Shown here: positions 1 through 64,000 of the stretch, in pieces
How positions within the stretch are numbered: position 1 is the first letter of the stretch
Layout of the letters: the number at the start of each line of letters is the position of its first letter
DNA from: a virus
IMG/VR virus record: IMGVR_UViG_3300043185_000099
Span: 87,956 to 151,955 of that record
Direction: 5' to 3' (one strand)
Length of the DNA stretch: 64,000 bases
Program-made: the position numbers and the translations under genes
The notes under the pieces: generated by a model
Database searches by the model: none
Told to the model about the DNA's origin: nothing
What the model saw: only the letters and a program-made list of their open reading frames with translations

Positions 1-1934
1 ACGCCATTGAGCAGGTCGGCGCTTCGCAGAAGCTCCAAGGTCGTGCCTCCCTCGAGCGTCGTATCGGTGAAGGCTGGATCGACGGTGGAGAAGAACTTGC
101 CGTCATCGAACAGGACCCGGAAGTTGAGGAGATCCTCACCGATCTCCACAGCAAGTTGGCGGGCCGGCAGGGGTGGGAGATTCTGCGTGAGGAACCTGTT
201 CGTCAGGTTGATGCAGTTGATAAAGAGTCGCCGTCTGAACTTGGCCACGGACGCATTGGCATCGCCGAAGAACTTCTTGACGTAACGCCGGCCGACAACC
301 TGAATCATCAGGAACTTGGCCACCTCCTCCAGACCCGTGGTCAAGCGCGCGTGGTCCTCGTACGCCCCCCAGTACGGCTCGAGGAGGCCGTTCGCGAGCA
401 CGTCGACTCCAAAGACAGGCGGGAAATTCACGGGCGCGTCCTTGCCGATCAGGACGGGAAGGTCACTCCTGCTCAAGGCCATGATGGCCAACGCCTCGGC
501 CACGGCGCGCAGATAGAGCTGTGTACTGGCGTCCGGGAAGATAATCTTGGTCACGAAGGAAGGGGGGCCAGCGTCGTTGAGATCGACGTTTGGCGCACGG
601 GTCATCGGAAGCACGGGCCCGTCTCGGTCCCTCAATGATGTCTGGTCCACGAGGAAGGAGTAGTCCGTCGGACTCTTGACCGACCTGTTGACTGCCCTGA
701 CGCGGACAAAGAACTCCTCTGGTTGCCGGTTGTCGTTTTTCCGCTGAAGGCGGTTGCCGAACACCAGGTCCCACTCCGCGGCGAAAGGCATGTCGTCGAA
801 CTGGAACGTCGCGCCGAATCCTCGACCGGGGAAGAAAATATTCTGTGCAAAGGGGACAAAGAACGTGCGCTGAAGATAGAACTTCCCGCCTTCCTGCATG
901 TCCGAGAGCTGGATGGGTGCTCTATCCGAGAGGTTTTTGATCCCGTAGACGCGGACGGCATCGGGCTTGCGGTCCCCGAAAAGCGTGACGGCGTCGTTCC
1001 AGTCGATCGCTCCGCGGAGATCAAGCTGCTGAACGCCTCCATGGAGGAGGATTGGATTGCCGTCGTCATCCTTGCAGTTGACGATCTCCACCTTGGCCGG
1101 CTGGTTCGTCAACTCCAGAGTCTCCAAAACCCCCTCGATTGGGCGTTCACACACAACCTGGATTGGCTGCTCGAGGGTGCTGAACTCGACCAAAAAGCCC
1201 GCGGGAGGGAGAATCGGTCGGTCGGGCCAAGGCGCTCCCGGTATCGGCGCCATCTCCCACGTCAAGTTCACAGCGTTGTACGGGGAGCTGAGATTCTGGT
1301 CGACGGTCCTGTTGAGATCGAACCCCTTGAAGAACCCCTTGTTGAACGAGAAGATCGTCGCTCCATCGTAGCCGTAAGTAGCCTGCACATTACTGACCTG
1401 GTTCATCATCCGGGGCAGCGGGTAGCGCCTGTTGAAGAGACGGAGGATGCTCCTGATCAGCTGGACGATGCGGTTGATTCCGCGGATGTCCGCTTGGACA
1501 AAAAGAAAGACGGCGATACACGACGACAGCTCGCTGATATCGGGCCGGTTAGCATCCCCGGTGTCGGTCAAGCGCGCGACCATTCTGCCCTCGTAGCCGA
1601 GGTAGCCACCGCGGAGTGACTGAAAGTCGGGCCCGACCAGCGAGTAGTAGTCGCCGTGGATGTAGATGCCGAGCTGACGCAGATCGTTAAGGATGGTCTC
1701 GATCAGGTCCCTGAGCGCCTCGATGACCGCTATGATCGGGTCGAGCAGACCCGTGGCGAAGACCTTGAGAACCTCCAGTAATCCGATCAGGATGTTGAGG
1801 ATCTGGATGAGAAACGAGAAGAATGCGTCGACAGCCTGCCGGACCGGCTCAAGGAAATCGGGAATCTCCAGCGAAACCGTCTGCCAGGTGCCGAGTACGC
1901 CCTGTTCCTGAGGGCCCTGTTCAGGATTGGCCAC
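1..1934 (-). CDS. Phage structural/baseplate-region protein, 3'-truncated by the window edge (>644 aa; begins MANPEQGPQEQGVLGTWQTVSLEIPDF)
   Basis: Missing from the ORF track because it runs off the window. A GTG at 1934-1932 directly follows the TAG of the upstream gene. I translated both ends and they are open in the same frame (...TLEGGTTLELLRSADLLNG at position 3). Confidence 0.75.
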   Translation of the reverse strand, partial: MANPEQGPQEQGVLGTWQTVSLEIPDFLEPVRQAVDAFFSFLIQILNILIGLLEVLKVFATGLLDPIIAVIEALRDLIETILNDLRQLGIYIHGDYYSLVGPDFQSLRGGYLGYEGRMVARLTDTGDANRPDISELSSCIAVFLFVQADIRGINRIVQLIRSILRLFNRRYPLPRMMNQVSNVQATYGYDGATIFSFNKGFFKGFDLNRTVDQNLSSPYNAVNLTWEMAPIPGAPWPDRPILPPAGFLVEFSTLEQPIQVVCERPIEGVLETLELTNQPAKVEIVNCKDDDGNPILLHGGVQQLDLRGAIDWNDAVTLFGDRKPDAVRVYGIKNLSDRAPIQLSDMQEGGKFYLQRTFFVPFAQNIFFPGRGFGATFQFDDMPFAAEWDLVFGNRLQRKNDNRQPEEFFVRVRAVNRSVKSPTDYSFLVDQTSLRDRDGPVLPMTRAPNVDLNDAGPPSFVTKIIFPDASTQLYLRAVAEALAIMALSRSDLPVLIGKDAPVNFPPVFGVDVLANGLLEPYWGAYEDHARLTTGLEEVAKFLMIQVVGRRYVKKFFGDANASVAKFRRRLFINCINLTNRFLTQNLPPLPARQLAVEIGEDLLNFRVLFDDGKFFSTVDPAFTDTTLEGGTTLELLRSADLLNG

Positions 1935-2213
1935 CTAGCGCCCTCCTCCGTGCTTCAACCGCCGCAGTTGGTAGCTGAGGTCATCAATCTGCTTCACGTC
2001 ACGGTCAGCCTGTTGTTGCAGGAGATCGCGTAGCTGGCCGAGCAGCTCGGCGTACCGCTTGAACGTGGTGAGCTGCGCCTTGTCTCCCTCATTCACATGA
2101 CCCTCGTTGCTGACCCACTCACCCACGGGGATTCCGTCGGCGCGGAGACGCTCCTTCACTTCCTCCACCGTCATCTTGGAGACGTCGAAGTCGAATGGGC
2201 TCTTATACTTCAT
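1935..2213 (-). CDS. Small hypothetical phage protein (92 aa, C-terminal coiled coil)
   Basis: ATGA overlap with the 3640-aa gene; tightly packed operon. Confidence 0.75.
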   Translation of the reverse strand: MKYKSPFDFDVSKMTVEEVKERLRADGIPVGEWVSNEGHVNEGDKAQLTTFKRYAELLGQLRDLLQQQADRDVKQIDDLSYQLRRLKHGGGR

Positions 2214-5200
2214 GACCCAGCATCCTTCACGGACTGGGCGAGACGAAGCTGACGCAGCTCGTCGCGTCGCTTCTTCGGAAGCTCATCCTCGAACCGGGTG
2301 ATCCTCACCAGTGTCCCGTCCTCCCGATTGGTCCTGAAATCGAGCCAGGCGAGCCGGAGTTCCCGGAACTGATCGTTATTGTTGAGCACGTCGTCGATCC
2401 TGTCGGGCAGGACGGGCCGGCCGTCTCCCTCCTCGGCCGCGGGGTTGTCAGCGTTGCTCTCCAGAGTCGAGTAGCTCGGCGTCCCTGGCGGCGATCCTGG
2501 CGGGAACTCGTGGTCCAAGCGGTCGTCGTTGACCCAGAACCGACGGTCTAGGACGGACAGCGCGTCGGACGTGTTGGCGAACGGACTGATTCCGATAAGC
2601 CCGCGGACGCCGTCAATCAGCTCATTGCTCATGACTCCCTTCCCTTCGTCGGGGATCAGAGGGTTACCGAGATCGGCCACGTGCTGATCTCGCTGGAAGA
2701 CAAAGTAGTTCCCGTACTTGTCCTCCCGGAAGAACACGTCGAACTCCTCCAAGAAACTCAACGTCCGCTCACGCATCAAGAGAACGAGGTCGACGGCCTC
2801 CGAGCTGAACAGCGACGAGGGCCTGATCACGCGGTACGAGAACGGCGCGATCGAGAACAGGTTGCCCAGGAAACTGTTGGAGGGCGATCCGTTCTCGCCC
2901 GCGAAGGCGGTCGGGCGGAGGTCCATTTGGCCCTCCAAGCCAGGCCCTCCGGGCGGGTCAGCGAACGGTGCGGTCGAGGCGCTAACCGTCGGCAATACCG
3001 TGTACTCCGCCGTGGTGCCGAAGGTGACGAAGCCTCCTCCGGGATCGGCCGAGTAGTCGGTCTCCGAGCTGACCGTGAGCGCATCCTTGGCAACGGTCGT
3101 GACTCTGTACCAGCCGCGGTTGTCATCGAGCTGTGAGGGCCCACCAGCGATGAACGGCACTTCCTGGCCCGCTGTAGCGAGGGTGCGGTTGGGCACGCTG
3201 CGATCGCCGAACGCTCTCGTGCCTCTCTCCAGCCCTGTCGTGGGAACGGCACCGAGCGGCCCGGAGAGAACGCCGGCCGGATCGATGACGACGATGTCTC
3301 CCTCCTGGATGCCGAGGGCGTCGTAGTTGATCGTCTTGTCCGTGTCCTGCACGCGTCTCGGATCCGTGGGAGCCATCTCGACCTCCACGATCCCCCCCAC
3401 CTGTGTGGACAAGTTCGCGCGACGTTCCAGCAGAACCTGATCGGTGATCATCGTGAGGAGCTGTTCGTTGCTCTGCTCGTGGGGCACGGGAGCCTGCCGC
3501 AGGTAGATCTCGAACGGCTTACCGGGCACGTCGGCGGCCGACACGGCCAGGATCCCCGGAGGCTTGAGCCAGATGTCATCCGGGCCCTCGATACCGCCGA
3601 TCTCGATCTCGTCCAGCACGGTGATGCCGTCGTCATCGAGGAGGCGGAAGACGTCCCCGGGGTTGACGTTGACGAGATCATCGTCGAACCCCCCGAGCTG
3701 CGTGCCACCAGTCGAGGTCACGACGAACGGGTAGGGCGTGGCGCTGGGACCAATGACCTTAGTACCGAAAGCCGTGATCGTGCCGCGTCGGATCTGATAG
3801 ACGTAGCGCAGTGGCCCGAGAAGTTCGCCCACGTTGGACAACACGTTGTGAAACCGTCGGATGCGGCGGATCTCCCAGGTGACGGGCTCGTCGGCTGCCT
3901 CGCCGAAGGCAGTTGGATCTCGGAACCCGATGGCCGCCAACGGGACCGAGTTCCCGGCATCGACGACGCGCTCGTCGGCGCCGGAGAGATTGAGGGTGGG
4001 ACGAGGCCATGACGGCTCGAGGAACACGCCCGCCTGGGCACGAAATCCAGGCACAAGCGCCGGACCAAGGGTGACGAATTGGTCCCCGGGCATGATAGCA
4101 ATCAGACCGGGGGTCGTGTGTACCGCATCCCACGTCGTGTTGCCCAGGGACTGATCGATCTGGATGTACTGTGTGACGTTGTCGTAAACGTAGGCGTTCT
4201 CGTTGTTGACGAATGACGTGTTGGCGATGGGCGTGGCAACAACAATCCCCATCTCGTCAACCCCTGGAGGCCCCGCGACAAGGTTCGGGAGGGCGATCTC
4301 GTACTGGAACGGTCCACCGGGTCCGATGACCGTGATGCCCGAGAATCCACCGATGGGAACGTCGACGCCAACCGGCACGAGCGAGCCCACAGCATTGCGC
4401 GGCAAGATGTCTTCGGGCGCCAAGTCCATGGTGACGTCGAACCGAAAGAACCCCGAGACAAGCGTGCCTTCGGGAAGAGCATCGATGGCGGCTCGAGCGG
4501 CTGCTCCCGCGATCGAACCGTCAAAGCTGATCTCCGTGCCGAAGACCGTGGTGAACGTGCCAGAAGCCGTGTCGACCGCACTGTAGTTGACTTTGAAGTT
4601 CGCCGTCCCGTAGTCCAAGGCGGCGGAGTTGGGTTGTGCGATAAGGTAGATAGTGCCCGTCGCGTCCCAAGCCGAAGTCGTCGCGTCATTGAGAAGCGCA
4701 TTGGAGATGATGACGGCCTGTGCACCGTCAGTGTCCGCGCTAACGAGGGTCGGGAACAGGATCGATGCCCACCCTGCGGTATTCGCCGGAAGCGTGTTGG
4801 TGGTCAGGGTGAGCTGGCGCTCGCGTGTGGTGACCTCGTTGGGCTCGATGACATGCTTCACGAGGTACGTCCCCGCACTGGTTGCAGCTCGAGGGGTCGC
4901 GTCCGCACTGCCCAGGATCATGCAAACGTCTCCAGCCTCAACGCTGGAAAACGCGCCTACCGCCACGGCCAACGGAGTCACGCCGTCGCTGGAGATACGG
5001 AAGTTCCTGTCCATCGCAACGCCCGTAACGCCTGTCCCCGAGGCGATCTGGGTCGCCGATCCCTCCGGAAATGCCGAGGATGGGACGGCCGAGAACGTGA
5101 TGTCCGACGTCGTGAGGATGGGCGTGTTGGCGTGTCCCTCAAATCCCATCACCCTCAGCGTCCCGCGTCCCGTGCCTGCTGGCAGCGGATCGAAGGTCCC

Positions 5201-8200
5201 GATGCGGGGAGCCGAGGCCCTGTCCAGGAAGGTGAATGCCAAGCCCCCGTTCACCTCCGCTGCCGCGTTGACTGTGCACGCATCCGTCGTGCTGCTGGCC
5301 ACGAACGACACCTCCAACTCGCTTGCCACGGGCACCCCGGCCACGAGCGGCTCCGTCCGAGGGAGGACCGTGCGGAGGTCGAGTCCCTCGTCGAGCGTCA
5401 GCCTGTCGGTAGCGATAAACCCCGTCGTGCTAGCACCTCCGGCGCCGACGGCCGACGTGAGATCGAGATCGATGGTGAACCACAGCGGGATCGTGTCGCC
5501 CGGGTTGATTGGGTCCTCCGGCAACGTCGGCGGCACCAAGCCCGGGTTGGGCGCAATGGTCACAAACGGCGCGGGCGTATCCACGTAGATCTTCTCGTCG
5601 TCGGCCGAGATTGCCGTGATGGCCTGTGCTCCAGCGTCTCCCGTTACCGTAGGTGCGCCGTTGTTGAACGCGATGACGACCGACTGGAAGAACACGGGCG
5701 CCGGGTTGACGAGGTCGGGGGCCGACCAGATGTTGATCGTGACGACATTGTCCTGCACACCGCCAAAGAACGGGGGGCTGAAGATATCGTTGAGGCCACC
5801 AGTCAGCGCCGCGGGCGTCCCGTCGTTGAAGACCAGGATCGCATTGGAAATCTGCGTGATGTCGAACTCGGTGACGGTGCCGACGCGCCGTACGATCATG
5901 CCCGGCGGGAGTGCCAGAACGCTTTGGTTTACGAATGACATCGCCGTCTTGAGTCGATACCGGATTCGTTCCGCGGCGGCTGTGGGCAGCGCAGAGGGGG
6001 TCACGAAGCGCGGGGGCTCGATGACACTGCCCCCCGATCCTCCGTCGACGAACCCGACGGACAAGATGCCCTGGGAACCAGGCGGCAGACCTGCCGCGGC
6101 CTGCCCGGTTTCCACGAGCAGAATATCGAACGGAGCCACGTCCCCAATACCGCTGTTCGGGGCATAGACACCGGCAGTGGCCACCGGCGTCGCATCCAGG
6201 TCGGTGAGGATGGCGGCGGGAGGGCCGGCTCCGAGAGCCCCGAGAATCTGCCCATCGATGCCCTGAATTTCATCCGGGTAGACCGCGTTCGGGACCAGCG
6301 AGTCTGCGAATATGGCCTGGAACGACTCCTGAACGATCCCCAGGACCTCAATCTCCGTGTTCGGCGTGTAGAGGTACGGCAACGTGTAGTCGCCACTATC
6401 GTTGGTGAATCCGCCAGTCAGCGCTGGAATCGGGACGGGCTCCGTGCGACCGCTGCGGAAGCTGACATTCGCCTCGATCGTGCTCAGGGGCAGCGGCGGC
6501 CTCTGGTGCAGGACCTCCTTGAGACCGAAGATGCTCGGATCGCGGTAGCTCGGGAACGTGATGTCTCTGTATTCCCCGTCCGGCCGATCAACGCGGAGGT
6601 CGAAGTTCAGGCGGAACTCAGGCAGTCCTTGAATCTGCGCAGCCGTCTGCTCCTGCGTGGGCGGATCATCCACGTTGCCGCTCGTTACGTCGGCGTCAGG
6701 CGGCGTGACGAAAATAGTGTCACCTCGTGACAGCTCAATGGGCGGATTCGTCGCGGCCGGATCCTCGGAAACCTCAAGGAGTCCGTTCGGTGGGATCGTC
6801 GCGCCATCCTGGTCGACGAACGTGATGATACAGCCGAGGATGATCTCCCCCACGAAAATCGACTTCGTGACGGTGAAGTTTTCGTCGAGAAACTCGAAGG
6901 AGAGCGACTGTCCCGCGGCCGCGTCAATAATCCTGCCGTCCGGTCTCCCGAACGCCACCTTCGGGAGTGTCAGCGGTTCGTCCGTCCAGACGAAGAACGC
7001 CGGGGTGAACAGGTCGGGATCACCTGTACTAAGGTCAATGATCTCTCCGCCCTGTGCTGCGAGCTGTGCAACATCAGGTACACCACCTTCTCCGATCGGG
7101 AAATCGCCCAGGGGAAGCGGCGTGGCGATGACGGCTGGTCGTGGTGACGCCGCGAAACCGGGGAACCCGACGATGAACTGGTCGAGTTCGGGGAAACCCA
7201 CGTTGCTGTAGGCGTAGATACGAGCACGCGGCAATCGAGGACGAACACTGATCGATCCAATGTTCTCGATCTGCCCAAGTACCGGGTTGCCGATCTCGCC
7301 GATGGACTTGAGGAACGTGCTGGCCCGCTTGGGAAACTCGACCTTGAAGTTGCCCCCGTCTCCCTTGATGGACAGCCGCTTGATCCGCTTGCGGAAAGCA
7401 TACACCCCAGGATTGATCGGGACGGACTCCAGGTCCGCTCCGATACCAGGGTCGGTGAGAGTGAATGCCTCGGCGCGTTCGGGGAAGATCCTGGAGAACG
7501 CACTGGGCGTCGCCATCCGGCGGTACCTGCCGAACGCCTCGAGCTTCAGTGGAAAGAGCTGCAGCCGCTTGCGTGTCCGAGAGACGAGAACGACATCGTC
7601 GACGTCGTTCATCACCAGCGCCCTCTGTTCCCCCTGGAGGTCCCCGAGGAAGTCCGGGTCGATGTACGGCCCCTCGATGTCGTCTCCCGTCACCGTGAGA
7701 GCGGTCGGGTCCACAAGCGGGTCGCGCTCCAGGAACACGGTGGCCGGGTTGTAGGCGAAGAACAGCTCGCTGAAGATGTTGCGTCGGTTCAGCTCGCCTG
7801 TGATCTCGTCCTCATATCCGGGGGGCGGGATGTCTTTTCCACGACCGACAAAGAAACGGAACTTCCCATCACGGTCGCCGATCACGTTCCCGCTGATCGT
7901 TTCCTGGGCCTGCTCAAAGGGGATGATCGTCTCGTTGTAGAACTCCAGAAAGACTCGGGCCGCACGATCCGTGTCCTCCAGGTCCCGGAGCTGCGACTTG
8001 AGCCCCAAGCGACCTTGGGTGGCATTCTCCAGGGGGGGAACGACAGTAGGGGCGGCTCCAAAGCTCGGGAGCTGCGCGGCGATGTCCCTGGCGACCTGGT
8101 CCGAGACCTCACCGAGGTAGGAGAGGAGCGGGAGCGTTCTGTAGAACCACGTGTCGGGACTTGAGAATGTGTACGTGGCACGCAAGATCTTCCCGAGTCT

Positions 8201-11200
8201 GCCGTTCTCCTCGGACGGAGCCTCGATGTGGACGAACCGAGCGTCGAATCTCGGACCGAGCACGAACTCGTTAACGATGACGGGCGCGATAGCTCTCTGA
8301 CGCGTGTGCCGGAGGTACAAGCTCTGCGTGGGCAGCAGCGGCCCTTGCGGCGGAGAAAGGAATTCGATGTTCCCGTCGTCGAGATTGATCGTGTAGTCGA
8401 TGGACGGACGGAGGGTGCGACCTGGGAGTTCAACTCCTCCTGCTGTCTCACCGAAAAGGATCAGCTCAAACGGCCTCTCGACCGCTATGCCACCTCGGCC
8501 CAGGAACTGCGTCGGGTTGGGCGGATAGACAGGGCGCACGCTGATTTTCGCAATGTCCTGGCCAGAAGCGAACCCGCGTGGGAAAAAGCTGGTGATCTCG
8601 ATTCTGGTTCGCGTTCCGTCGTCCGACAGCTCGGAGCCGGCGATCACGAACGGCAAGCCCCCGAGTTCCAGAAGATGTCCTGGCACCGCGATTGCTACGA
8701 GATTCGCCTGGAACAGAATGTCCTGGAACCCGCGGTTGACCGGCTCGTACGGCGAGAAGATCTGCATCCAGAACCCATCGGGTGCGTCCGGGACGATCTC
8801 CGTGGCGAGGGGGATGTCCGTGATGAGCGAAAGAGAGTCGGAGCCCGGGTCCCGAGACCCGGCTTCGAGCTGCGTCTCGGGGATGAAGTCCACCCTGGTC
8901 TGCGCCGTCGACGTGTCGTACGTCGACGACACGATGTAGAACGGGAACTGTGCAACGCGGAGCAGCTTGCCAGGGGTCACGTCGCCAGTCCGATCGCCAT
9001 CCAGCGTGAATGAGGAGCGGTTCGCCTCGATCCTGAAGGGAGGGCGATACACCGGCGGTTGGCTGACCGTGTACGTCTGCTCGCCACCAAACGCCTCCAG
9101 CACAGCGTAGGTAACTCGCACGACGCTGCTGTCAGGAACGGGGACCTCCAGGAGGGCGAGACTGTTCTCGAAGTCGAAGGTTGCGACGGGACTGCTGCCC
9201 ACGTTGTAGATCGTGGACTCGACGTAGAACACCGGCTCAATGTCATCGCGGAGCGTGCGGCCTGTTGGATTGAACCTCCACCGCCCAACGTCACCAGTAC
9301 CCTCGGGAGTTGCGGGATCGAGCTGGACGAACAGAGGGAGTTGCTCGGTCACTTCGACCGGTTGCGTTCCCTTGGCCGGGTCATCTGGGTCGATGGGCTC
9401 CAGGAACAAACTGCCGGTGCCGCTCTCCGCGCGAAAGTAGTTCGCCTCGACGATCTGAAACTCACGCAGCGGCGTCGTGAACAGGAACGACCCTTGGATC
9501 GGGTTCACCGTGTAGTCGGTTCCACCCGTGGCCACCATCCGCTCGACAAGGAACACCTCATCTCCGCCGTGTGCCGCCATGTCGGGCGCCGAGAAGTTGA
9601 GCGCGCCGTCGGAGAGCCTGTACTCGACCACGCCGCTCGGCAGCTCGTTCGGGCTCGAGTTCGGAGTCAGGAAGTCCTCAACGTAGATCACGTCCTGAGC
9701 GTCGAACTGCACGAACACTTGGTCCCCGAAGTTCAGGAGCCCGTCGCCAATCTGGACCTCGATAATGTCCCCGATCAAGGGGAACGTGACTGGCCCGGGA
9801 ACCTTGACGAGATTCCCGTCTGTGAACGTGTACGTCTTGGACCCGACACGGATCGAGAAGTTGTCGTTGGCGAAGCGCTCGGACGTCGGTGCAGGGACGA
9901 ACAAAGCCGAGTTAAGGATCTGGCCAAGGTTCTCCTGCTGAAGCTGCACCATCGAAGCAGCGTCACTCCCAGCATCTCTCCCGAAGCGAACGTTGATCTG
10001 GCGCCCATGTGCGATGGCATCGCCGAGAACGGCGACGAGTCTCGTTACAAGCTGTGCCGCCTGGTCGACCGGGACGTTACCGAGCGGAGAGAGCACGCGA
10101 ATCTTGAAGGGATCCTCAGGTAGATGGTTGAACTGGATGTACTGGGTGTCGGCAATCACTCCGGAATCGAACTGTTCTGCAGTGACGCCGTCGTACAACT
10201 CCCACGGCACAGGTCCCCCGCTCACGGGAAACGGCTGGCGCACGACAATCTGGTTGGGGAGCGTCGCATCCTGCGCCACGACGTAGGTCCCCTGCGCGTC
10301 CCCCTGTGTGATCTTGATTTGGTATCCAGCCTTGACGCCGAGAGCCACGAAGTCGACATCGGATGACGTGTCACTGAAGACCGTGCCCCCCTGGAAAAAC
10401 GTCCCGCGCCCTCCGAGCTGGACGAGCCCCCCCACGGTATCGAGGAGCAGAGCGAGCCCAGGAGCACCATCGTCGGGAAGGAGAAAGTCCTCGTCGAGTG
10501 TCTGCGGCTCCAGTGGCTGTCCAGCCACGGAGATACTCAGTCCCTTGCTTGGCAGGCGGAACGAAGGAGGAATGACGAGCGTCTGGCCGAGGAACAGGTT
10601 GTTCGTCGGCTGCAAGAGGGTCTGGCTCTCCGTGTGCTCGTCTGCCCACGAGAACTTTTCCTCTCCAAACTGGTAGTAGACCTCTTCGTAGTTCTGCAGC
10701 AGCAGCGACACGAGACCGTCCTGCAGTCGGAAGAAGATCCCCTCGTCGTAGCCGGCCACGTCCTCGAGCGGAGGTCTGTCGAGCAACACGACAGGAGACT
10801 GTGAGATCGCTGGAGTGAGGATGGCATCCTCAAACCTGTCGATGTGCCCCACGTCCGCGATGTCATCCTTGCTGCTGTCCAAGTTGAACGGGCTGCGGAA
10901 CACCCCAACCATCGTTCCGTTGTCCGACAGCCACACAATGTCGGGCGGCGGGTCGACTGCTTGAGTGGACGCGATCCTGATCCGCCAACCAGGGAGGAAA
11001 CCCAGCGCGGCCGGCCCCGAGAGGTCCGTCGTTCCCGAAGGACCGAACCCGATCTCGATGTCCCCGTAGAACACCTGGTCAGCAACGGAGGCAGTCTGGA
11101 GCGCGACCCGACCGTTCACCGCGACAGCGGTGCCCCCAGCCAGGACGGCAGCCAAGCTCTGCGCGATCTGTTCAGCCGTAAATGTCCCACCAACCGATGT

Positions 11201-13132
11201 CGGCACCCCGCCCGGGTTGGTCGAGGCATCCCATGTGGAGATGGCCCCGTTAAGGGCAACGACGAGTACTTCGTTCCCGGTGAGGACGAACTGATCTCGA
11301 ACTCTGGACCACATGCGCGCTTCGCGCGCATACGTCGAGGGCTGGACCCCGGACTGGAGGAAGAACATCGGGCGCCCGTCGAAGCGCTGCAGGTCTGCGC
11401 GCCCCAGGATCACCTCGCTGCCTCCTGCGCCCTTCCGGCGGTCGAGGTAGGCCGTCCCCCTCGGGATCCTGAAACGGAACCTGGGGCGTTCCTCGTCGTC
11501 GTCGAACACGACAATCGAGCGGATCTGGCCGTTGTCTGTGAACAGGACGAGATCCCAGGGTCCGGTCACCTGCCGGACGAGCCCTGAACCGTTCCCCGGA
11601 CGGATGCCCGGATCGGTTGACGTGTTCGGGATTGCCCCGGTCCCGTCCGCCAGGAAGAGGATGCCCGAGGTACCCGGGACGGGCGTCGGAGCGGCGTCGG
11701 GGATGAAGATCTGGTGGTCCTTCCCAGAGACCACCGTCGGTTGTCCTCCGCTGTCCACAAGCTGCACCGGCGCGCGCATGGGCACAGGGCGCTGCGAAAG
11801 GCTGACGCCGTCGTAGAACACCAGGGCCCCGAGAAATCCGACATCGAAATCCGGACTCACCGGATCGGCCCGCGCAAGATCGGCATCGGCGAACTTAAGC
11901 CGTCCTGTGCTCAGAGCCACGCCGACTTGGTGCTCCTGCACAACCAGTGCCGCGAGAGCCTCCTCCGTTTCCACGAGGATCGCCTCAAGAGGCTGTCTCG
12001 ATCCGATTCGGATGAACGGGTACTCCGTGGGCCCAGGAATCGGGGAGATGAACAGGAGTCGGAGGTTGGCATCTTCGAGCTGCCCGAGCGGCTCGATTAC
12101 GTCCTGATCGACGAACCCTCTGTACGAGTAGAAGATCCGCTGACCGGCAGAGACATTGATGAAGGCCGGGTTCCACACAAGCTGACCGCTGGCCTGGCCG
12201 ACGATTCCGGCCAATGTCGGCTCGGCTCCGAAATCGAAGTCCTCGACTTCATCGTCCGTGACAACCTTGATGCCGCCGAATCCCGACCCTCCAACGGGCT
12301 CGGCCACAGGCACAGACGAGGCGTCGGGGCGAGTGCCGATCCGCACCATCGCGTACGAGTCGGGCGCCGTACTGTTGCCGGGCAGGAAGCTCCCGAGCGT
12401 CACATGCGACGGCGACGGGGAGAGGACATAGCTCTCATCGACGAGGAGAACACCGAGGTCTCGTGGAGGCGTCCCTCGGATCGGGCGCCATCGCTGCACT
12501 CTGCCATCCCACTTGAAGCGATTCTCGTAGCGGTCGTTGCGCGACCACCAGAACGCAGGCGGCGAGATCGTGTACTGCGCGGAAGCTCGGTCTCCTCGAG
12601 CACTCGACACCCCGCCACCGAGTTCGGCCAACGTGGCGGGATCCGTGATCGTGAACACGCCGCTGACGGAATTGAATGAACCGTGGCCAACCAACTCGAT
12701 CTCCGCTGCGGTGTCCCCTCGACGAACCACGAGGCTCGTCACCGACGAGATGGTACGATTGGCGTCGTCGATGATAATCGCCCTGTTCGAGCCAGAAGCA
12801 CCGAACGGGTTGTCCTCGTCGACCACGAGGATGCTCCCCTGTGGGAATGTCACGGTGGCGTCGGAAACGATAAACGCGCCGGCGTCCCTCAAGTCGGCCG
12901 TGTTGGCCGCCCACACGAGGTACTCCGTCTGCCCATCGTTGGGTCGCAGGAGAACCGCCGCGCGGTACTGAGCGGCGGAGGTTTCGACGAGGTCGGGAGA
13001 CGGGATCTGGTAGTCGGCGGACAGGGGCTTGAAGTCCCTGTCAACCCCGTTGGACGCCTCGTCGGTCGTGACCGCATTTGACGGAGCCGTCCGGGGGGCC
13101 CGAAGCACGAAGCCTGTGAAGTCGAATCCCAT
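2210..13132 (-). CDS. Giant virion structural protein (3640 aa), probably baseplate wedge/fibre-associated
   Basis: Very long beta-rich ORF downstream of the spike and hub genes. Repeated DYT(V/I)NxxxGxxxF motifs. Function inferred from position only. Confidence 0.7.
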   Translation of the reverse strand: MGFDFTGFVLRAPRTAPSNAVTTDEASNGVDRDFKPLSADYQIPSPDLVETSAAQYRAAVLLRPNDGQTEYLVWAANTADLRDAGAFIVSDATVTFPQGSILVVDEDNPFGASGSNRAIIIDDANRTISSVTSLVVRRGDTAAEIELVGHGSFNSVSGVFTITDPATLAELGGGVSSARGDRASAQYTISPPAFWWSRNDRYENRFKWDGRVQRWRPIRGTPPRDLGVLLVDESYVLSPSPSHVTLGSFLPGNSTAPDSYAMVRIGTRPDASSVPVAEPVGGSGFGGIKVVTDDEVEDFDFGAEPTLAGIVGQASGQLVWNPAFINVSAGQRIFYSYRGFVDQDVIEPLGQLEDANLRLLFISPIPGPTEYPFIRIGSRQPLEAILVETEEALAALVVQEHQVGVALSTGRLKFADADLARADPVSPDFDVGFLGALVFYDGVSLSQRPVPMRAPVQLVDSGGQPTVVSGKDHQIFIPDAAPTPVPGTSGILFLADGTGAIPNTSTDPGIRPGNGSGLVRQVTGPWDLVLFTDNGQIRSIVVFDDDEERPRFRFRIPRGTAYLDRRKGAGGSEVILGRADLQRFDGRPMFFLQSGVQPSTYAREARMWSRVRDQFVLTGNEVLVVALNGAISTWDASTNPGGVPTSVGGTFTAEQIAQSLAAVLAGGTAVAVNGRVALQTASVADQVFYGDIEIGFGPSGTTDLSGPAALGFLPGWRIRIASTQAVDPPPDIVWLSDNGTMVGVFRSPFNLDSSKDDIADVGHIDRFEDAILTPAISQSPVVLLDRPPLEDVAGYDEGIFFRLQDGLVSLLLQNYEEVYYQFGEEKFSWADEHTESQTLLQPTNNLFLGQTLVIPPSFRLPSKGLSISVAGQPLEPQTLDEDFLLPDDGAPGLALLLDTVGGLVQLGGRGTFFQGGTVFSDTSSDVDFVALGVKAGYQIKITQGDAQGTYVVAQDATLPNQIVVRQPFPVSGGPVPWELYDGVTAEQFDSGVIADTQYIQFNHLPEDPFKIRVLSPLGNVPVDQAAQLVTRLVAVLGDAIAHGRQINVRFGRDAGSDAASMVQLQQENLGQILNSALFVPAPTSERFANDNFSIRVGSKTYTFTDGNLVKVPGPVTFPLIGDIIEVQIGDGLLNFGDQVFVQFDAQDVIYVEDFLTPNSSPNELPSGVVEYRLSDGALNFSAPDMAAHGGDEVFLVERMVATGGTDYTVNPIQGSFLFTTPLREFQIVEANYFRAESGTGSLFLEPIDPDDPAKGTQPVEVTEQLPLFVQLDPATPEGTGDVGRWRFNPTGRTLRDDIEPVFYVESTIYNVGSSPVATFDFENSLALLEVPVPDSSVVRVTYAVLEAFGGEQTYTVSQPPVYRPPFRIEANRSSFTLDGDRTGDVTPGKLLRVAQFPFYIVSSTYDTSTAQTRVDFIPETQLEAGSRDPGSDSLSLITDIPLATEIVPDAPDGFWMQIFSPYEPVNRGFQDILFQANLVAIAVPGHLLELGGLPFVIAGSELSDDGTRTRIEITSFFPRGFASGQDIAKISVRPVYPPNPTQFLGRGGIAVERPFELILFGETAGGVELPGRTLRPSIDYTINLDDGNIEFLSPPQGPLLPTQSLYLRHTRQRAIAPVIVNEFVLGPRFDARFVHIEAPSEENGRLGKILRATYTFSSPDTWFYRTLPLLSYLGEVSDQVARDIAAQLPSFGAAPTVVPPLENATQGRLGLKSQLRDLEDTDRAARVFLEFYNETIIPFEQAQETISGNVIGDRDGKFRFFVGRGKDIPPPGYEDEITGELNRRNIFSELFFAYNPATVFLERDPLVDPTALTVTGDDIEGPYIDPDFLGDLQGEQRALVMNDVDDVVLVSRTRKRLQLFPLKLEAFGRYRRMATPSAFSRIFPERAEAFTLTDPGIGADLESVPINPGVYAFRKRIKRLSIKGDGGNFKVEFPKRASTFLKSIGEIGNPVLGQIENIGSISVRPRLPRARIYAYSNVGFPELDQFIVGFPGFAASPRPAVIATPLPLGDFPIGEGGVPDVAQLAAQGGEIIDLSTGDPDLFTPAFFVWTDEPLTLPKVAFGRPDGRIIDAAAGQSLSFEFLDENFTVTKSIFVGEIILGCIITFVDQDGATIPPNGLLEVSEDPAATNPPIELSRGDTIFVTPPDADVTSGNVDDPPTQEQTAAQIQGLPEFRLNFDLRVDRPDGEYRDITFPSYRDPSIFGLKEVLHQRPPLPLSTIEANVSFRSGRTEPVPIPALTGGFTNDSGDYTLPYLYTPNTEIEVLGIVQESFQAIFADSLVPNAVYPDEIQGIDGQILGALGAGPPAAILTDLDATPVATAGVYAPNSGIGDVAPFDILLVETGQAAAGLPPGSQGILSVGFVDGGSGGSVIEPPRFVTPSALPTAAAERIRYRLKTAMSFVNQSVLALPPGMIVRRVGTVTEFDITQISNAILVFNDGTPAALTGGLNDIFSPPFFGGVQDNVVTINIWSAPDLVNPAPVFFQSVVIAFNNGAPTVTGDAGAQAITAISADDEKIYVDTPAPFVTIAPNPGLVPPTLPEDPINPGDTIPLWFTIDLDLTSAVGAGGASTTGFIATDRLTLDEGLDLRTVLPRTEPLVAGVPVASELEVSFVASSTTDACTVNAAAEVNGGLAFTFLDRASAPRIGTFDPLPAGTGRGTLRVMGFEGHANTPILTTSDITFSAVPSSAFPEGSATQIASGTGVTGVAMDRNFRISSDGVTPLAVAVGAFSSVEAGDVCMILGSADATPRAATSAGTYLVKHVIEPNEVTTRERQLTLTTNTLPANTAGWASILFPTLVSADTDGAQAVIISNALLNDATTSAWDATGTIYLIAQPNSAALDYGTANFKVNYSAVDTASGTFTTVFGTEISFDGSIAGAAARAAIDALPEGTLVSGFFRFDVTMDLAPEDILPRNAVGSLVPVGVDVPIGGFSGITVIGPGGPFQYEIALPNLVAGPPGVDEMGIVVATPIANTSFVNNENAYVYDNVTQYIQIDQSLGNTTWDAVHTTPGLIAIMPGDQFVTLGPALVPGFRAQAGVFLEPSWPRPTLNLSGADERVVDAGNSVPLAAIGFRDPTAFGEAADEPVTWEIRRIRRFHNVLSNVGELLGPLRYVYQIRRGTITAFGTKVIGPSATPYPFVVTSTGGTQLGGFDDDLVNVNPGDVFRLLDDDGITVLDEIEIGGIEGPDDIWLKPPGILAVSAADVPGKPFEIYLRQAPVPHEQSNEQLLTMITDQVLLERRANLSTQVGGIVEVEMAPTDPRRVQDTDKTINYDALGIQEGDIVVIDPAGVLSGPLGAVPTTGLERGTRAFGDRSVPNRTLATAGQEVPFIAGGPSQLDDNRGWYRVTTVAKDALTVSSETDYSADPGGGFVTFGTTAEYTVLPTVSASTAPFADPPGGPGLEGQMDLRPTAFAGENGSPSNSFLGNLFSIAPFSYRVIRPSSLFSSEAVDLVLLMRERTLSFLEEFDVFFREDKYGNYFVFQRDQHVADLGNPLIPDEGKGVMSNELIDGVRGLIGISPFANTSDALSVLDRRFWVNDDRLDHEFPPGSPPGTPSYSTLESNADNPAAEEGDGRPVLPDRIDDVLNNNDQFRELRLAWLDFRTNREDGTLVRITRFEDELPKKRRDELRQLRLAQSVKDAGS

Positions 13133-13141
13133 CGATGTAGC

Positions 13142-13726
13142 TCAAAATACCAGGCTGATGCTTGTCCCAACGGCGGGAATGGGAGAGGGAGATCCGGTCA
13201 CGCCGCCGAACCCGTAACCGGTCTGGACCATCTGTGCGATGCCGAGCCCGAGCCCCTGAGCGAGCCTGGCAGCGGTCTGGCCATTGATGCCGGACGCCTG
13301 GAGATTACCGAGGAGGATCGCGATCAACGTACCCGAGTTCGAGAGACTCACCTTCGACACATCACCACCTACCCCAACAGCCGCCGACGTGCCGCTGTAC
13401 TGCGCGGCGGAGTTGAGAACCGAGGAGAGCCCGGCTCCCACCGCAGTGCCGAGACCCGCCGCCGACGGACCGTTGATGCCGGCCTGCTGGAGTCCGGCGA
13501 CAACGAGGGCCGTCCCTCCCGTCACGAACAGCTTGCCGTTCACGGAACCCACCCCGGCGACGCCAACGGTCGCACCTTTCACGAGGACGTTCGTGGGCAG
13601 GGGAATCCAGCTTGGAACGGACTTCCCGACGGCCGACGCGATGCGGGGGAGATTCTGCGAGCCGGGATACACCGCCTGCCCGGCCGAGATGATCGCGCTC
13701 GTGATCGCCGCGCTCACGAGAGCCAT
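13142..13726 (-). CDS. Gly/Ala-rich baseplate protein (194 aa; MALVSAAITSAIISAG...), possibly spike-associated
   Basis: ATG at 13726 overlaps the TGA of the spike gene (TGATG), so it is a better start than the 14047 in the ORF track. Confidence 0.7.
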   Translation of the reverse strand: MALVSAAITSAIISAGQAVYPGSQNLPRIASAVGKSVPSWIPLPTNVLVKGATVGVAGVGSVNGKLFVTGGTALVVAGLQQAGINGPSAAGLGTAVGAGLSSVLNSAAQYSGTSAAVGVGGDVSKVSLSNSGTLIAILLGNLQASGINGQTAARLAQGLGLGIAQMVQTGYGFGGVTGSPSPIPAVGTSISLVF

Positions 13727-16155
13727 CAGATCGACACCCCCAGACGGTGTCCCTGGCTGCCCATTCCGAAGAAGGAGAGGGGAAGATTGGTGAGAGGATC
13801 GATGTCGGCACCGCTCACGATGGCGCCGACCTTCCCGTTGCCTCCGAGCGTCGTCACGCTCCCCGACAGCTTCGTGAATCCGTTCGACTTGAGCGTCAGC
13901 GACGCGAGGGCCTGGACCGTTGTAGCCAACGTCGTTTGGACGAGGAGAGTGCCCGTGGGCACGAGCACCCGGACACCGGACGACGTGTCGACGGTGATCT
14001 GGTTCACGCCGGCCTGGGCCGTGAACGTGCCAACCCCCGTACGCCACGTAATGTTGCCGACGAAGACGGTCGTAGTGTGGTCACCGAAGTCGATTTGCTC
14101 GACTCGGTCACCGAAGATCATGCTGTACTCGTCGGTCGTACCTCCCGCGTGGCCCGTGAGAGGCGTAGCGGTGAACTTCGTCTCCCGCAGAGGCGCATTG
14201 GTGGGGAGAAAATTCTTCGGACCGCAGTAGAGATTGGTCTCACGTCCAAGAACGCTCTTGTCCACTGTATTGCACTGAACGAGAAACTTGTCGGTCAGGA
14301 CATTGGTGCTCTGCTTCGACGAGATGAGCACCTCATTCGTGTCGGTGATCTGGACCGCGTTCGCTCCTGAGAGCTTGGCGATGCGTGCGGCCGTGACGTG
14401 GACGTTGCCGTTGGGACTCTCGATGGCTACGGCCGGAAGCGTACTCTCCTGGAGAGCATCCGTGCCGATCCGGGCCGAGAAACTCCCGCGAGTGGTGGGA
14501 GCGTTCCCGCGGATCAGGACCGCTCCCGTCTCCGTGCCGACCGTCAGCGCGAAGTTGTCCGTCGGGTCTCCATTGCGGAGATTGAAGACCAGGTTAGGAG
14601 CGTTGATGACGACGGGGCCGTTCGCGTCGAGCCGCATGCCACCGTTGAGGGCCATTTCCAGCGAGTCCTGGTTCTGCGGACCACTGATGAATGCCTTGAA
14701 GCGACCATCCTTCGTTGCGCTGATGAACGCGGGAGGGACGCGGGACGGATCCTCAACAGGCGGGATGATCTGGAACAGTGATGCGGCATGCTCACCAATG
14801 GGCGAGCCAATCCCCGAGTCCAGCCGTGGATCGATGCGAGTGCCATCAAAGATCTTGGGTGCGAGCGGTAGTCCGTAAAGCAGTCGACCCTGAACCGTGT
14901 ACGGATCATTCCCTACGACGGACCCGAGAACCCACTGAAGAAAGGGTCCCTGCGCCGCGACCGACGTGTCCTGCACCGAGTCTGCGGGGAGCCGGTCGGC
15001 ATCGAATCCTTCTGTTTGTTCGCTGACGGGGAGAGTGCCGTCCCAGGTGTGATCGAGTTCAATCCTGTATTCGGTGAGTGTGTCCGATTCGGACAACTCC
15101 TCTCCGATGAGTCCGTTCGACGGAAGCGCCGTGTTTTCGGGATTTGGGTCGACGGAGACCCGATAGATGGGTTTCCCTCCGTACTCGGCGTCGGGCACAT
15201 TGCCGGCGGGATTGAGCACGTACCCGTCGTTGCCGATGAACAGTCCCCGAGACAGGAAAGAGTACGGATCGATGTTGTCCTGGACAGAAACCCCGCTATC
15301 AGGGAACGGCACGCTCGGATCCGAGCGCATGAACACAGCATGCGGTGTAAGCGACCCTTGTGGTATCGGAGACGTCCCGAGCGAGGACGGCAGAAGTGGA
15401 TCACCCGAGGAGTCCTGTTGTACCCCAGCCGTCCAGTTGATCCCGTCGCTGAACATGCGGGACGGCAGCCACGCTGCATCTCGCTGGACCATGCCAGCAT
15501 AGACCCGTGCTCCTCCCATCACATGGAACTGCTGCAGTGAGCGAACGACAACGGCTTGGTCCTGGTCCCTCAGACGGATTTCAGTTGACCGACGGTTGGT
15601 GAGAAGCACCCCTTCGTCCAGGACAATGTCAGACCCTTGACTCGACGACAGGAGCACCGACCCCGGTCTCATGGGAGCCAGTTTGAACCGGCGGCGCCCG
15701 TAGATTCCCTCGAAGTGCGAGAGGGTTTTCGGGTTCATGTCGGCTTCGGCCGGCAAGAAGTCTTGGACGGGCAGCCACTCCATGGCTGCCGCGATGTTGG
15801 GAGGAAGCCAAGTCAGGATGATGGGCTGTCGGTTTGCCGATGCCAGCCAACCAACGACACACACGTCGCCAGGCTCCGGCATCGCCCCGATGAAGTACCT
15901 CGAGCCTGCGGCCGCGTACGTCGTCGGAATTGGAGCCCACTGGAAGAGATCCCGCTCACCGGTGATGACTTGAAGGACCACTTGGTGGAGCACGAAGTCC
16001 ACTCGAATGACCTTGGCAACGGACAAGCCGAAAGCGGCCGGTCCAGTGCTGGGGTCCTGCGACTTGACCTTGTGCTCGCCCGAAACATCATGTTGAATCT
16101 GCGTCCGGGGGATGGGCGCTTGGTTGTCGTAAACTGAAGGACGTCGCTCGGGCAC
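13726..16155 (-). CDS. Baseplate central spike, gp5/gpV/VgrG-like (809 aa)
   Basis: N-terminal OB-fold-like segment (AKVIRVDF...GAMPEPGDVCVVGW), C-terminal beta-strand repeats, and position directly after the hub gene. Confidence 0.7.
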   Translation of the reverse strand: MPERRPSVYDNQAPIPRTQIQHDVSGEHKVKSQDPSTGPAAFGLSVAKVIRVDFVLHQVVLQVITGERDLFQWAPIPTTYAAAGSRYFIGAMPEPGDVCVVGWLASANRQPIILTWLPPNIAAAMEWLPVQDFLPAEADMNPKTLSHFEGIYGRRRFKLAPMRPGSVLLSSSQGSDIVLDEGVLLTNRRSTEIRLRDQDQAVVVRSLQQFHVMGGARVYAGMVQRDAAWLPSRMFSDGINWTAGVQQDSSGDPLLPSSLGTSPIPQGSLTPHAVFMRSDPSVPFPDSGVSVQDNIDPYSFLSRGLFIGNDGYVLNPAGNVPDAEYGGKPIYRVSVDPNPENTALPSNGLIGEELSESDTLTEYRIELDHTWDGTLPVSEQTEGFDADRLPADSVQDTSVAAQGPFLQWVLGSVVGNDPYTVQGRLLYGLPLAPKIFDGTRIDPRLDSGIGSPIGEHAASLFQIIPPVEDPSRVPPAFISATKDGRFKAFISGPQNQDSLEMALNGGMRLDANGPVVINAPNLVFNLRNGDPTDNFALTVGTETGAVLIRGNAPTTRGSFSARIGTDALQESTLPAVAIESPNGNVHVTAARIAKLSGANAVQITDTNEVLISSKQSTNVLTDKFLVQCNTVDKSVLGRETNLYCGPKNFLPTNAPLRETKFTATPLTGHAGGTTDEYSMIFGDRVEQIDFGDHTTTVFVGNITWRTGVGTFTAQAGVNQITVDTSSGVRVLVPTGTLLVQTTLATTVQALASLTLKSNGFTKLSGSVTTLGGNGKVGAIVSGADIDPLTNLPLSFFGMGSQGHRLGVSI

Positions 16156-16157
16156 GG

Positions 16158-19100
16158 TTAATTCCCCTTCGGGTTAGCCTTGTTGAACACGTGAGCGTCT
16201 GGAGGCGGCCCTTCCATGATCTGACCTCGATACCGGCGCTGTTGCAACGCGTGCTGCTCTGCCTTCTTGATGATCTCTTCGTGTTGGAAAGCTACCGCCG
16301 GCTGCTCGCGGGGGTCGACCCCTCCGACAGTCACAAAGTCTGATCGAGCGTACGCAGCGAGGACCACATCCGCGTGCGAGCCCCGGCACACACAGGCCTC
16401 GCCAGCCCTCGCCACCAGGTGGGAAGTAAGGTCCGCCAGTCGATACGCTGCGTTGGAGATAGTGGTCTTGAATACCGAGTTGTTCCCGTAGTTAACTGCG
16501 AAGTTCGCGAAGTTTCGAGCGAATTGGGTGTCCACGATATTGAAAGACCCGGCTTCGATCAGGTTGGGATCATCACCGCTGGCCATGAGGAACGCCCGGA
16601 GCGTGTCTCGGTCCAGGTGCTTTGCGACCACCCCAACATCCCGGAAGGCCGTGACATACGGACGGAGCTGGTCGTCCGTAGGGTCCTCGAAAAGGACAAG
16701 ATCGCTCTCATCACTCTGCGCGTTCTCGAGAGGTTGTTGCTTGCGCCTGAGATCCTCTTGGGCCATCTCGACAGCCGCTTCGCGAGCGCCAGCCAGCTGG
16801 ACATTGTTGGATTTCAGTTTCCCGGCGTACTGCAAGGTCAGTACCCGCAGAAACTCCTCAGCGTTCTGTGCCGTGACATTTTTGAAAGGATCCTGGCCGC
16901 TGTGGAGGAACTCAAACGTGCCTCCCGGATCGACCGTAAGCCCGCGCCCATACCGGAAGGACCCATAGTGATGATAGCCCTTGTCGTCGGATACGGGGAA
17001 CGCCGGGGAGTAGGCGGTCTTGGTGATCTTCCCGTCTTTGACGCTTTTCTCCTCCACAGTGTTGGTGATGATCGCATTCACCACCTTGTCGATACCGACC
17101 GCTTTGCTGATGGCCGAGTTGAAGGCATCCTGGATATTTGTCAGCCTTTCGACCTTGCCTGTGCTCGGGTCCAGAGCGGGGCTCTGTATTTGGTAGAACG
17201 CCTTCTGGATGTCCTGAGACACCACCGCCGCGTAAAGACCAGCCAGGCCATCAATCGTTCTTTGAAGAGACCTGCCGTCGTCCTTCTGTGGGCCTTGTGG
17301 CTTGAGGCCGGGAAACTGGGCCGCCTGCCCCAGCGTGAGTACCGACATCATATACGTGTCGGAGGTTCCCAGTTCCGCGGAAATCTGCTCCTGCAACGAC
17401 GCCGGAAGCGTGGAAGCAGAGAAAATGATGGCGTCGTCGAACGCTCTCAACTCGATTTGCGTGGTGCCGACCTGATCCCCATTCTGGTAAACAGGAATCT
17501 CCACCGAGGCCAGGTCCTCTCCCAGCTGATTGTAGACTTGCAGGAACACATCGGAGACCAACTGGCCAGGGTCATCCACATTCTGCGCTGGCTCAGAAAA
17601 GTTCAAGGCAAGTTGTAGAGTTAGATCCTCCTGATTGAATGCTAAGCGTCCTGAGGTCTGGGACACGCCCACCACACTCGTGAACTTCCCCTTTTCGTGC
17701 CGCACGAAGGAGATAGTCTGGATTTGATCCGTCGAGAGAACTGCGGGCGCCTTCTTGGGACCACTCGCGATCCGAAGACCCTTGCTGCAGGTACCTACTC
17801 CAAGCTCGGCCTCTGGAGGCCGTAGCCCTTCCAGCGTGGTCACCGTAGGCATGAACTGGATGACCTGGCGCCCCGCGGGAAGATCGGCCTCTTCCAACAC
17901 GATGCTTGGAGGATCAGCCTGTTCCTCCCCCACAGCCTGCATTTGCGTCGGCACGGCGACGGGCATGGGCTCCTCCCCCCCACCGGGATCAAGACTCCGC
18001 GCAAGATCAGCGATCGCGTCCGCACGACCGTTGGGAATCAACTTTCGCATCCGCTGCGCAGGCATCTGTAGCTGGCAAAATTCGGCGATCTCCGAAGGCG
18101 ATAACTTCTGCTGGCATAGCTTCTGGTAGTACCGAGCCCGTCGAGCGACATAGCTCCCTCCGTCTGGAACAACCTTACCGTTTTTCATTATGGTAGGCCA
18201 TGCTTCAGTCTTGAGTGTACAACCATCGAGCAAATTGTTGACATCTTCCACGGTGACCGGTTTGATGTCGTCGTTCTGAATCGCTCCACGGAAATTGGAT
18301 GCTCCCCAACCAACGAGGAGTCTGGCATTCATGTATGTCTGTTGGTCCGGCGGCAGCGAACGCCAGATCGAAGAGTTAGTGGCTGACGCCATGTTTTCCA
18401 GGGCGCAAGCAGTTGTCGTTCCCGGGTCAAACAGCGCCTGCCTAGGATCAATGTTGTGGTAAGCACTGTCAGGGTGAGAGAAGGCCGTCATCGCTGTCGT
18501 GGAAAGGAAGCCAAACCATCCGGACGCTCCACAGCCGTTTGGCAACCACGCTTCCTCATCTGACACGTAGGGATTCGCGGCCCACGTGCGTTGGAACTTC
18601 TCGTGTGCTGCTAGAGCCGCCTTCTTGCTCTTGTAGCGGCCGCCTGGTTGCCCGGTGACCCGAGCACGAACTGTCCGGACGGTGAACTGCGCCTCGGCGG
18701 TGCAGTTTTGGGCGGTCGGGTTGAACCCACTCTCGTTCTGCGCCCACACTCTCAAAACTCGCGCAAGGCCCGGGAGATCGAGCTGTTTCTCTAGCCCGTT
18801 GAAGATGGCCAAAGCTCTCGCTTTGTTGGCCTTCCTGTTCGACGCTTTTTGTGGAGCTGGCGTGGGGGGCTTAGTCTGCGGGGGCGTAGGTTTACGCCGA
18901 GGTTGGCGCTGGCCATCATCCCATTTGATCGACGCCATCCCCTGCATGATCGGGTTCGGATGCGCACACGAAAAATACCGGTAGTACCCGGGAATGGAAG
19001 AGGCAACGAACTGATCCTTGAGGTGGGCAAGAGACTCAAACCAAGCGAGGGTCAGATCGGAGCCGGGGATACCGTTGATCTTCCGGCGAATCGGGTTGTT

Positions 19101-21518
19101 GGAGTCAGGTTGCAGAGCCTCGAAGATCAGGGCAAGGAGCCGTCCGTTGTCTGTGCTCTCGAAAAACTCCGCCTCCTTGCGCTTGGCGGCGATGATATCC
19201 GCCTCGATGTTCGCGAGACGATCCGTGCTGAAGGAAGAGTTGGCAGCGTTCCGAGAAACGCCTCGCCCGTTGGCTTGATCGAACGCGTTAGACTGTTGCT
19301 GAGAGGCACGCACCTGGTCTTGGCGTCGTGCCAGCTTGTTTTCCGAACGGGCCACGCTGTCGTGGACCGCCTTGAAGTCAGAGAAGGCTTTCCTCAAGCG
19401 GATAGCGTCGAACTCGACCACCTCTGCTAGGTTCTTGCCATACCTGAGCTTGAACTTTGTGATCGCGGTGGGGTCCTGCACTCTGCGTCGCCCGTCCTCG
19501 TCCGTTACGACCCCGTCGGCCTCAAACCGATTGAGGTTCGAGATGTCCTGTTGCAGCATGCTGATGAGCAGATCGGCGGAAGTCTGCGCATCCTTGGACG
19601 TTCGGAGAGTGAAGTAGTCGATCCCCACTCCGACCGTGGAGAAATTGGGGTTGAACTTCCTCGGGTCCAAGGCCAAGACTACGTTAGGGAACCCAACGAT
19701 ACGAGGCAATCCGTTATCGTAGACCTCCAGGGGCCTCGGGGGCAGATCGGGACGATCGAGACGCACCAGGCCAATAGCGGACTGCCCGTCAGGTGCAGCC
19801 TCCAGGAAGCCCGGGGCATGGAATTTGGCGCGCCGGCACGTCAGCACCAGTGAAGTAGTGCACTGGCCCCCGAAAGCAAACTGATGGCTAACCTGGCTGA
19901 CGTAGTAGTACGAGTCACAGAACGGGATGTAGACCGGGTATCCCGGTCTCAACTCAGGACGGATCGGGATCGTGCAGCTAGCAGAGTAGGTGTCCACGTT
20001 CAGCACGTCGAGACGTGCACAGCCAATCCAGAACAGAACTCTGGGATCCGAGGCGTAGGTGATGTCCATGGCCGCGGCAGGCCGCCATCCGAATTGGGCC
20101 ACCAGACGGTAGTCGACATACAGCGCGCGCTTACCTGTCACTCCTGTGTTTGAAACAACCCCAGTGAGCCCCTGGGTCCACGTGCCCCGGACAATGATGT
20201 AAGTGGCAGTCGCTTCCTTCTCGGTGAATGTGATGTTGATGATGTCCTGGTCCTCCAACCGGTAGTACCTGTTTGAGGATGTGTCGAGATTCCAGAACGG
20301 TGGCTTGAACACCAGGTCGCCATCCACGTCCTGGTAGAACTCGTAACCCGTGGCCTCGCAAACCTGCTGCGCCACGTCCATCTTCGTCTGGTAAGTGGAC
20401 TCCCAGTGGTTGACGGTGCCAATATCTCCGATGGCTTGGTTGAACGCATACATTTCCAGAATGGACAGGTTGACGGTCTGGCCATTCTGTTGGAGGAGAG
20501 GGGAGTAGATGAAGTCTACTCCACTCCCACTGAGCCCCAGCGCCTTGGCAGCTGACAGCCGAGCCGAAAATGGATCCGACTCCGATCGCAGGCTCTCCCC
20601 CTCCGAGAAGATCGTGCTACTGAGCAGCTTGTTGAGATCCCGGTTCGACGCCGACCCGAACCACGCCTGCTGCGCGGCATTGAACAGTTGACCGTTGACC
20701 CCGTACATCCGCAGAGACTGGATACGCGTCTTGAACCTCTGCTCCCAGTACGTTGTGATGTGGTCATAGAGCTGTTGCCCCCCGGGGGTGTTCGCAGCGA
20801 GATTCGACTGTTCGTCGAGCGCGAACTCTACACCCGCTGCCGCACCCGCCACGTCCTTATAGAGTGTGTAGATGATTGAGAAAGGGTTGGTGTTGTTGAA
20901 GTTGTGTCCGAACAACGTGGGACGGCCAGTGTCATTCGTAGGCTTTCGATTCTGCGCCTGCCATGCCCCGGACGTGACGATATTCTGGTACGACCAGAAG
21001 TGCAGGAGAGAAGCGCATGAAAGCGTACCGTTGTAGAACCCGTCCGAGTACTCGTAAGAAACCTGCGTGACGACGCCATGGAAGATGGGATAGTACGGGT
21101 ACGTCGCGTACTTCGACATGTCCAGACGTTCCCCATATCCTGACGGGATGGCCAGCCCACTTTCTTGGGGATCGGGCAGGTGACGAAACATGCCTCGGAT
21201 CGGGAAGTAGCCGCGAGCGAAGATGTTGACCTCCAGACCCGGACGGAGGATGTTGTAGCCATCGATGAAGACCTGTTGGCCCTGGACTCTCGGGAGCGTG
21301 AGGTTGACCGTCGCGGAGTGAGAGCCGGTTTCGGTGCCGGCCTCGACGTTGAATGACGTCACGAAATTTTGGATCTCAATCCGGCCTCGGCAGCGCGGAC
21401 ACCCAGGAAGCGACGTGTCCCCATTGATGAACAACAGCGCATCGGGGGTGTACTTGATGACCGCTCGATTGTTGAGCCTCCAAGTGCCGACGTACGGTCT
21501 GTCCTCGATATTAGACAT
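16158..21518 (-). CDS. Baseplate hub, gp27/gpD-like (1786 aa), with an inserted lysozyme/lytic-transglycosylase-like domain
   Basis: Hub-like motifs (YEFYQDVDGDLVFKPP; IPIRPELRPGYPVYI; YYVSQVSHQF). Internal WAQNESGFNPTAQN...GASGWFGF segment between Pro-rich linkers. Confidence 0.7.
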   Translation of the reverse strand: MSNIEDRPYVGTWRLNNRAVIKYTPDALLFINGDTSLPGCPRCRGRIEIQNFVTSFNVEAGTETGSHSATVNLTLPRVQGQQVFIDGYNILRPGLEVNIFARGYFPIRGMFRHLPDPQESGLAIPSGYGERLDMSKYATYPYYPIFHGVVTQVSYEYSDGFYNGTLSCASLLHFWSYQNIVTSGAWQAQNRKPTNDTGRPTLFGHNFNNTNPFSIIYTLYKDVAGAAAGVEFALDEQSNLAANTPGGQQLYDHITTYWEQRFKTRIQSLRMYGVNGQLFNAAQQAWFGSASNRDLNKLLSSTIFSEGESLRSESDPFSARLSAAKALGLSGSGVDFIYSPLLQQNGQTVNLSILEMYAFNQAIGDIGTVNHWESTYQTKMDVAQQVCEATGYEFYQDVDGDLVFKPPFWNLDTSSNRYYRLEDQDIINITFTEKEATATYIIVRGTWTQGLTGVVSNTGVTGKRALYVDYRLVAQFGWRPAAAMDITYASDPRVLFWIGCARLDVLNVDTYSASCTIPIRPELRPGYPVYIPFCDSYYYVSQVSHQFAFGGQCTTSLVLTCRRAKFHAPGFLEAAPDGQSAIGLVRLDRPDLPPRPLEVYDNGLPRIVGFPNVVLALDPRKFNPNFSTVGVGIDYFTLRTSKDAQTSADLLISMLQQDISNLNRFEADGVVTDEDGRRRVQDPTAITKFKLRYGKNLAEVVEFDAIRLRKAFSDFKAVHDSVARSENKLARRQDQVRASQQQSNAFDQANGRGVSRNAANSSFSTDRLANIEADIIAAKRKEAEFFESTDNGRLLALIFEALQPDSNNPIRRKINGIPGSDLTLAWFESLAHLKDQFVASSIPGYYRYFSCAHPNPIMQGMASIKWDDGQRQPRRKPTPPQTKPPTPAPQKASNRKANKARALAIFNGLEKQLDLPGLARVLRVWAQNESGFNPTAQNCTAEAQFTVRTVRARVTGQPGGRYKSKKAALAAHEKFQRTWAANPYVSDEEAWLPNGCGASGWFGFLSTTAMTAFSHPDSAYHNIDPRQALFDPGTTTACALENMASATNSSIWRSLPPDQQTYMNARLLVGWGASNFRGAIQNDDIKPVTVEDVNNLLDGCTLKTEAWPTIMKNGKVVPDGGSYVARRARYYQKLCQQKLSPSEIAEFCQLQMPAQRMRKLIPNGRADAIADLARSLDPGGGEEPMPVAVPTQMQAVGEEQADPPSIVLEEADLPAGRQVIQFMPTVTTLEGLRPPEAELGVGTCSKGLRIASGPKKAPAVLSTDQIQTISFVRHEKGKFTSVVGVSQTSGRLAFNQEDLTLQLALNFSEPAQNVDDPGQLVSDVFLQVYNQLGEDLASVEIPVYQNGDQVGTTQIELRAFDDAIIFSASTLPASLQEQISAELGTSDTYMMSVLTLGQAAQFPGLKPQGPQKDDGRSLQRTIDGLAGLYAAVVSQDIQKAFYQIQSPALDPSTGKVERLTNIQDAFNSAISKAVGIDKVVNAIITNTVEEKSVKDGKITKTAYSPAFPVSDDKGYHHYGSFRYGRGLTVDPGGTFEFLHSGQDPFKNVTAQNAEEFLRVLTLQYAGKLKSNNVQLAGAREAAVEMAQEDLRRKQQPLENAQSDESDLVLFEDPTDDQLRPYVTAFRDVGVVAKHLDRDTLRAFLMASGDDPNLIEAGSFNIVDTQFARNFANFAVNYGNNSVFKTTISNAAYRLADLTSHLVARAGEACVCRGSHADVVLAAYARSDFVTVGGVDPREQPAVAFQHEEIIKKAEQHALQQRRYRGQIMEGPPPDAHVFNKANPKGN

Positions 21519-21522
21519 GCAA

Positions 21523-22776
21523 TCAGAGCGTCCTGCCGCCAGGACGAGATTGAACGGGGGAGGAAGAACCGAATGTGTTCACCAACAGGTCGAGGATCGC
21601 CGTCGAAGGATCGGCATCCTCGGCGCTCGGTACTGTCTTCGTCGCCTTGGATTGCTGGTTTGGGACGAATGGCACCCGGCGACTGCTGGTCGAAGAAGGC
21701 GTGGGTGTTGGAGGAGCGTCGAACGGCCTGACGGCACTGTCCTGCCCTCTGTCGAACATGAAGGACACCGTAAAATCGAAGTTGAAGGTGACGCCGCCAT
21801 GCTGTTGCCCTTCGTCGTAGCTGTAGTCGAAGGAGTCGAAGTTCCCGAGGTAGACCCACTGGTCGTAGCTGAGTTCGATGTGGCCCGCAAAGAGATGGGC
21901 CTCGGACGGAGGACTCCCTGATGTGTCGTAGATGTACCCGTTGTTCCTGTAGAACGCGAAGAGGGCCATCATGTTCTGCCACGCCGCGGAATCCCACTTC
22001 GACACCCACTGGTAACCAGACACGGTTGCCGTTCGGCCGGGCTCTCCACGTCCCCGAGACCCCGCCACAAATCCCGCCGATCTGCCGCTGACCGACAGTC
22101 GAACCTGTTCCTCGCCCCACGACTGGAAGATGTAGTTGAACCTGTTGCGGTCCTGGTACGACTGTTTCTTGGCGTACGAGATCGCCAACGACTGTGGGTT
22201 GACGAGCAGAGTGAGTGGCGGAGTGTCGAGGACCCGGTTGAGCTGTACGATGACGTCCATCGCCTGGATCAGATCGGACACGGCCGCCTGGTTGGCCTCC
22301 GTCTCCGTCACCCGCCTCGGATTGAATTGAATCCCGTTCGCAGCGATGAGATTTTCCAGTTGGGTGAGATCAGCTCCGCGCCCCGGTCCGGTGGCGAAAA
22401 AGTTGGACTGCCGGAGCAAATCTTGCTGCTCGAGAACCTTGTCGAAGTTGTCGTTGACGCGGAGGGCAGACTCGATGATGTCGATGTTCTGCGTGGAGTC
22501 TTGGGTTCCTACGATCTGCTCTCGAAATGGATCGAATGGGCTACGTGTCGGCGCCTGACCTCCTCCGAGGAGAGCATCTACGAGCACGGGCGGAGGAACC
22601 ACTCGAAACGTGAAGGGAGAACCGAGCCTCGCGTCGCGCAGGCGTTGCTTCGTCCCATCGATAGGGTCCGAGACCGCCGCCACGTACTCGCGTAGCCAGT
22701 TGACGCCTCCTTGGAGACCCCCATAACTGCCGAGAGGGGTGAACCTCGAAGGAACGGGTTGATTCCTGTCCGCCAC
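21523..22776 (-). CDS. Tail tube-initiator-like baseplate protein (417 aa)
   Basis: Motifs LLVNPQSLAISYAK, FYRNNGYIYD and YLGNFDSF; paralogous to the neighbouring gene; lies between tape measure and hub. Confidence 0.6.
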   Translation of the reverse strand: MADRNQPVPSRFTPLGSYGGLQGGVNWLREYVAAVSDPIDGTKQRLRDARLGSPFTFRVVPPPVLVDALLGGGQAPTRSPFDPFREQIVGTQDSTQNIDIIESALRVNDNFDKVLEQQDLLRQSNFFATGPGRGADLTQLENLIAANGIQFNPRRVTETEANQAAVSDLIQAMDVIVQLNRVLDTPPLTLLVNPQSLAISYAKKQSYQDRNRFNYIFQSWGEEQVRLSVSGRSAGFVAGSRGRGEPGRTATVSGYQWVSKWDSAAWQNMMALFAFYRNNGYIYDTSGSPPSEAHLFAGHIELSYDQWVYLGNFDSFDYSYDEGQQHGGVTFNFDFTVSFMFDRGQDSAVRPFDAPPTPTPSSTSSRRVPFVPNQQSKATKTVPSAEDADPSTAILDLLVNTFGSSSPVQSRPGGRTL

Positions 22777-23492
22777 TACAAGTCCTCAAAAGGCGTGTCC
22801 ACGACAGGATCGAGCACGGCTGTGGAGGGAGCGGTCTGTCCGGCTGCCAAATTCGACGAAACCACAGAGGACTGCGCAGCAAATGTGGGCGCCAGAATAC
22901 TTCTGAACTGCATGCTCTCCTTGTCGATGATGAACTTGGCCGATAAGCTGAAGAGAAATGGACGGGACGCTTCCTCTGTGACCGTGAACGTGTCGAACCA
23001 TCCGATGTAGGTTCCACCATCGAATGTGACCTTGAGGTACCCCTGGACGGCAATGTTCCCGAACGCGTCGTAGATAGCCCCGTTGTTGTGGAACAGGGCT
23101 AGGAGATCCAGGTACTTGTCGTAAGCGATCGTTTCCCGTCGGCCTTGATCACCCGAACCGAAGCCGGTGACGTTAGAAAGCCCCGTGAAGAGCCGCATGA
23201 AGCCCCCTGTGGCGGCCTCGAATGTGATGTCCTCAGCGGCGTCTCCCCAGTGAAACTCCACCCATCCCGCCCGCGTCTGAACCCTCTCGGTCTGTTTCGC
23301 GTAGCGGAACTGCATCGACTTCGGGTTGACGTGAAGCACGAGCCGCAAATCCTGGTCAATTGAGTCGAGCAGGCTCGTGGAACGGTCGGGCGCAAGGATG
23401 TCGAAGATGACGGGTCTCCTGCCGCGGTTCTGCTGGTCCTCGTCGGGTCCGACGAATGCCCCCTTGAACACCGCTGTTGATCGGTCAGGCAT
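22776..23492 (-). CDS. Tail tube-initiator-like baseplate protein (238 aa)
   Basis: Motifs LHVNPKSMQFRYAK, LFHNNGAIYD and YIGWFDTF; paralogous to 21523-22776. Confidence 0.6.
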   Translation of the reverse strand: MPDRSTAVFKGAFVGPDEDQQNRGRRPVIFDILAPDRSTSLLDSIDQDLRLVLHVNPKSMQFRYAKQTERVQTRAGWVEFHWGDAAEDITFEAATGGFMRLFTGLSNVTGFGSGDQGRRETIAYDKYLDLLALFHNNGAIYDAFGNIAVQGYLKVTFDGGTYIGWFDTFTVTEEASRPFLFSLSAKFIIDKESMQFRSILAPTFAAQSSVVSSNLAAGQTAPSTAVLDPVVDTPFEDL

Positions 23493-26424
23493 TGCCGGTC
23501 GCCTTCAGGACACGCATGACGGTGCGGTACACCTCGCGTTGGTCCCCGCCATAGACGTTGACAGTGATGGGAGCTTTCGCCCCGGCCCCGCCACCTGTCA
23601 AGCCCATTGCATGAGCAAGGGGTCCTCCAGGCCGGGTGGCCATGAACATGTCGTCGGGATGCGTAATGATCGGTCTTCCGCCGGCAGGGAGAATGAGGTC
23701 CCCAGCTTCGACTGAGGCACCCAGACCCTTAATCGCGGCTTGCCCGGCGTTGAGAAGTGCGCCGAGGTACAACTCCCGCATTGCATCTTCTTCGGCCTCA
23801 CCTCCCGGATCGGTATATGGATCATACTTCTTGTAGGCTACATTCCAGGCTCGATTTCGTACCCAATCTGCGAAAGTCCCCTTGTAGTTTTCGGGGGCTG
23901 GAAGATCAAACAAGCCCCCGCGACGGAACTCCTCTTCCACAATCTTGTCATACGCCTCTAGGGTCTCGTCTTCATGCGGCCACAAATTCAATTTGCCTGT
24001 GTGGAGGTCCAACAGGCCGCCTGGCGCTAGGCTTTTCATTGCGTTGGCAAACACCCTGGCGACCTGTTCTCTGTCGACTTCGTAAGTCTCTCCGCCCTCA
24101 CCCGTGATCTTGACAGTGCCAGGTTCGATGTCGGCTATTACAGCCTCCCCAACACCGCCCCCAGCCTCGACAATTCCATGTGACTCTATGAGCGATCCGA
24201 GCCGTGCCTCGGCCTCCCCCCGTGCTTTCCCAGCCTCCTCGACTCGTTTCCTGGCGGCCTCCACATCTTCCTTAGGCGCTCCGGCCATGGTCAGTCGACC
24301 CAGATCCTCTCGGGCGGCCTTTTCTTCCTCGGCCGCCGCGGCGATGTCCGCTTGCGCCGCTTGCTTGGCCGCTGCGTAGATGCGTCGTTCCGAAGGTTTG
24401 TTGCTGAGGGTGACAGCTTCCCAAATCCCAACGACGACTTTGTGAATCGCCATGAGTACCCCAAGAATGTTCTCCTGCAGGACATTCTTGACGGACTCCG
24501 TCGCGGCCGCAGTCTGACGAGCCAACGCGATGTCCTCCTTAACCTGCTCCGCCAATTCATCAGATGCCACCGCAGCATAGTTCTGAATGACGTAAGACTC
24601 GTCGAGGGTCTTACCTTCCGCTTCGGCCTGGGCCCGGAGACGTTCAAAAACATCGGCGAGAGCCCGCATAGTCTGGGGATCGGCCTCGAAGCCCAGCTCG
24701 GCCATCTGCTTCTTGAGAGCATCGAGTCGTCCTACGTCAGCTGTCTCATACGCTTGATCGAACTTTTCACCCAAGACGCTGGCAGCTGGCCGCAGTAGCA
24801 TGGCCATCTTGGCCGGGACAGTCAGAGCTGTCATGCCTCTGGCTACATCGGCCATTTCACCAGTTCCACCCCGCATCAGTTCCTGAACCCCGCGAACTCT
24901 CGAGGCAGCGGTCTCCATGCCAGCAGCTCGAAGTCCTTCCTTCAGCGCGAGGTCCCTCGTCTCGTCTCGCAGGATCTTCTCGAAGTCCTCGAAGGTCTTA
25001 ATGCCAAGATCCTTGAGAACCTTGGCACCTTCCGCCTTACCTCCGATCTCGTCGAAAAATGCTTGGGCATTGATCCTTCCGGCCTCCGCCATGATCCCGC
25101 TCATCCGGCCTTCGCCGGAGATGTAGTACCTCTGCAGCGCATCCTCCACTGAATCGGTCTGCTGCTTGAGGATGCCGCCGAACACCTTCGCGCTGAGGTC
25201 CTGACCCAACGTCCTGGCCAACTCTCCCAACAGCTTGGTGGCATCCTGGATTCGGACGTTGTAGTAGAGGAGACCGCTCGTAGCCTCCAGCACTGTCGAG
25301 AAGAACCGCTTGGTCGAGAACCCGGCAGCTTCAGCTTCGCGGGTCACCATCGCGTAGGCTTCGGCAACTTGTGGGACCGTCATGCCTGTCTCCAACCGGA
25401 TCTTGGCCATCGACGCCGCTGTTTCCGTATGGGACTCTCCAAGCAGTTTGCTGTAGGCGATGGCAACCGTTGTGATGTCGGCGTAGGACTTCATCGAGTC
25501 CGCGGACGCATCTATCTCTTCCCGAAGGTGCTCCATCCGAACGCCCGCTTCTCCGTATGCTGCGAGGACCTGCAGGTGTTGCTCCGTGGTTGCTCGCAGA
25601 TCATTCCACTCGCTTGCAGCCTTGTTGAGTTCCTCGCGCATGCGAACGAGTTCCTGTTCCACCCGGAAACCGGCCACCGCGCCGCTACCAAATCCAAAAT
25701 CCATCGCTCCTGTCGTAGATATGACAGTCTTGTTGAGTTCATTCATCTTGTCGTCGAGGTCCACGAAAGCCTTGACGAGGAGCACAACAACTCCGAGTAC
25801 GGCTCCAATGACACCCAACGACTTGCCCACCGTGGCAAGACCCCGCCCCATAGCCGCCATCGACTGCGCCTGCTTGGCGCTCCCTCCTGCCTCCCTGAGC
25901 CTGATCGCAGAGCCTTGACGCGCCCTGCCGGCCTCCTGCAAGCGACCCCCGGCCCCACGGAGCATCTCCGTGAACTCTCCGGGGGACCTGAAGAGCCCGC
26001 CGACGGAAGACAGCCTCTGTTTGATGGAGTCTGCCTTCTGTTCAAACGTCCGCGCTTGACGGTCCTCCCGAGACTTCATGGCGGCGGAGATCGCCCCCAT
26101 CTCATCCTTGAATCGTCGCGTTCTTTGTCGGAGGAGACGATCCAAGCGCTCGGCTTCGCGGAAGTTCCCGGTTTGGATCGCCTTGTTGAAGTCCTGATAG
26201 ACCTTCGTGACGTGCGACCGGAGAAAATGTTGGATCGCGGCACCGCTGCGCCCTGTGGTGAAACCGAGCTTGAGGCCCGCCTCAAGCCCCTCAGCGGACA
26301 TCTCCTTCAGCTCGTCGCGCCACTTCCTCGCGTTTTTCGACAGGCCCTTCCCAAGCTCATTCGCAGCTTCTCGAAGACCCCTGGTGTTGAGGACGAGGTC
26401 AACCCCTAGCTGCTTGTTCGCCAT
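23485..26424 (-). CDS. Tape measure protein (979 aa)
   Basis: Ala/Glu/Arg-rich helical protein with one hydrophobic segment; C-terminal APITVNVYGGDQ motif; canonical position after tube and chaperone genes. Confidence 0.7.
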   Translation of the reverse strand: MANKQLGVDLVLNTRGLREAANELGKGLSKNARKWRDELKEMSAEGLEAGLKLGFTTGRSGAAIQHFLRSHVTKVYQDFNKAIQTGNFREAERLDRLLRQRTRRFKDEMGAISAAMKSREDRQARTFEQKADSIKQRLSSVGGLFRSPGEFTEMLRGAGGRLQEAGRARQGSAIRLREAGGSAKQAQSMAAMGRGLATVGKSLGVIGAVLGVVVLLVKAFVDLDDKMNELNKTVISTTGAMDFGFGSGAVAGFRVEQELVRMREELNKAASEWNDLRATTEQHLQVLAAYGEAGVRMEHLREEIDASADSMKSYADITTVAIAYSKLLGESHTETAASMAKIRLETGMTVPQVAEAYAMVTREAEAAGFSTKRFFSTVLEATSGLLYYNVRIQDATKLLGELARTLGQDLSAKVFGGILKQQTDSVEDALQRYYISGEGRMSGIMAEAGRINAQAFFDEIGGKAEGAKVLKDLGIKTFEDFEKILRDETRDLALKEGLRAAGMETAASRVRGVQELMRGGTGEMADVARGMTALTVPAKMAMLLRPAASVLGEKFDQAYETADVGRLDALKKQMAELGFEADPQTMRALADVFERLRAQAEAEGKTLDESYVIQNYAAVASDELAEQVKEDIALARQTAAATESVKNVLQENILGVLMAIHKVVVGIWEAVTLSNKPSERRIYAAAKQAAQADIAAAAEEEKAAREDLGRLTMAGAPKEDVEAARKRVEEAGKARGEAEARLGSLIESHGIVEAGGGVGEAVIADIEPGTVKITGEGGETYEVDREQVARVFANAMKSLAPGGLLDLHTGKLNLWPHEDETLEAYDKIVEEEFRRGGLFDLPAPENYKGTFADWVRNRAWNVAYKKYDPYTDPGGEAEEDAMRELYLGALLNAGQAAIKGLGASVEAGDLILPAGGRPIITHPDDMFMATRPGGPLAHAMGLTGGGAGAKAPITVNVYGGDQREVYRTVMRVLKATGNA

Positions 26425-26427
26425 CGC

Positions 26428-27651
26428 CTAGCCTTCTTCCCCCTCGTCAGCCAGCGTAGGACGGCGAGACTGGATTCGCGTCTGCAGATCGCTTGGGAGT
26501 GAGTCCGGACCGGGCTTGGTCAGAATATCGAGCATCGCCTCCTCCGACGGTAGATCGGAGACGATGTTCCCATCATCGTCAACGGCGAGTCGCCCAACAT
26601 CGGGGTTGTTTTTGATGTACTTGTCGTAGGCACTGTTGTGCTTGTTGGAATCCAGAACCCTGGAGACCCCAGGGATTCGAGCGCGGGCTCGTTCAAGGAG
26701 CTGACGTCCAGCTTCTCCCGTGAGCGGGGTGAGCTGCGTCTTGGAGATTCCGGCCTCCTCGAGCGCTACCTGGAGCGCGCGTCGCCGGGTCTCCTCCGCT
26801 GACCTGCGTGTTTCGACGTCATGCCGAATCTTCGCCTTGACCCCGTCAACCACCAGGTCGTGCCGGTCTTTGATGCCCTGCACCCATTTGCGCATCTCGT
26901 CGCGAAGCTCTTCCTCCGATTCTGCTTGCCAAAATTCTTGGGCCCGCTTCTTCTCCTTCTTCTTGACGCGATCCTCACGCGGGATGAGACCACTTGCCTC
27001 GTAGTAGATCCGGTCCAACACTGATTGTCGCTTGCGACGCAGACTTTGCGAACTCTGACGATCCTGCGCGACGATCTTTTTGACACCTTTCGGCGCGTGC
27101 GGTCCAATCTGGAATTTGGCGAGGTCCCACAGGTATTGGTTGTGTTCGTGGTCGTCCTCGGTCTCATTGAAGTAGAGCCAGAGTTTCTGGACCGCGTTGA
27201 GCCCTGTAGAATCCCTGCCAACAATCCTGCTGCCTTCGCTCCGCCACATGAACCTGGATTCATTTTCGTAGAGGAACGCCTCGGCACGGCGAGCTGCCTC
27301 AGTTACGCGCTTGAGGAGCCCCGTGAACACGGAATAGACGTCGTCCAGCATGGACCGCGGCATGACGCAACACATCTCGTGGAGCCGAGAGAGGGTGCTC
27401 TCATCCCCTAAAACGACCTGACCGTCGACCATCCAGATCGAGGCAGCGATGGCCCACCGCTGCCACCCGATGTCAGACACTCCCGAAGCCCGGTACTGGA
27501 GAAGCGTCCAGTCGTCGTCATTCAGCGAGCGGAGCACGAGCCGCGAGCCGTTGACGTCCAGTGGGTGGGCCAGGAAACCCGGACGAAGCATCTGCCGGAC
27601 ATCCGTGTAGATGCTCGTCCGCTGTTCCGGGGTGGTGACAACCAGATCCAT
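26428..27651 (-). CDS. Putative tail assembly chaperone-region protein (407 aa)
   Basis: Lies between tail tube and tape measure; helical and charged. Confidence 0.5.
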   Translation of the reverse strand: MDLVVTTPEQRTSIYTDVRQMLRPGFLAHPLDVNGSRLVLRSLNDDDWTLLQYRASGVSDIGWQRWAIAASIWMVDGQVVLGDESTLSRLHEMCCVMPRSMLDDVYSVFTGLLKRVTEAARRAEAFLYENESRFMWRSEGSRIVGRDSTGLNAVQKLWLYFNETEDDHEHNQYLWDLAKFQIGPHAPKGVKKIVAQDRQSSQSLRRKRQSVLDRIYYEASGLIPREDRVKKKEKKRAQEFWQAESEEELRDEMRKWVQGIKDRHDLVVDGVKAKIRHDVETRRSAEETRRRALQVALEEAGISKTQLTPLTGEAGRQLLERARARIPGVSRVLDSNKHNSAYDKYIKNNPDVGRLAVDDDGNIVSDLPSEEAMLDILTKPGPDSLPSDLQTRIQSRRPTLADEGEEG

Positions 27652-27654
27652 GCA

Positions 27655-29001
27655 TTACGTTCCCGGCGCTTTGAACTTGTCGTTCTTGGCCCCACCCTGC
27701 GGATTGACCTGCGGATCGGGGCCGCCGCGCGCGGCCGGCCGATCCAAATCCTGCGTCGGCAGCCGATATACCGGTTTGCCATGGAGCTGCGCCGTCGTGT
27801 CTGGACGGCCCGTGCGGATGGCTCCTGCCCCGGAATCAGCCACAGCATTCCCGACGTTGGCCGCGATTCGAGCCGCGGCCCTCAAACCTCCCGTTCGTGG
27901 ATCCATCGAGGCTGCAACGGGCGCAGCTTGTGGGGCCCCTCGACCCCGTCTCAGCTCCCTTGCTGTCGCCGTGGGATCCGGCATCCCGGCTTCCTGAGCC
28001 CGCTTGGCCTGCTCCTGGCGCGCTCGCTGGCGCTCGTTGTGTTGCTGCCGAAGCAATGCCTGCCGACGAGTCTCAGCCGCTACAGCGGCGTCAGGATCAG
28101 ACGGATCGAAGAATGAATCGCCATCGGCCGGGAGAGGGATACCTTGCCGGTCTGTCTCAACCGGGGGCGGCGCGGGAGCGGAAGTGCCCGATTCGGGAGG
28201 AGCCGCGCTATGCGGGATGGCCGACCGTCGTCCTCCTCCTGGGCTCGACACGGGTTCCTCGGCCCCACCCATCTCCTCGGCCCCACCCATCTCCTCGGCC
28301 CCACCCATCTCCTCGGCGTGAGCATCCTCGAAAGGCTCGCCGATGGTCTCGGCTGCCTCCCCGACCCTCTGGCCACGGGCGACATCCCGCGACCGTTGAA
28401 TCGCATCGCCCATCTTCTGGACCGCGGCCTGTTGCTGTCGCGTTCGATCAGGTTCAGGGGCCTTGGACAGTCTCTCCTTCGCTGCTCGAAGTTCCGCGAG
28501 TCTTCGCTCCACCCGTGCGATCTCATCGTCAAGATCCTGTGGCTCAAACTTGACGGCGGCGCTGGCGGCGATTTCGAGACGTTCGGCCAGCTCGCCGAAC
28601 TTCCCGAACACATGCGTCAGCATGGTGCGCGACCACTCCCTCTCGATCATGTCCCTGATCGCTTCCCACTTCGGAACCGACACCTTCCTCCCCGCCGCGT
28701 CGGTCTCGTCCGTCTCGATGTACTGGACGTCCCGGAGGTCGAGATCCCCGATCTGGATGACGGAGAATCCGAGCGTGGCGTGCCGCATCCGGTCAATGAA
28801 ATCGGCGAAGGCAGCCTGGTCTGCCTCTTCGGTGGGGCTCTCCCCCCACGCGACCTGCGCGTAACGCTGGATCTCCGTTTCCTCGTTTCCTCGGAGGGGA
28901 CGCAGGGTGATCCTCGTACCTCCGGCGTCGAACGAGAATTCGTGATCGCGGATGCGCTCGACTCTGGTGATTGCGGTCTCTAGGGCCTTTAGATTGACCA
29001 T
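27655..29001 (-). CDS. Putative tail assembly chaperone (448 aa; MVNLKALETAIT...) with low-complexity C-terminus
   Basis: ATG at 29001 preceded by a GGAGAG RBS; ITLRPL motif; position after the tube gene. Confidence 0.55.
   Translation of the reverse strand: MVNLKALETAITRVERIRDHEFSFDAGGTRITLRPLRGNEETEIQRYAQVAWGESPTEEADQAAFADFIDRMRHATLGFSVIQIGDLDLRDVQYIETDETDAAGRKVSVPKWEAIRDMIEREWSRTMLTHVFGKFGELAERLEIAASAAVKFEPQDLDDEIARVERRLAELRAAKERLSKAPEPDRTRQQQAAVQKMGDAIQRSRDVARGQRVGEAAETIGEPFEDAHAEEMGGAEEMGGAEEMGGAEEPVSSPGGGRRSAIPHSAAPPESGTSAPAPPPVETDRQGIPLPADGDSFFDPSDPDAAVAAETRRQALLRQQHNERQRARQEQAKRAQEAGMPDPTATARELRRGRGAPQAAPVAASMDPRTGGLRAAARIAANVGNAVADSGAGAIRTGRPDTTAQLHGKPVYRLPTQDLDRPAARGGPDPQVNPQGGAKNDKFKAPGT
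28256..28327. repeat. 18-bp tandem repeat (about 3.5-4 copies) encoding AEEMGG
   Basis: TCCTCGGCCCCACCCATC repeated in tandem within the CDS. Confidence 0.9.
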
Positions 29002-37951: not shown

Positions 37952-37989
37952 GCCCACTCGCCGAGAGGCCGGTGGGCTTCGTTTCTTCT
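37952..37989 (+). terminator. Possible intrinsic terminator hairpin
   Basis: GCCCACTCGCC-GAGA-GGCCGGTGGGC followed by TTCGTTTCTTC. Confidence 0.4.
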
Positions 37990-38013
37990 CGTGGCGAAGT
38001 AGATCGGCGTTGC

Positions 38014-38376
38014 TCAGCCCTTCCCCAACTTCCGCTTGAGCTTGGCCTTCGCGCCGCGGGCGCAGTAGGAGCCTCGCGCTACGCGATCGATCAGGTGGCG
38101 GGTCGCGGCGCGCGACAGGCTGGACGCCGCAGAGTCTGGGCGTGCCTTCACGAGCGCTGCGACTTCCTTGGCGTTCCAGACCCGCTTTCGGTCGCTGTTC
38201 ACGACGCGCGCACACCGGTCCTCCAAGTTGCCGGCATCGCCCTTGGACGCCCTTGCACTGCGTGCGGGAGCATCCTCTCCGGTGAGCTTGTCTAGCTCGG
38301 CACGTAGAGTTGCCTCCTCCCTCTGGATTTCGAGGAGGCGCTCGGCGATGGCGAGAATTCGGTCCGTCTTCGACAC
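38014..38376 (-). CDS. Coiled-coil plus winged-helix-like DNA-binding protein (120 aa)
   Basis: GTG start (VSKTDRILAIAERL...); WNAKEVAALV...SSLSRAATRHLIDRVARGSY; TTGACA at 38414-38409 upstream. Confidence 0.65.
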   Translation of the reverse strand: MSKTDRILAIAERLLEIQREEATLRAELDKLTGEDAPARSARASKGDAGNLEDRCARVVNSDRKRVWNAKEVAALVKARPDSAASSLSRAATRHLIDRVARGSYCARGAKAKLKRKLGKG

Positions 38377-38455
38377 AGGGCTGGCAGGATCTGCTCGCCA
38401 GCGCCGCGTGTCAAGCGTCAAGGGAAAGGTGTCGTTCTTGAGGCTCTGGATGTCG

Positions 38456-38471
38456 TTCTGGATGTCCAGAA
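38456..38471. promoter_or_regulatory. Operator-like palindrome
   Basis: TTCTGGA-TG-TCCAGAA, with an adjacent direct repeat of TCTGGATGTC. Confidence 0.5.
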
Positions 38472-38498
38472 AGCGGTATCCGAGTCTCCAATCCGAGA

Positions 38499-39371
38499 TC
38501 AAGGCCCCGAGAACATGCAGTCCCGGACCTCATCCCGTAGCTTCCCATCGCGATCCGGCACGCCGTCGTCCAGGAGCTTCTCCGCCTCGGCCTGCGCCTT
38601 CAGGGCCCGCTGGCGATGGGGCTCGGACTCATCGCCTCCAGCCATGACCTCGTTCAGATCTATCCTGTTGTCAGGTCCGTGGAAGCGGAGGTGCTCCTTC
38701 TGGATCTCGTCCATCCGCCTCGACGCCGAGCGACACGTGGCGATCAGCTTCCTCACCCTCGCCTGCTTCGCCTTCACGGCGTCGGCTCGGTCCCGGACAC
38801 GCTGCCGCAGCTTCTCCACTTGCTCTCGCGCGTGCGCGGCGAGGGCGTCATCCGGCCAGCGTTCGGACACTTCCTGGAACTTCTTGATCGCAGCCTCGTC
38901 GCCCTCGTCGGTGCCGGCGCTGGCGAGCGCGACACCCTGGTCGTAGACGTGGCGCGGCGACTCCGTCAGCTCGGCGATGCGTGCCCGCGCGGTCGCCAGC
39001 TCGGCCTCGACCTCCGTGAGCGACGATTCCGTCGCCGCCAAGTCGCCGTGGACGGTGCTGAGCTGGCGCGCCATCTCGGCCCCGTAGGCGCCCTGCACGT
39101 GGAGCTTCGCTCGGTACTGGTGGACGGCGACGCCCCACCCTGCGACCGCGAGCACAGTGGAGATGATCGCCGCGACCGGCATGGCCCGAATGGGCTGCCT
39201 CGCTCGCGGCGGCAGGACCTCGACTGCGCGGCGCCATGCCGGCCAGCCCGGGACCCAGACGGTCGCGTCGCGGGCCGCCGGGTCGGTCGCCAGCCGGGCC
39301 CGGATCTCGGCCTCGGTCATCTGGGCCGGCTGCCCGCCGGCCATCGCGAAGTAGTATCGCCGAGTCGCCAT
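38499..39371 (-). CDS. GYF_2 (DUF4339)-like N-terminus, transmembrane helix, coiled coil and TPR-like region (290 aa)
   Basis: YYFAMAGGQPAQMT...TVWVPGWPAWRRAVEV; hydrophobic AAIISTVLAVAGWGVAV; AIKKFQEVSERWPDDALA. Confidence 0.75.
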   Translation of the reverse strand: MATRRYYFAMAGGQPAQMTEAEIRARLATDPAARDATVWVPGWPAWRRAVEVLPPRARQPIRAMPVAAIISTVLAVAGWGVAVHQYRAKLHVQGAYGAEMARQLSTVHGDLAATESSLTEVEAELATARARIAELTESPRHVYDQGVALASAGTDEGDEAAIKKFQEVSERWPDDALAAHAREQVEKLRQRVRDRADAVKAKQARVRKLIATCRSASRRMDEIQKEHLRFHGPDNRIDLNEVMAGGDESEPHRQRALKAQAEAEKLLDDGVPDRDGKLRDEVRDCMFSGP

Positions 39372-39401
39372 CCTCGCGAGAACGCTCTTCTACTCCAGGA
39401 T

Positions 39402-39419
39402 ATTCTATTGCAGTAGAAT
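39402..39419. promoter_or_regulatory. AT-rich operator/promoter palindrome between divergent genes
   Basis: ATTCTATTG-CAGTAGAAT (8 of 9 positions symmetric); contains a TAGAAT -10-like hexamer on both strands. Confidence 0.6.
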
Positions 39420-39451
39420 CGCTAGCCCATCGCGACGAGTAGCGTCGCGGG

Positions 39452-39709
39452 GTGGAGCCCGAGCGCCTCCGGGCCGTCATCGCGGCGAACATCCGGCGGC
39501 ACGCCGCGCGGAAGGGGTTGACCATGCCGGTCCTGGCGGGCCTGGCCGGCGTTGCCCACGGAGGGCTCTACCGGGTCGTGAACGGGACGGCGTACATCCG
39601 GGCGGACACGCTGGCCCGGGTCGCGGCCGCGCTCGGCGTACTCCCCCGCCAGCTCGTGGACGAGCGAGCGGTCGAGGGCGGCAAGGCGCGACGTTCCTCG
39701 CGAGGGTAG
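39452..39709 (+). CDS. XRE-family HTH transcriptional regulator (85 aa)
   Basis: IAANIRRHAARKGLTMPVLAGLAGV...ADTLARVAAALGVLPRQLV. Confidence 0.85.
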   Translation: MEPERLRAVIAANIRRHAARKGLTMPVLAGLAGVAHGGLYRVVNGTAYIRADTLARVAAALGVLPRQLVDERAVEGGKARRSSRG

Positions 39710-39779
39710 CCGGACCAAACGAAGTTCTGCATGCCGCGCTTGATCATCCGCGCGGCGAGGCCTACCGTCCTGGGCTGGG

Positions 39780-40151
39780 ATGACGCGGTTCCGTGTTGTG
39801 GCGCTCGTGCTCGGCCTCGCCATCGCGTGGGCCTGCAGCGACCGGACCGTGGACGACGTGGACGAGGAGGCGCTGTGCACCGAGCGGTGCGGATGGCAGC
39901 TCGACCCGGAGTGCGGCGTCGAGGATCCGGGCTACGACAGCGTGGCCGAGTGCGTGGACGTTTGCGCCGCGGACGACGATCAGGGCTTCGCCTGGGGCGA
40001 GTGCACCGACCTCCACGTCGCCTACTACGACTGCCTCCGCGGACTCACTTGCGAGGAGCGACGCGTCCACTTCACCGACGTGCTCAACTCGCAGTGCTTT
40101 GAGGAACAGAACGATCTGACCCATTGCTCGGCGGAGGCGAACAGACCATGA
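39780..40151 (+). CDS. Cys-rich acidic lipoprotein (123 aa)
   Basis: Signal peptide with lipobox (AWAC); CxxxC pairs in the style of myxobacterial lipoproteins. Confidence 0.75.
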   Translation: MTRFRVVALVLGLAIAWACSDRTVDDVDEEALCTERCGWQLDPECGVEDPGYDSVAECVDVCAADDDQGFAWGECTDLHVAYYDCLRGLTCEERRVHFTDVLNSQCFEEQNDLTHCSAEANRP

Positions 40152-40867
40152 CGCACCATGCTCGACTTCCATTCCTCGCCATGCTCACCGCGACCTCGAC
40201 CTGCGTGATCGACGATCAGAACCCGCCCATCGAGTGCATCGGGCGCGAGTGGGGGCGCCGCGTCGCCGACGTGTCGTGCACGGTCGAGGGTGTGCCGGCC
40301 ATCGTCCCGGGCAGCGGCATCAACAACATCATCTTCGGCCGCGGGTGTCTGGACCTGCCGGTCCACGCTGTGATGCTCGCCGTCCTGGAAGGGTCGCCGC
40401 CTTCGGATATTTTCCTGCAGACCGACGCGATCTTGAAGGCCCGTACTCTCGACGCCTGTCAGGCCGCGGCCGCAGTCTGCGATCCGGGATCCGACGGATG
40501 TGCCGCGGCGGTCGAGGAGCTGGAGCTTCCCCTCAACTTCGACCAGATCTGCCAGGTCCCGTGCGATCAGATCATCACCCTTGAAGGTGTGGGCGTCACC
40601 GGCGGCGTCACCGAGGGTGGCGGCGAGGTGATCCGCAAGTTCAAGGGAGCACGAAAGCTCTGCGAGTCGAGCTACTTGGTCGAGACCGATCTCGACGCTG
40701 ACGCTGTCTACGAGACCCTCGTCACGAAGTTGACGAGCCTTCGCGGCAAGCCCGAAGGCGCGGTCTTCAAGAAAGACGAACGGCTCTACGTGGTCCCGGT
40801 GCGAGCGCGGGTCGTGGGCTTCGGGATCAAGGCGACGAACGACTGGCTCAATGCGCGCGCCCTGTAG
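40148..40867 (+). CDS. Cys-rich secreted protein or lipoprotein (239 aa)
   Basis: ATGA overlap with the previous gene; MTHHARLPFLAMLTATSTC signal-like N-terminus. Confidence 0.7.
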   Translation: MTHHARLPFLAMLTATSTCVIDDQNPPIECIGREWGRRVADVSCTVEGVPAIVPGSGINNIIFGRGCLDLPVHAVMLAVLEGSPPSDIFLQTDAILKARTLDACQAAAAVCDPGSDGCAAAVEELELPLNFDQICQVPCDQIITLEGVGVTGGVTEGGGEVIRKFKGARKLCESSYLVETDLDADAVYETLVTKLTSLRGKPEGAVFKKDERLYVVPVRARVVGFGIKATNDWLNARAL

Positions 40868-41051
40868 CATGGCGGAAAGCCGACTTCGCCTTCTCTCCCG
40901 GCCTGCGCTTGCGTTCTCCCGGTTCTTCTGGGGGCTGCGGTGGCATGGTCGGCTCAAGCGCCTTGAGGAGCGTCCAGAGAAAGTTCCACTCCGAGATCCT
41001 GTCGGCCTTGATGGTGAAGGTGCGGGCGTCCTGATCGATCTTCAATCTCAT
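40848..41051 (-). CDS. Small hypothetical protein (67 aa; MRLKIDQDARTFTIK...)
   Basis: Protein-like composition, directly downstream of the HTH fragment; weak RBS. Confidence 0.4.
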   Translation of the reverse strand: MRLKIDQDARTFTIKADRISEWNFLWTLLKALEPTMPPQPPEEPGERKRRPGEKAKSAFRHATGRAH

Positions 41052-41064
41052 CTGGACGTCACCA

Positions 41065-41319
41065 TTACCGTTGTCCCCGCCCGCGCTTCCTTCGGGCCTT
41101 CCGGTCGGCCGCGCCCTCGCCTCTGGCCCACCCGATGGCATCCTTGGCGGTCTTCCACTCCACCCCGAGCCGGCGCGCGATCTGCGTGACCGGCAGGCCC
41201 AGCTCCGCGAGGTGGGCGGCGCGCTCGGCGAGTCGCTCGTACATCGGCTGCGGGCCCTGGCAGACGACCGGGATCGCGAGATCGATCGTCGCGATGGTAC
41301 GCATGGTTTGGGTACGGGT
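41065..41319 (-). CDS. Detached C-terminal HTH domain of the integrase (84 aa; TRTQTMRTIATID...LGLPVTQIARRLGVEWKTAKDAIGW)
   Basis: Begins exactly at the right att core and is in frame with the integrase after excision. HTH motif QIARRLGVEWKTA. Confidence 0.75.
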   Translation of the reverse strand, partial: TRTQTMRTIATIDLAIPVVCQGPQPMYERLAERAAHLAELGLPVTQIARRLGVEWKTAKDAIGWARGEGAADRKARRKRGRGQR

Positions 41320-41340
41320 CCGCGACCATGAGACAGAAGG
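41296..41340. other. Right attachment junction (P arm + TC core + B half)
   Basis: + strand GGTACGCATGGTTTGGGTACGGG-TC-CGCGACCATG; its outer 18 bp match the left arm as an inverted repeat at 15/18 positions. Confidence 0.8.
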
Positions 41341-41408
41341 CGGTCGCCCGGTCCAGGGGGGTCTCTCCCCATCGTCCCGCAGCATGTCACCTTCGCTCCC
41401 GTCCATGC

Positions 41409-42011
41409 TCAGGACAACTCGATCCTGGCCATGATCTTGTCGGCGGTCCACGCCACATCCCCGACCGCAACGTCGAACCGAGGACCACCGAGGTTCACCT
41501 GGACCATGAAAGGTAGGGAGTGCTTGAACTCCATCTGGATAAATCGCTTAGTCTCTCGATTGACCAAACTGACGTTGATGGGCCGTACGACGACCTGCCA
41601 AGCACCTCCGAGCCTCTCCGCAAGTTCCTCACTGAGTTCCCGCAGGAACTGGTGTTTGAGGACGTTGTATGCCTCATTGAACGTGAGTGGGCGTCCTCGG
41701 AACTTGGCCGTCTTGCCCATGAACGTGCTCTCGCTCGCCGCCTCCCCAGCCAAGCTCAAGCTAAGGTCCCGGAGCACCTCCACGACGTGGGCCACGTCCC
41801 CGACGTACCCCCAGTTCGTCGAGTTCTTCTTGAAGGACTGATCGAAGCGCTTGATCCTGCGCTCAATCTCCGCGAGGAGGCGGTCAACCTCTTTCCGGTT
41901 GCGCCAGTAGGCATCCTCCGCGGTTTCTCGGACAGCCCCAAGAATCGTCGCTGCCTCCCGCAGGAGACGTCGGCCGCTGGGGGTGTCGTAACGCGTGTTG
42001 GGTTCGCGCAT
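41409..42011 (-). CDS. Hypothetical two-domain phage protein (about 200 aa) with NWGYVGDVAHV motif
   Basis: Clear ORF. Start at 42011 is preferred because the 42035 ATG lies inside the candidate promoter motif. Confidence 0.65.
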   Translation of the reverse strand: MREPNTRYDTPSGRRLLREAATILGAVRETAEDAYWRNRKEVDRLLAEIERRIKRFDQSFKKNSTNWGYVGDVAHVVEVLRDLSLSLAGEAASESTFMGKTAKFRGRPLTFNEAYNVLKHQFLRELSEELAERLGGAWQVVVRPINVSLVNRETKRFIQMEFKHSLPFMVQVNLGGPRFDVAVGDVAWTADKIMARIELS

Positions 42012-42111
42012 ACCCACGAGATGCCATAGGCTCATTACTGATACTCCGAGGCAAGGATCAAACCCGAAACACGAGCAGGGGACCAGCGCGTGTCATGCCG
42101 GTCCTCAGTCC

Positions 42112-43674
42112 TCAATCGACGGACCGGGACGGCTCAATCCCCAAGTCCAGAAGACGACGCCGGAGAAGCTCCTCGTCGAACCCCTTCGGATCTGACTGAC
42201 GTACCACGAGTGTGGCGTATCCCTCCTCCCGAGCCCGTCGCAACTTGAGAAGATCGAGCCGAACGCGACGCTCGAAATTCTCCTGCGTCTTGTGCCAGTA
42301 AGGGATGAACGTCTCGTGTTGTCGTCCGTGAGCCTCGACGAGAAGATTCACGAGCGGGAAATACCCGTCGTAGCGCAGCAGGTAGTTGGTCTCAGGGTTC
42401 CTGATCCGCGTGTCCGTGTACTCCCATTCGTACGCCAGACCGCCGAGGACTGCGGCAACCTTATCGAGCACCGACTTCTGAAAGGCGAGCCGGTTTCGGG
42501 TGAAGAGGCCGAGCTGCCGGCAGTAAATCCGCACAGAAAGCTGAGAGCAATCAAGGTGTTCTGCCGCCATAGCCGTAATGACGCGTCCCTGATCGTCCAT
42601 GAACGGGCGAAGTTCTTCTTCGGTGAGGTCCAAGCGTAGCGCAGTTTTGTCCCTGATGATCGAGTCCGTCGCTACAAGAAGCGCGTCAGGAAAAAGGGTC
42701 TTGTAGGACACCTCTGCGTGAGCGTTCTGGATATGACTGCTCAACGCCTCCGCTTTGTGTCCGCACAGACGACACATGACGTAGGCCTCCGGTTCGGTTT
42801 TGCCTGCCCACTGCGCCTCAACCTGCGCAAGATCTTGAGCACACCGACAGTCATCACAGCGCGTCTCGTGCGTGCTGGGGGCAAGAAACGCCGACACCTC
42901 GTGCAGAACACCGCAGTCTGGACACTCGATCTGTTTCGTGGCCCCAGCATGTGACGAGTGCTCCCACGCCTTGGACTGCGCTTGGGACCTTCGCTCGGTC
43001 AACGCCCGCGCCCGAATCAAAGCACCCCTGTGCTTGGCGCGGTACTCGTCTGCTGTCAACCCATGCGTCTTGAGATGTGTCGCGAGGGTCTCCCCACGAA
43101 AATCACATTCTCGGCATCGCACATAGTCTTCATCTTCGATCTTGTCGACCCACCGGAGATTTTCCTGACCATCCCTCCAGACGCGGTGAGCCTCATCTCC
43201 TGCCGCGCAACAATGTTGAATGTGAGAGGCGAGTCCACGTACTCCCTCGCACCGGAAACCGCAAATTGGACACTCTCGGTCAGGATGTCGTTCGCCCCTG
43301 CACTCCGAGCACATGAGCCGGAGAGATCGAGCGATTGAAACTCGATTCGCCCGGTAGACCTCACCACACTCCGAACACAAGACGGCGATCTCCCCCAGCT
43401 CTCGAGGCCCCGAACGCGCCTGATTGTGCGCGAGGGTCTTACGACGTTGAAGGTCCCGCGCACGTCCCTGCATGAGGGCTTCGCCGAACTCCTCCCGCCA
43501 CCACCGCCTGACAACCGTGAAATGGACCCCCACATGCTCAGCCACGTCCTTGAGCGACTGTTCCACGTGAAACATAGCCACGGCGGCGACTCGTGCTCGG
43601 TCAAGTTCGGCCCCCTTGAGGCGACTCCTCTGGCCGCTCTGGGCTGCCTTTTTACGGGCACGTAAGCCTTCCAT
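42112..43674 (-). CDS. Putative free-standing homing endonuclease: HTH, multiple Zn fingers and a C-terminal PD-(D/E)xK/Vsr-like nuclease
   Basis: Many CxxC...H motifs; LRYDGYFPLVNLLVEAHGRQH...DLLKLRRAREEGYATLVVR. Confidence 0.7.
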   Translation of the reverse strand: MEGLRARKKAAQSGQRSRLKGAELDRARVAAVAMFHVEQSLKDVAEHVGVHFTVVRRWWREEFGEALMQGRARDLQRRKTLAHNQARSGPRELGEIAVLCSECGEVYRANRVSIARSLRLMCSECRGERHPDRECPICGFRCEGVRGLASHIQHCCAAGDEAHRVWRDGQENLRWVDKIEDEDYVRCRECDFRGETLATHLKTHGLTADEYRAKHRGALIRARALTERRSQAQSKAWEHSSHAGATKQIECPDCGVLHEVSAFLAPSTHETRCDDCRCAQDLAQVEAQWAGKTEPEAYVMCRLCGHKAEALSSHIQNAHAEVSYKTLFPDALLVATDSIIRDKTALRLDLTEEELRPFMDDQGRVITAMAAEHLDCSQLSVRIYCRQLGLFTRNRLAFQKSVLDKVAAVLGGLAYEWEYTDTRIRNPETNYLLRYDGYFPLVNLLVEAHGRQHETFIPYWHKTQENFERRVRLDLLKLRRAREEGYATLVVRQSDPKGFDEELLRRRLLDLGIEPSRSVD

Positions 43675-43795
43675 GACGAGCCACCTACACGAAGTAGGAT
43701 GGCTCGTCAATAGAACGGAAGGGCGTGCCTCTGGGCCTCCAACAAGGGCCTTCCAACACGACCCTTAGTTGGATCGAAAATCGTGATTGATTACG

Positions 43796-46700
43796 CTAAC
43801 CTCCGAGATTACTCCGAAGGTTAAACGTGATCACAATATACAGCAAAGGGAACACAGGTTGGTAGAACGCCTCCACCTCCACCACGGTCGGATCGTTCGT
43901 GGTGCGCGCCTGCACGCCCGTGTAGGCCGCGATGATCTCGGCGTTCTTGAGAGACTTGAGCGTGGTGCTGAGCTGGCCCTCGATCTCGGACAGGACGCCA
44001 GGCAGGAACTTGATGCCGATGAACCTGTCGAGGTCACGACGCGACGCTCTCTGAACCTCGTCGGCGATCGTGATGACCGTCGGAAGCTTCGTGAGGATGT
44101 TCGACATATCGGTCGTGAGTCCTTGACGGACTCGGATGACCGTGCCGCGCTGCTCCATGACCGTCACGCCCTGCACGGCGACCTGATTCTGCTCCACAGC
44201 GTCCAGCTTGCGTGCCAGCTCATCGAACCCGACGATCCGAGCCCGCGTCCAAGGCGTCGCCACGTCGATGTTCGGTGAAGCCCTGTTGCCCGCCATGGCG
44301 GCCGCGAGGTAGGTGCCGTCCACCAGGAACTGCTTGAAGTTCCCAAGAGCGTCCTGGATCGTAAGCGTCACGATGTCCGGGTAGACCAGGCGGATACGGG
44401 TGTTCTGGATCTGCTGCGCGATCCCCCCGACGTCCGTGGGCTGCGTGCCCGAAGACACGCCAATGATGCCGGTGCGCTCCGCCCTGAACCTGATGCTGGA
44501 CTGGATGTCGCAGTGGTTGCTGAGGGAGAGGAAGAGGTCCACATCGTCGCCCCGCAGGGGAGTGATCGTGTCGAGGACCGCTCCGCCAGGCAGAGCACCG
44601 CGGAGATCGTTGAGCGCGTCGATGTAGCTTTGCGTGCTCGCCTGGTTGCTCCCCGGGATCTTTGGCACCTGCTTGATCCCGAGGACCACAGCCCCGTTGA
44701 GGAACGCGAGGAACCCGGCGAGCGAAACCGGATTGTCAGGCGTCGTGTCGCCGTAGTTCCGCTCCACGGCCCTCTGACTCGTGAACAGCATCGTCTCGAA
44801 GTCGGCGGCCGTCTTCGCGTAGTTGTATGTCACGAAGTAGGAGTCCCCGACGGCGGGCTCCTGGCCACCGCGGTCGAAGGTCTCGACGATAGCCGTGTCG
44901 CCCTGCGGGATCGAGGATCCCTCGGTGTTCGCTACGGTCATCTCGAGCCCGGGGATCGAGTTGACGGGAATGTTCGCGTCCGTTGTGACCAGCTTGCGAA
45001 CCTGGAACGTGAAGGACGCTCCAGCCCCGGTCGGGTAGTCGGCGCCTCCCGTACGTGGCAGGATCGTGAACACGAGTCCGGTGACCGTGTCGCGGTAGCT
45101 CTGGCTGATCATCCCATCCTGGCCCACGCCGTTGTTGAAGCACGACGTGTTGGCCGAGCCCGACCCGTCGACGGGGTCGCTGCTCGTGACGAAGAAGCCC
45201 TGGAACCCGGTCTCGCCCGCGGCTCCCTGACCGCTCGTGACCCCGAGTCCGGTGCCCGTGAGCAGCCAGTCAGCCGTGGTCGCGGTGTCGAACAGGATGT
45301 TCGAGGATGAGCCCAAGCCGACGATGTTGTTGGCCTGACTCTCGATGAACAGGAACTCGCTGGCCGTCAAGTCGCGCTCGACCCCTGCGAGTGCCTGCGC
45401 CGCGAAGAACGTCAGGTCGGGTGCCTGGTAGTCCAGGATCGCCCCGTTAATCGTCGAGCTGTGGTGCATCATCAGGGCCGACGCGACCAGCTCTGGATCG
45501 ACCGTCGAACGCGCTGCTGTGGCCCCCTCGGAGAACCCAAGCACGTTGTTGGCGTTGCCGTTGCCGATCGTGATGGCCGAACTCGGAGTCACCACGGAGC
45601 TGACGAGACGGATGCTCGCCCCCTCCTGCGCGACCACGGAGGCCGGAAGGCCCGCCCCGACCGCGGCATTCTGGATCTGCCGGAGCACGGTGTTGGCGAT
45701 CGAGATCGGACCCAGAGGAACGTCTGCTTGACCCGCCGCCGGGATTGCTGCCCCGGTGGCGTCCCGGAACACGACGGTGAATGCCGTACCGTCGATGTTC
45801 ACCTTCCAGACGTTGTTCTGGGGGTTCACTCCACCGGAAGCGTAGAATCGAACCCTCGGCTGTCCGTCGCGCGCATCCGCGAACGTGCCCGCTGCGACCT
45901 GTCCGTCCTTGAACCCGACTTCGCCGACCAGAGACGCGGGCCGGAGAGTGGCTTCGATGCCAGCGAGACCCACAGCCTTGGCCGCGAGACCCGTCTCCGT
46001 CGTAGCGTTCGTGCCCTGAACGATCAGATTCGTGCGGTCGACCTGACTCTGCGGCTCGAGAGAACCGGAACCCGGCAGGATTCGGTTTCGCATGATGATC
46101 CGGTCGTAGACCAGGCGACCGGAAGCCCCGGAGACCGTGAAGCGACGAGCGATGTCACCGTCCACGACCTTCGTCTGTTCCTGGCCGGGCAACGCGTCGG
46201 TCGAGAGACCACACAGGATCGCGAAGTCCTCAGCGACCGTCGCGGCATCAAGGAACTCCCACACACCGCCGCCGAGGCCAGAACCGCCCGTAAGCGTCGC
46301 ACCGGACACCGGCAGACGGATCGCCGTCGAGCTGGCCAGGGTGATGAAGTTGCCCGAGGGGCCCGGAACGGCAGCCGTGATGTCCACGACAGCCGACGTA
46401 CCACTCGAATTGTCCGCGGTAACGATGCCCACGAGGCCATTGCCAGCATCGGAGATCGCCGCAACGATCGAGGTGGCCACCTGGACGGTGGTCCCCCCTC
46501 CGGCGAAACTCGCGCCGGATACCGGCAGGCGCACGCCCGTCGACGAGGCGATCGTGTAGGTGTTGCCGATCACGCCCGGGGTGTCCGCCCAGACCGTGAC
46601 CGTCGTGACCGTTCCCCCCTCATTGTCGGCCGTCACCGCGGCTGCGAGGCCGTTGCCGGCATCGTTGATGGCAGCAACGATGCTGCTGGCCACTGTGAGG

Positions 46701-49700
46701 TTGGTGCCAATACCACCCGCCAGCGTGGGGCCGCTGGTGATGAGTCGTGTCGCGCTACTCGACAGGAGGACGATCGTGTTCCCCGCGTTCCCCGGTGTCA
46801 CCGCCGTGACAGTCACGACATCGAGGACGACGCCGGTGAGGACGAGTGCCGGGAGAGAAGCGACGATGGACGCTCCGAGGGACGTCGCCACGGTGGTGTC
46901 GTCACCGATGCCACCGAGCAGGGTGCCGGCGGAGAGGGTGATCCTCGTGGCGCCGGTAGACTCCATCAGTGTGATGCCGTTGCCGACGAGGCCGGGAGTG
47001 AATGAGTCAATGTCGACGACGTTCGACGCGCCGCCAGAGTTGTCGGCAATGACCCCTCCGACAAGACCGTTGCCAGCGTCAGCGATCGCCGCCACGAGGC
47101 TCGTTGCCGCTGAGATGTCGTCACCCACACCACCCGTGAGTGTTGCGCCGCTAAGAGTGAAGCGACCGGGAGCGGTTGTGCTGAGGGTGAGCAGGTTGCC
47201 GACCGCGCCGGGCGTGACAGCCGTGAGCACGAGCGTGGTCGCGCCCGAGGACGTGGCCGTAACGTCCACCGCGAACGAGTTGGCCACGTCGTTGACGGCC
47301 GCGAGTGCGTCGTCACGCGCCGACGTATTCGTGCCCAGGCCGCCCGCCAGCGTCGCGCCGGTGAATGTGAGGCGCGCCGGTGCGGTCGAGACGGTCGAGA
47401 TCGAGTTACCGCCGGTGCCGGGAGTAATCGCCCGGATGTTCACGATAGCCGACGTGCCGCCCGTGTTGTGTGCCTGCACGGTGCCGGTCATGCCGTTGAG
47501 CGGATCGAGGATCGCCGCGACGATCGCCGTCGCGGTCGTGATCTCGGTTCCGACACCGCCGCCGAACGTCGCCGGGATCGTCACGGTGCCGTCGGAGGAC
47601 AGGTTGGCGACGGCGTTGGCCGCCATGCCCGGAACCGTCCAGGTGGCGGTGACGTCAGCAGGACCGGGACCAACCGCGGCGCTCGAGAAGGCTGCGAACG
47701 AGTTGAGCGGGTCGTTGAGTGCCGCGGCGATGTCCGCGGCGATGGCTGCCGTCGTGCCGAGTGTGTTGTCGTAGTCGTCTGCGCCCGGCGTGCGAGGTCC
47801 GCCTGCCGGGGTCAAGACGTACGGACCGCCCGCGATGGCGCCCGTATCGATCGTGATCGTCGCCGACGACGGAGATGCCGTCACGGTGATGAGAGCCGTC
47901 GCTTGTGTGCCAGCATCGAAATTCAGACCGCCGGGCGTGGTGACATCGTCGGCCGTGAGCGGGATGCCGGCGATGGTGATCGTGTCGCCGTAGAGCACAC
48001 CTGTGCTCGGGAGCGCCGTCACGACCACGGTCAGCATCGTGGTGGCGCGAACGCCGGCGTTGAAGTCGTCGGCACCGGAGGTACGAGCGACATCGACGGG
48101 CGTGAGCACGTTGCCGTTGATCGTGACCGTGTCCGCCGCCACGACGGGATACGGAGCGGCCGAGGCCACGCGGACGCCGCTGAAGCCGATCGTGCCCGTA
48201 GCCGCGGTCCCGACGTTAAAGTCGAGGCCACCCGGCGTCTGCGTGTTGCTGGCCGTCAGCGTGACAGGACCACCACCCACGACCGACGTGTCGATCGTGA
48301 TTGTGTCGCCGTACTGGACCCCCGTCAGGGTCGCCGTTCCATCGGCTCGCGTCCCGACATCAAACTGATTCGCGGCCGGGACTCCTTCGACGCCTGTGAA
48401 GACCTGACCGTCAACGGTAACCGTGTCACCGGGGATGGGCCCCGAAACCGTGATCGTTCCCGTGGCGCGTGTGCCCTCATTGAAGTCGAGGCCACCAGGC
48501 GTCTGTGATCCAAGCGCGGTGATGACGATCGGGCCGCCGCCGGCATCAATCGTGAACGTGTCACCTGGCTGGACACCCATCGGAATGAGGGTCGCCCTCG
48601 CCTGTCCCGTGTCGAAGTTCTGGTCGCCCGTCGTTTGGGCGAGATCACCCGTGAGGGTCACGCCGTCGATCGTGATCGTGTCCCCGATGACCGCGAGCGC
48701 CGACGTCACCGTGCCGGTGGCGAACGTACCGAGGTCGGTCGGAGTACCCGAGAACGTGAACCGAAGCTGTCCGTCGGAGTTCGCCGTGGTGGTGATGTCC
48801 ATCCCGGAGAAGACGGCGGGGAGAGCCCCAATGGCTGTCTGCAACGCTGAGTCGACTGCGGCCGCCAGGGTCGTCGGCGACGTGTACGTTCCGGGAGCGA
48901 TCGTGGCCGTGACAGGCCCCGTGGTCCCGCTGGTCACGCCCGCATAGTTGAAGACGAGCTTGTCGTAGCGTCCCGCGGTGATCGTGAGCGATCCGAGGAA
49001 CCGTGTCGTCCCATCGAGGAATGGGTTGTTGGCCACGAGCTTCGCCTCGGCGTTGATCGCCTCGACGTAGGCATCGGCGTCCACGGCCGTCTGGGACGGG
49101 ACGATGGTCGTGATGACGACCCCGTCCACTGTGAACGACACGTTGTCGTTGATGCCGCTCAGGATGTCGTAGGTCGTCTTGCCGGAGTCGTCGGTGTACT
49201 GAATCTCCTCACCGAGCAAGCTCGCGTAGAACCCGAGTCCCGCGATCCCATGCGGTGCGGAGAGATCGATGCCCGCAGCGCCGCCCGCCAGAGCGGAACT
49301 GTCGATGGTGAAGCGGGCGCGATCCGAGGCCCCAGAGACGAAGAAGTACGGACCCGCACCGGGCACCGTGAACTTCGCGATGGTGGCGTCCTTTTCCGCG
49401 AACTGCACGGTGACCGTCTCTTCGACGGGGCCGGATGTGCCTCCTTCGAAGTGCACGTCGGGGGTGAGTTCACTGCCCGACGGGAACTCGATCGTGACGC
49501 CCGTGAGCGCGGGACCCTTGCTCCCGAACTTCGGCGTGTAGATCGGGTTGCCGTTCTTGTCGAACAGGAAGTACGTGCCGATCCCAGACGGTCCGCTGGT
49601 CTCGACTTGGACCGTGTACTCCTCGTCGACCATGATGTTGTACCAGAAGGTAGCGAACACGGTCGCGCCGACGGGCACGGGATCCTTGAGCGTGATGACG

Positions 49701-51238
49701 GTTCCCTCGACCTTCGTCACCGCCACCGGGCCACGGTTGAGTGCGTCCTCGGATCCGAATCCCCAGTATGCCTTGACGAGATTCGGGTTGTTCGTCGGGA
49801 GGTCGATGCGGTTGTTCGAGACTGACAGGAACACATCCTGCCCCAGCGGCGTGTCGCGGCCGTTGCCGGTCGTCGGCTGCACCGGCAGCTTGAACTGGAG
49901 GCGGTTCTCGACGGCTGGAATCACCGTGTCGTCCACCACCGGCTCGGCCTCGGCCAGGAACCAACGATTGTCGATCAGGAGACCCGAGATCTGCGTCGGT
50001 CCGAACGGAGGGGCTCCCGGCGTGGTGATTCCTGGGGAGACCAGGAAGGCCGCTCCCCAGACAATCAGGTCGTCCTTGAGAACGAAATCGGCTCCCTCAA
50101 TGAAGTCGCTGTTGCCCGGCACGATGCCGCAACGGATGACCTCAGTGACATTGATGTTCGCGAGGTAATCGAACGTGTCCTGCCACGTGTTGAAGAAGTA
50201 CTGGATCGTGACGGTGTCGCCGACCGCCGGGGCGAAGGGCAGCGTCACGGCTCTGTTCTGGCCATCGACCTCCGTCGGAATGACCTGGACCGAGTTGACA
50301 CGCACAGTCACCTTCGACGTGTCAGTCGTGGTGATGCCGCCGTTTGAACCGTCGACGATAGGCCCGTTGAAGGTGAAGAACGTGCGGTTCCGACGCGTGT
50401 TCTGGTTCTGCGTGAAGCCGAGGACCGAGTTGGCCGTGCCGTTCCCGATCAGGAGATCGTTGTCGGCAACAAGGCGCACCGCCGTGAGACCGAAGTTATT
50501 GGTGTAGGTCGACGCCACCAGCGACGTGCCAGCCGCAGCCCCGTTGATCAGGGAGACCACCGTAGCGGCCGTGACGCTGCCGGTGGGGAACGTGGCGGTC
50601 ACAACCTGCTGCGTGGTTGCCGACTGATCGAAGTCCACCGTCACGATGAACTGGTTGTTGGAGGAGGTGAACTCGTAGGCGTTGCCGAGGGCCCCCTCGA
50701 GAATCGCTCCCTGCGTGGACACCTGGTTGGACAGGTTGTCTGTGGTCTGTGTGTCAGTGCGCTTGAAGAAGTAGGTGACCCGCACGTCATCGCCGAAAAC
50801 CGGCGCCGTGCTGATCTCGATCACGCCGATGTCGGCGCGAGCCACGCTCAGCACCACGTCGGGGCGGCCATTGATGGTGACCAGGATCGAGCTGGGATCG
50901 GTCGCCGTCCGACCCGCCCCCGACCCGTCCGTGATCGGGTAGTTACGGACCTGGATGCGGCGGCGCTCTCCGTTGAAGTCTCCGAGGATGACCTCGCCGG
51001 TCATCGTGATCTCCACGACGGCTCGACCGGTCTCGTCCTCCTGGGGGACCTGCTGGTCGACCGAGCTGCTTGAGCCACGGATGACCTCCAGGTCCTGTTG
51101 CTGGAGCAGCTCGTTGCCCGTCCCGATCAGCACTGGGATGCGGACGCCCGCGAGCACGCCCGAGACCGGGCTGTCGAAAAGCGTGCGGGTGTACACGCCC
51201 GGCGGGCTGTAAATGGTACCTGGAAAATCAGCGGGCAT
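43796..51238 (-). CDS. Contractile tail sheath protein, giant (2480 aa), with large domain insertions
   Basis: N-terminal YSPPGVYTRT; C-terminal sheath motifs (VRQGLTTD...TIADEV...DPTVVEVEAFYQPVFPLLYIVITFNL). Confidence 0.9.
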   Translation of the reverse strand: MPADFPGTIYSPPGVYTRTLFDSPVSGVLAGVRIPVLIGTGNELLQQQDLEVIRGSSSSVDQQVPQEDETGRAVVEITMTGEVILGDFNGERRRIQVRNYPITDGSGAGRTATDPSSILVTINGRPDVVLSVARADIGVIEISTAPVFGDDVRVTYFFKRTDTQTTDNLSNQVSTQGAILEGALGNAYEFTSSNNQFIVTVDFDQSATTQQVVTATFPTGSVTAATVVSLINGAAAGTSLVASTYTNNFGLTAVRLVADNDLLIGNGTANSVLGFTQNQNTRRNRTFFTFNGPIVDGSNGGITTTDTSKVTVRVNSVQVIPTEVDGQNRAVTLPFAPAVGDTVTIQYFFNTWQDTFDYLANINVTEVIRCGIVPGNSDFIEGADFVLKDDLIVWGAAFLVSPGITTPGAPPFGPTQISGLLIDNRWFLAEAEPVVDDTVIPAVENRLQFKLPVQPTTGNGRDTPLGQDVFLSVSNNRIDLPTNNPNLVKAYWGFGSEDALNRGPVAVTKVEGTVITLKDPVPVGATVFATFWYNIMVDEEYTVQVETSGPSGIGTYFLFDKNGNPIYTPKFGSKGPALTGVTIEFPSGSELTPDVHFEGGTSGPVEETVTVQFAEKDATIAKFTVPGAGPYFFVSGASDRARFTIDSSALAGGAAGIDLSAPHGIAGLGFYASLLGEEIQYTDDSGKTTYDILSGINDNVSFTVDGVVITTIVPSQTAVDADAYVEAINAEAKLVANNPFLDGTTRFLGSLTITAGRYDKLVFNYAGVTSGTTGPVTATIAPGTYTSPTTLAAAVDSALQTAIGALPAVFSGMDITTTANSDGQLRFTFSGTPTDLGTFATGTVTSALAVIGDTITIDGVTLTGDLAQTTGDQNFDTGQARATLIPMGVQPGDTFTIDAGGGPIVITALGSQTPGGLDFNEGTRATGTITVSGPIPGDTVTVDGQVFTGVEGVPAANQFDVGTRADGTATLTGVQYGDTITIDTSVVGGGPVTLTASNTQTPGGLDFNVGTAATGTIGFSGVRVASAAPYPVVAADTVTINGNVLTPVDVARTSGADDFNAGVRATTMLTVVVTALPSTGVLYGDTITIAGIPLTADDVTTPGGLNFDAGTQATALITVTASPSSATITIDTGAIAGGPYVLTPAGGPRTPGADDYDNTLGTTAAIAADIAAALNDPLNSFAAFSSAAVGPGPADVTATWTVPGMAANAVANLSSDGTVTIPATFGGGVGTEITTATAIVAAILDPLNGMTGTVQAHNTGGTSAIVNIRAITPGTGGNSISTVSTAPARLTFTGATLAGGLGTNTSARDDALAAVNDVANSFAVDVTATSSGATTLVLTAVTPGAVGNLLTLSTTAPGRFTLSGATLTGGVGDDISAATSLVAAIADAGNGLVGGVIADNSGGASNVVDIDSFTPGLVGNGITLMESTGATRITLSAGTLLGGIGDDTTVATSLGASIVASLPALVLTGVVLDVVTVTAVTPGNAGNTIVLLSSSATRLITSGPTLAGGIGTNLTVASSIVAAINDAGNGLAAAVTADNEGGTVTTVTVWADTPGVIGNTYTIASSTGVRLPVSGASFAGGGTTVQVATSIVAAISDAGNGLVGIVTADNSSGTSAVVDITAAVPGPSGNFITLASSTAIRLPVSGATLTGGSGLGGGVWEFLDAATVAEDFAILCGLSTDALPGQEQTKVVDGDIARRFTVSGASGRLVYDRIIMRNRILPGSGSLEPQSQVDRTNLIVQGTNATTETGLAAKAVGLAGIEATLRPASLVGEVGFKDGQVAAGTFADARDGQPRVRFYASGGVNPQNNVWKVNIDGTAFTVVFRDATGAAIPAAGQADVPLGPISIANTVLRQIQNAAVGAGLPASVVAQEGASIRLVSSVVTPSSAITIGNGNANNVLGFSEGATAARSTVDPELVASALMMHHSSTINGAILDYQAPDLTFFAAQALAGVERDLTASEFLFIESQANNIVGLGSSSNILFDTATTADWLLTGTGLGVTSGQGAAGETGFQGFFVTSSDPVDGSGSANTSCFNNGVGQDGMISQSYRDTVTGLVFTILPRTGGADYPTGAGASFTFQVRKLVTTDANIPVNSIPGLEMTVANTEGSSIPQGDTAIVETFDRGGQEPAVGDSYFVTYNYAKTAADFETMLFTSQRAVERNYGDTTPDNPVSLAGFLAFLNGAVVLGIKQVPKIPGSNQASTQSYIDALNDLRGALPGGAVLDTITPLRGDDVDLFLSLSNHCDIQSSIRFRAERTGIIGVSSGTQPTDVGGIAQQIQNTRIRLVYPDIVTLTIQDALGNFKQFLVDGTYLAAAMAGNRASPNIDVATPWTRARIVGFDELARKLDAVEQNQVAVQGVTVMEQRGTVIRVRQGLTTDMSNILTKLPTVITIADEVQRASRRDLDRFIGIKFLPGVLSEIEGQLSTTLKSLKNAEIIAAYTGVQARTTNDPTVVEVEAFYQPVFPLLYIVITFNLRSNLGG
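46280..48725 (-). repeat. Nested repeat array in the sheath: 7 domain N-halves followed by 7 domain C-halves
   Basis: Seven ATGT..GDTITI..F(D/N)xG units, then seven A.S.VAAI.D..N...TPG..GN...GATL.GG units. Confidence 0.85.
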
Positions 51239-51239
51239 G

Positions 51240-52070
51240 TCAGCGTCCTTTCAGTACGACGTAGTCGTCGACAGAAATCCTTGTGAAGTGGAATCCTTGA
51301 CACGGAGTTCCACGGCGAATCGACTTCGCTACGGCATCAGAAGACAACCCAAGAATTTTGGCTGCTTCGGAGGCCGATGAGAACACGCAACCATCGGATC
51401 GGCGAACGGGGTTTGCGTTGCTTTCTCGGATGCGGGTCTTGTGCTCTTCGGAGAAAAGCCGTCCCTTGTGGGCGGCACTCATCTTGGCGCGCGTATCTTC
51501 CGAAACGGTGCGGCCAGTGTGAGCCGCCACCATCCGTTCCTTGCTCTCTACGGAATGACGCCGATCCTTCCAGAATTCGCCCCGACCGCGCTCCAAATTC
51601 AAGAGCTGTTGCGGCAACATTCCACGTTTCTTCGCTGACGCCGACATCTTCGCGCGAGTGTCAGCATTTGCGACAACCCCGGCACCACCCTCCGTCAAAT
51701 TGTAGCCGTGGGCCCGATCCGAGGACCGGTAGAGGGCAATGTAGGACTGCTCACGCTCATTGGCTTTCTCCAAGGTTGGGATGCCCTCCTCAAGCGTCTC
51801 CCAGACCATGGCGCACCTGTACTTGCGCAGCGCAGCGGCAAAGTGACGATTCTTCCCAACCCGTGCAAGATAGTGATGTTCCACTTTGCGAGCTTTGAGT
51901 GTGCGCCCAGTGATCCCGACGTAAACCTTCCCGCTCGGCGACGTGGCCTTGTACACCACGTACGTCGCGTCATCCGCGGGACGCGCCCCCCCGCTCGCGC
52001 TCGACTCGGACGAGGAGTGCGTCGCATCTGGCCACGGGGTCACCGTGACGAGTTCGTTGGTCTGGAGCAT
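51240..52070 (-). CDS. GIY-YIG homing endonuclease with NUMOD3-like repeats
   Basis: VVYKATSPSGKVYVGIT...R...GYNLTEGG; repeats HSVESKERM, SEDTRAKMSAAHKG, SEEHKTRI; C-terminal FSSASEAAKILG. Confidence 0.9.
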   Translation of the reverse strand: MLQTNELVTVTPWPDATHSSSESSASGGARPADDATYVVYKATSPSGKVYVGITGRTLKARKVEHHYLARVGKNRHFAAALRKYRCAMVWETLEEGIPTLEKANEREQSYIALYRSSDRAHGYNLTEGGAGVVANADTRAKMSASAKKRGMLPQQLLNLERGRGEFWKDRRHSVESKERMVAAHTGRTVSEDTRAKMSAAHKGRLFSEEHKTRIRESNANPVRRSDGCVFSSASEAAKILGLSSDAVAKSIRRGTPCQGFHFTRISVDDYVVLKGR

Positions 52071-52347
52071 CGAGGTCGGCTATTCGCTCGGGATCTCTCC
52101 CGTCTGTCGGGCGCACGTCTCCTGAGAGCGTGTTAGGCCCTGGGTGCAGTCGCGGATCGCGCTCGTGGAGCGCCTTGGTTCACGTCTCCGTGCCCGTCTC
52201 CGTCAGTCTGTCGGTTCACGTCTAGCCGTCCCCTCGCGGGGAGGAAGCATTCTGCGGGCCTGCTAGGCAGGTTGGTTCACATCTCGTCTGTCCGTCTGGT
52301 CACGTCTGGGTCCTCCGAGTGGGGAGGCCGGGTGTGCGACTGTCGCC
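52071..52347 (-). promoter_or_regulatory. Structured non-coding leader 2 (hairpin plus AGACGTGAACC repeats)
   Basis: AGA(C/T)GTGAACC at 52177-87, 52213-23 and 52274-84, with a variant at 52298-307; hairpin CC-TCCCC-GCGA-GGGGA-C-GG at 52226-52244. Confidence 0.6.
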
Positions 52348-52812
52348 TCAGCGAGCAGCCTCCTCGGAGGAAGCGCCACGGCGCTCCCTCCAAACCTTGT
52401 ATCGGTGCATGACCTCCTGGTTGACGATGCGGGCCCTCTTGGCGGCCCGGCGCTCATCCGGGGTCATGACGAAGTATTCACCGCCGTCGAGCCGGCTGAG
52501 GTGCTCCCCTGTCGTCCCTTCCGCGGCGATCACGCGGCGCTTGTAGTCCTGGCGACGTTGGAACTCCCGCAGATTGGCTTCCGCGCTACGCCCGATGACG
52601 ACATCGACATCGTGATCCACCGAACTCGCCCCGGTGTTCTGTGGAGCAGGAGCATCAGGCACGTGAGCGAACTTGAAACCCGGGGTCGAGAGCCGCCTCT
52701 CGGCCGGATCGCCGCATCGCTTGCAGGAGAGGGTGTCCTTGACCTTCCCAGATGGCTGCATTGTCCCGAAGCGCAGACCGCAACTCGGGCACTGGTAATC
52801 GAAGATCGGCAA
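52348..52812 (-). CDS. FmdB-like zinc-ribbon protein (154 aa)
   Basis: TTG start; MPIFDYQCPSCG...CKRCG...AERRLS. Confidence 0.8.
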   Translation of the reverse strand: MPIFDYQCPSCGLRFGTMQPSGKVKDTLSCKRCGDPAERRLSTPGFKFAHVPDAPAPQNTGASSVDHDVDVVIGRSAEANLREFQRRQDYKRRVIAAEGTTGEHLSRLDGGEYFVMTPDERRAAKRARIVNQEVMHRYKVWRERRGASSEEAAR

Positions 52813-52907
52813 GGCGGGGGTTCCGTCTACTTGGCCCGCCCTATAGCTCAAGTATCGGAAACCGGGCCCGAAACGCGGACTTCGTTGGACCGGCAGCTTC
52901 CGGGCTC

Positions 52908-54167
52908 TTACCGTAGCATCTCGCCTGTTCCGTAGACCCCTAAGCGCCCGCGCTTGCCGACGAAGAATGGGTCCCACGGTGCTCGGAGCCCAAGGGATGC
53001 CAGTACGCGGAAGTTCGTCTGAATCTTCGCGATTTCCTCGTCTGAGAGCCCCGCGATCTGCTCGATGAACGGAGAGATGAGAGGAGCCTGCCCTTGTGGG
53101 ATGGGCTCGCCACCACCCGGCTCGACGCCTCGAATCGTGATGCCGAGTGGGACGTGGATGCTCCAGTCTGTCTGGAGCTGCAGACTGAAGCTCGCGTTGT
53201 AGAACCAGTCGTCGGCGACCTCGTCGTACTGTTCTTCCGTCTCGCCTCCCATGTTGACGGATGCGATCTCGATTCCCTGGCTGGAAAGGCGCGGTCGAGC
53301 AGTCGTCCACAGGTAGAGCGCGGTCTGGTCGAGGATTTCGCGCTGCGATAGGGGATCCCTGGCGATCACGTCGACGTCAAGCGTGAGATCCCATCGACCT
53401 CCGAACTCGAGTGCTGATACGGTGCGCTTCTCCTGGACCACGACAGCTAGACGGTCCCCCGCGGTGACCCGTCTTCCGAATGCGAGGACGGTTCCAGGAA
53501 TCGGGTCCCGGAGCGCACGATCCTCGACGACCTTCCAGGGACCCGTCGTCTCGCCTGGACAACGGTAGTCGGCCGACAAGAACTCGTCAGCTTCTAGGTC
53601 GTCGACGAGATCGATCTCGCCCGTATTCGGAACCGCCGTGTAATTCGTGCCCTCATAGAGCAGGAGATTCCCCGGCATCCGATAGAGACGGAGCGTGCCA
53701 GCCAGGAACTTCCCTTGCTGGAGCTGGTACTGCGTGGCGTTGATCTTGAGAACCGTCTCATCGATCACGTCGAGCAGCGGGTCGACATAAAACGCTTGGT
53801 CGGTTGGCTCACCGTTCGCATCGCAGAAGTCCAAGTAGTAGATGCCGGGAGGCGAAGGGAACTCGCCGCCGTTGTTCTGGATGGCGATGAAGTCCTCGCG
53901 CACCCACTCTACTGACAAATTCGGCTTACCCTCCACATGGGCGAGGTAGACGTAGCTCTGCACCGTCCCTTGGAAGTTATCCGCGGCAAGCTGGACCTGG
54001 TTGCCGGCACTGTTCTTGAGCACGATGCCGAACTGCGGGCGCTCGCGAAAGCTGTACTTGCCCTGGATGTGATGGACAATGTCCTTGTACTTCGGGTGAT
54101 ACGACCAATACTTGCGGATTTCCTCGATGAATTTCCGGTTGATTTGTTCCGTGAGGAAGTAGTACAT
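52908..54167 (-). CDS. Putative tail-completion/neck protein (419 aa)
   Basis: Position upstream of the sheath; GAGGAG RBS; terminator-like motifs (DLTLDVDVIARD...FYNASFSLQLQTDW). Confidence 0.5.
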   Translation of the reverse strand: MYYFLTEQINRKFIEEIRKYWSYHPKYKDIVHHIQGKYSFRERPQFGIVLKNSAGNQVQLAADNFQGTVQSYVYLAHVEGKPNLSVEWVREDFIAIQNNGGEFPSPPGIYYLDFCDANGEPTDQAFYVDPLLDVIDETVLKINATQYQLQQGKFLAGTLRLYRMPGNLLLYEGTNYTAVPNTGEIDLVDDLEADEFLSADYRCPGETTGPWKVVEDRALRDPIPGTVLAFGRRVTAGDRLAVVVQEKRTVSALEFGGRWDLTLDVDVIARDPLSQREILDQTALYLWTTARPRLSSQGIEIASVNMGGETEEQYDEVADDWFYNASFSLQLQTDWSIHVPLGITIRGVEPGGGEPIPQGQAPLISPFIEQIAGLSDEEIAKIQTNFRVLASLGLRAPWDPFFVGKRGRLGVYGTGEMLR

Positions 54168-54243
54168 GGATCTACTCCTCTGCCTGGGCTTGGTCGGTCA
54201 CAGCGCAAAATCTCCTGGCCCATAGGAGGACTAGAGAACTAAG

Positions 54244-56328
54244 CTATTCCTCGTCGTACTCTTGGAGCGCCTGGACGAGAAGTCCTCGTGCCACGGCCTC
54301 CAGCGGGTCGCGGGCCGCACGGATTTCGCTGACCTCGATCGGGTAGCGCTTCCGCTTCTCCTCGAACACCTTCTTGAAGAACTCCAGGAAGCCCGCGGCC
54401 TTGCTTGTCCCGCCCGAGACGACGATTGGGATGGCCTGCGGGAGCGCGAACCTGCTGCGGATCTTCTCAAACTCGATCGCGATCGTGTCGAGCGTGTACT
54501 CGATGAGGTTCTTGTAGTAGACGACAAGCGCCTCCTGTTCGCGGTCCGACGGACGCAGGAGGTCGAGTCCCTTCTCCTTGATTGCGCACATGCGGGCCTG
54601 CGTAGAGCCGACGCTCCTCGCGGCCCCGGCATCGATCCAATCTCCGCAGTTGTGAACGATCATCCCGGGCGACGAGAACGAGTGGTGCGACGATGCCACG
54701 CGGATGTCGTAGACTTTGCTCCCGTACTCGACGACGTTGACCGAGCGAACGCGGTACGTGACAAAGTCGGGAAAGTCGTCGAACACCTGAGTCCCCTCGC
54801 ACGCGATCATCGTGTCGAGGAGGTTTTTCGCCACATGGCCGCAGATCTTGATCTCATAGCACGGTTTTCTGCCCTCGATCCTGACACCGCGCGAGTTGAG
54901 TCCTCCAACGCGTGGCTCCCTCTTGACGATAGAGTGTCCGACTCCAAAACGGTTCAAAAGATGATGCGCCAGCATCACAACGGGGAGCGACGTGTTCGTG
55001 ATCGTGTGGCGCTTGGCCTCCTCGTGAGAGTCGCTGTCGAGGAGACCCTGAACGATCCCGAGGGCCATCTGATTGCCGATTTTGGATGGGTCGAGGGGGC
55101 ACGTCTTCACGCCGTGCTCGTCGTAGAACCGCTCCTTGAAGTGCCGTGCCACCGGGGTGATGTGGAGCTTGATGCGAGTGAGATTCTCGGCCGGATCATC
55201 GACGATCTCCACTTCGCGATGGAACAGGCGAAAGCAGATGTCCGCATACGCCTCGACCAGATGTTGGTCTCTGCAATTAACTGCGATCTGGACATGTGAA
55301 GGGTCCTCTGCGTGAGGACCGCACGATCCGTCCCCGAGGAACATGCCGAACAAACGTCCGAGGGACCTGGCTCCCGCCACGCAGATCTGGTTCCCGAATG
55401 AGTAGCCGCTGCCGCTGTCCCGGGCCGACAAGATTGTGGGAACCCCCACGTCGTCGCCCTCGCGGAGGGAACCGGCCTCGACCCACTCCCAGCCGAACCT
55501 GCGACGCACGAAGACGCGGTGATCGTGGGTCAGCCGATGTGGAAACCCGGGCAAATTCTCCAGGACAACCTCAACGAGAGAGTCCCTGTGGCCATTCTCC
55601 AGTTTCTCGGTGACGGCCACGAAGTTTCCGTGCGCATCGAGTACCTCATCCCCTTCGCGGAGATTCTCCATGGTAGCGAGACCATGTTTCGTCACGACGG
55701 GGAAGTCTCCGGCGAGGCAGCGACCGACGCTCGCGGTAAACCCCTCGACCGTGTTGATCGCCAGCGCGATGTTCGTCATCCCAGCGCCGTAGCTCAACGC
55801 CAGCCCGCTGAACCCTTCTTTGGCGCACTCGGAGTAGACGATGGCCATGGCCTCATTGCCGGGGACTGCACGGTAGCCGCACTCCTCGATGATCCTCTGG
55901 AGAACTCCTCTGTGGTAGACGACGTCGCGCGAGGGATCGTCCACCGGCGCAGCAGGCACGCTGAAGCAGCAGACCTCGCGCTCCTCGACAGGATCACCCA
56001 GGACGTGGCGAATGATGACGCCGAGGATCTCGAGAGCATCGATCTCTCCCGCCGACACGAGGCCCGACTGGAGCGGACGCCGGACCTCCGTCCCGAACAT
56101 GTTGGCCATGTTGTAGGCCGCGTCCCCCACAATTACAAGCCGGTCCCCCCTCTCCACGTAGTTGACGTTGGAGAGGCGGAGCATCTTCCGGTGCTCGCGA
56201 GGGAAGTCAATGAAGGCGTCGCGCATCCTGGTGGTGACGACACCCTCGCTAGTGCGACGTGCCGACACGACATTCATGGTGCCCAGGTCGAGGCCGACGC
56301 CGGGAATCAATCCTTCATATTCTGCCAT
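54244..56328 (-). CDS. Actin/MreB-like ATPase precursor containing an intein (694 aa; about 337 aa spliced)
   Basis: GLDLGTMN (phosphate 1), FSVPA, NEAMA, SYGAGMTN (phosphate 2), VVSGGTS (adenosine), AVARG. Confidence 0.85.
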   Translation of the reverse strand: MAEYEGLIPGVGLDLGTMNVVSARRTSEGVVTTRMRDAFIDFPREHRKMLRLSNVNYVERGDRLVIVGDAAYNMANMFGTEVRRPLQSGLVSAGEIDALEILGVIIRHVLGDPVEEREVCCFSVPAAPVDDPSRDVVYHRGVLQRIIEECGYRAVPGNEAMAIVYSECAKEGFSGLALSYGAGMTNIALAINTVEGFTASVGRCLAGDFPVVTKHGLATMENLREGDEVLDAHGNFVAVTEKLENGHRDSLVEVVLENLPGFPHRLTHDHRVFVRRRFGWEWVEAGSLREGDDVGVPTILSARDSGSGYSFGNQICVAGARSLGRLFGMFLGDGSCGPHAEDPSHVQIAVNCRDQHLVEAYADICFRLFHREVEIVDDPAENLTRIKLHITPVARHFKERFYDEHGVKTCPLDPSKIGNQMALGIVQGLLDSDSHEEAKRHTITNTSLPVVMLAHHLLNRFGVGHSIVKREPRVGGLNSRGVRIEGRKPCYEIKICGHVAKNLLDTMIACEGTQVFDDFPDFVTYRVRSVNVVEYGSKVYDIRVASSHHSFSSPGMIVHNCGDWIDAGAARSVGSTQARMCAIKEKGLDLLRPSDREQEALVVYYKNLIEYTLDTIAIEFEKIRSRFALPQAIPIVVSGGTSKAAGFLEFFKKVFEEKRKRYPIEVSEIRAARDPLEAVARGLLVQALQEYDEE
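54649..55719 (-). mobile_element. Intein (357 aa) with LAGLIDADG homing endonuclease
   Basis: Begins CLAGDFPV; block B LTHDHRVF; LFGMFLGDG and VQGLLDSDS; ends VYDIRV...IVHN followed by Cys+1. Confidence 0.92.
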
Positions 56329-56382
56329 GTCGATTCCTTGTGCATGTTCGACCGCCGCGACGAGCACGGGGACACCCCCATC

Positions 56383-57057
56383 CTACCCGCGTCGTTTCCT
56401 GTGAGCCCGGAGGGCCTCGGCCGCCTCGTCTACCTCCGCGTTCTCGGTCTCCTGCTTCTGGACCGTGATCTTGGCGCGGGTCTCGGGATCCACAAGACGC
56501 GTCGGCATGTAGAGGGGGTCTTCGGGAGCCGCAGCTCTGGACACGGCTGGGGCAGATACTGAGGGCGCTGAAGGCACTGAACCCGAGGGAAGCACGCGAC
56601 GGAGCACAGATTCCAACACGGTCTCCAGCTGGCCTGCGTCGAGTGGCGCGCCTTGCGACGCCTGCGACGCCTGGACCTCCGCCACGGCCCGACCCACCTC
56701 CTCGGATATGGCAGGCCGCAGGTCACCGATCAGCTCGGTCTTGATTTTCATCGCGAGAGCATCGATATCAAGCGACGGCTCTACGACACGCTCCTCGACC
56801 GCGGGTTCGGCCTTGGATTGTGGTCGTGGTAGCGGGCGCTGGAGAGCCACGAACGGCGGCTGTGGCAGCTTTGGTGCCTTGTCCCTCCTCGCTTTCCTGT
56901 AGACGCGCACGTTTCCCTTCGCCAGCTCCTTGCGGAGGTCAGAAGACCCCGCAGCTACCTGCCAGCACAACCACCGCTCCTCCCCACGGAGAAGCCGTAG
57001 TCCGAGATCTGGAATCTCGCAGGGATGCGAGCACAGAATCTGCGCCTCCAACCTCAT
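56383..57057 (-). CDS. Hypothetical phage protein (224 aa)
   Basis: ATGA-coupled ORF within the operon. Confidence 0.7.
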   Translation of the reverse strand: MRLEAQILCSHPCEIPDLGLRLLRGEERWLCWQVAAGSSDLRKELAKGNVRVYRKARRDKAPKLPQPPFVALQRPLPRPQSKAEPAVEERVVEPSLDIDALAMKIKTELIGDLRPAISEEVGRAVAEVQASQASQGAPLDAGQLETVLESVLRRVLPSGSVPSAPSVSAPAVSRAAAPEDPLYMPTRLVDPETRAKITVQKQETENAEVDEAAEALRAHRKRRG

Positions 57058-57596
57058 GTGATCGGAAGCTTCTTGAGCAGGTCGACAACCTGTCCCGTAA
57101 GCATGTCTTCGATCTTGCGTCTGGCACGCTCATAACCACGACGGATGAAGTTGTGTTTGCGGAAGCCAGGGTGAATCCACGCCGTGGCCTTGGACGCCGG
57201 CGTGCTCTTGATCAGCACCGTACCCGCCGGGCCCTTCATGGGAACCCTAGAGACACCCTCCTGCTTGGTGAGCCATCCCATCGGGTATGGACGTCGGCCC
57301 TCAGTGATCTGCTCGATCCACGGCCAATCCGAGTAGATCTCGACCGCGGTGCCGACAACCTCGAATCGGAAGGACGTGAAGAACTTCTCGTCATCCGGGA
57401 TGCCCTCTGGAAATCCTCGTGGGGTCGGGCGTCCGCCCTGGTTCGCGAGATCCTTCCGCGCCTCAAAGACGATGCTGTCGACGAGAACTTTGCCGACCTT
57501 TTTCAAAAAGGCCGGCGTGATAACGTCAGCCTGCGTGACATTGGCCCACGTCTTTCCATACGTCTTCTTGATCCGGAGCGTGAAGTCAGCAGGCAT
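57054..57596 (-). CDS. Putative neck/tail-connector protein (180 aa; virion morphogenesis type)
   Basis: Basic protein with WIHPG...NFIRRG motif; position after the head-closure-like gene; start uncertain. Confidence 0.5.
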   Translation of the reverse strand: MPADFTLRIKKTYGKTWANVTQADVITPAFLKKVGKVLVDSIVFEARKDLANQGGRPTPRGFPEGIPDDEKFFTSFRFEVVGTAVEIYSDWPWIEQITEGRRPYPMGWLTKQEGVSRVPMKGPAGTVLIKSTPASKATAWIHPGFRKHNFIRRGYERARRKIEDMLTGQVVDLLKKLPIT

Positions 57597-57597
57597 C

Positions 57598-57726
57598 TCA
57601 GGTGTCCCATTCTTCGGCAGAACACCTGGTCTCTGAGTAGTCCACCGCACTGTGGCCGAGGGCGAAGAATGCCAAGGAGGTCTCGACCTGCTCGATCTTC
57701 ACTTCAGGGCTTTGCCGCCTATTCAT
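57598..57726 (-). CDS. Possible small ORF (42 aa; MNRRQSPEVK...)
   Basis: GAGGGAG directly upstream of the ATG; fills the gap between two genes. Confidence 0.3.
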   Translation of the reverse strand: MNRRQSPEVKIEQVETSLAFFALGHSAVDYSETRCSAEEWDT

Positions 57727-57731
57727 CTCCC

Positions 57732-59315
57732 TCACACGGATCCAAGAACAGAGGAGAAGGCCTCCCCCAACCATACCGCGAAGGGCAACAGAGCGTAGGT
57801 CAGATTGGACCACACCGGGGTACGGCCGCGCTGCTCTCGCTCGTCCGGGATGTTTTCCTTCTCGGTCTGCATCGGAGTCTGCTGGTAATCCGCTCCGGTC
57901 GGATATGGCCCGAGTGGTGGGTACTCGGTCTGCCACGCACCGCCCTGCATGACGGCCGGGCGTCCCCTGCACTCGGGCCAGCAGAGTTCCGTCGTGTCAA
58001 ACAACGGGATCTGGTAGCGGATGTCATTTTCCTCCAAGTAGGCGATCTGGAAATGCTGCTGCATGATGTTCCCGCGCGCGGACGGCTTGCGCACGGGACC
58101 GATGCTGTAGCGCTCGTTCGTCTGCTTGACGATAAAGTCACGCTGGGTGAGCAACGGAGACGGGCCCGTCCACACATCTTGAACGTGCTCAAGCCGTCTC
58201 CCTGTTGGAGTCTGCCGCACGGCTCGGTCGTTATCGTCAGGAGAGAGGATCGCGTCATACGGCCCCTCATACCCACCGATAAATCCGGTTCCGAAGCACA
58301 CGTGGCATCTGGAATCCGGCTGCTGGTTGAACTCAATCGTACGAGGATCCCTCCCGCAGAAGCATTGCGCCCCGGACTGCTTGCGGATGAACACCTTGAC
58401 CCGTTCGCCGCCCTGCTCGAGGATCCAGTTGTTGCGGCGAATCGCCTCGCGCCAGATGTAGTCGATGCGCTCCACGGCGCGATATGTCACGGGCTCGGCG
58501 AAGTCGAGAGGAGTCTCGCGGAATCCGGTAGGTGACGTGGGGTCCTGTGCCACAGTCGTGACTCGGTACCACGTCTTGTGGTCGAGCATCGTCCGCACGG
58601 CATTGCGGTTGTAGTAGTAGGTCAGGGAGACCGCTGTCTGCGGACCCTGCGGCAGGACGGGCTCGATCCACCTATCAGTGGCGAAGTCGTACCCGCGGGT
58701 GTTGATCAGGGTGACCTCCCCCGTCGGGCCGAACACCGCGTGCACGGGGACGATCTTGTTGTCGATGATCAGCTGGACGTCCATGGGGACGTCGGCCGCG
58801 ATGGCCTGCCCGGACCGCTTCACGATGGGATAGTTCTTCGTGCGGAAGACCCAGGGTCTCTCGTTCGACGACTCCCCCCGCTGCAGCCACGCCGTGTCCC
58901 AGTCGACAACTTCATTCTGGACCAGGACATTGTCCGTGTAGTCACGGTAGAATGCCCCGCCGACGGGGACAGCATTGAGCCGGTGGTACGGACCGCGCTC
59001 GGACGTGTCGGAACGGTAGAGGTTGACGCCGGCGACCGCGAACTTGCTGTTCTTCGCCAGGATGGCAGGACTGTCCCACCGGATATCGAGCGTCCCGGCG
59101 AACAACGGACTCACCACCTCGACGTTGGTGGGGGCAACTGGGCACTCATTCGGCCCGACCTCCCAACCGATGCAGCTCGGGCCAAACGGGCCTGGGCTTG
59201 GACATGGATCAGGACAAAGCGGCGGACAAGAAGGAGGCGGAGTCTCGCACGAGGGCGGCTCGAGCGGATTCGGCTTCTTGATCCATGGCTCTTGGCCCTG
59301 ATTGACGCACGTCAT
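57732..59315 (-). CDS. Putative head-closure/neck protein with Zn-binding insert (527 aa)
   Basis: EQGGERVKVFIRK..GAQCFC...CHVCFGTGFIGGY; FN3-like N-terminal region; Cys/Pro-rich leader. Confidence 0.55.
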   Translation of the reverse strand: MTCVNQGQEPWIKKPNPLEPPSCETPPPSCPPLCPDPCPSPGPFGPSCIGWEVGPNECPVAPTNVEVVSPLFAGTLDIRWDSPAILAKNSKFAVAGVNLYRSDTSERGPYHRLNAVPVGGAFYRDYTDNVLVQNEVVDWDTAWLQRGESSNERPWVFRTKNYPIVKRSGQAIAADVPMDVQLIIDNKIVPVHAVFGPTGEVTLINTRGYDFATDRWIEPVLPQGPQTAVSLTYYYNRNAVRTMLDHKTWYRVTTVAQDPTSPTGFRETPLDFAEPVTYRAVERIDYIWREAIRRNNWILEQGGERVKVFIRKQSGAQCFCGRDPRTIEFNQQPDSRCHVCFGTGFIGGYEGPYDAILSPDDNDRAVRQTPTGRRLEHVQDVWTGPSPLLTQRDFIVKQTNERYSIGPVRKPSARGNIMQQHFQIAYLEENDIRYQIPLFDTTELCWPECRGRPAVMQGGAWQTEYPPLGPYPTGADYQQTPMQTEKENIPDEREQRGRTPVWSNLTYALLPFAVWLGEAFSSVLGSV

Positions 59316-59320
59316 GGCTG

Positions 59321-59689
59321 CTAGCTGGGAGGGGGACCTCCCGCCTCATTCTGGCGTGCTGCGGGCGGTGTGACCAGTCGGATCGTCCCATCGGCCAGAG
59401 CGACCCACTGTTGGCCGTCCTGGACGCCCAGACGACGACTGATGCTGTTGATGATCTCCTGCATCCGGCGTTCGATCTCGTCAAGCTGTCCGAGAACACG
59501 GACTTTGCGCACTTCGTGCTCGCCGATCTGCTGGAGAAGCCTTGTCGATTCCTGGCGCAGCGTCTGGATCGCCGTCTGCTCCTCGGGAGAAAGGCGTCCG
59601 AGGTTGCCCGGAATCTCGGGGGTCTCTGGGGTTGCCGTGGTCTGCTCTTCGGTCTCCATGGTTTCCTGCATTGTGTCGACTCTACCCAC
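59321..59689 (-). CDS. Hypothetical coiled-coil protein (about 120 aa)
   Basis: Coupled ORF within the operon. Confidence 0.65.
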   Translation of the reverse strand: MGRVDTMQETMETEEQTTATPETPEIPGNLGRLSPEEQTAIQTLRQESTRLLQQIGEHEVRKVRVLGQLDEIERRMQEIINSISRRLGVQDGQQWVALADGTIRLVTPPAARQNEAGGPPPS

Positions 59690-59915
59690 CGCCGGGTTCC
59701 TCGTCGGTCTCTTCGTCGATCAGGTAGCGGCGGAGGGCTCTCAGCTCGGCCAGGTAGTTATCGAAGTGGGTCCCCACTCGGTCCCCCATCTTCATCGTGT
59801 GCGAGTGGGTCACAACCGTGGGCAGCTTCTCAAACGACCAGAACGTGACTCCATCCTGATTCGTGTACTCGTACACGCGAACCCCCCGACCAACGGCAGC
59901 GTTTCGCTCCGTCAT
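59682..59915 (-). CDS. Hypothetical protein (77 aa)
   Basis: ATGA-coupled ORF. Confidence 0.65.
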   Translation of the reverse strand: MTERNAAVGRGVRVYEYTNQDGVTFWSFEKLPTVVTHSHTMKMGDRVGTHFDNYLAELRALRRYLIDEETDEEPGGG

Positions 59916-60430
59916 GGCTGCGGCCCCTCTGGCTGCGGCCCCTCTGGTGTCTTGGTCTCTGTCCCCTTGTCCTGACGTTCCTCAAGGATCGAGATAATCT
60001 CGTCAAGGTCAGTTTCGCTCTTTCGTGCCTGAACAATCTGCTGCTCGATGAGTTCGGTCGTGGCTTCGGAGACGGCCCGAGCGTCCGTGCCTTGCGCCTT
60101 CACGAGTGCTTTCTCGTCCTTGATCTCGATTGCCTGCTTCACCGTCTTCTTGGGCGCACAGCGGCCGTCGAACCACAGTTGACCTTCGGGGCATATCGCT
60201 TCCGGGGAGTTTTCCACGACGTACGCCCCATCTTCTGGGGCACCGTCGTCGTCGCCGGGGACATTTCCATGAGACATGACCCACGCCTCAGCCTTGATCT
60301 TCTCATCGGCCTTGTGCTCCCGCATGTCGTCAGCTTTCGACATCGGTTGCGTCCGCGCTCCGCAGGCGCAGACAACAGCGAGCAGGGCGGCGCTACGGCC
60401 GCGTCGATGCCAGGAGCTTCTTGACCTCAT
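59912..60430 (-). CDS. Lipoprotein (172 aa), possibly o-spanin-like
   Basis: Basic N-terminus plus AALLAVVCAC lipobox-like signal; overlaps the 3' end of the upstream membrane protein gene. Confidence 0.5.
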   Translation of the reverse strand: MRSRSSWHRRGRSAALLAVVCACGARTQPMSKADDMREHKADEKIKAEAWVMSHGNVPGDDDGAPEDGAYVVENSPEAICPEGQLWFDGRCAPKKTVKQAIEIKDEKALVKAQGTDARAVSEATTELIEQQIVQARKSETDLDEIISILEERQDKGTETKTPEGPQPEGPQP

Positions 60431-60695
60431 CGATCTTCTCGTCCAGGTTGTCCAGCTTGCCTTCGAGGCGAACCATAGCGAGGGCGTTCGCCTGTACGGC
60501 GTCCGTCACGTAGGCCAGCTTGTCCAAGTCCTCCTGCAGCTCGCTGATGCGCTCGTCCTGGATGGCGTTCTTGACCTCCAGCTTGACACCCCAGATGATG
60601 AGAGGCACCACAAGCACCGACAGCACCTTGAGCGTGATGTCGAGGAACTTTCCGCCGCCACTGCCGCCCGACTGGCTCGAGCCTGATCCCGCCAT
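60393..60695 (-). CDS. Single-TM coiled-coil protein (100 aa), holin- or i-spanin-like
   Basis: VLSVLVVPLIIWGV TM segment followed by heptad repeats; GGAGGG RBS. Confidence 0.55.
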   Translation of the reverse strand: MAGSGSSQSGGSGGGKFLDITLKVLSVLVVPLIIWGVKLEVKNAIQDERISELQEDLDKLAYVTDAVQANALAMVRLEGKLDNLDEKIDEVKKLLASTRP

Positions 60696-60696
60696 G

Positions 60697-61053
60697 TCAG
60701 CGCGTCCCTCCACTCATCGAGCGAGCCAAAAAGCGCCGGGTTACTCTCGCAACCTTGTCGAGTTGCACGAGTCCGTTCTTGACCTTGATCCATCCGTCCT
60801 TCTCCAACGCGTCCATGGCCTCTCTGAAAGACCCGTCCCCATGAAACGGATAGCGGCGGGTGATGTTCTCCCGGAGCGTGTCGAGGTCGACCTGGTCCTC
60901 TGCCGGCAGGGACTCCAGGTAACGCAAGAGGATGCTCTCTCGCTGTTGGAGCGAGCTGCCGGCGAAATCATTCCTGAGATCCGTATCGTCCGTTATGCGC
61001 GGCACGAGGTCCCCTTGGAGAAACGGTGTCGTCTGGTTTTCGCGCCTAGGCAT
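60697..61053 (-). CDS. Winged-helix-like hypothetical protein (118 aa)
   Basis: ILLRYLESL...FREAMDALEKDGWIKV. Confidence 0.6.
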   Translation of the reverse strand: MPRRENQTTPFLQGDLVPRITDDTDLRNDFAGSSLQQRESILLRYLESLPAEDQVDLDTLRENITRRYPFHGDGSFREAMDALEKDGWIKVKNGLVQLDKVARVTRRFLARSMSGGTR

Positions 61054-61165
61054 CGCGATCCACGGATCCTTTCCTATCGGGGTTTCATAGGGGCATCAAC
61101 GCGGTTAAAGCCGGGATTTGTGCCTGGGAATCCTCCCCCATGTCAAAATGGGGTAGAAAGGGCGA

Positions 61166-61471
61166 ATGGACAAGGAAACGAAATCAACGAAAATGCTAAC
61201 CATCGCCCTAATTTTCGTGCTGGGGGCGGTTGGGGTCTTGGGGTACTGGTTCGTCTGGAAACCACAGCGTGAACTGCGGGAACTGGCCCAAGACACCTGT
61301 GCCGAGTTGGAAGGTTCGATCATGTTGCAGGTGGGGTCTATTCTCAGCAAGGCACAGAGCCGGGCACTTCGCCTTGGGTTTTCTGCTCCAGAGTTGGGCG
61401 ACTCGATGCGAGAGGAGTGCCCAGCTCTCATGATGGGATTGGCCGAGTGGTCAAAGAAAAACGCTGACTGA
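61166..61471 (+). CDS. Membrane-anchored hypothetical protein (101 aa), opposite to the operon direction
   Basis: LTIALIFVLGAVGVLGYWFVW TM segment; GAAAGGG RBS; fills the gap between minus-strand genes. Confidence 0.7.
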   Translation: MDKETKSTKMLTIALIFVLGAVGVLGYWFVWKPQRELRELAQDTCAELEGSIMLQVGSILSKAQSRALRLGFSAPELGDSMREECPALMMGLAEWSKKNAD

Positions 61472-61487
61472 GCAAGGTCCTTCAAAA

Positions 61488-61787
61488 TCAGGACTTCGTC
61501 TCCCCCGACCCTGCCTTATAGGCTTCGTCGTGTCGCCGACATGCTTCGTCGAGTTCATCGATCACCGTATCCCCCGTTCCATGGCCGGGACCACAATGGT
61601 TCCCATACCACTCGAAGTCCAATCCCTCTGGGATCGGATCCTCGTAGGAACACACAACAACCCGAACGGTGAACACAACCACGATCCCGAGAGCCGCCCA
61701 CAGAGGTGCTTTCCGGCGCCACAGAAGGGCCCAAGCATCACGAACCAACACCTTGTCCGCCTCACGCTTCGTTTCAACTTCCTTCAT
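61488..61787 (-). CDS. Membrane-anchored phospholipase A2-like protein (parvoviral/secreted PLA2 motif), 99 aa
   Basis: WYGNHCGPG (Ca-binding loop)...IDELDEACRRHDEAY (HD catalytic dyad); N-terminal TM segment. Confidence 0.8.
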   Translation of the reverse strand: MKEVETKREADKVLVRDAWALLWRRKAPLWAALGIVVVFTVRVVVCSYEDPIPEGLDFEWYGNHCGPGHGTGDTVIDELDEACRRHDEAYKAGSGETKS

Positions 61788-62362
61788 CAAGAATCCTTCT
61801 TGGGAGCGGCCCACTTCCACCAGAGCCGCTGCAAGGGGCCAGCACGCAACAACTTCAGATAGAGCACCCGAGCCGCTCGTGCATCATCGAGCGCCGAGTG
61901 GTTAGGCTTGAAGGGCAAGCGCAGGAAAAAACTCGCATCCTCAAGCGTCAAATTCGTCAAACCCAACGGAACAAGTTGCTCCCACATGAGGGTCACCGTG
62001 TCGATGAACCTCGTGTCCACCTTCTCCGCGGTGCCTAGCGTCTCTTTGAGCAAGTGGTGGACAAACCGCATTGTGAACTGCGTGTCGTGCCCGACAAGGA
62101 TCGCCCCTGCCAAGAGAACCTGGATCTGCTTGGCGATGGTGGTTGAGAAAGGGCTGGGGGCCCAATCCCCTGCACTGTAGTTCGCCTTCACCAAGCTCTC
62201 AGGCTCAGCCGTGTGGATCTTCGTAGGAGCCACCGCCGTGTGCAATAGCGTCTGTCCAGCGGCATTGAGCACTGCGATCTCAAGCAGCTCATGCTCGTGT
62301 TGGTCCGGCCCGGTGGTGAGAGCCGAGATGAACACGAGAGGGCGCTCTGCGAGAGAACTCAT
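61787..62362 (-). CDS. DEDDh 3'-5' exonuclease-fold protein, catalytically degenerate (191 aa)
   Basis: VFISALTTG (normally DxETTG), LVGHDTQFT, FIDTV, HSALDDA. Confidence 0.75.
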   Translation of the reverse strand: MSSLAERPLVFISALTTGPDQHEHELLEIAVLNAAGQTLLHTAVAPTKIHTAEPESLVKANYSAGDWAPSPFSTTIAKQIQVLLAGAILVGHDTQFTMRFVHHLLKETLGTAEKVDTRFIDTVTLMWEQLVPLGLTNLTLEDASFFLRLPFKPNHSALDDARAARVLYLKLLRAGPLQRLWWKWAAPKKDS

Positions 62363-62964
62363 GTGTCTTCCTCTACAAGCGGCACCAAAGCCAGCCGAAT
62401 GCGGCGGATCTGCGCCGTATCTACGGGTCCGTTTCGACGGAACTGCAGCTCGACCACCGGAGAGACCCCACGAGTGGTGGCGGAGATCACCAAGGCTCCG
62501 CTGCGTGCGTCAAAGAACTCAAAGGACTCCACTCCCCCGGAGGCAACTTCCGAGCCGTCCAGCAGCAGCGAAAACTGAGAGCTGGCATCGGTCACTCCGG
62601 TCAAGGTACGAAGTTCGCAGTAGAAACTCAGACTGTAGTTGAGCGTACTGATGGGATCTGCTTTGAGCGTGGCAGCCACCACGTAGCTGGTCGTTGCGTT
62701 GTCCTGCACTGCAACGACGTTAACCCTCTGAGGCCCATCGTTGAACGGAATACCTTGGTGCGCCGCCACGATCAGACCAAGCGTCTTCACCTCGTCGTCC
62801 GACAAGTCAGTGTCGAATTCAATCGCCACGACATCACCGTTGATCGTAATGCCATTGAGACGCGGGGTGATAGAAGACCTTTCGATCTCCACGGTCAAGA
62901 CAGAGGCGTCAACCGCCTTGTTGAGGAAATCCGTTTGGATCGAGTGCTTGAATTCAGTCGCCAT
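62359..62964 (-). CDS. Hypothetical virion-associated protein (201 aa)
   Basis: AAGGAG RBS; shares an AHQGIP domain with the upstream gene; beta-rich C-terminus. Confidence 0.65.
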   Translation of the reverse strand: MATEFKHSIQTDFLNKAVDASVLTVEIERSSITPRLNGITINGDVVAIEFDTDLSDDEVKTLGLIVAAHQGIPFNDGPQRVNVVAVQDNATTSYVVAATLKADPISTLNYSLSFYCELRTLTGVTDASSQFSLLLDGSEVASGGVESFEFFDARSGALVISATTRGVSPVVELQFRRNGPVDTAQIRRIRLALVPLVEEDT

Positions 62965-63008
62965 GGAAACTCCTTACGAGTCACCGTCAAAGATTGAGAA
63001 ACCAACCA

Positions 63009-64000: not shown

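What the first reader, a model, noticed from the sequence alone, without database searches (positions are those of the whole stretch)
46280..48725. Seven-level Russian-doll domain nesting in a 2480-aa tail sheath
Seen: seven tandem N-halves (A1-A7, ATGT..GDTITI..FxxG; about 48725-47755) are followed by seven tandem C-halves (helix A.S.VAAI.D, then TPG..GN..GATL.GG; about 47755-46280). The halves co-vary in mirror order. A7 and A5 (GADD type) match the 1st and 3rd C-halves (both NSFA). A6, A4 and A2 (TPGGL type) match the 2nd, 4th and 6th (NG(L/M)...N.GG). The short A3 matches the shortest, 5th, C-half. The order is therefore A1..A7-B7..B1, each domain inserted into the same loop of the previous one. 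Established: sheath proteins grow by nested outward insertions, but usually of a few different domains. Inference: a two-stranded stalk of about 810 aa projects from every sheath subunit, giving a bristled tail built by recursive self-insertion.
Basis: partly seen in the sequence, partly recalled or inferred. Interest (0 to 1): 0.85.

Follow-up and report, generated by a model that had tools for sequence, protein, structure and literature searches.

The report
Seven-deep self-nested domain in phage sheath
The giant (2480-aa) tail-sheath protein of a huge uncultured phage carries seven copies of one small surface domain, each very probably inserted inside the previous one like Russian dolls; I found no published case of such deep self-nesting, and what the module does is unknown.

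Summary
The gene at window 43796-51238 (-) encodes a 2480-aa tail sheath. Residues 840-1161 are seven "A" half-units and residues 1162-1654 are seven "B" half-units.

The block aa 831-1647 is a clean insertion. The closest relative in the phage collection (1665 aa) aligns on both sides of it and lacks it entirely.

A followed directly by B is the usual form of this ~115-aa domain, seen in 82 of 134 representative relatives. Its fold matches the outward-pointing domain III of Mu, A-1(L), PhiTE and Milano sheaths.

Five lines of evidence support the nested pairing Ai with B(8-i):
- The AlphaFold2 model is confident (pLDDT 91.7), and solved single domains superpose on it over ranges that end at the mirror-pair boundaries.
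- A truncated construct loses confidence exactly in the A units whose predicted partners are missing.
- Across 45 orthologues, lineage-specific rates pair the units in mirror order (rank 1 of 5040 assignments).
- The A and B paralogue trees agree under the mirror mapping.
- Relatives show balanced architectures: AABB, AAABBB, AAAABBBB.

Related sheaths carry 0, 1 or 7 levels at the same site. The shape of the stalk ("bristles"), its function and the DNA events that built it remain inferred. I class it as a new variant of a known kind, since nested sheath domains are already described.

The parts
43796..51238 (-). Tail sheath gene, 2480 aa (P0001)
   Evidence: ORF. The C-terminus is homologous to annotated sheaths. 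44 full-length homologues of 2420-2489 aa exist.
43799..44956 (-). Conserved sheath C-terminal core (aa ~2095-2480)
   Evidence: tblastn hits to phage G gp178 and to mycobacteriophage and Gordonia phage sheaths, E down to 2e-27.
46298..48748 (-). Inserted module, aa 831-1647, absent from the nearest sheath in the phage collection
   Evidence: The LR745208.1 homologue (1665 aa) aligns to query 10-830 and 1648-2476 with nothing in between. 38 related sheaths also lack it.
47756..48721 (-). Array of seven A half-domains (A1-A7, aa 840-1161; beta strands)
   Evidence: Alignment, unit coordinates, secondary structure of the model.
46277..47755 (-). Array of seven B half-domains (B1-B7 in sequence order, aa 1162-1654; helix plus strands)
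47552..47905 (-). Level 7 (innermost) domain, A7+B1, contiguous (aa 1112-1229)
   Evidence: 8kee_C: Z 10.6, rmsd 2.2 A, 94 aligned, model range 280..398. Many database relatives match across this junction.
47906..48049 (-). A6 (aa 1064-1111), N-half of level 6; partner is B2 at 47336-47551
   Evidence: 9ndy_H: Z 7.1, 81 aligned, model range 235..471. Rate correlation 0.36, the row maximum.
47336..47551 (-). B2 (aa 1230-1301), C-half of level 6
   Evidence: As for A6.
48050..48205 (-). A5 (aa 1012-1063), N-half of level 5; partner is B3 at 47126-47335
   Evidence: 6iwy, 9yh1 and 9u4r align over model ranges 180/181..541-543. Rate correlation 0.30.
47126..47335 (-). B3 (aa 1302-1371), C-half of level 5
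   Evidence: As for A5.
48206..48349 (-). A4 (aa 964-1011), N-half of level 4; partner is B4 at 46907-47125
   Evidence: 9m68_A: Z 6.8, 100 aligned, model range 132..617. Rate correlation 0.11, the row maximum.
46907..47125 (-). B4 (aa 1372-1444), C-half of level 4
   Evidence: As for A4.
48350..48469 (-). A3 (aa 924-963), N-half of level 3; partner is B5 at 46709-46906
   Evidence: 7y1c_Y Z 9.4, 9cba Z 9.1 and 8fop_T Z 7.1 align over model ranges 91-96..672-683. Rate correlation 0.64.
46709..46906 (-). B5 (aa 1445-1510), C-half of level 3
   Evidence: As for A3.
48470..48601 (-). A2 (aa 880-923), N-half of level 2; partner is B6 at 46496-46708
   Evidence: 8erm_B: Z 4.5, 87 aligned, model range 49..750. 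Rate correlation 0.38.
46496..46708 (-). B6 (aa 1511-1581), C-half of level 2
   Evidence: As for A2.
48602..48721 (-). A1 (aa 840-879), N-half of level 1 (outermost shell, nearest the sheath body); partner is B7 at 46277-46495
   Evidence: The only structural row is weak (9r62_I: Z 4.8, model range 3..828). Rate correlation 0.24, the row maximum, and 98% of bootstraps.
46277..46495 (-). B7 (aa 1582-1654), C-half of level 1
   Evidence: As for A1.
48749..49240 (-). N-side of the sheath region that hosts the module (aa 667-830); itself absent from the Tunturi_5 sheath
   Evidence: BLASTP against Tunturi_5 gp326 aligns only query 10-666 and 2038-2475.
45128..46297 (-). C-side of the hosting region (aa 1648-2037)

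Best explanation
This is the contractile-tail sheath protein of a huge uncultured phage. A surface loop of one of its outer domains carries an 817-aa module (aa 831-1647). The module consists of seven homologous ~115-aa domains of the type that forms the outward-pointing domain III of Mu/A-1(L)/PhiTE/Milano-type sheaths. Each domain has an N-terminal beta half (A) and a C-terminal helix-plus-strand half (B). In six of the seven, the A|B junction is opened by the next domain. The chain therefore runs out through A1..A7, turns at the contiguous A7-B1 domain, and returns through B1..B7, closing the domains in reverse order.

Shown here: the insertion itself, the homology of the units, the mirror pairing, conservation of 7+7 across 45 orthologues, and the fact that nest depth changes by mirror pairs in relatives.

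Inferred: consecutive domains are joined by two short chain segments, so the module is probably a semi-rigid beaded rod on every sheath subunit, away from the tube-contacting core. It probably acts as an accessory surface structure, either adhering weakly to host envelope or matrix polymers or bracing the tail. It probably grew by duplication of whole domains, in part as two-level blocks.
For: Sheath identity. The upstream gene is a homologue of the Tunturi_5 'tail terminator'.

Clean insertion. Related sheaths carry 0 (38), 1 (~38) or 7 (45) AB levels at the same site.

Contiguous AB is the usual form: architectures among 134 representatives are AB 82, AABB 14, ABAB 12, AAABBB 2, AAAABBBB 1, AABABB 1. 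Small AB proteins hit phrog_165 'tail sheath' at profile positions 84-213 of 493.

Structure: the AF2 model has pLDDT 91.7. Foldseek's top hits are sheaths (8kee, E 1.5e-4). VIA ranges end at mirror-pair boundaries for all seven levels: 280..398, 235..471, 180..542, 132..617, 94..677, 49..750, 3..828.

Control construct A1-A7+B1-B3: the orphan units A1-A4 drop to pLDDT 60-88 and lose their first strand, with the step exactly at the A4|A5 boundary. A5-A7 and B1-B3 stay mostly at 90-97, with one block at 87 (compared).

Evolution: residual-distance correlation across 45 orthologues puts the mirror assignment at rank 1 of 5040, and every A row has its maximum at the mirror partner. The full mirror assignment is recovered in 245 of 300 bootstraps. 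The paralogue-similarity Mantel test gives r=0.80 for mirror order (rank 123 of 5040) and r=-0.09 for parallel order. The unit trees group {A7|B1}, {A3,A5|B5,B3}, {A4,A6|B4,B2} and {A1,A2|B7,B6}. In the small-protein family P0049/P0048/P0046 (298, 406 and 521 aa), the extra units are mirror pairs: A2+B2 in the three-level protein, A3+B2 in the four-level one.
Against: No experimental structure exists, and I could not obtain model coordinates or PAE. The pairings are therefore read from the first and last aligned residues of structural alignments, not from a contact map. The A1+B7 level has only a weak structural row (Z 4.8), and A2+B6 only Z 4.5. pTM is 0.53, so the relative orientation of the domains, and hence the rod shape, is not defined. 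The orphan A units in the control still score ~79 pLDDT, so the contrast is a step rather than a collapse. The MSA has only 45 related sequences. Some relatives show B-only or B-rich arrays (P0134, P0136, P0061, P0122). From their spacing these probably hide divergent A halves, but I did not show that. Single-sequence co-variation is not significant. No function was tested.
Confidence: 0.85

Rival explanations
1. The pairing is mirror-ordered but occurs in trans. The A array of one sheath subunit zips with the B array of a neighbouring subunit (3D domain swapping), cross-linking the outside of the sheath into a mesh instead of forming a hairpin stalk on each subunit.
For: Sheath subunits are known to exchange N- and C-terminal strands with neighbours (the 'handshake' described for Mu gp39 in PMC11915804). 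Rate co-variation cannot tell cis from trans pairing. Only a monomer was modelled.
Against: A7 and B1 are contiguous with a short linker, and together they match ordinary contiguous AB domains in many proteins. The monomer model closes all seven domains in cis at pLDDT ~92. Small soluble-looking proteins with AABB to AAAABBBB architectures exist outside sheaths.
Confidence: 0.06
2. The A and B arrays are two independent tandem-repeat regions that fold separately, a beta-rich rod followed by a string of alpha/beta beads. The nested picture is then an AlphaFold artefact.
For: Arrays that score only as B exist in some relatives (P0134, P0136). The orphan A units still reach pLDDT ~79 in the truncated construct.
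Against: Contiguous AB is by far the commonest architecture, and balanced AnBn forms dominate over unbalanced ones. Single solved domains superpose on Ai+B(8-i). The mirror assignment ranks first of 5040 in a sequence-only test that does not use AlphaFold. Indels in relatives remove mirror pairs. The first strand of each orphan A unit is lost in the control.
Confidence: 0.04
3. The nesting is real, but the module does not project as bristles. It folds back and lies along the sheath surface, where the modules of neighbouring subunits interlock into an extra outer coat that stabilises a very long tail.
For: pTM is only 0.53, so the domain-to-domain geometry is undefined. Stabilisation by additional sheath domains has been proposed in the literature (PMC9230969). 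The depth of seven is strictly conserved across 45 orthologues down to 47% identity, which fits a fixed lattice contact better than a loose adhesin would.
Against: No direct evidence either way. Related sheaths with 0 or 1 level are evidently viable, so the module is not needed for assembly.
Confidence: 0.3

Closest known systems
Multi-domain ('type 3') phage tail sheaths, e.g. T4 gp18 and jumbo-phage sheaths (Evseev et al. 2022, PMC9230969)
   Same: They have a conserved core built from the N- and C-termini. Additional domains lie away from the tube, and some are formed from an outgoing and a returning chain segment. Domain number rises with genome size.
   Different: That survey reports 'five and more' domains at most, of differing kinds, and its largest two-domain sheaths are 713 aa. 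Here seven homologous copies of one domain are nested in each other, on top of at least two further insertion layers, giving 2480 aa.
Domain III of Mu gp39, cyanophage A-1(L), PhiTE, Milano and 7-7-1 sheaths
   Same: The fold is the same as each AB domain: 8kee_C Z 10.6, rmsd 2.2 A, 94 aligned, 23% identity; 9cba Z 9.1; 8foy Z 8.2; 9khy Z 7.0. It has the same outward position in a sheath (PMC11915804).
   Different: Those sheaths carry one contiguous copy. In this protein six of the seven copies are split by another copy.
Flagellin and FliD hairpin architecture (D0-D1-D2-D3)
   Same: The polypeptide runs outward and returns, so inner domains are made of N- and C-side segments (established knowledge). 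The outer domains of FliC and FliD superpose on AB domains at Z 6-7 (4nx9, 5fhy, 5h5t).
   Different: Flagellin nests a few domains rather than seven homologous copies of one domain as here. I found no sequence similarity. The Z values are in the range that can reflect only a common arrangement.
Sheath of uncultured phage LR745208.1 (485 kb) and Tunturiibacter phage Tunturi_5 gp326
   Same: Both are orthologous sheaths. LR745208.1 is 47% identical on both sides of the insert. Tunturi_5 is 31% identical and is an isolated contractile-tailed jumbo phage.
   Different: LR745208.1 lacks the whole AB module. Tunturi_5 (1204 aa) also lacks the region that hosts it.

Membership tests
Phage contractile tail sheath protein | C-terminal core homologous to known sheath proteins | tested here: met
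   tblastn of aa ~2092-2479 hits annotated sheaths in 221 phage records, including phage G gp178 at E 2e-27.
Phage contractile tail sheath protein | The N-terminal part also belongs to the sheath (core built from both termini) | tested here: met
   Query 10-666 aligns with residues 8-635 of the annotated Tunturi_5 sheath (E 1e-55), and query 2038-2475 aligns with its C-terminus.
Phage contractile tail sheath protein | Match to curated sheath profiles (Pfam or PHROGs) | tested here: inconclusive
   The full protein has no Pfam or PHROG hit except a sub-threshold DUF4815 match. The sequence is too divergent for these profiles, and the BLAST evidence above stands.
Phage contractile tail sheath protein | Tail-module gene context (terminator, tube) | tested here: inconclusive
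   The upstream ORF 52908-54167 matches the Tunturi_5 'tail terminator' gene (E 8e-6). No tube gene was recognised downstream.
Phage contractile tail sheath protein | Assembles into a contractile sheath in the virion | not testable with these tools
   Needs virions, EM and mass spectrometry.
Mu/A-1(L)-type sheath domain III fold (the AB domain) | Structural superposition covering most of the domain | tested here: met
   8kee_C: Z 10.6, rmsd 2.2 A, 94 aligned over chain residues 91-186. PhiTE, Milano, Mu, Sf14 and 7-7-1 sheaths give Z 7-9. All of this rests on a predicted model.
Mu/A-1(L)-type sheath domain III fold (the AB domain) | Sequence-profile link to sheath domain III | tested here: inconclusive
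   Small AB relatives P0083 and P0111 hit phrog_165 'tail sheath' at positions 84-213 of 493 (E 8e-8 and 1e-6). The window protein itself does not.
Nested (discontinuous) domain architecture | A compact domain built from two chain segments that flank another complete domain | tested here: met
   In the model, contiguous solved domains align over ranges 235..471, 180..542, 132..617, 94..677 and 49..750 with only 81-100 residues aligned. The sequence-only tests agree.
Nested (discontinuous) domain architecture | Direct residue contacts between Ai and B(8-i) | not testable with these tools
   Model coordinates and PAE were not available in the script box.

The most novel reading that the evidence does not exclude
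This domain family builds proteins by a balanced-bracket rule. A opens a domain and B closes it, and depths of 1, 2, 3, 4 and 7 occur in nature. As far as my literature searches reached, the sheath's seven-deep homologous nest has no described counterpart. If so, it would form a double-stranded, semi-rigid beaded rod, perhaps ~20 nm long (my estimate, not computed), on every subunit of the tail of a clade of huge phages.
Probability: 0.55. Interest if true: 0.8.

Novelty: new variant of a known kind. Interest (0 to 1): 0.72.

Why it matters
Tail sheaths are known to gain outer domains by insertion, but only a handful, and of different kinds. Here one small domain has been nested in itself seven times and then kept unchanged in number across a clade whose module has diverged to 47% identity.

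This gives a natural, testable case of how far discontinuous-domain nesting can go while a protein still folds. It also gives a family (AB, AABB, AAABBB, AAAABBBB, A7B7, AABABB) in which the evolutionary steps can be traced. For phage biology, it predicts an unusual tail surface on abundant, uncultured huge phages whose nearest isolated relative infects soil Acidobacteriota. For protein engineering, it points to a domain and a loop that tolerate recursive insertion.

Tried and rejected
- Pfam and PHROGs on the whole protein and on the insert gave nothing usable. The AB domain is not in Pfam.
- A sequence search of the PDB with the whole protein and with the insert gave nothing.
- Co-variation of unit lengths across orthologues is dominated by clade structure and told me nothing.
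- Scoring the single AB domain of one-level sheaths against the 14 unit profiles gave no clean orthology to any one level. The best matches are A5/A3 with B3/B5 in one group, B7/B4 in another, and A7 with B1 in P0255. I therefore could not say which level is ancestral.
- Parallel pairing (Ai with Bi) is rejected: rank 4322 of 5040 and r=-0.09.
- Literature searches for nested, Russian-doll or matryoshka domain insertion, and for sheath nesting, found no report of this architecture. That library is not exhaustive.
- PHROGs and Pfam gave nothing for the neighbouring giant ORFs or for a tube candidate.


Full report
**What is there.** The window holds a 7443-nt ORF on the minus strand (43796-51238) encoding 2480 aa.
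- Its last ~385 residues hit annotated tail sheaths in 221 phage records, including Bacillus phage G gp178 (E 2e-27) and many mycobacteriophage and Gordonia phage sheaths.
- Its first ~660 residues and its C-terminus align with the annotated 1204-aa sheath of the isolated jumbo myovirus Tunturiibacter phage Tunturi_5.
- The ORF upstream (52908-54167) matches that phage's 'tail terminator' gene.
- Curated profiles do not recognise the protein.
- The assembly is a single 152-kb contig. Homologues sit on contigs of up to 618-648 kb. This fits the earlier notes of this scan, which call it a huge uncultured phage.

**The repeats.** Residues 840-1161 are seven ~40-52-aa units (A1-A7). Residues 1162-1654 are seven ~66-73-aa units (B1-B7 in sequence order). 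The similarity is far beyond chance: B7 against the other B units gives E from 8e-25 to 8e-11, and A4 against A2, A6 and A7 gives 1e-14 to 5e-8.

**It is an insertion.** The closest sheath in the phage collection comes from the 485-kb uncultured phage LR745208.1 and is 1665 aa long. It aligns at 47-48% identity to residues 10-830 and 1648-2476, with its own residues 848 and 846 abutting. So aa 831-1647 is one clean insertion into a surface loop. Tunturi_5 additionally lacks aa 667-2037. The module therefore sits on top of at least one more insertion layer.

**What the unit is.** A search of 1.8 billion representatives with the insert found 134 other proteins. I scanned them with HMMs built for A and for B:

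| Architecture | Count |
|---|---|
| AB | 82 |
| AABB | 14 |
| ABAB | 12 |
| AAABBB | 2 |
| AAAABBBB | 1 |
| AABABB | 1 |
| B-rich or B-only arrays | a few |

- In the B-rich arrays the spacing of B units suggests divergent, undetected A halves.
- A followed directly by B is thus one ordinary ~115-aa domain, and many hits match straight across the A7-B1 junction.
- The domain has no Pfam family. Small AB proteins hit phrog_28344 and phrog_165 'tail sheath' at profile positions 84-213 of 493.

**Structure prediction.** AlphaFold2 on aa 831-1660, with an alignment of 44 orthologues, gave mean pLDDT 91.7 and pTM 0.53. Foldseek's only significant PDB hits are the cyanophage A-1(L) sheath chains (8kee, E 1.5e-4), followed by the PhiTE and Milano sheaths. 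I could not obtain coordinates. VIA-align, however, reports the first and last aligned model residue for each match. In model numbering (aa minus 830) the units are:

| Unit | Model residues | Unit | Model residues |
|---|---|---|---|
| A1 | 10-49 | B1 | 332-399 |
| A2 | 50-93 | B2 | 400-471 |
| A3 | 94-133 | B3 | 472-541 |
| A4 | 134-181 | B4 | 542-614 |
| A5 | 182-233 | B5 | 615-680 |
| A6 | 234-281 | B6 | 681-751 |
| A7 | 282-331 | B7 | 752-824 |

Contiguous ~100-residue solved domains superpose as follows:

| Level | PDB chain | Z | Details | Model range |
|---|---|---|---|---|
| A7+B1 | 8kee_C | 10.6 | rmsd 2.2 A, 94 aligned | 280..398 |
| A6+B2 | 9ndy_H | 7.1 | 81 aligned | 235..471 |
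| A5+B3 | 6iwy, 9yh1, 9u4r | 5.2-6.3 | 89-90 aligned | 180-181..541-543 |
| A4+B4 | 9m68_A | 6.8 | 100 aligned | 132..617 |
| A3+B5 | 7y1c_Y, 9cba, 8fop_T | 9.4, 9.1, 7.1 | 71-85 aligned | 91-95..677-683 |
| A2+B6 | 8erm_B | 4.5 | 87 aligned | 49..750 |
| A1+B7 | 9r62_I | 4.8 (weak) | 90 aligned | 3..828 |

Only 71-100 residues are aligned over spans of up to 700, and the end points fall within a few residues of the mirror-pair boundaries. In the model, then, each compact domain is Ai plus B(8-i).

**A control inside one prediction.** I folded A1-A7 plus only B1-B3 (aa 840-1371) with the same orthologues.
- The nested model predicts that A5-A7 keep their partners and A1-A4 lose theirs.
- The ten-residue pLDDT blocks for A1-A4 read 60-88. 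The same residues scored 90-95 in the full model.
- From residue 171 on, the blocks are mostly 90-97, with one at 87. A5 starts at residue 173, so the step is exactly at the A4|A5 boundary.
- The first strand of each of A1-A4 disappears from the secondary-structure string, while that of A5 (175-180) is kept.
- The drop is a step, not a collapse.

**Sequence-only tests.** In the single sequence, A-to-A and B-to-B similarity matrices correlate only weakly under mirror order (rank 513 of 5040). With orthologues the signal is clear.
- All 45 sheaths of this type (47-91% identical in the module) have 7+7 units with orthologous positions.
- For each unit I computed pairwise distances among the 45 orthologues, removed the shared trend, and correlated the residuals. 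Every A row has its maximum at the mirror partner (0.24, 0.38, 0.64, 0.11, 0.30, 0.36, 0.19). The mirror assignment ranks first of 5040 and the parallel one 4322nd.
- Resampling orthologues recovers the full mirror assignment in 245 of 300 replicates, and each pair in 84-100%.
- A units do not correlate with their sequence neighbours, so recombination blocks do not explain this.
- Mean paralogue similarity gives Mantel r=0.80 for mirror order (rank 123 of 5040) and r=-0.09 for parallel order.
- Unit trees group {A7}, {A3,A5}, {A4,A6}, {A1,A2} and {B1}, {B3,B5}, {B2,B4}, {B6,B7}, which are the same sets under the mirror mapping.
- Both halves of each domain therefore share a duplication history. 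The (3,5)/(4,6) pattern suggests that a two-level block was copied.

**Depth varies by mirror pairs elsewhere.** Four small proteins share N- and C-termini and have 2, 2, 3 and 4 levels (P0049 and P0050 at 298 aa, P0048 at 406 aa, P0046 at 521 aa). Unit-by-unit comparison shows that the extra units are A2 and B2 in the three-level protein and A3 and B2 in the four-level one. Those are exactly the mirror partners.

Among the 120 best relatives of the sheath's N-terminal part, 45 have seven levels, about 38 have one AB at the same site (1731-1867 aa), and 38 have none (1624-1745 aa). Depths of 2-6 were not seen. On a core tree, one-level tips (P0180, P0186) sit inside or next to seven-level groups. 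This could reflect deletion of the contiguous inner block or cassette exchange by recombination. I did not resolve which.

**How it probably works.**
- Shown: an accessory module on the outside of a sheath, built from seven nested copies of the sheath's own outward-pointing domain type (Mu gp39 domain III 'extends outward', PMC11915804).
- Inferred: because neighbouring levels are joined by two short connections, the module should be a fairly stiff beaded rod on every subunit.
- Undecided: whether it sticks out as a bristle or lies down as an outer coat (pTM 0.53).
- The literature proposes adhesion or stabilisation for additional sheath domains and finds them dispensable for contraction (PMC9230969). 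Relatives with 0 or 1 level support dispensability here.
- The strict conservation of seven levels suggests that length matters.

**Comparison with what is known.** Nested sheath domains are established: T4 gp18 (from my own knowledge) and the 'type 3' sheaths with 'five and more' domains, some made of an outgoing and a returning segment (PMC9230969). Flagellin and FliD share the hairpin logic and, loosely, the fold (Z 6-7).

What is new is that the nested domains are seven copies of the same domain, together with the size of the protein and a family-wide balanced-bracket pattern. My literature searches found no description of this. I class it as a new variant of a known kind.

**Limits.**
- All structural statements rest on predicted models and on the end points of alignments.
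- No contact map, geometry or function was tested.

Noticed in passing
window 51240-52070 (-): A GIY-YIG/NUMOD3 homing-endonuclease gene lies directly upstream of the sheath gene. Its stop codon ends one base before the sheath start codon.
   Followed up: no
window 42112-43710 (-): The 532-aa ORF just downstream of the sheath has ROS/MucR and HTH matches and an HNH-endonuclease PHROG hit. The sheath gene is therefore flanked on both sides by endonuclease-like genes.
   Followed up: no
window 54244-56367 (-): An actin-fold protein (Pfam Volactin, E 6e-64) is interrupted by an intein with a LAGLIDADG domain, two genes upstream of the sheath. This scan had already noted it.
   Followed up: no
window 2210-13132 (-) and 16158-21518 (-): ORFs of 3640 aa and 1786 aa in the same strand block have no Pfam or PHROG match. 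The 809-aa ORF between them has a weak baseplate-spike OB-domain hit.
   Followed up: partly
proteins P0049, P0050, P0048, P0046 (database relatives, not in the window): A small-protein family with shared termini has 2, 2, 3 and 4 nested AB levels (298, 298, 406 and 521 aa), and its units are ~50% identical to the sheath's. Their genomic context could not be fetched.
   Followed up: partly
protein P0112 (408 aa, database relative): Its architecture reads AABABB, that is, two AB domains side by side inside one outer AB domain, a branched nest. This rests on HMM hits only and was not modelled.
   Followed up: no
core tree of 121 related sheaths: One-level sheaths P0180 and P0186 sit inside or beside seven-level clades, and no sheath with 2-6 levels was found. 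This suggests whole-block loss or cassette exchange rather than stepwise change.
   Followed up: partly
own genome contig, 67383-70883 (-), outside the window: A second ORF of this phage (about 1166 aa) carries a single AB domain.
   Followed up: no
window ~44800-44870 (aa 2124-2145 of the sheath): There is a sub-threshold Pfam DUF4815 match (21.6 bits against a cut-off of 30). The same family is precomputed on several orthologues.
   Followed up: no

Follow-up and report, generated by a model that had tools for sequence, protein, structure and literature searches.

Two related non-coding leaders in the tail gene region of a large phage: a candidate cis-regulatory RNA element

What could be the role of two intergenic gaps of nearly the same length that share one motif and precede different genes of a phage tail region? 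Gap A (nt 52071–52347, 277 nt) and gap B (nt 29002–29277, 276 nt) lie in the window, i.e., the whole 64-kb stretch of DNA analysed, which has a GC content of 62% and forms the terminal part of a 151,955-bp IMG/VR record. The minus strand carries almost all genes of the window and is the sense strand of both gaps; on it lie all leader parts and genes of the window for which coordinates are given below. CheckV estimated the record to be 29% complete, which corresponds to a full genome of about 0.5 Mb. A blastn search against 50,697 GenBank phages gave no match, and relatives retrieved with the N-terminus of the sheath protein include records of 618,736 and 536,053 bp. Ribosome binding sites (AAGAGG, GGAG) were of the bacterial type.

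The two gaps and their neighbouring genes

A sequence-only reading of this DNA had pointed to two gaps of about 277 bp with a common motif, and both were found as described. The 31-nt pattern CCTCCC-N6-GGGACGG-NN-AGACRTGMAC had two exact matches in the window, at nt 52214–52244 and 29084–29114, both on the minus strand, and none in 100 shuffles, even with 2 mismatches allowed. The hairpins at nt 52226–52244 and 29096–29114 indeed shared the same stem and bulged C, with a swapped closing pair and differing tetraloops, and the four AGAYGUG(A)ACC repeats ascribed to gap A were located at nt 52298–52307, 52274–52284, 52213–52223, and 52177–52187. AGAYRTGAAC occurred four times in the 64-kb window (0.44 expected), always on the minus strand and within gaps A and B. 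Across both strands of the 152-kb record, the density of AGAY peaked at gap A with 13 per 280 nt, against a background mean of 2.3 (sd 1.6). An AGAY-rich stretch at nt 59453–59732 was coding sequence and not a leader, as was the case with L053.

Gap A is bounded by the stop codon (TGA, nt 52350–52348) of an FmdB-type Zn-ribbon gene (PF09723, nt 52348–52815, start approximate) and the ATG (nt 52070) of a homing endonuclease gene (nt 51240–52070), which is situated between leader A and a giant tail sheath gene (nt 43796–51238, 2480 aa; phrog_2839 tail sheath, 4.7e-29, C-terminal 500 aa). The placing of this leader upstream of a sheath operon was thus right as to the sheath gene downstream, but the gene directly after gap A encodes a GIY-YIG/NUMOD3 homing endonuclease. 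This protein possessed the domains PF01541, PF07460, and PF20987 (phrog_314 at 1e-25), that is, a GIY-YIG catalytic domain, NUMOD3, and DNA-binding modules of the I-TevI type, and its gene showed the presence/absence polymorphism of such endonucleases: among nine distinct high-GC orthologs of the locus, only the window and its closest relative, L004, carry it, and it is absent at the same site in L008–L017. The sheath ribosome binding site, AAGGA, falls within the 3′-end of the endonuclease gene, the stop codon of which nearly abuts the sheath ATG. The sheath protein has the usual FPG..Y.PPGVY start; its last ~360 residues matched ordinary sheath families, and the rest, except the short N-terminal motif, had no family match. 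Right after it, a 532-aa gene (nt 42112–43710) encodes a ROS/MucR zinc-finger region and an HNH-endonuclease-like C-terminus (phrog_559); with the homing endonuclease on the other side, the sheath gene is flanked on both sides by endonuclease-type genes.

Leader A as a whole, a non-coding leader with covarying structure conserved in nine distinct orthologs, covers nt 52071–52362. Hairpin H0 (nt 52340–52358) spans the Zn-ribbon stop codon. Nucleotide conservation, third positions included, extended into the final codons of the Zn-ribbon gene (GAGGCUGCU.., nt 52348–52362, and orthologs), which make up the 5′ arm of a hairpin with the stop codon in its loop; the window and L004 have compensating changes in both of its arms. 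Just after this stop lies H1 (CCUCC-loop-GGAGG, nt 52312–52327), in which 4 of 6 pairs had two-sided changes among orthologs. It is followed by array 1 (nt 52274–52311), with eight GAY/GAA triplets starting 4–6 nt apart and including AGACGUGACC and AGAUGUGAACC, the longest such chain in the 152-kb record. H2 (CCUGC-cua-GCAGG, nt 52259–52271) was recognised by eye, with CUCC/GGAG, CCGC/GCGG, and GCUC/GAGC in orthologs, and was left out of the formal pair count because MAFFT misaligned the region. The core hairpin H3 (CC-UCCCC-GCGA-GGGGA-c-GG, nt 52226–52244) has a 1-nt bulged pyrimidine on its 3′ side, the same fold being found in 20/20 clade sequences. Downstream of it are array 2 (nt 52177–52225), a run of GAY/GAA triplets with two AGACGUGAACC repeats; H4 (GCGCUC-cac-GAGCGC, nt 52159–52173), with 100% of cells paired and GCCCGC/GCGGGC in ortholog L014; the 3′ arm (GCGACUG, nt 52147–52153) of a proposed long-range helix, P1, whose 5′ arm is CAGUCGC at nt 52336–52342 (91.8% of cells paired, mostly invariant); and H5 (nt 52109–52140), in which an outer GGGC/GCCC stem encloses CUC-ucag-GAG (helices 5 and 6 of the pair count).

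Leader B, the paralogous copy (nt 29002–29277), lies between the stop codon (TAG, nt 29280–29278) of a 263-aa gene and the ATG (nt 29001) of a 448-aa gene (nt 27655–29001), and was examined in an alignment of six orthologs. At its 5′-end is a terminator-like GC hairpin with a UCUUUG tail (nt 29208–29232), the U-tract of which was clearer in relatives; the window copy did not pass a simple terminator scan. At a place equivalent to that in leader A, this leader holds its own long-range helix, predicted by RNAalifold and in the centroid structure and invariant in the six orthologs, between GAGCAAUCGGUGG (5′ arm, nt 29187–29199) and CCACCGACUUGCUC (nt 29023–29036). Array 1 (AGACGCAGACAUGAACGUGAACCAGAUGGGGAC, nt 29145–29177) is a chain of six triplets, part of which RNAalifold paired with nt 29042–29056. 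H3 (CC-UCCCG-CUCG-CGGGA-c-GG) occupies nt 29096–29114, array 2, with AUGUGAA at its end, nt 29058–29095, and H5 (CUCCAC-loop-GUGGAG) nt 29006–29025 (stem 29008–29025), the stem being invariant and the loop varying in length and sequence. The Shine-Dalgarno sequence of the 448-aa gene, GGAGAG (nt 29006–29011), is on the 3′ arm of H5, and the 5′ arm of H5 overlaps the long-range helix. Downstream of the 448-aa gene come genes of 407 and 979 aa, the latter having a weak tape-measure match. Neither the 448-aa nor the 263-aa protein had a match in Pfam, PHROGs, or PDB, and a language model used in the search for their identity gave a weak lead to Phage_TAC_1 (0.75). The 448-aa gene had earlier been called a tail chaperone; it belongs to no family recognisable in the three databases, and that label rests on its position.

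Besides these genes, two more giant ORFs (nt 2210–13132 and 16158–21518, 3640 and 1786 aa), without Pfam match, were found in the tail region. A Volactin-family actin-like gene (PF25216, 5.8e-64; nt 54244–56367), split by an intein with a LAGLIDADG endonuclease, is located two to three genes upstream of leader A. A tRNA at nt 37865–37940 (60 bits in Rfam) sits within a serine-integrase element; ARAGORN gave it a four-letter anticodon, ‘ctac’, and did not name its type; it could be an amber-suppressor-like CTA tRNA or one whose anticodon loop is enlarged.

Conservation, covariation, and copy number

Gap A was kept in ~20 related IMG/VR contigs. The gene order Zn-ribbon, a gap of ~260–280 nt, and sheath is maintained in the relatives carrying the leader, and the synteny of Zn-ribbon and sheath genes holds in all relatives, leader-less ones included. 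Nine distinct high-GC orthologs could be aligned across the entire gap A, and in seven of them the leader passes directly into AAGAGGU and the sheath ATG. In L014 (nt 3812–3997; identical to L023), the endonuclease site between leader A and the sheath ATG is occupied by ~200 additional non-coding bases, perhaps a remnant or a different insert. When the window was compared with the more distant orthologs, the sheath gene next to the leader was saturated at four-fold synonymous sites (35–51% identity), whereas leader A shared 58–67% identity, with 50–54% in shuffled controls. Since the leader remained alignable where neighbouring four-fold sites were saturated, gap A is under purifying selection. 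A shorter leader with the same core was present in clades further removed (L025; the low-GC group L028–L034; L033 of the 536-kb record).

The predicted secondary structure varies as expected of base-paired RNA. On an alignment made by MAFFT without fitting to structure, RNAalifold predicted H1, H3, H4, the nested 3′ hairpin pair H5, and a long-range helix in which GCGGUCGC, close to the upstream stop, pairs with GCGACUGC ~190 nt downstream (210 alignment columns). Over the 33 predicted pairs, 90.5% of cells were paired, versus 38–54% when partners were slid by 1–3 columns, and G-U accounted for ~8% of paired cells. Double changes were observed at 11 pairs versus 4.2 ± 1.5 in shuffles, none of 500 shuffles reaching 11. 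Fold z scores against shuffles were −1.95 for the sense and +0.31 for the antisense strand. The pairs of H3 were counted from folds of the individual sequences, because MAFFT could not place this hairpin in common columns. All 20 sequences, of types A, B, and C (see below), had two closing C-G pairs, a bulged C or U on the 3′ side, and an upper stem of 4–5 bp, with no common pair broken; the loops were 3–6 nt long and of arbitrary, unrelated sequence across the 20 copies. Double compensatory changes occurred at four stem positions (U-A to C-G, C-G to U-A twice, and C-G to G-C), and the low-GC clade had CC-GCC-loop-GGC-u-GG, the same bulged design with other letters. The structure predicted by RNAalifold for the low-GC clade was ambiguous because of little variation there. 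The long-range helix was nearly invariant within each type and did not exceed shuffles in any single sequence, a helix of such length not being unusual in GC-rich sequence. Between the window and L004, 2 of the 22 differences fell within the 74 columns assigned as paired, and both form the apical pair of H1, which is non-standard in the two sequences. Base-pair covariation was thus well above controls, in agreement with the RNA-level selection that the sequence-only reading had suspected.

A covariance model, R1, for which only the 3′ halves of the nine sheath leaders were used, retrieved gap B with 19 bits (E = 0.003 over 239 kb) as the only other match in the 152-kb record, so that the model from orthologs of one copy finds the other. 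In the records of five relatives, it detected the main copy plus two or three weaker matches, all on the same strand, which sorted into two further types, B and C. Orthologs of gap B are located 11–14 kb downstream of the sheath leader in relatives and 23 kb downstream in this window, where mobile DNA lies between the two leaders and accounts for the larger spacing. In type C, a terminator-like hairpin is followed by H3 and by ~35 nt of triplets that cross the ribosome binding site, start codon, and first codons of a DUF5659 gene; by synteny, the type C copy of this phage would fall beyond the record end. The DUF5659 protein encoded after type C (L054:7762–8019, in G004; one copy each in G001–G003) is very strongly conserved, with more than 120 clusters at 57–92% identity, many of them on contigs of 100–600 kb. 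As regards the coordination of tail genes proposed for the two copies, the third member precedes in relatives this DUF5659 gene and no known tail gene.

In the 92%-complete 618-kb relative, GGRAYGGYCARA had exactly three matches, corresponding to types A, B, and C. A strict H3 pattern gave 22 matches in 2.9 million IMG/VR contigs, 21 of which were such leaders; the six matches in 185,579 prokaryote genomes were all chance occurrences inside genes. These counts indicate that the element is specific to this phage clade, with three loci per genome, and it is not a general late promoter. Rfam 15 at gathering thresholds recognised only the tRNA in the whole window, and for both gaps at E up to 10 it returned miRNA-type noise of 13–17 bits or nothing; hence no known family matched either gap. 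Full-text literature searches returned no description of the element. Conservation, covariation, retrieval of the twin copy by the model, and the lack of an Rfam match together uphold the earlier proposal of an undescribed cis-acting structured RNA family.

Within a looser pattern of GAC/GAU/GAA triplets, the AGAYGUGAACC repeats stand out as the most regular portion. Triplet starts spaced by 4, 5, and 6 nt were counted 32, 27, and 32 times, versus ~6 each in shuffles (z = 9–11), in sequences that are related and hence not independent. Of five chains of at least six triplets in the 152-kb record, three are in gaps A and B on the sense strand. U is strongly depleted in the leaders (9% in gap A). 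The words are loose (CARAY, GAAAC, GAC), adenines being their most conserved letters. In the low-GC relatives (36–44% GC), the words retained were those containing G/C, such as ACAGACGAAC and CCGAUAGAC, and not A/U-rich ones, which argues for sequence-specific reading over a mere lack of structure.

Possible modes of action

We give about an even chance to the reading that gaps A and B are paralogous copies of a clade-specific cis-acting mRNA leader bound by an RNA-binding factor. The leader would be transcribed with the minus-strand genes and fold into a multi-hairpin domain, in which the invariant core H3 (CC-UCCCC-loop-GGGGA-c/u-GG) would be flanked on both sides by U-poor, single-stranded GAC/GAU/GAA runs, the whole domain probably being closed by the long-range helix. 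We infer that both the bulged hairpin and the triplet runs are bound by an oligomeric RNA-binding factor; docking would then set the translation and/or stability of three virion-module transcription units, i.e., those of the sheath, of the 448-aa gene that precedes the putative tape measure, and, in relatives, of the DUF5659 gene. In leader B, the ribosome binding site hairpin may compete with the long-range helix and thus act as a simple on/off switch. The presence of the leader B ribosome binding site in an invariant hairpin and the extension of type C triplets over the start region favour control at translation. Leader A, however, is intact in the two genomes in which a ~0.9-kb endonuclease gene precedes the sheath start (the window and L004), which is awkward for direct occlusion of the sheath ribosome binding site. 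As this argues against a purely local mechanism, the main rival of a protein-bound leader is an elongation signal like nut, put, or TAR.

According to that rival, which we consider rather unlikely, the nascent hairpin and linear motif would affect RNA polymerase, either directly or by recruiting a factor to it, so that it could cross terminators over very long virion genes. Three copies per ~620-kb genome, as with nutL/nutR or putL/putR, tolerance of the 0.9-kb endonuclease gene inserted ahead of the sheath gene, and downstream genes of 7.4 kb and longer would suit such a signal; so would the position of leaders B and C directly after terminator-like hairpins, which leaves no room for a promoter and places both leaders in read-through transcripts. 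These terminators, however, are upstream of the leaders and not downstream, the H3 loops vary in sequence and length as boxB does not, no Rfam match to known antitermination RNAs was obtained, and both the triplets over the type C start codon and the sequestered leader B ribosome binding site point to translation. The further alternatives are less likely than an elongation signal. One, which we hold to be unlikely, is a constitutive enhancer without a dedicated reader, in which GAC/GAA runs that do not pair with themselves would serve as a ribosome standby site or S1 landing pad and the hairpins would shield the mRNA from nucleases. The extreme depletion of U in gap A, the position ahead of an abundant virion protein, the loose conservation of the words, and the negative search for a reader (TRAP, CsrA, and DUF5659, below) are consistent with it, but the low-GC relatives keep their G/C-containing words, the bulge and stem sequence of H3 are conserved far beyond the need of a generic stabiliser, and only three genes per genome carry the element.

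Would the repeats rather act in DNA, as sites bound by a phage-specific polymerase or transcription factor in a promoter or operator? They are direct, oriented, and upstream of genes, and a scan for sigma-70-type promoters found none in gaps A and B, so that an unusual promoter could exist. Compensatory stem changes together with loops of 3–6 nt, however, keep a hairpin and not a fixed DNA spacing; G-U pairs are tolerated, the structure spans ~220 nt, and the first conserved helix follows the upstream terminator with no space left, which makes a DNA element quite improbable. A leader peptide or uORF attenuator, with the GGGGA arm of H3 as the ribosome binding site of a tiny frame 7–13 nt downstream, seems scarcely credible: an AUG, GUG, or UUG does occur 7–13 nt past H3 in most type A and B copies, but the frames range from ~7 to ~29 codons with unrelated sequences, are absent from L014, all type C copies, and the low-GC clade, and the conserved word is CARAY, not AUG.

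Candidates for the factor of a protein-bound leader were sought in the phage records G000 and the 92%-complete G001, the near-complete relative being 618 kb. Among these phage records, to which the search was confined, TrpBP (PF02081)/TRAP gave no match, with a control genome positive, and CsrA (PF02599) gave none either. The Zn-ribbon gene was rejected as reader, being present in L019 and L035, where the leader is absent, and DUF5659 was rejected as an autoregulated reader, since distant DUF5659 genes lack the leader; its alignment-based model (pLDDT 71; the single-sequence model, with pLDDT 49, was not usable) showed no fold match at E ≤ 0.001 and no known RNA-binding fold. A more specific version, that a dedicated oligomeric protein reads the bulged hairpin and GAY arrays in exactly three leaders, as a TRAP-like but independently evolved post-transcriptional regulon of huge phages, is put forward tentatively, as a possibility we would not bet on; such a regulon, if true, would balance the output of sheath, tail-assembly, and DUF5659 proteins during virion assembly.

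Almost nothing is known about the timing and balance of virion gene expression in half-megabase phages. The element has a simple signature, is under clear purifying selection, and marks exactly three virion-region transcription units, of whose products the sheath is the only one identified. It offers a handle for finding the regulator by RNA pull-down or co-occurrence, could aid annotation of late operons in uncultured megaphage contigs, and could add a family to RNA databases; the endonuclease insertion between leader A and the sheath gene provides a natural test of local versus distant action.

Comparison with known RNA elements

TRAP operators of Bacillus (trp leader, trpG, and trpP) consist of (G/U)AG triplets, 2–3 nt apart, wound round an 11-mer ring. 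The leaders described here resemble them in that 3-nt words separated by short variable spacers form strand-specific runs within 5′ leaders, that a genome has several unlinked targets, and that the runs overlap the start region at some targets and lie far upstream at others, where they could act via alternative RNA structures. In contrast to the 9–11 (G/U)AG triplets of a TRAP operator, the words are GAC/GAU/GAA with 1–3-nt spacers, 6–8 per run and successively spaced by 4–6 nt; moreover, a conserved bulged hairpin is an obligatory partner here, and the phage records contain no gene of the TrpBP family. In CsrA/Rsm leaders, GGA is displayed in hairpin loops and CsrA is present, whereas here GGA was not conserved in the arrays, the word ACGUGAAC of the window being AUGGAAAC in relatives.

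With the lambda nut (boxA plus boxB hairpin) and HK022 put RNAs, the element shares a short hairpin with an adjacent conserved linear motif and a few copies per phage genome in transcripts that must cross terminators. The lambda N protein reads the loop of boxB. The conserved pentaloop of boxB has no equivalent in the H3 loops of 3–6 nt, unrelated in 20 copies; in addition, the leaders are located after terminators, not before them, and their long triplet arrays have no counterpart in nut or put. Neither does the element have the GC-rich hairpin and U-tract of an intrinsic terminator, H3 being followed by GGYCARAY and H1 by ACCCAGAC, and a simple terminator scan found none in gap A.

Operator hairpins of the MS2 and PP7 coat proteins provide translational control of a phage gene, and H3 resembles them as a small hairpin with a conserved single bulge at a fixed distance from its base. 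These operators have a purine bulge, a loop of specific sequence, and the start codon within the hairpin, whereas H3 has a pyrimidine bulge on the 3′ side, a free loop, and a position 40–150 nt upstream of the start. Thus, TRAP, nut/put, and bulged coat-protein operators resemble the element in logic only, each failing in a defining feature that was tested, and the element is best described, from its sequence, as a putative structured cis-regulatory leader, or a candidate repeat-array leader RNA read by protein.
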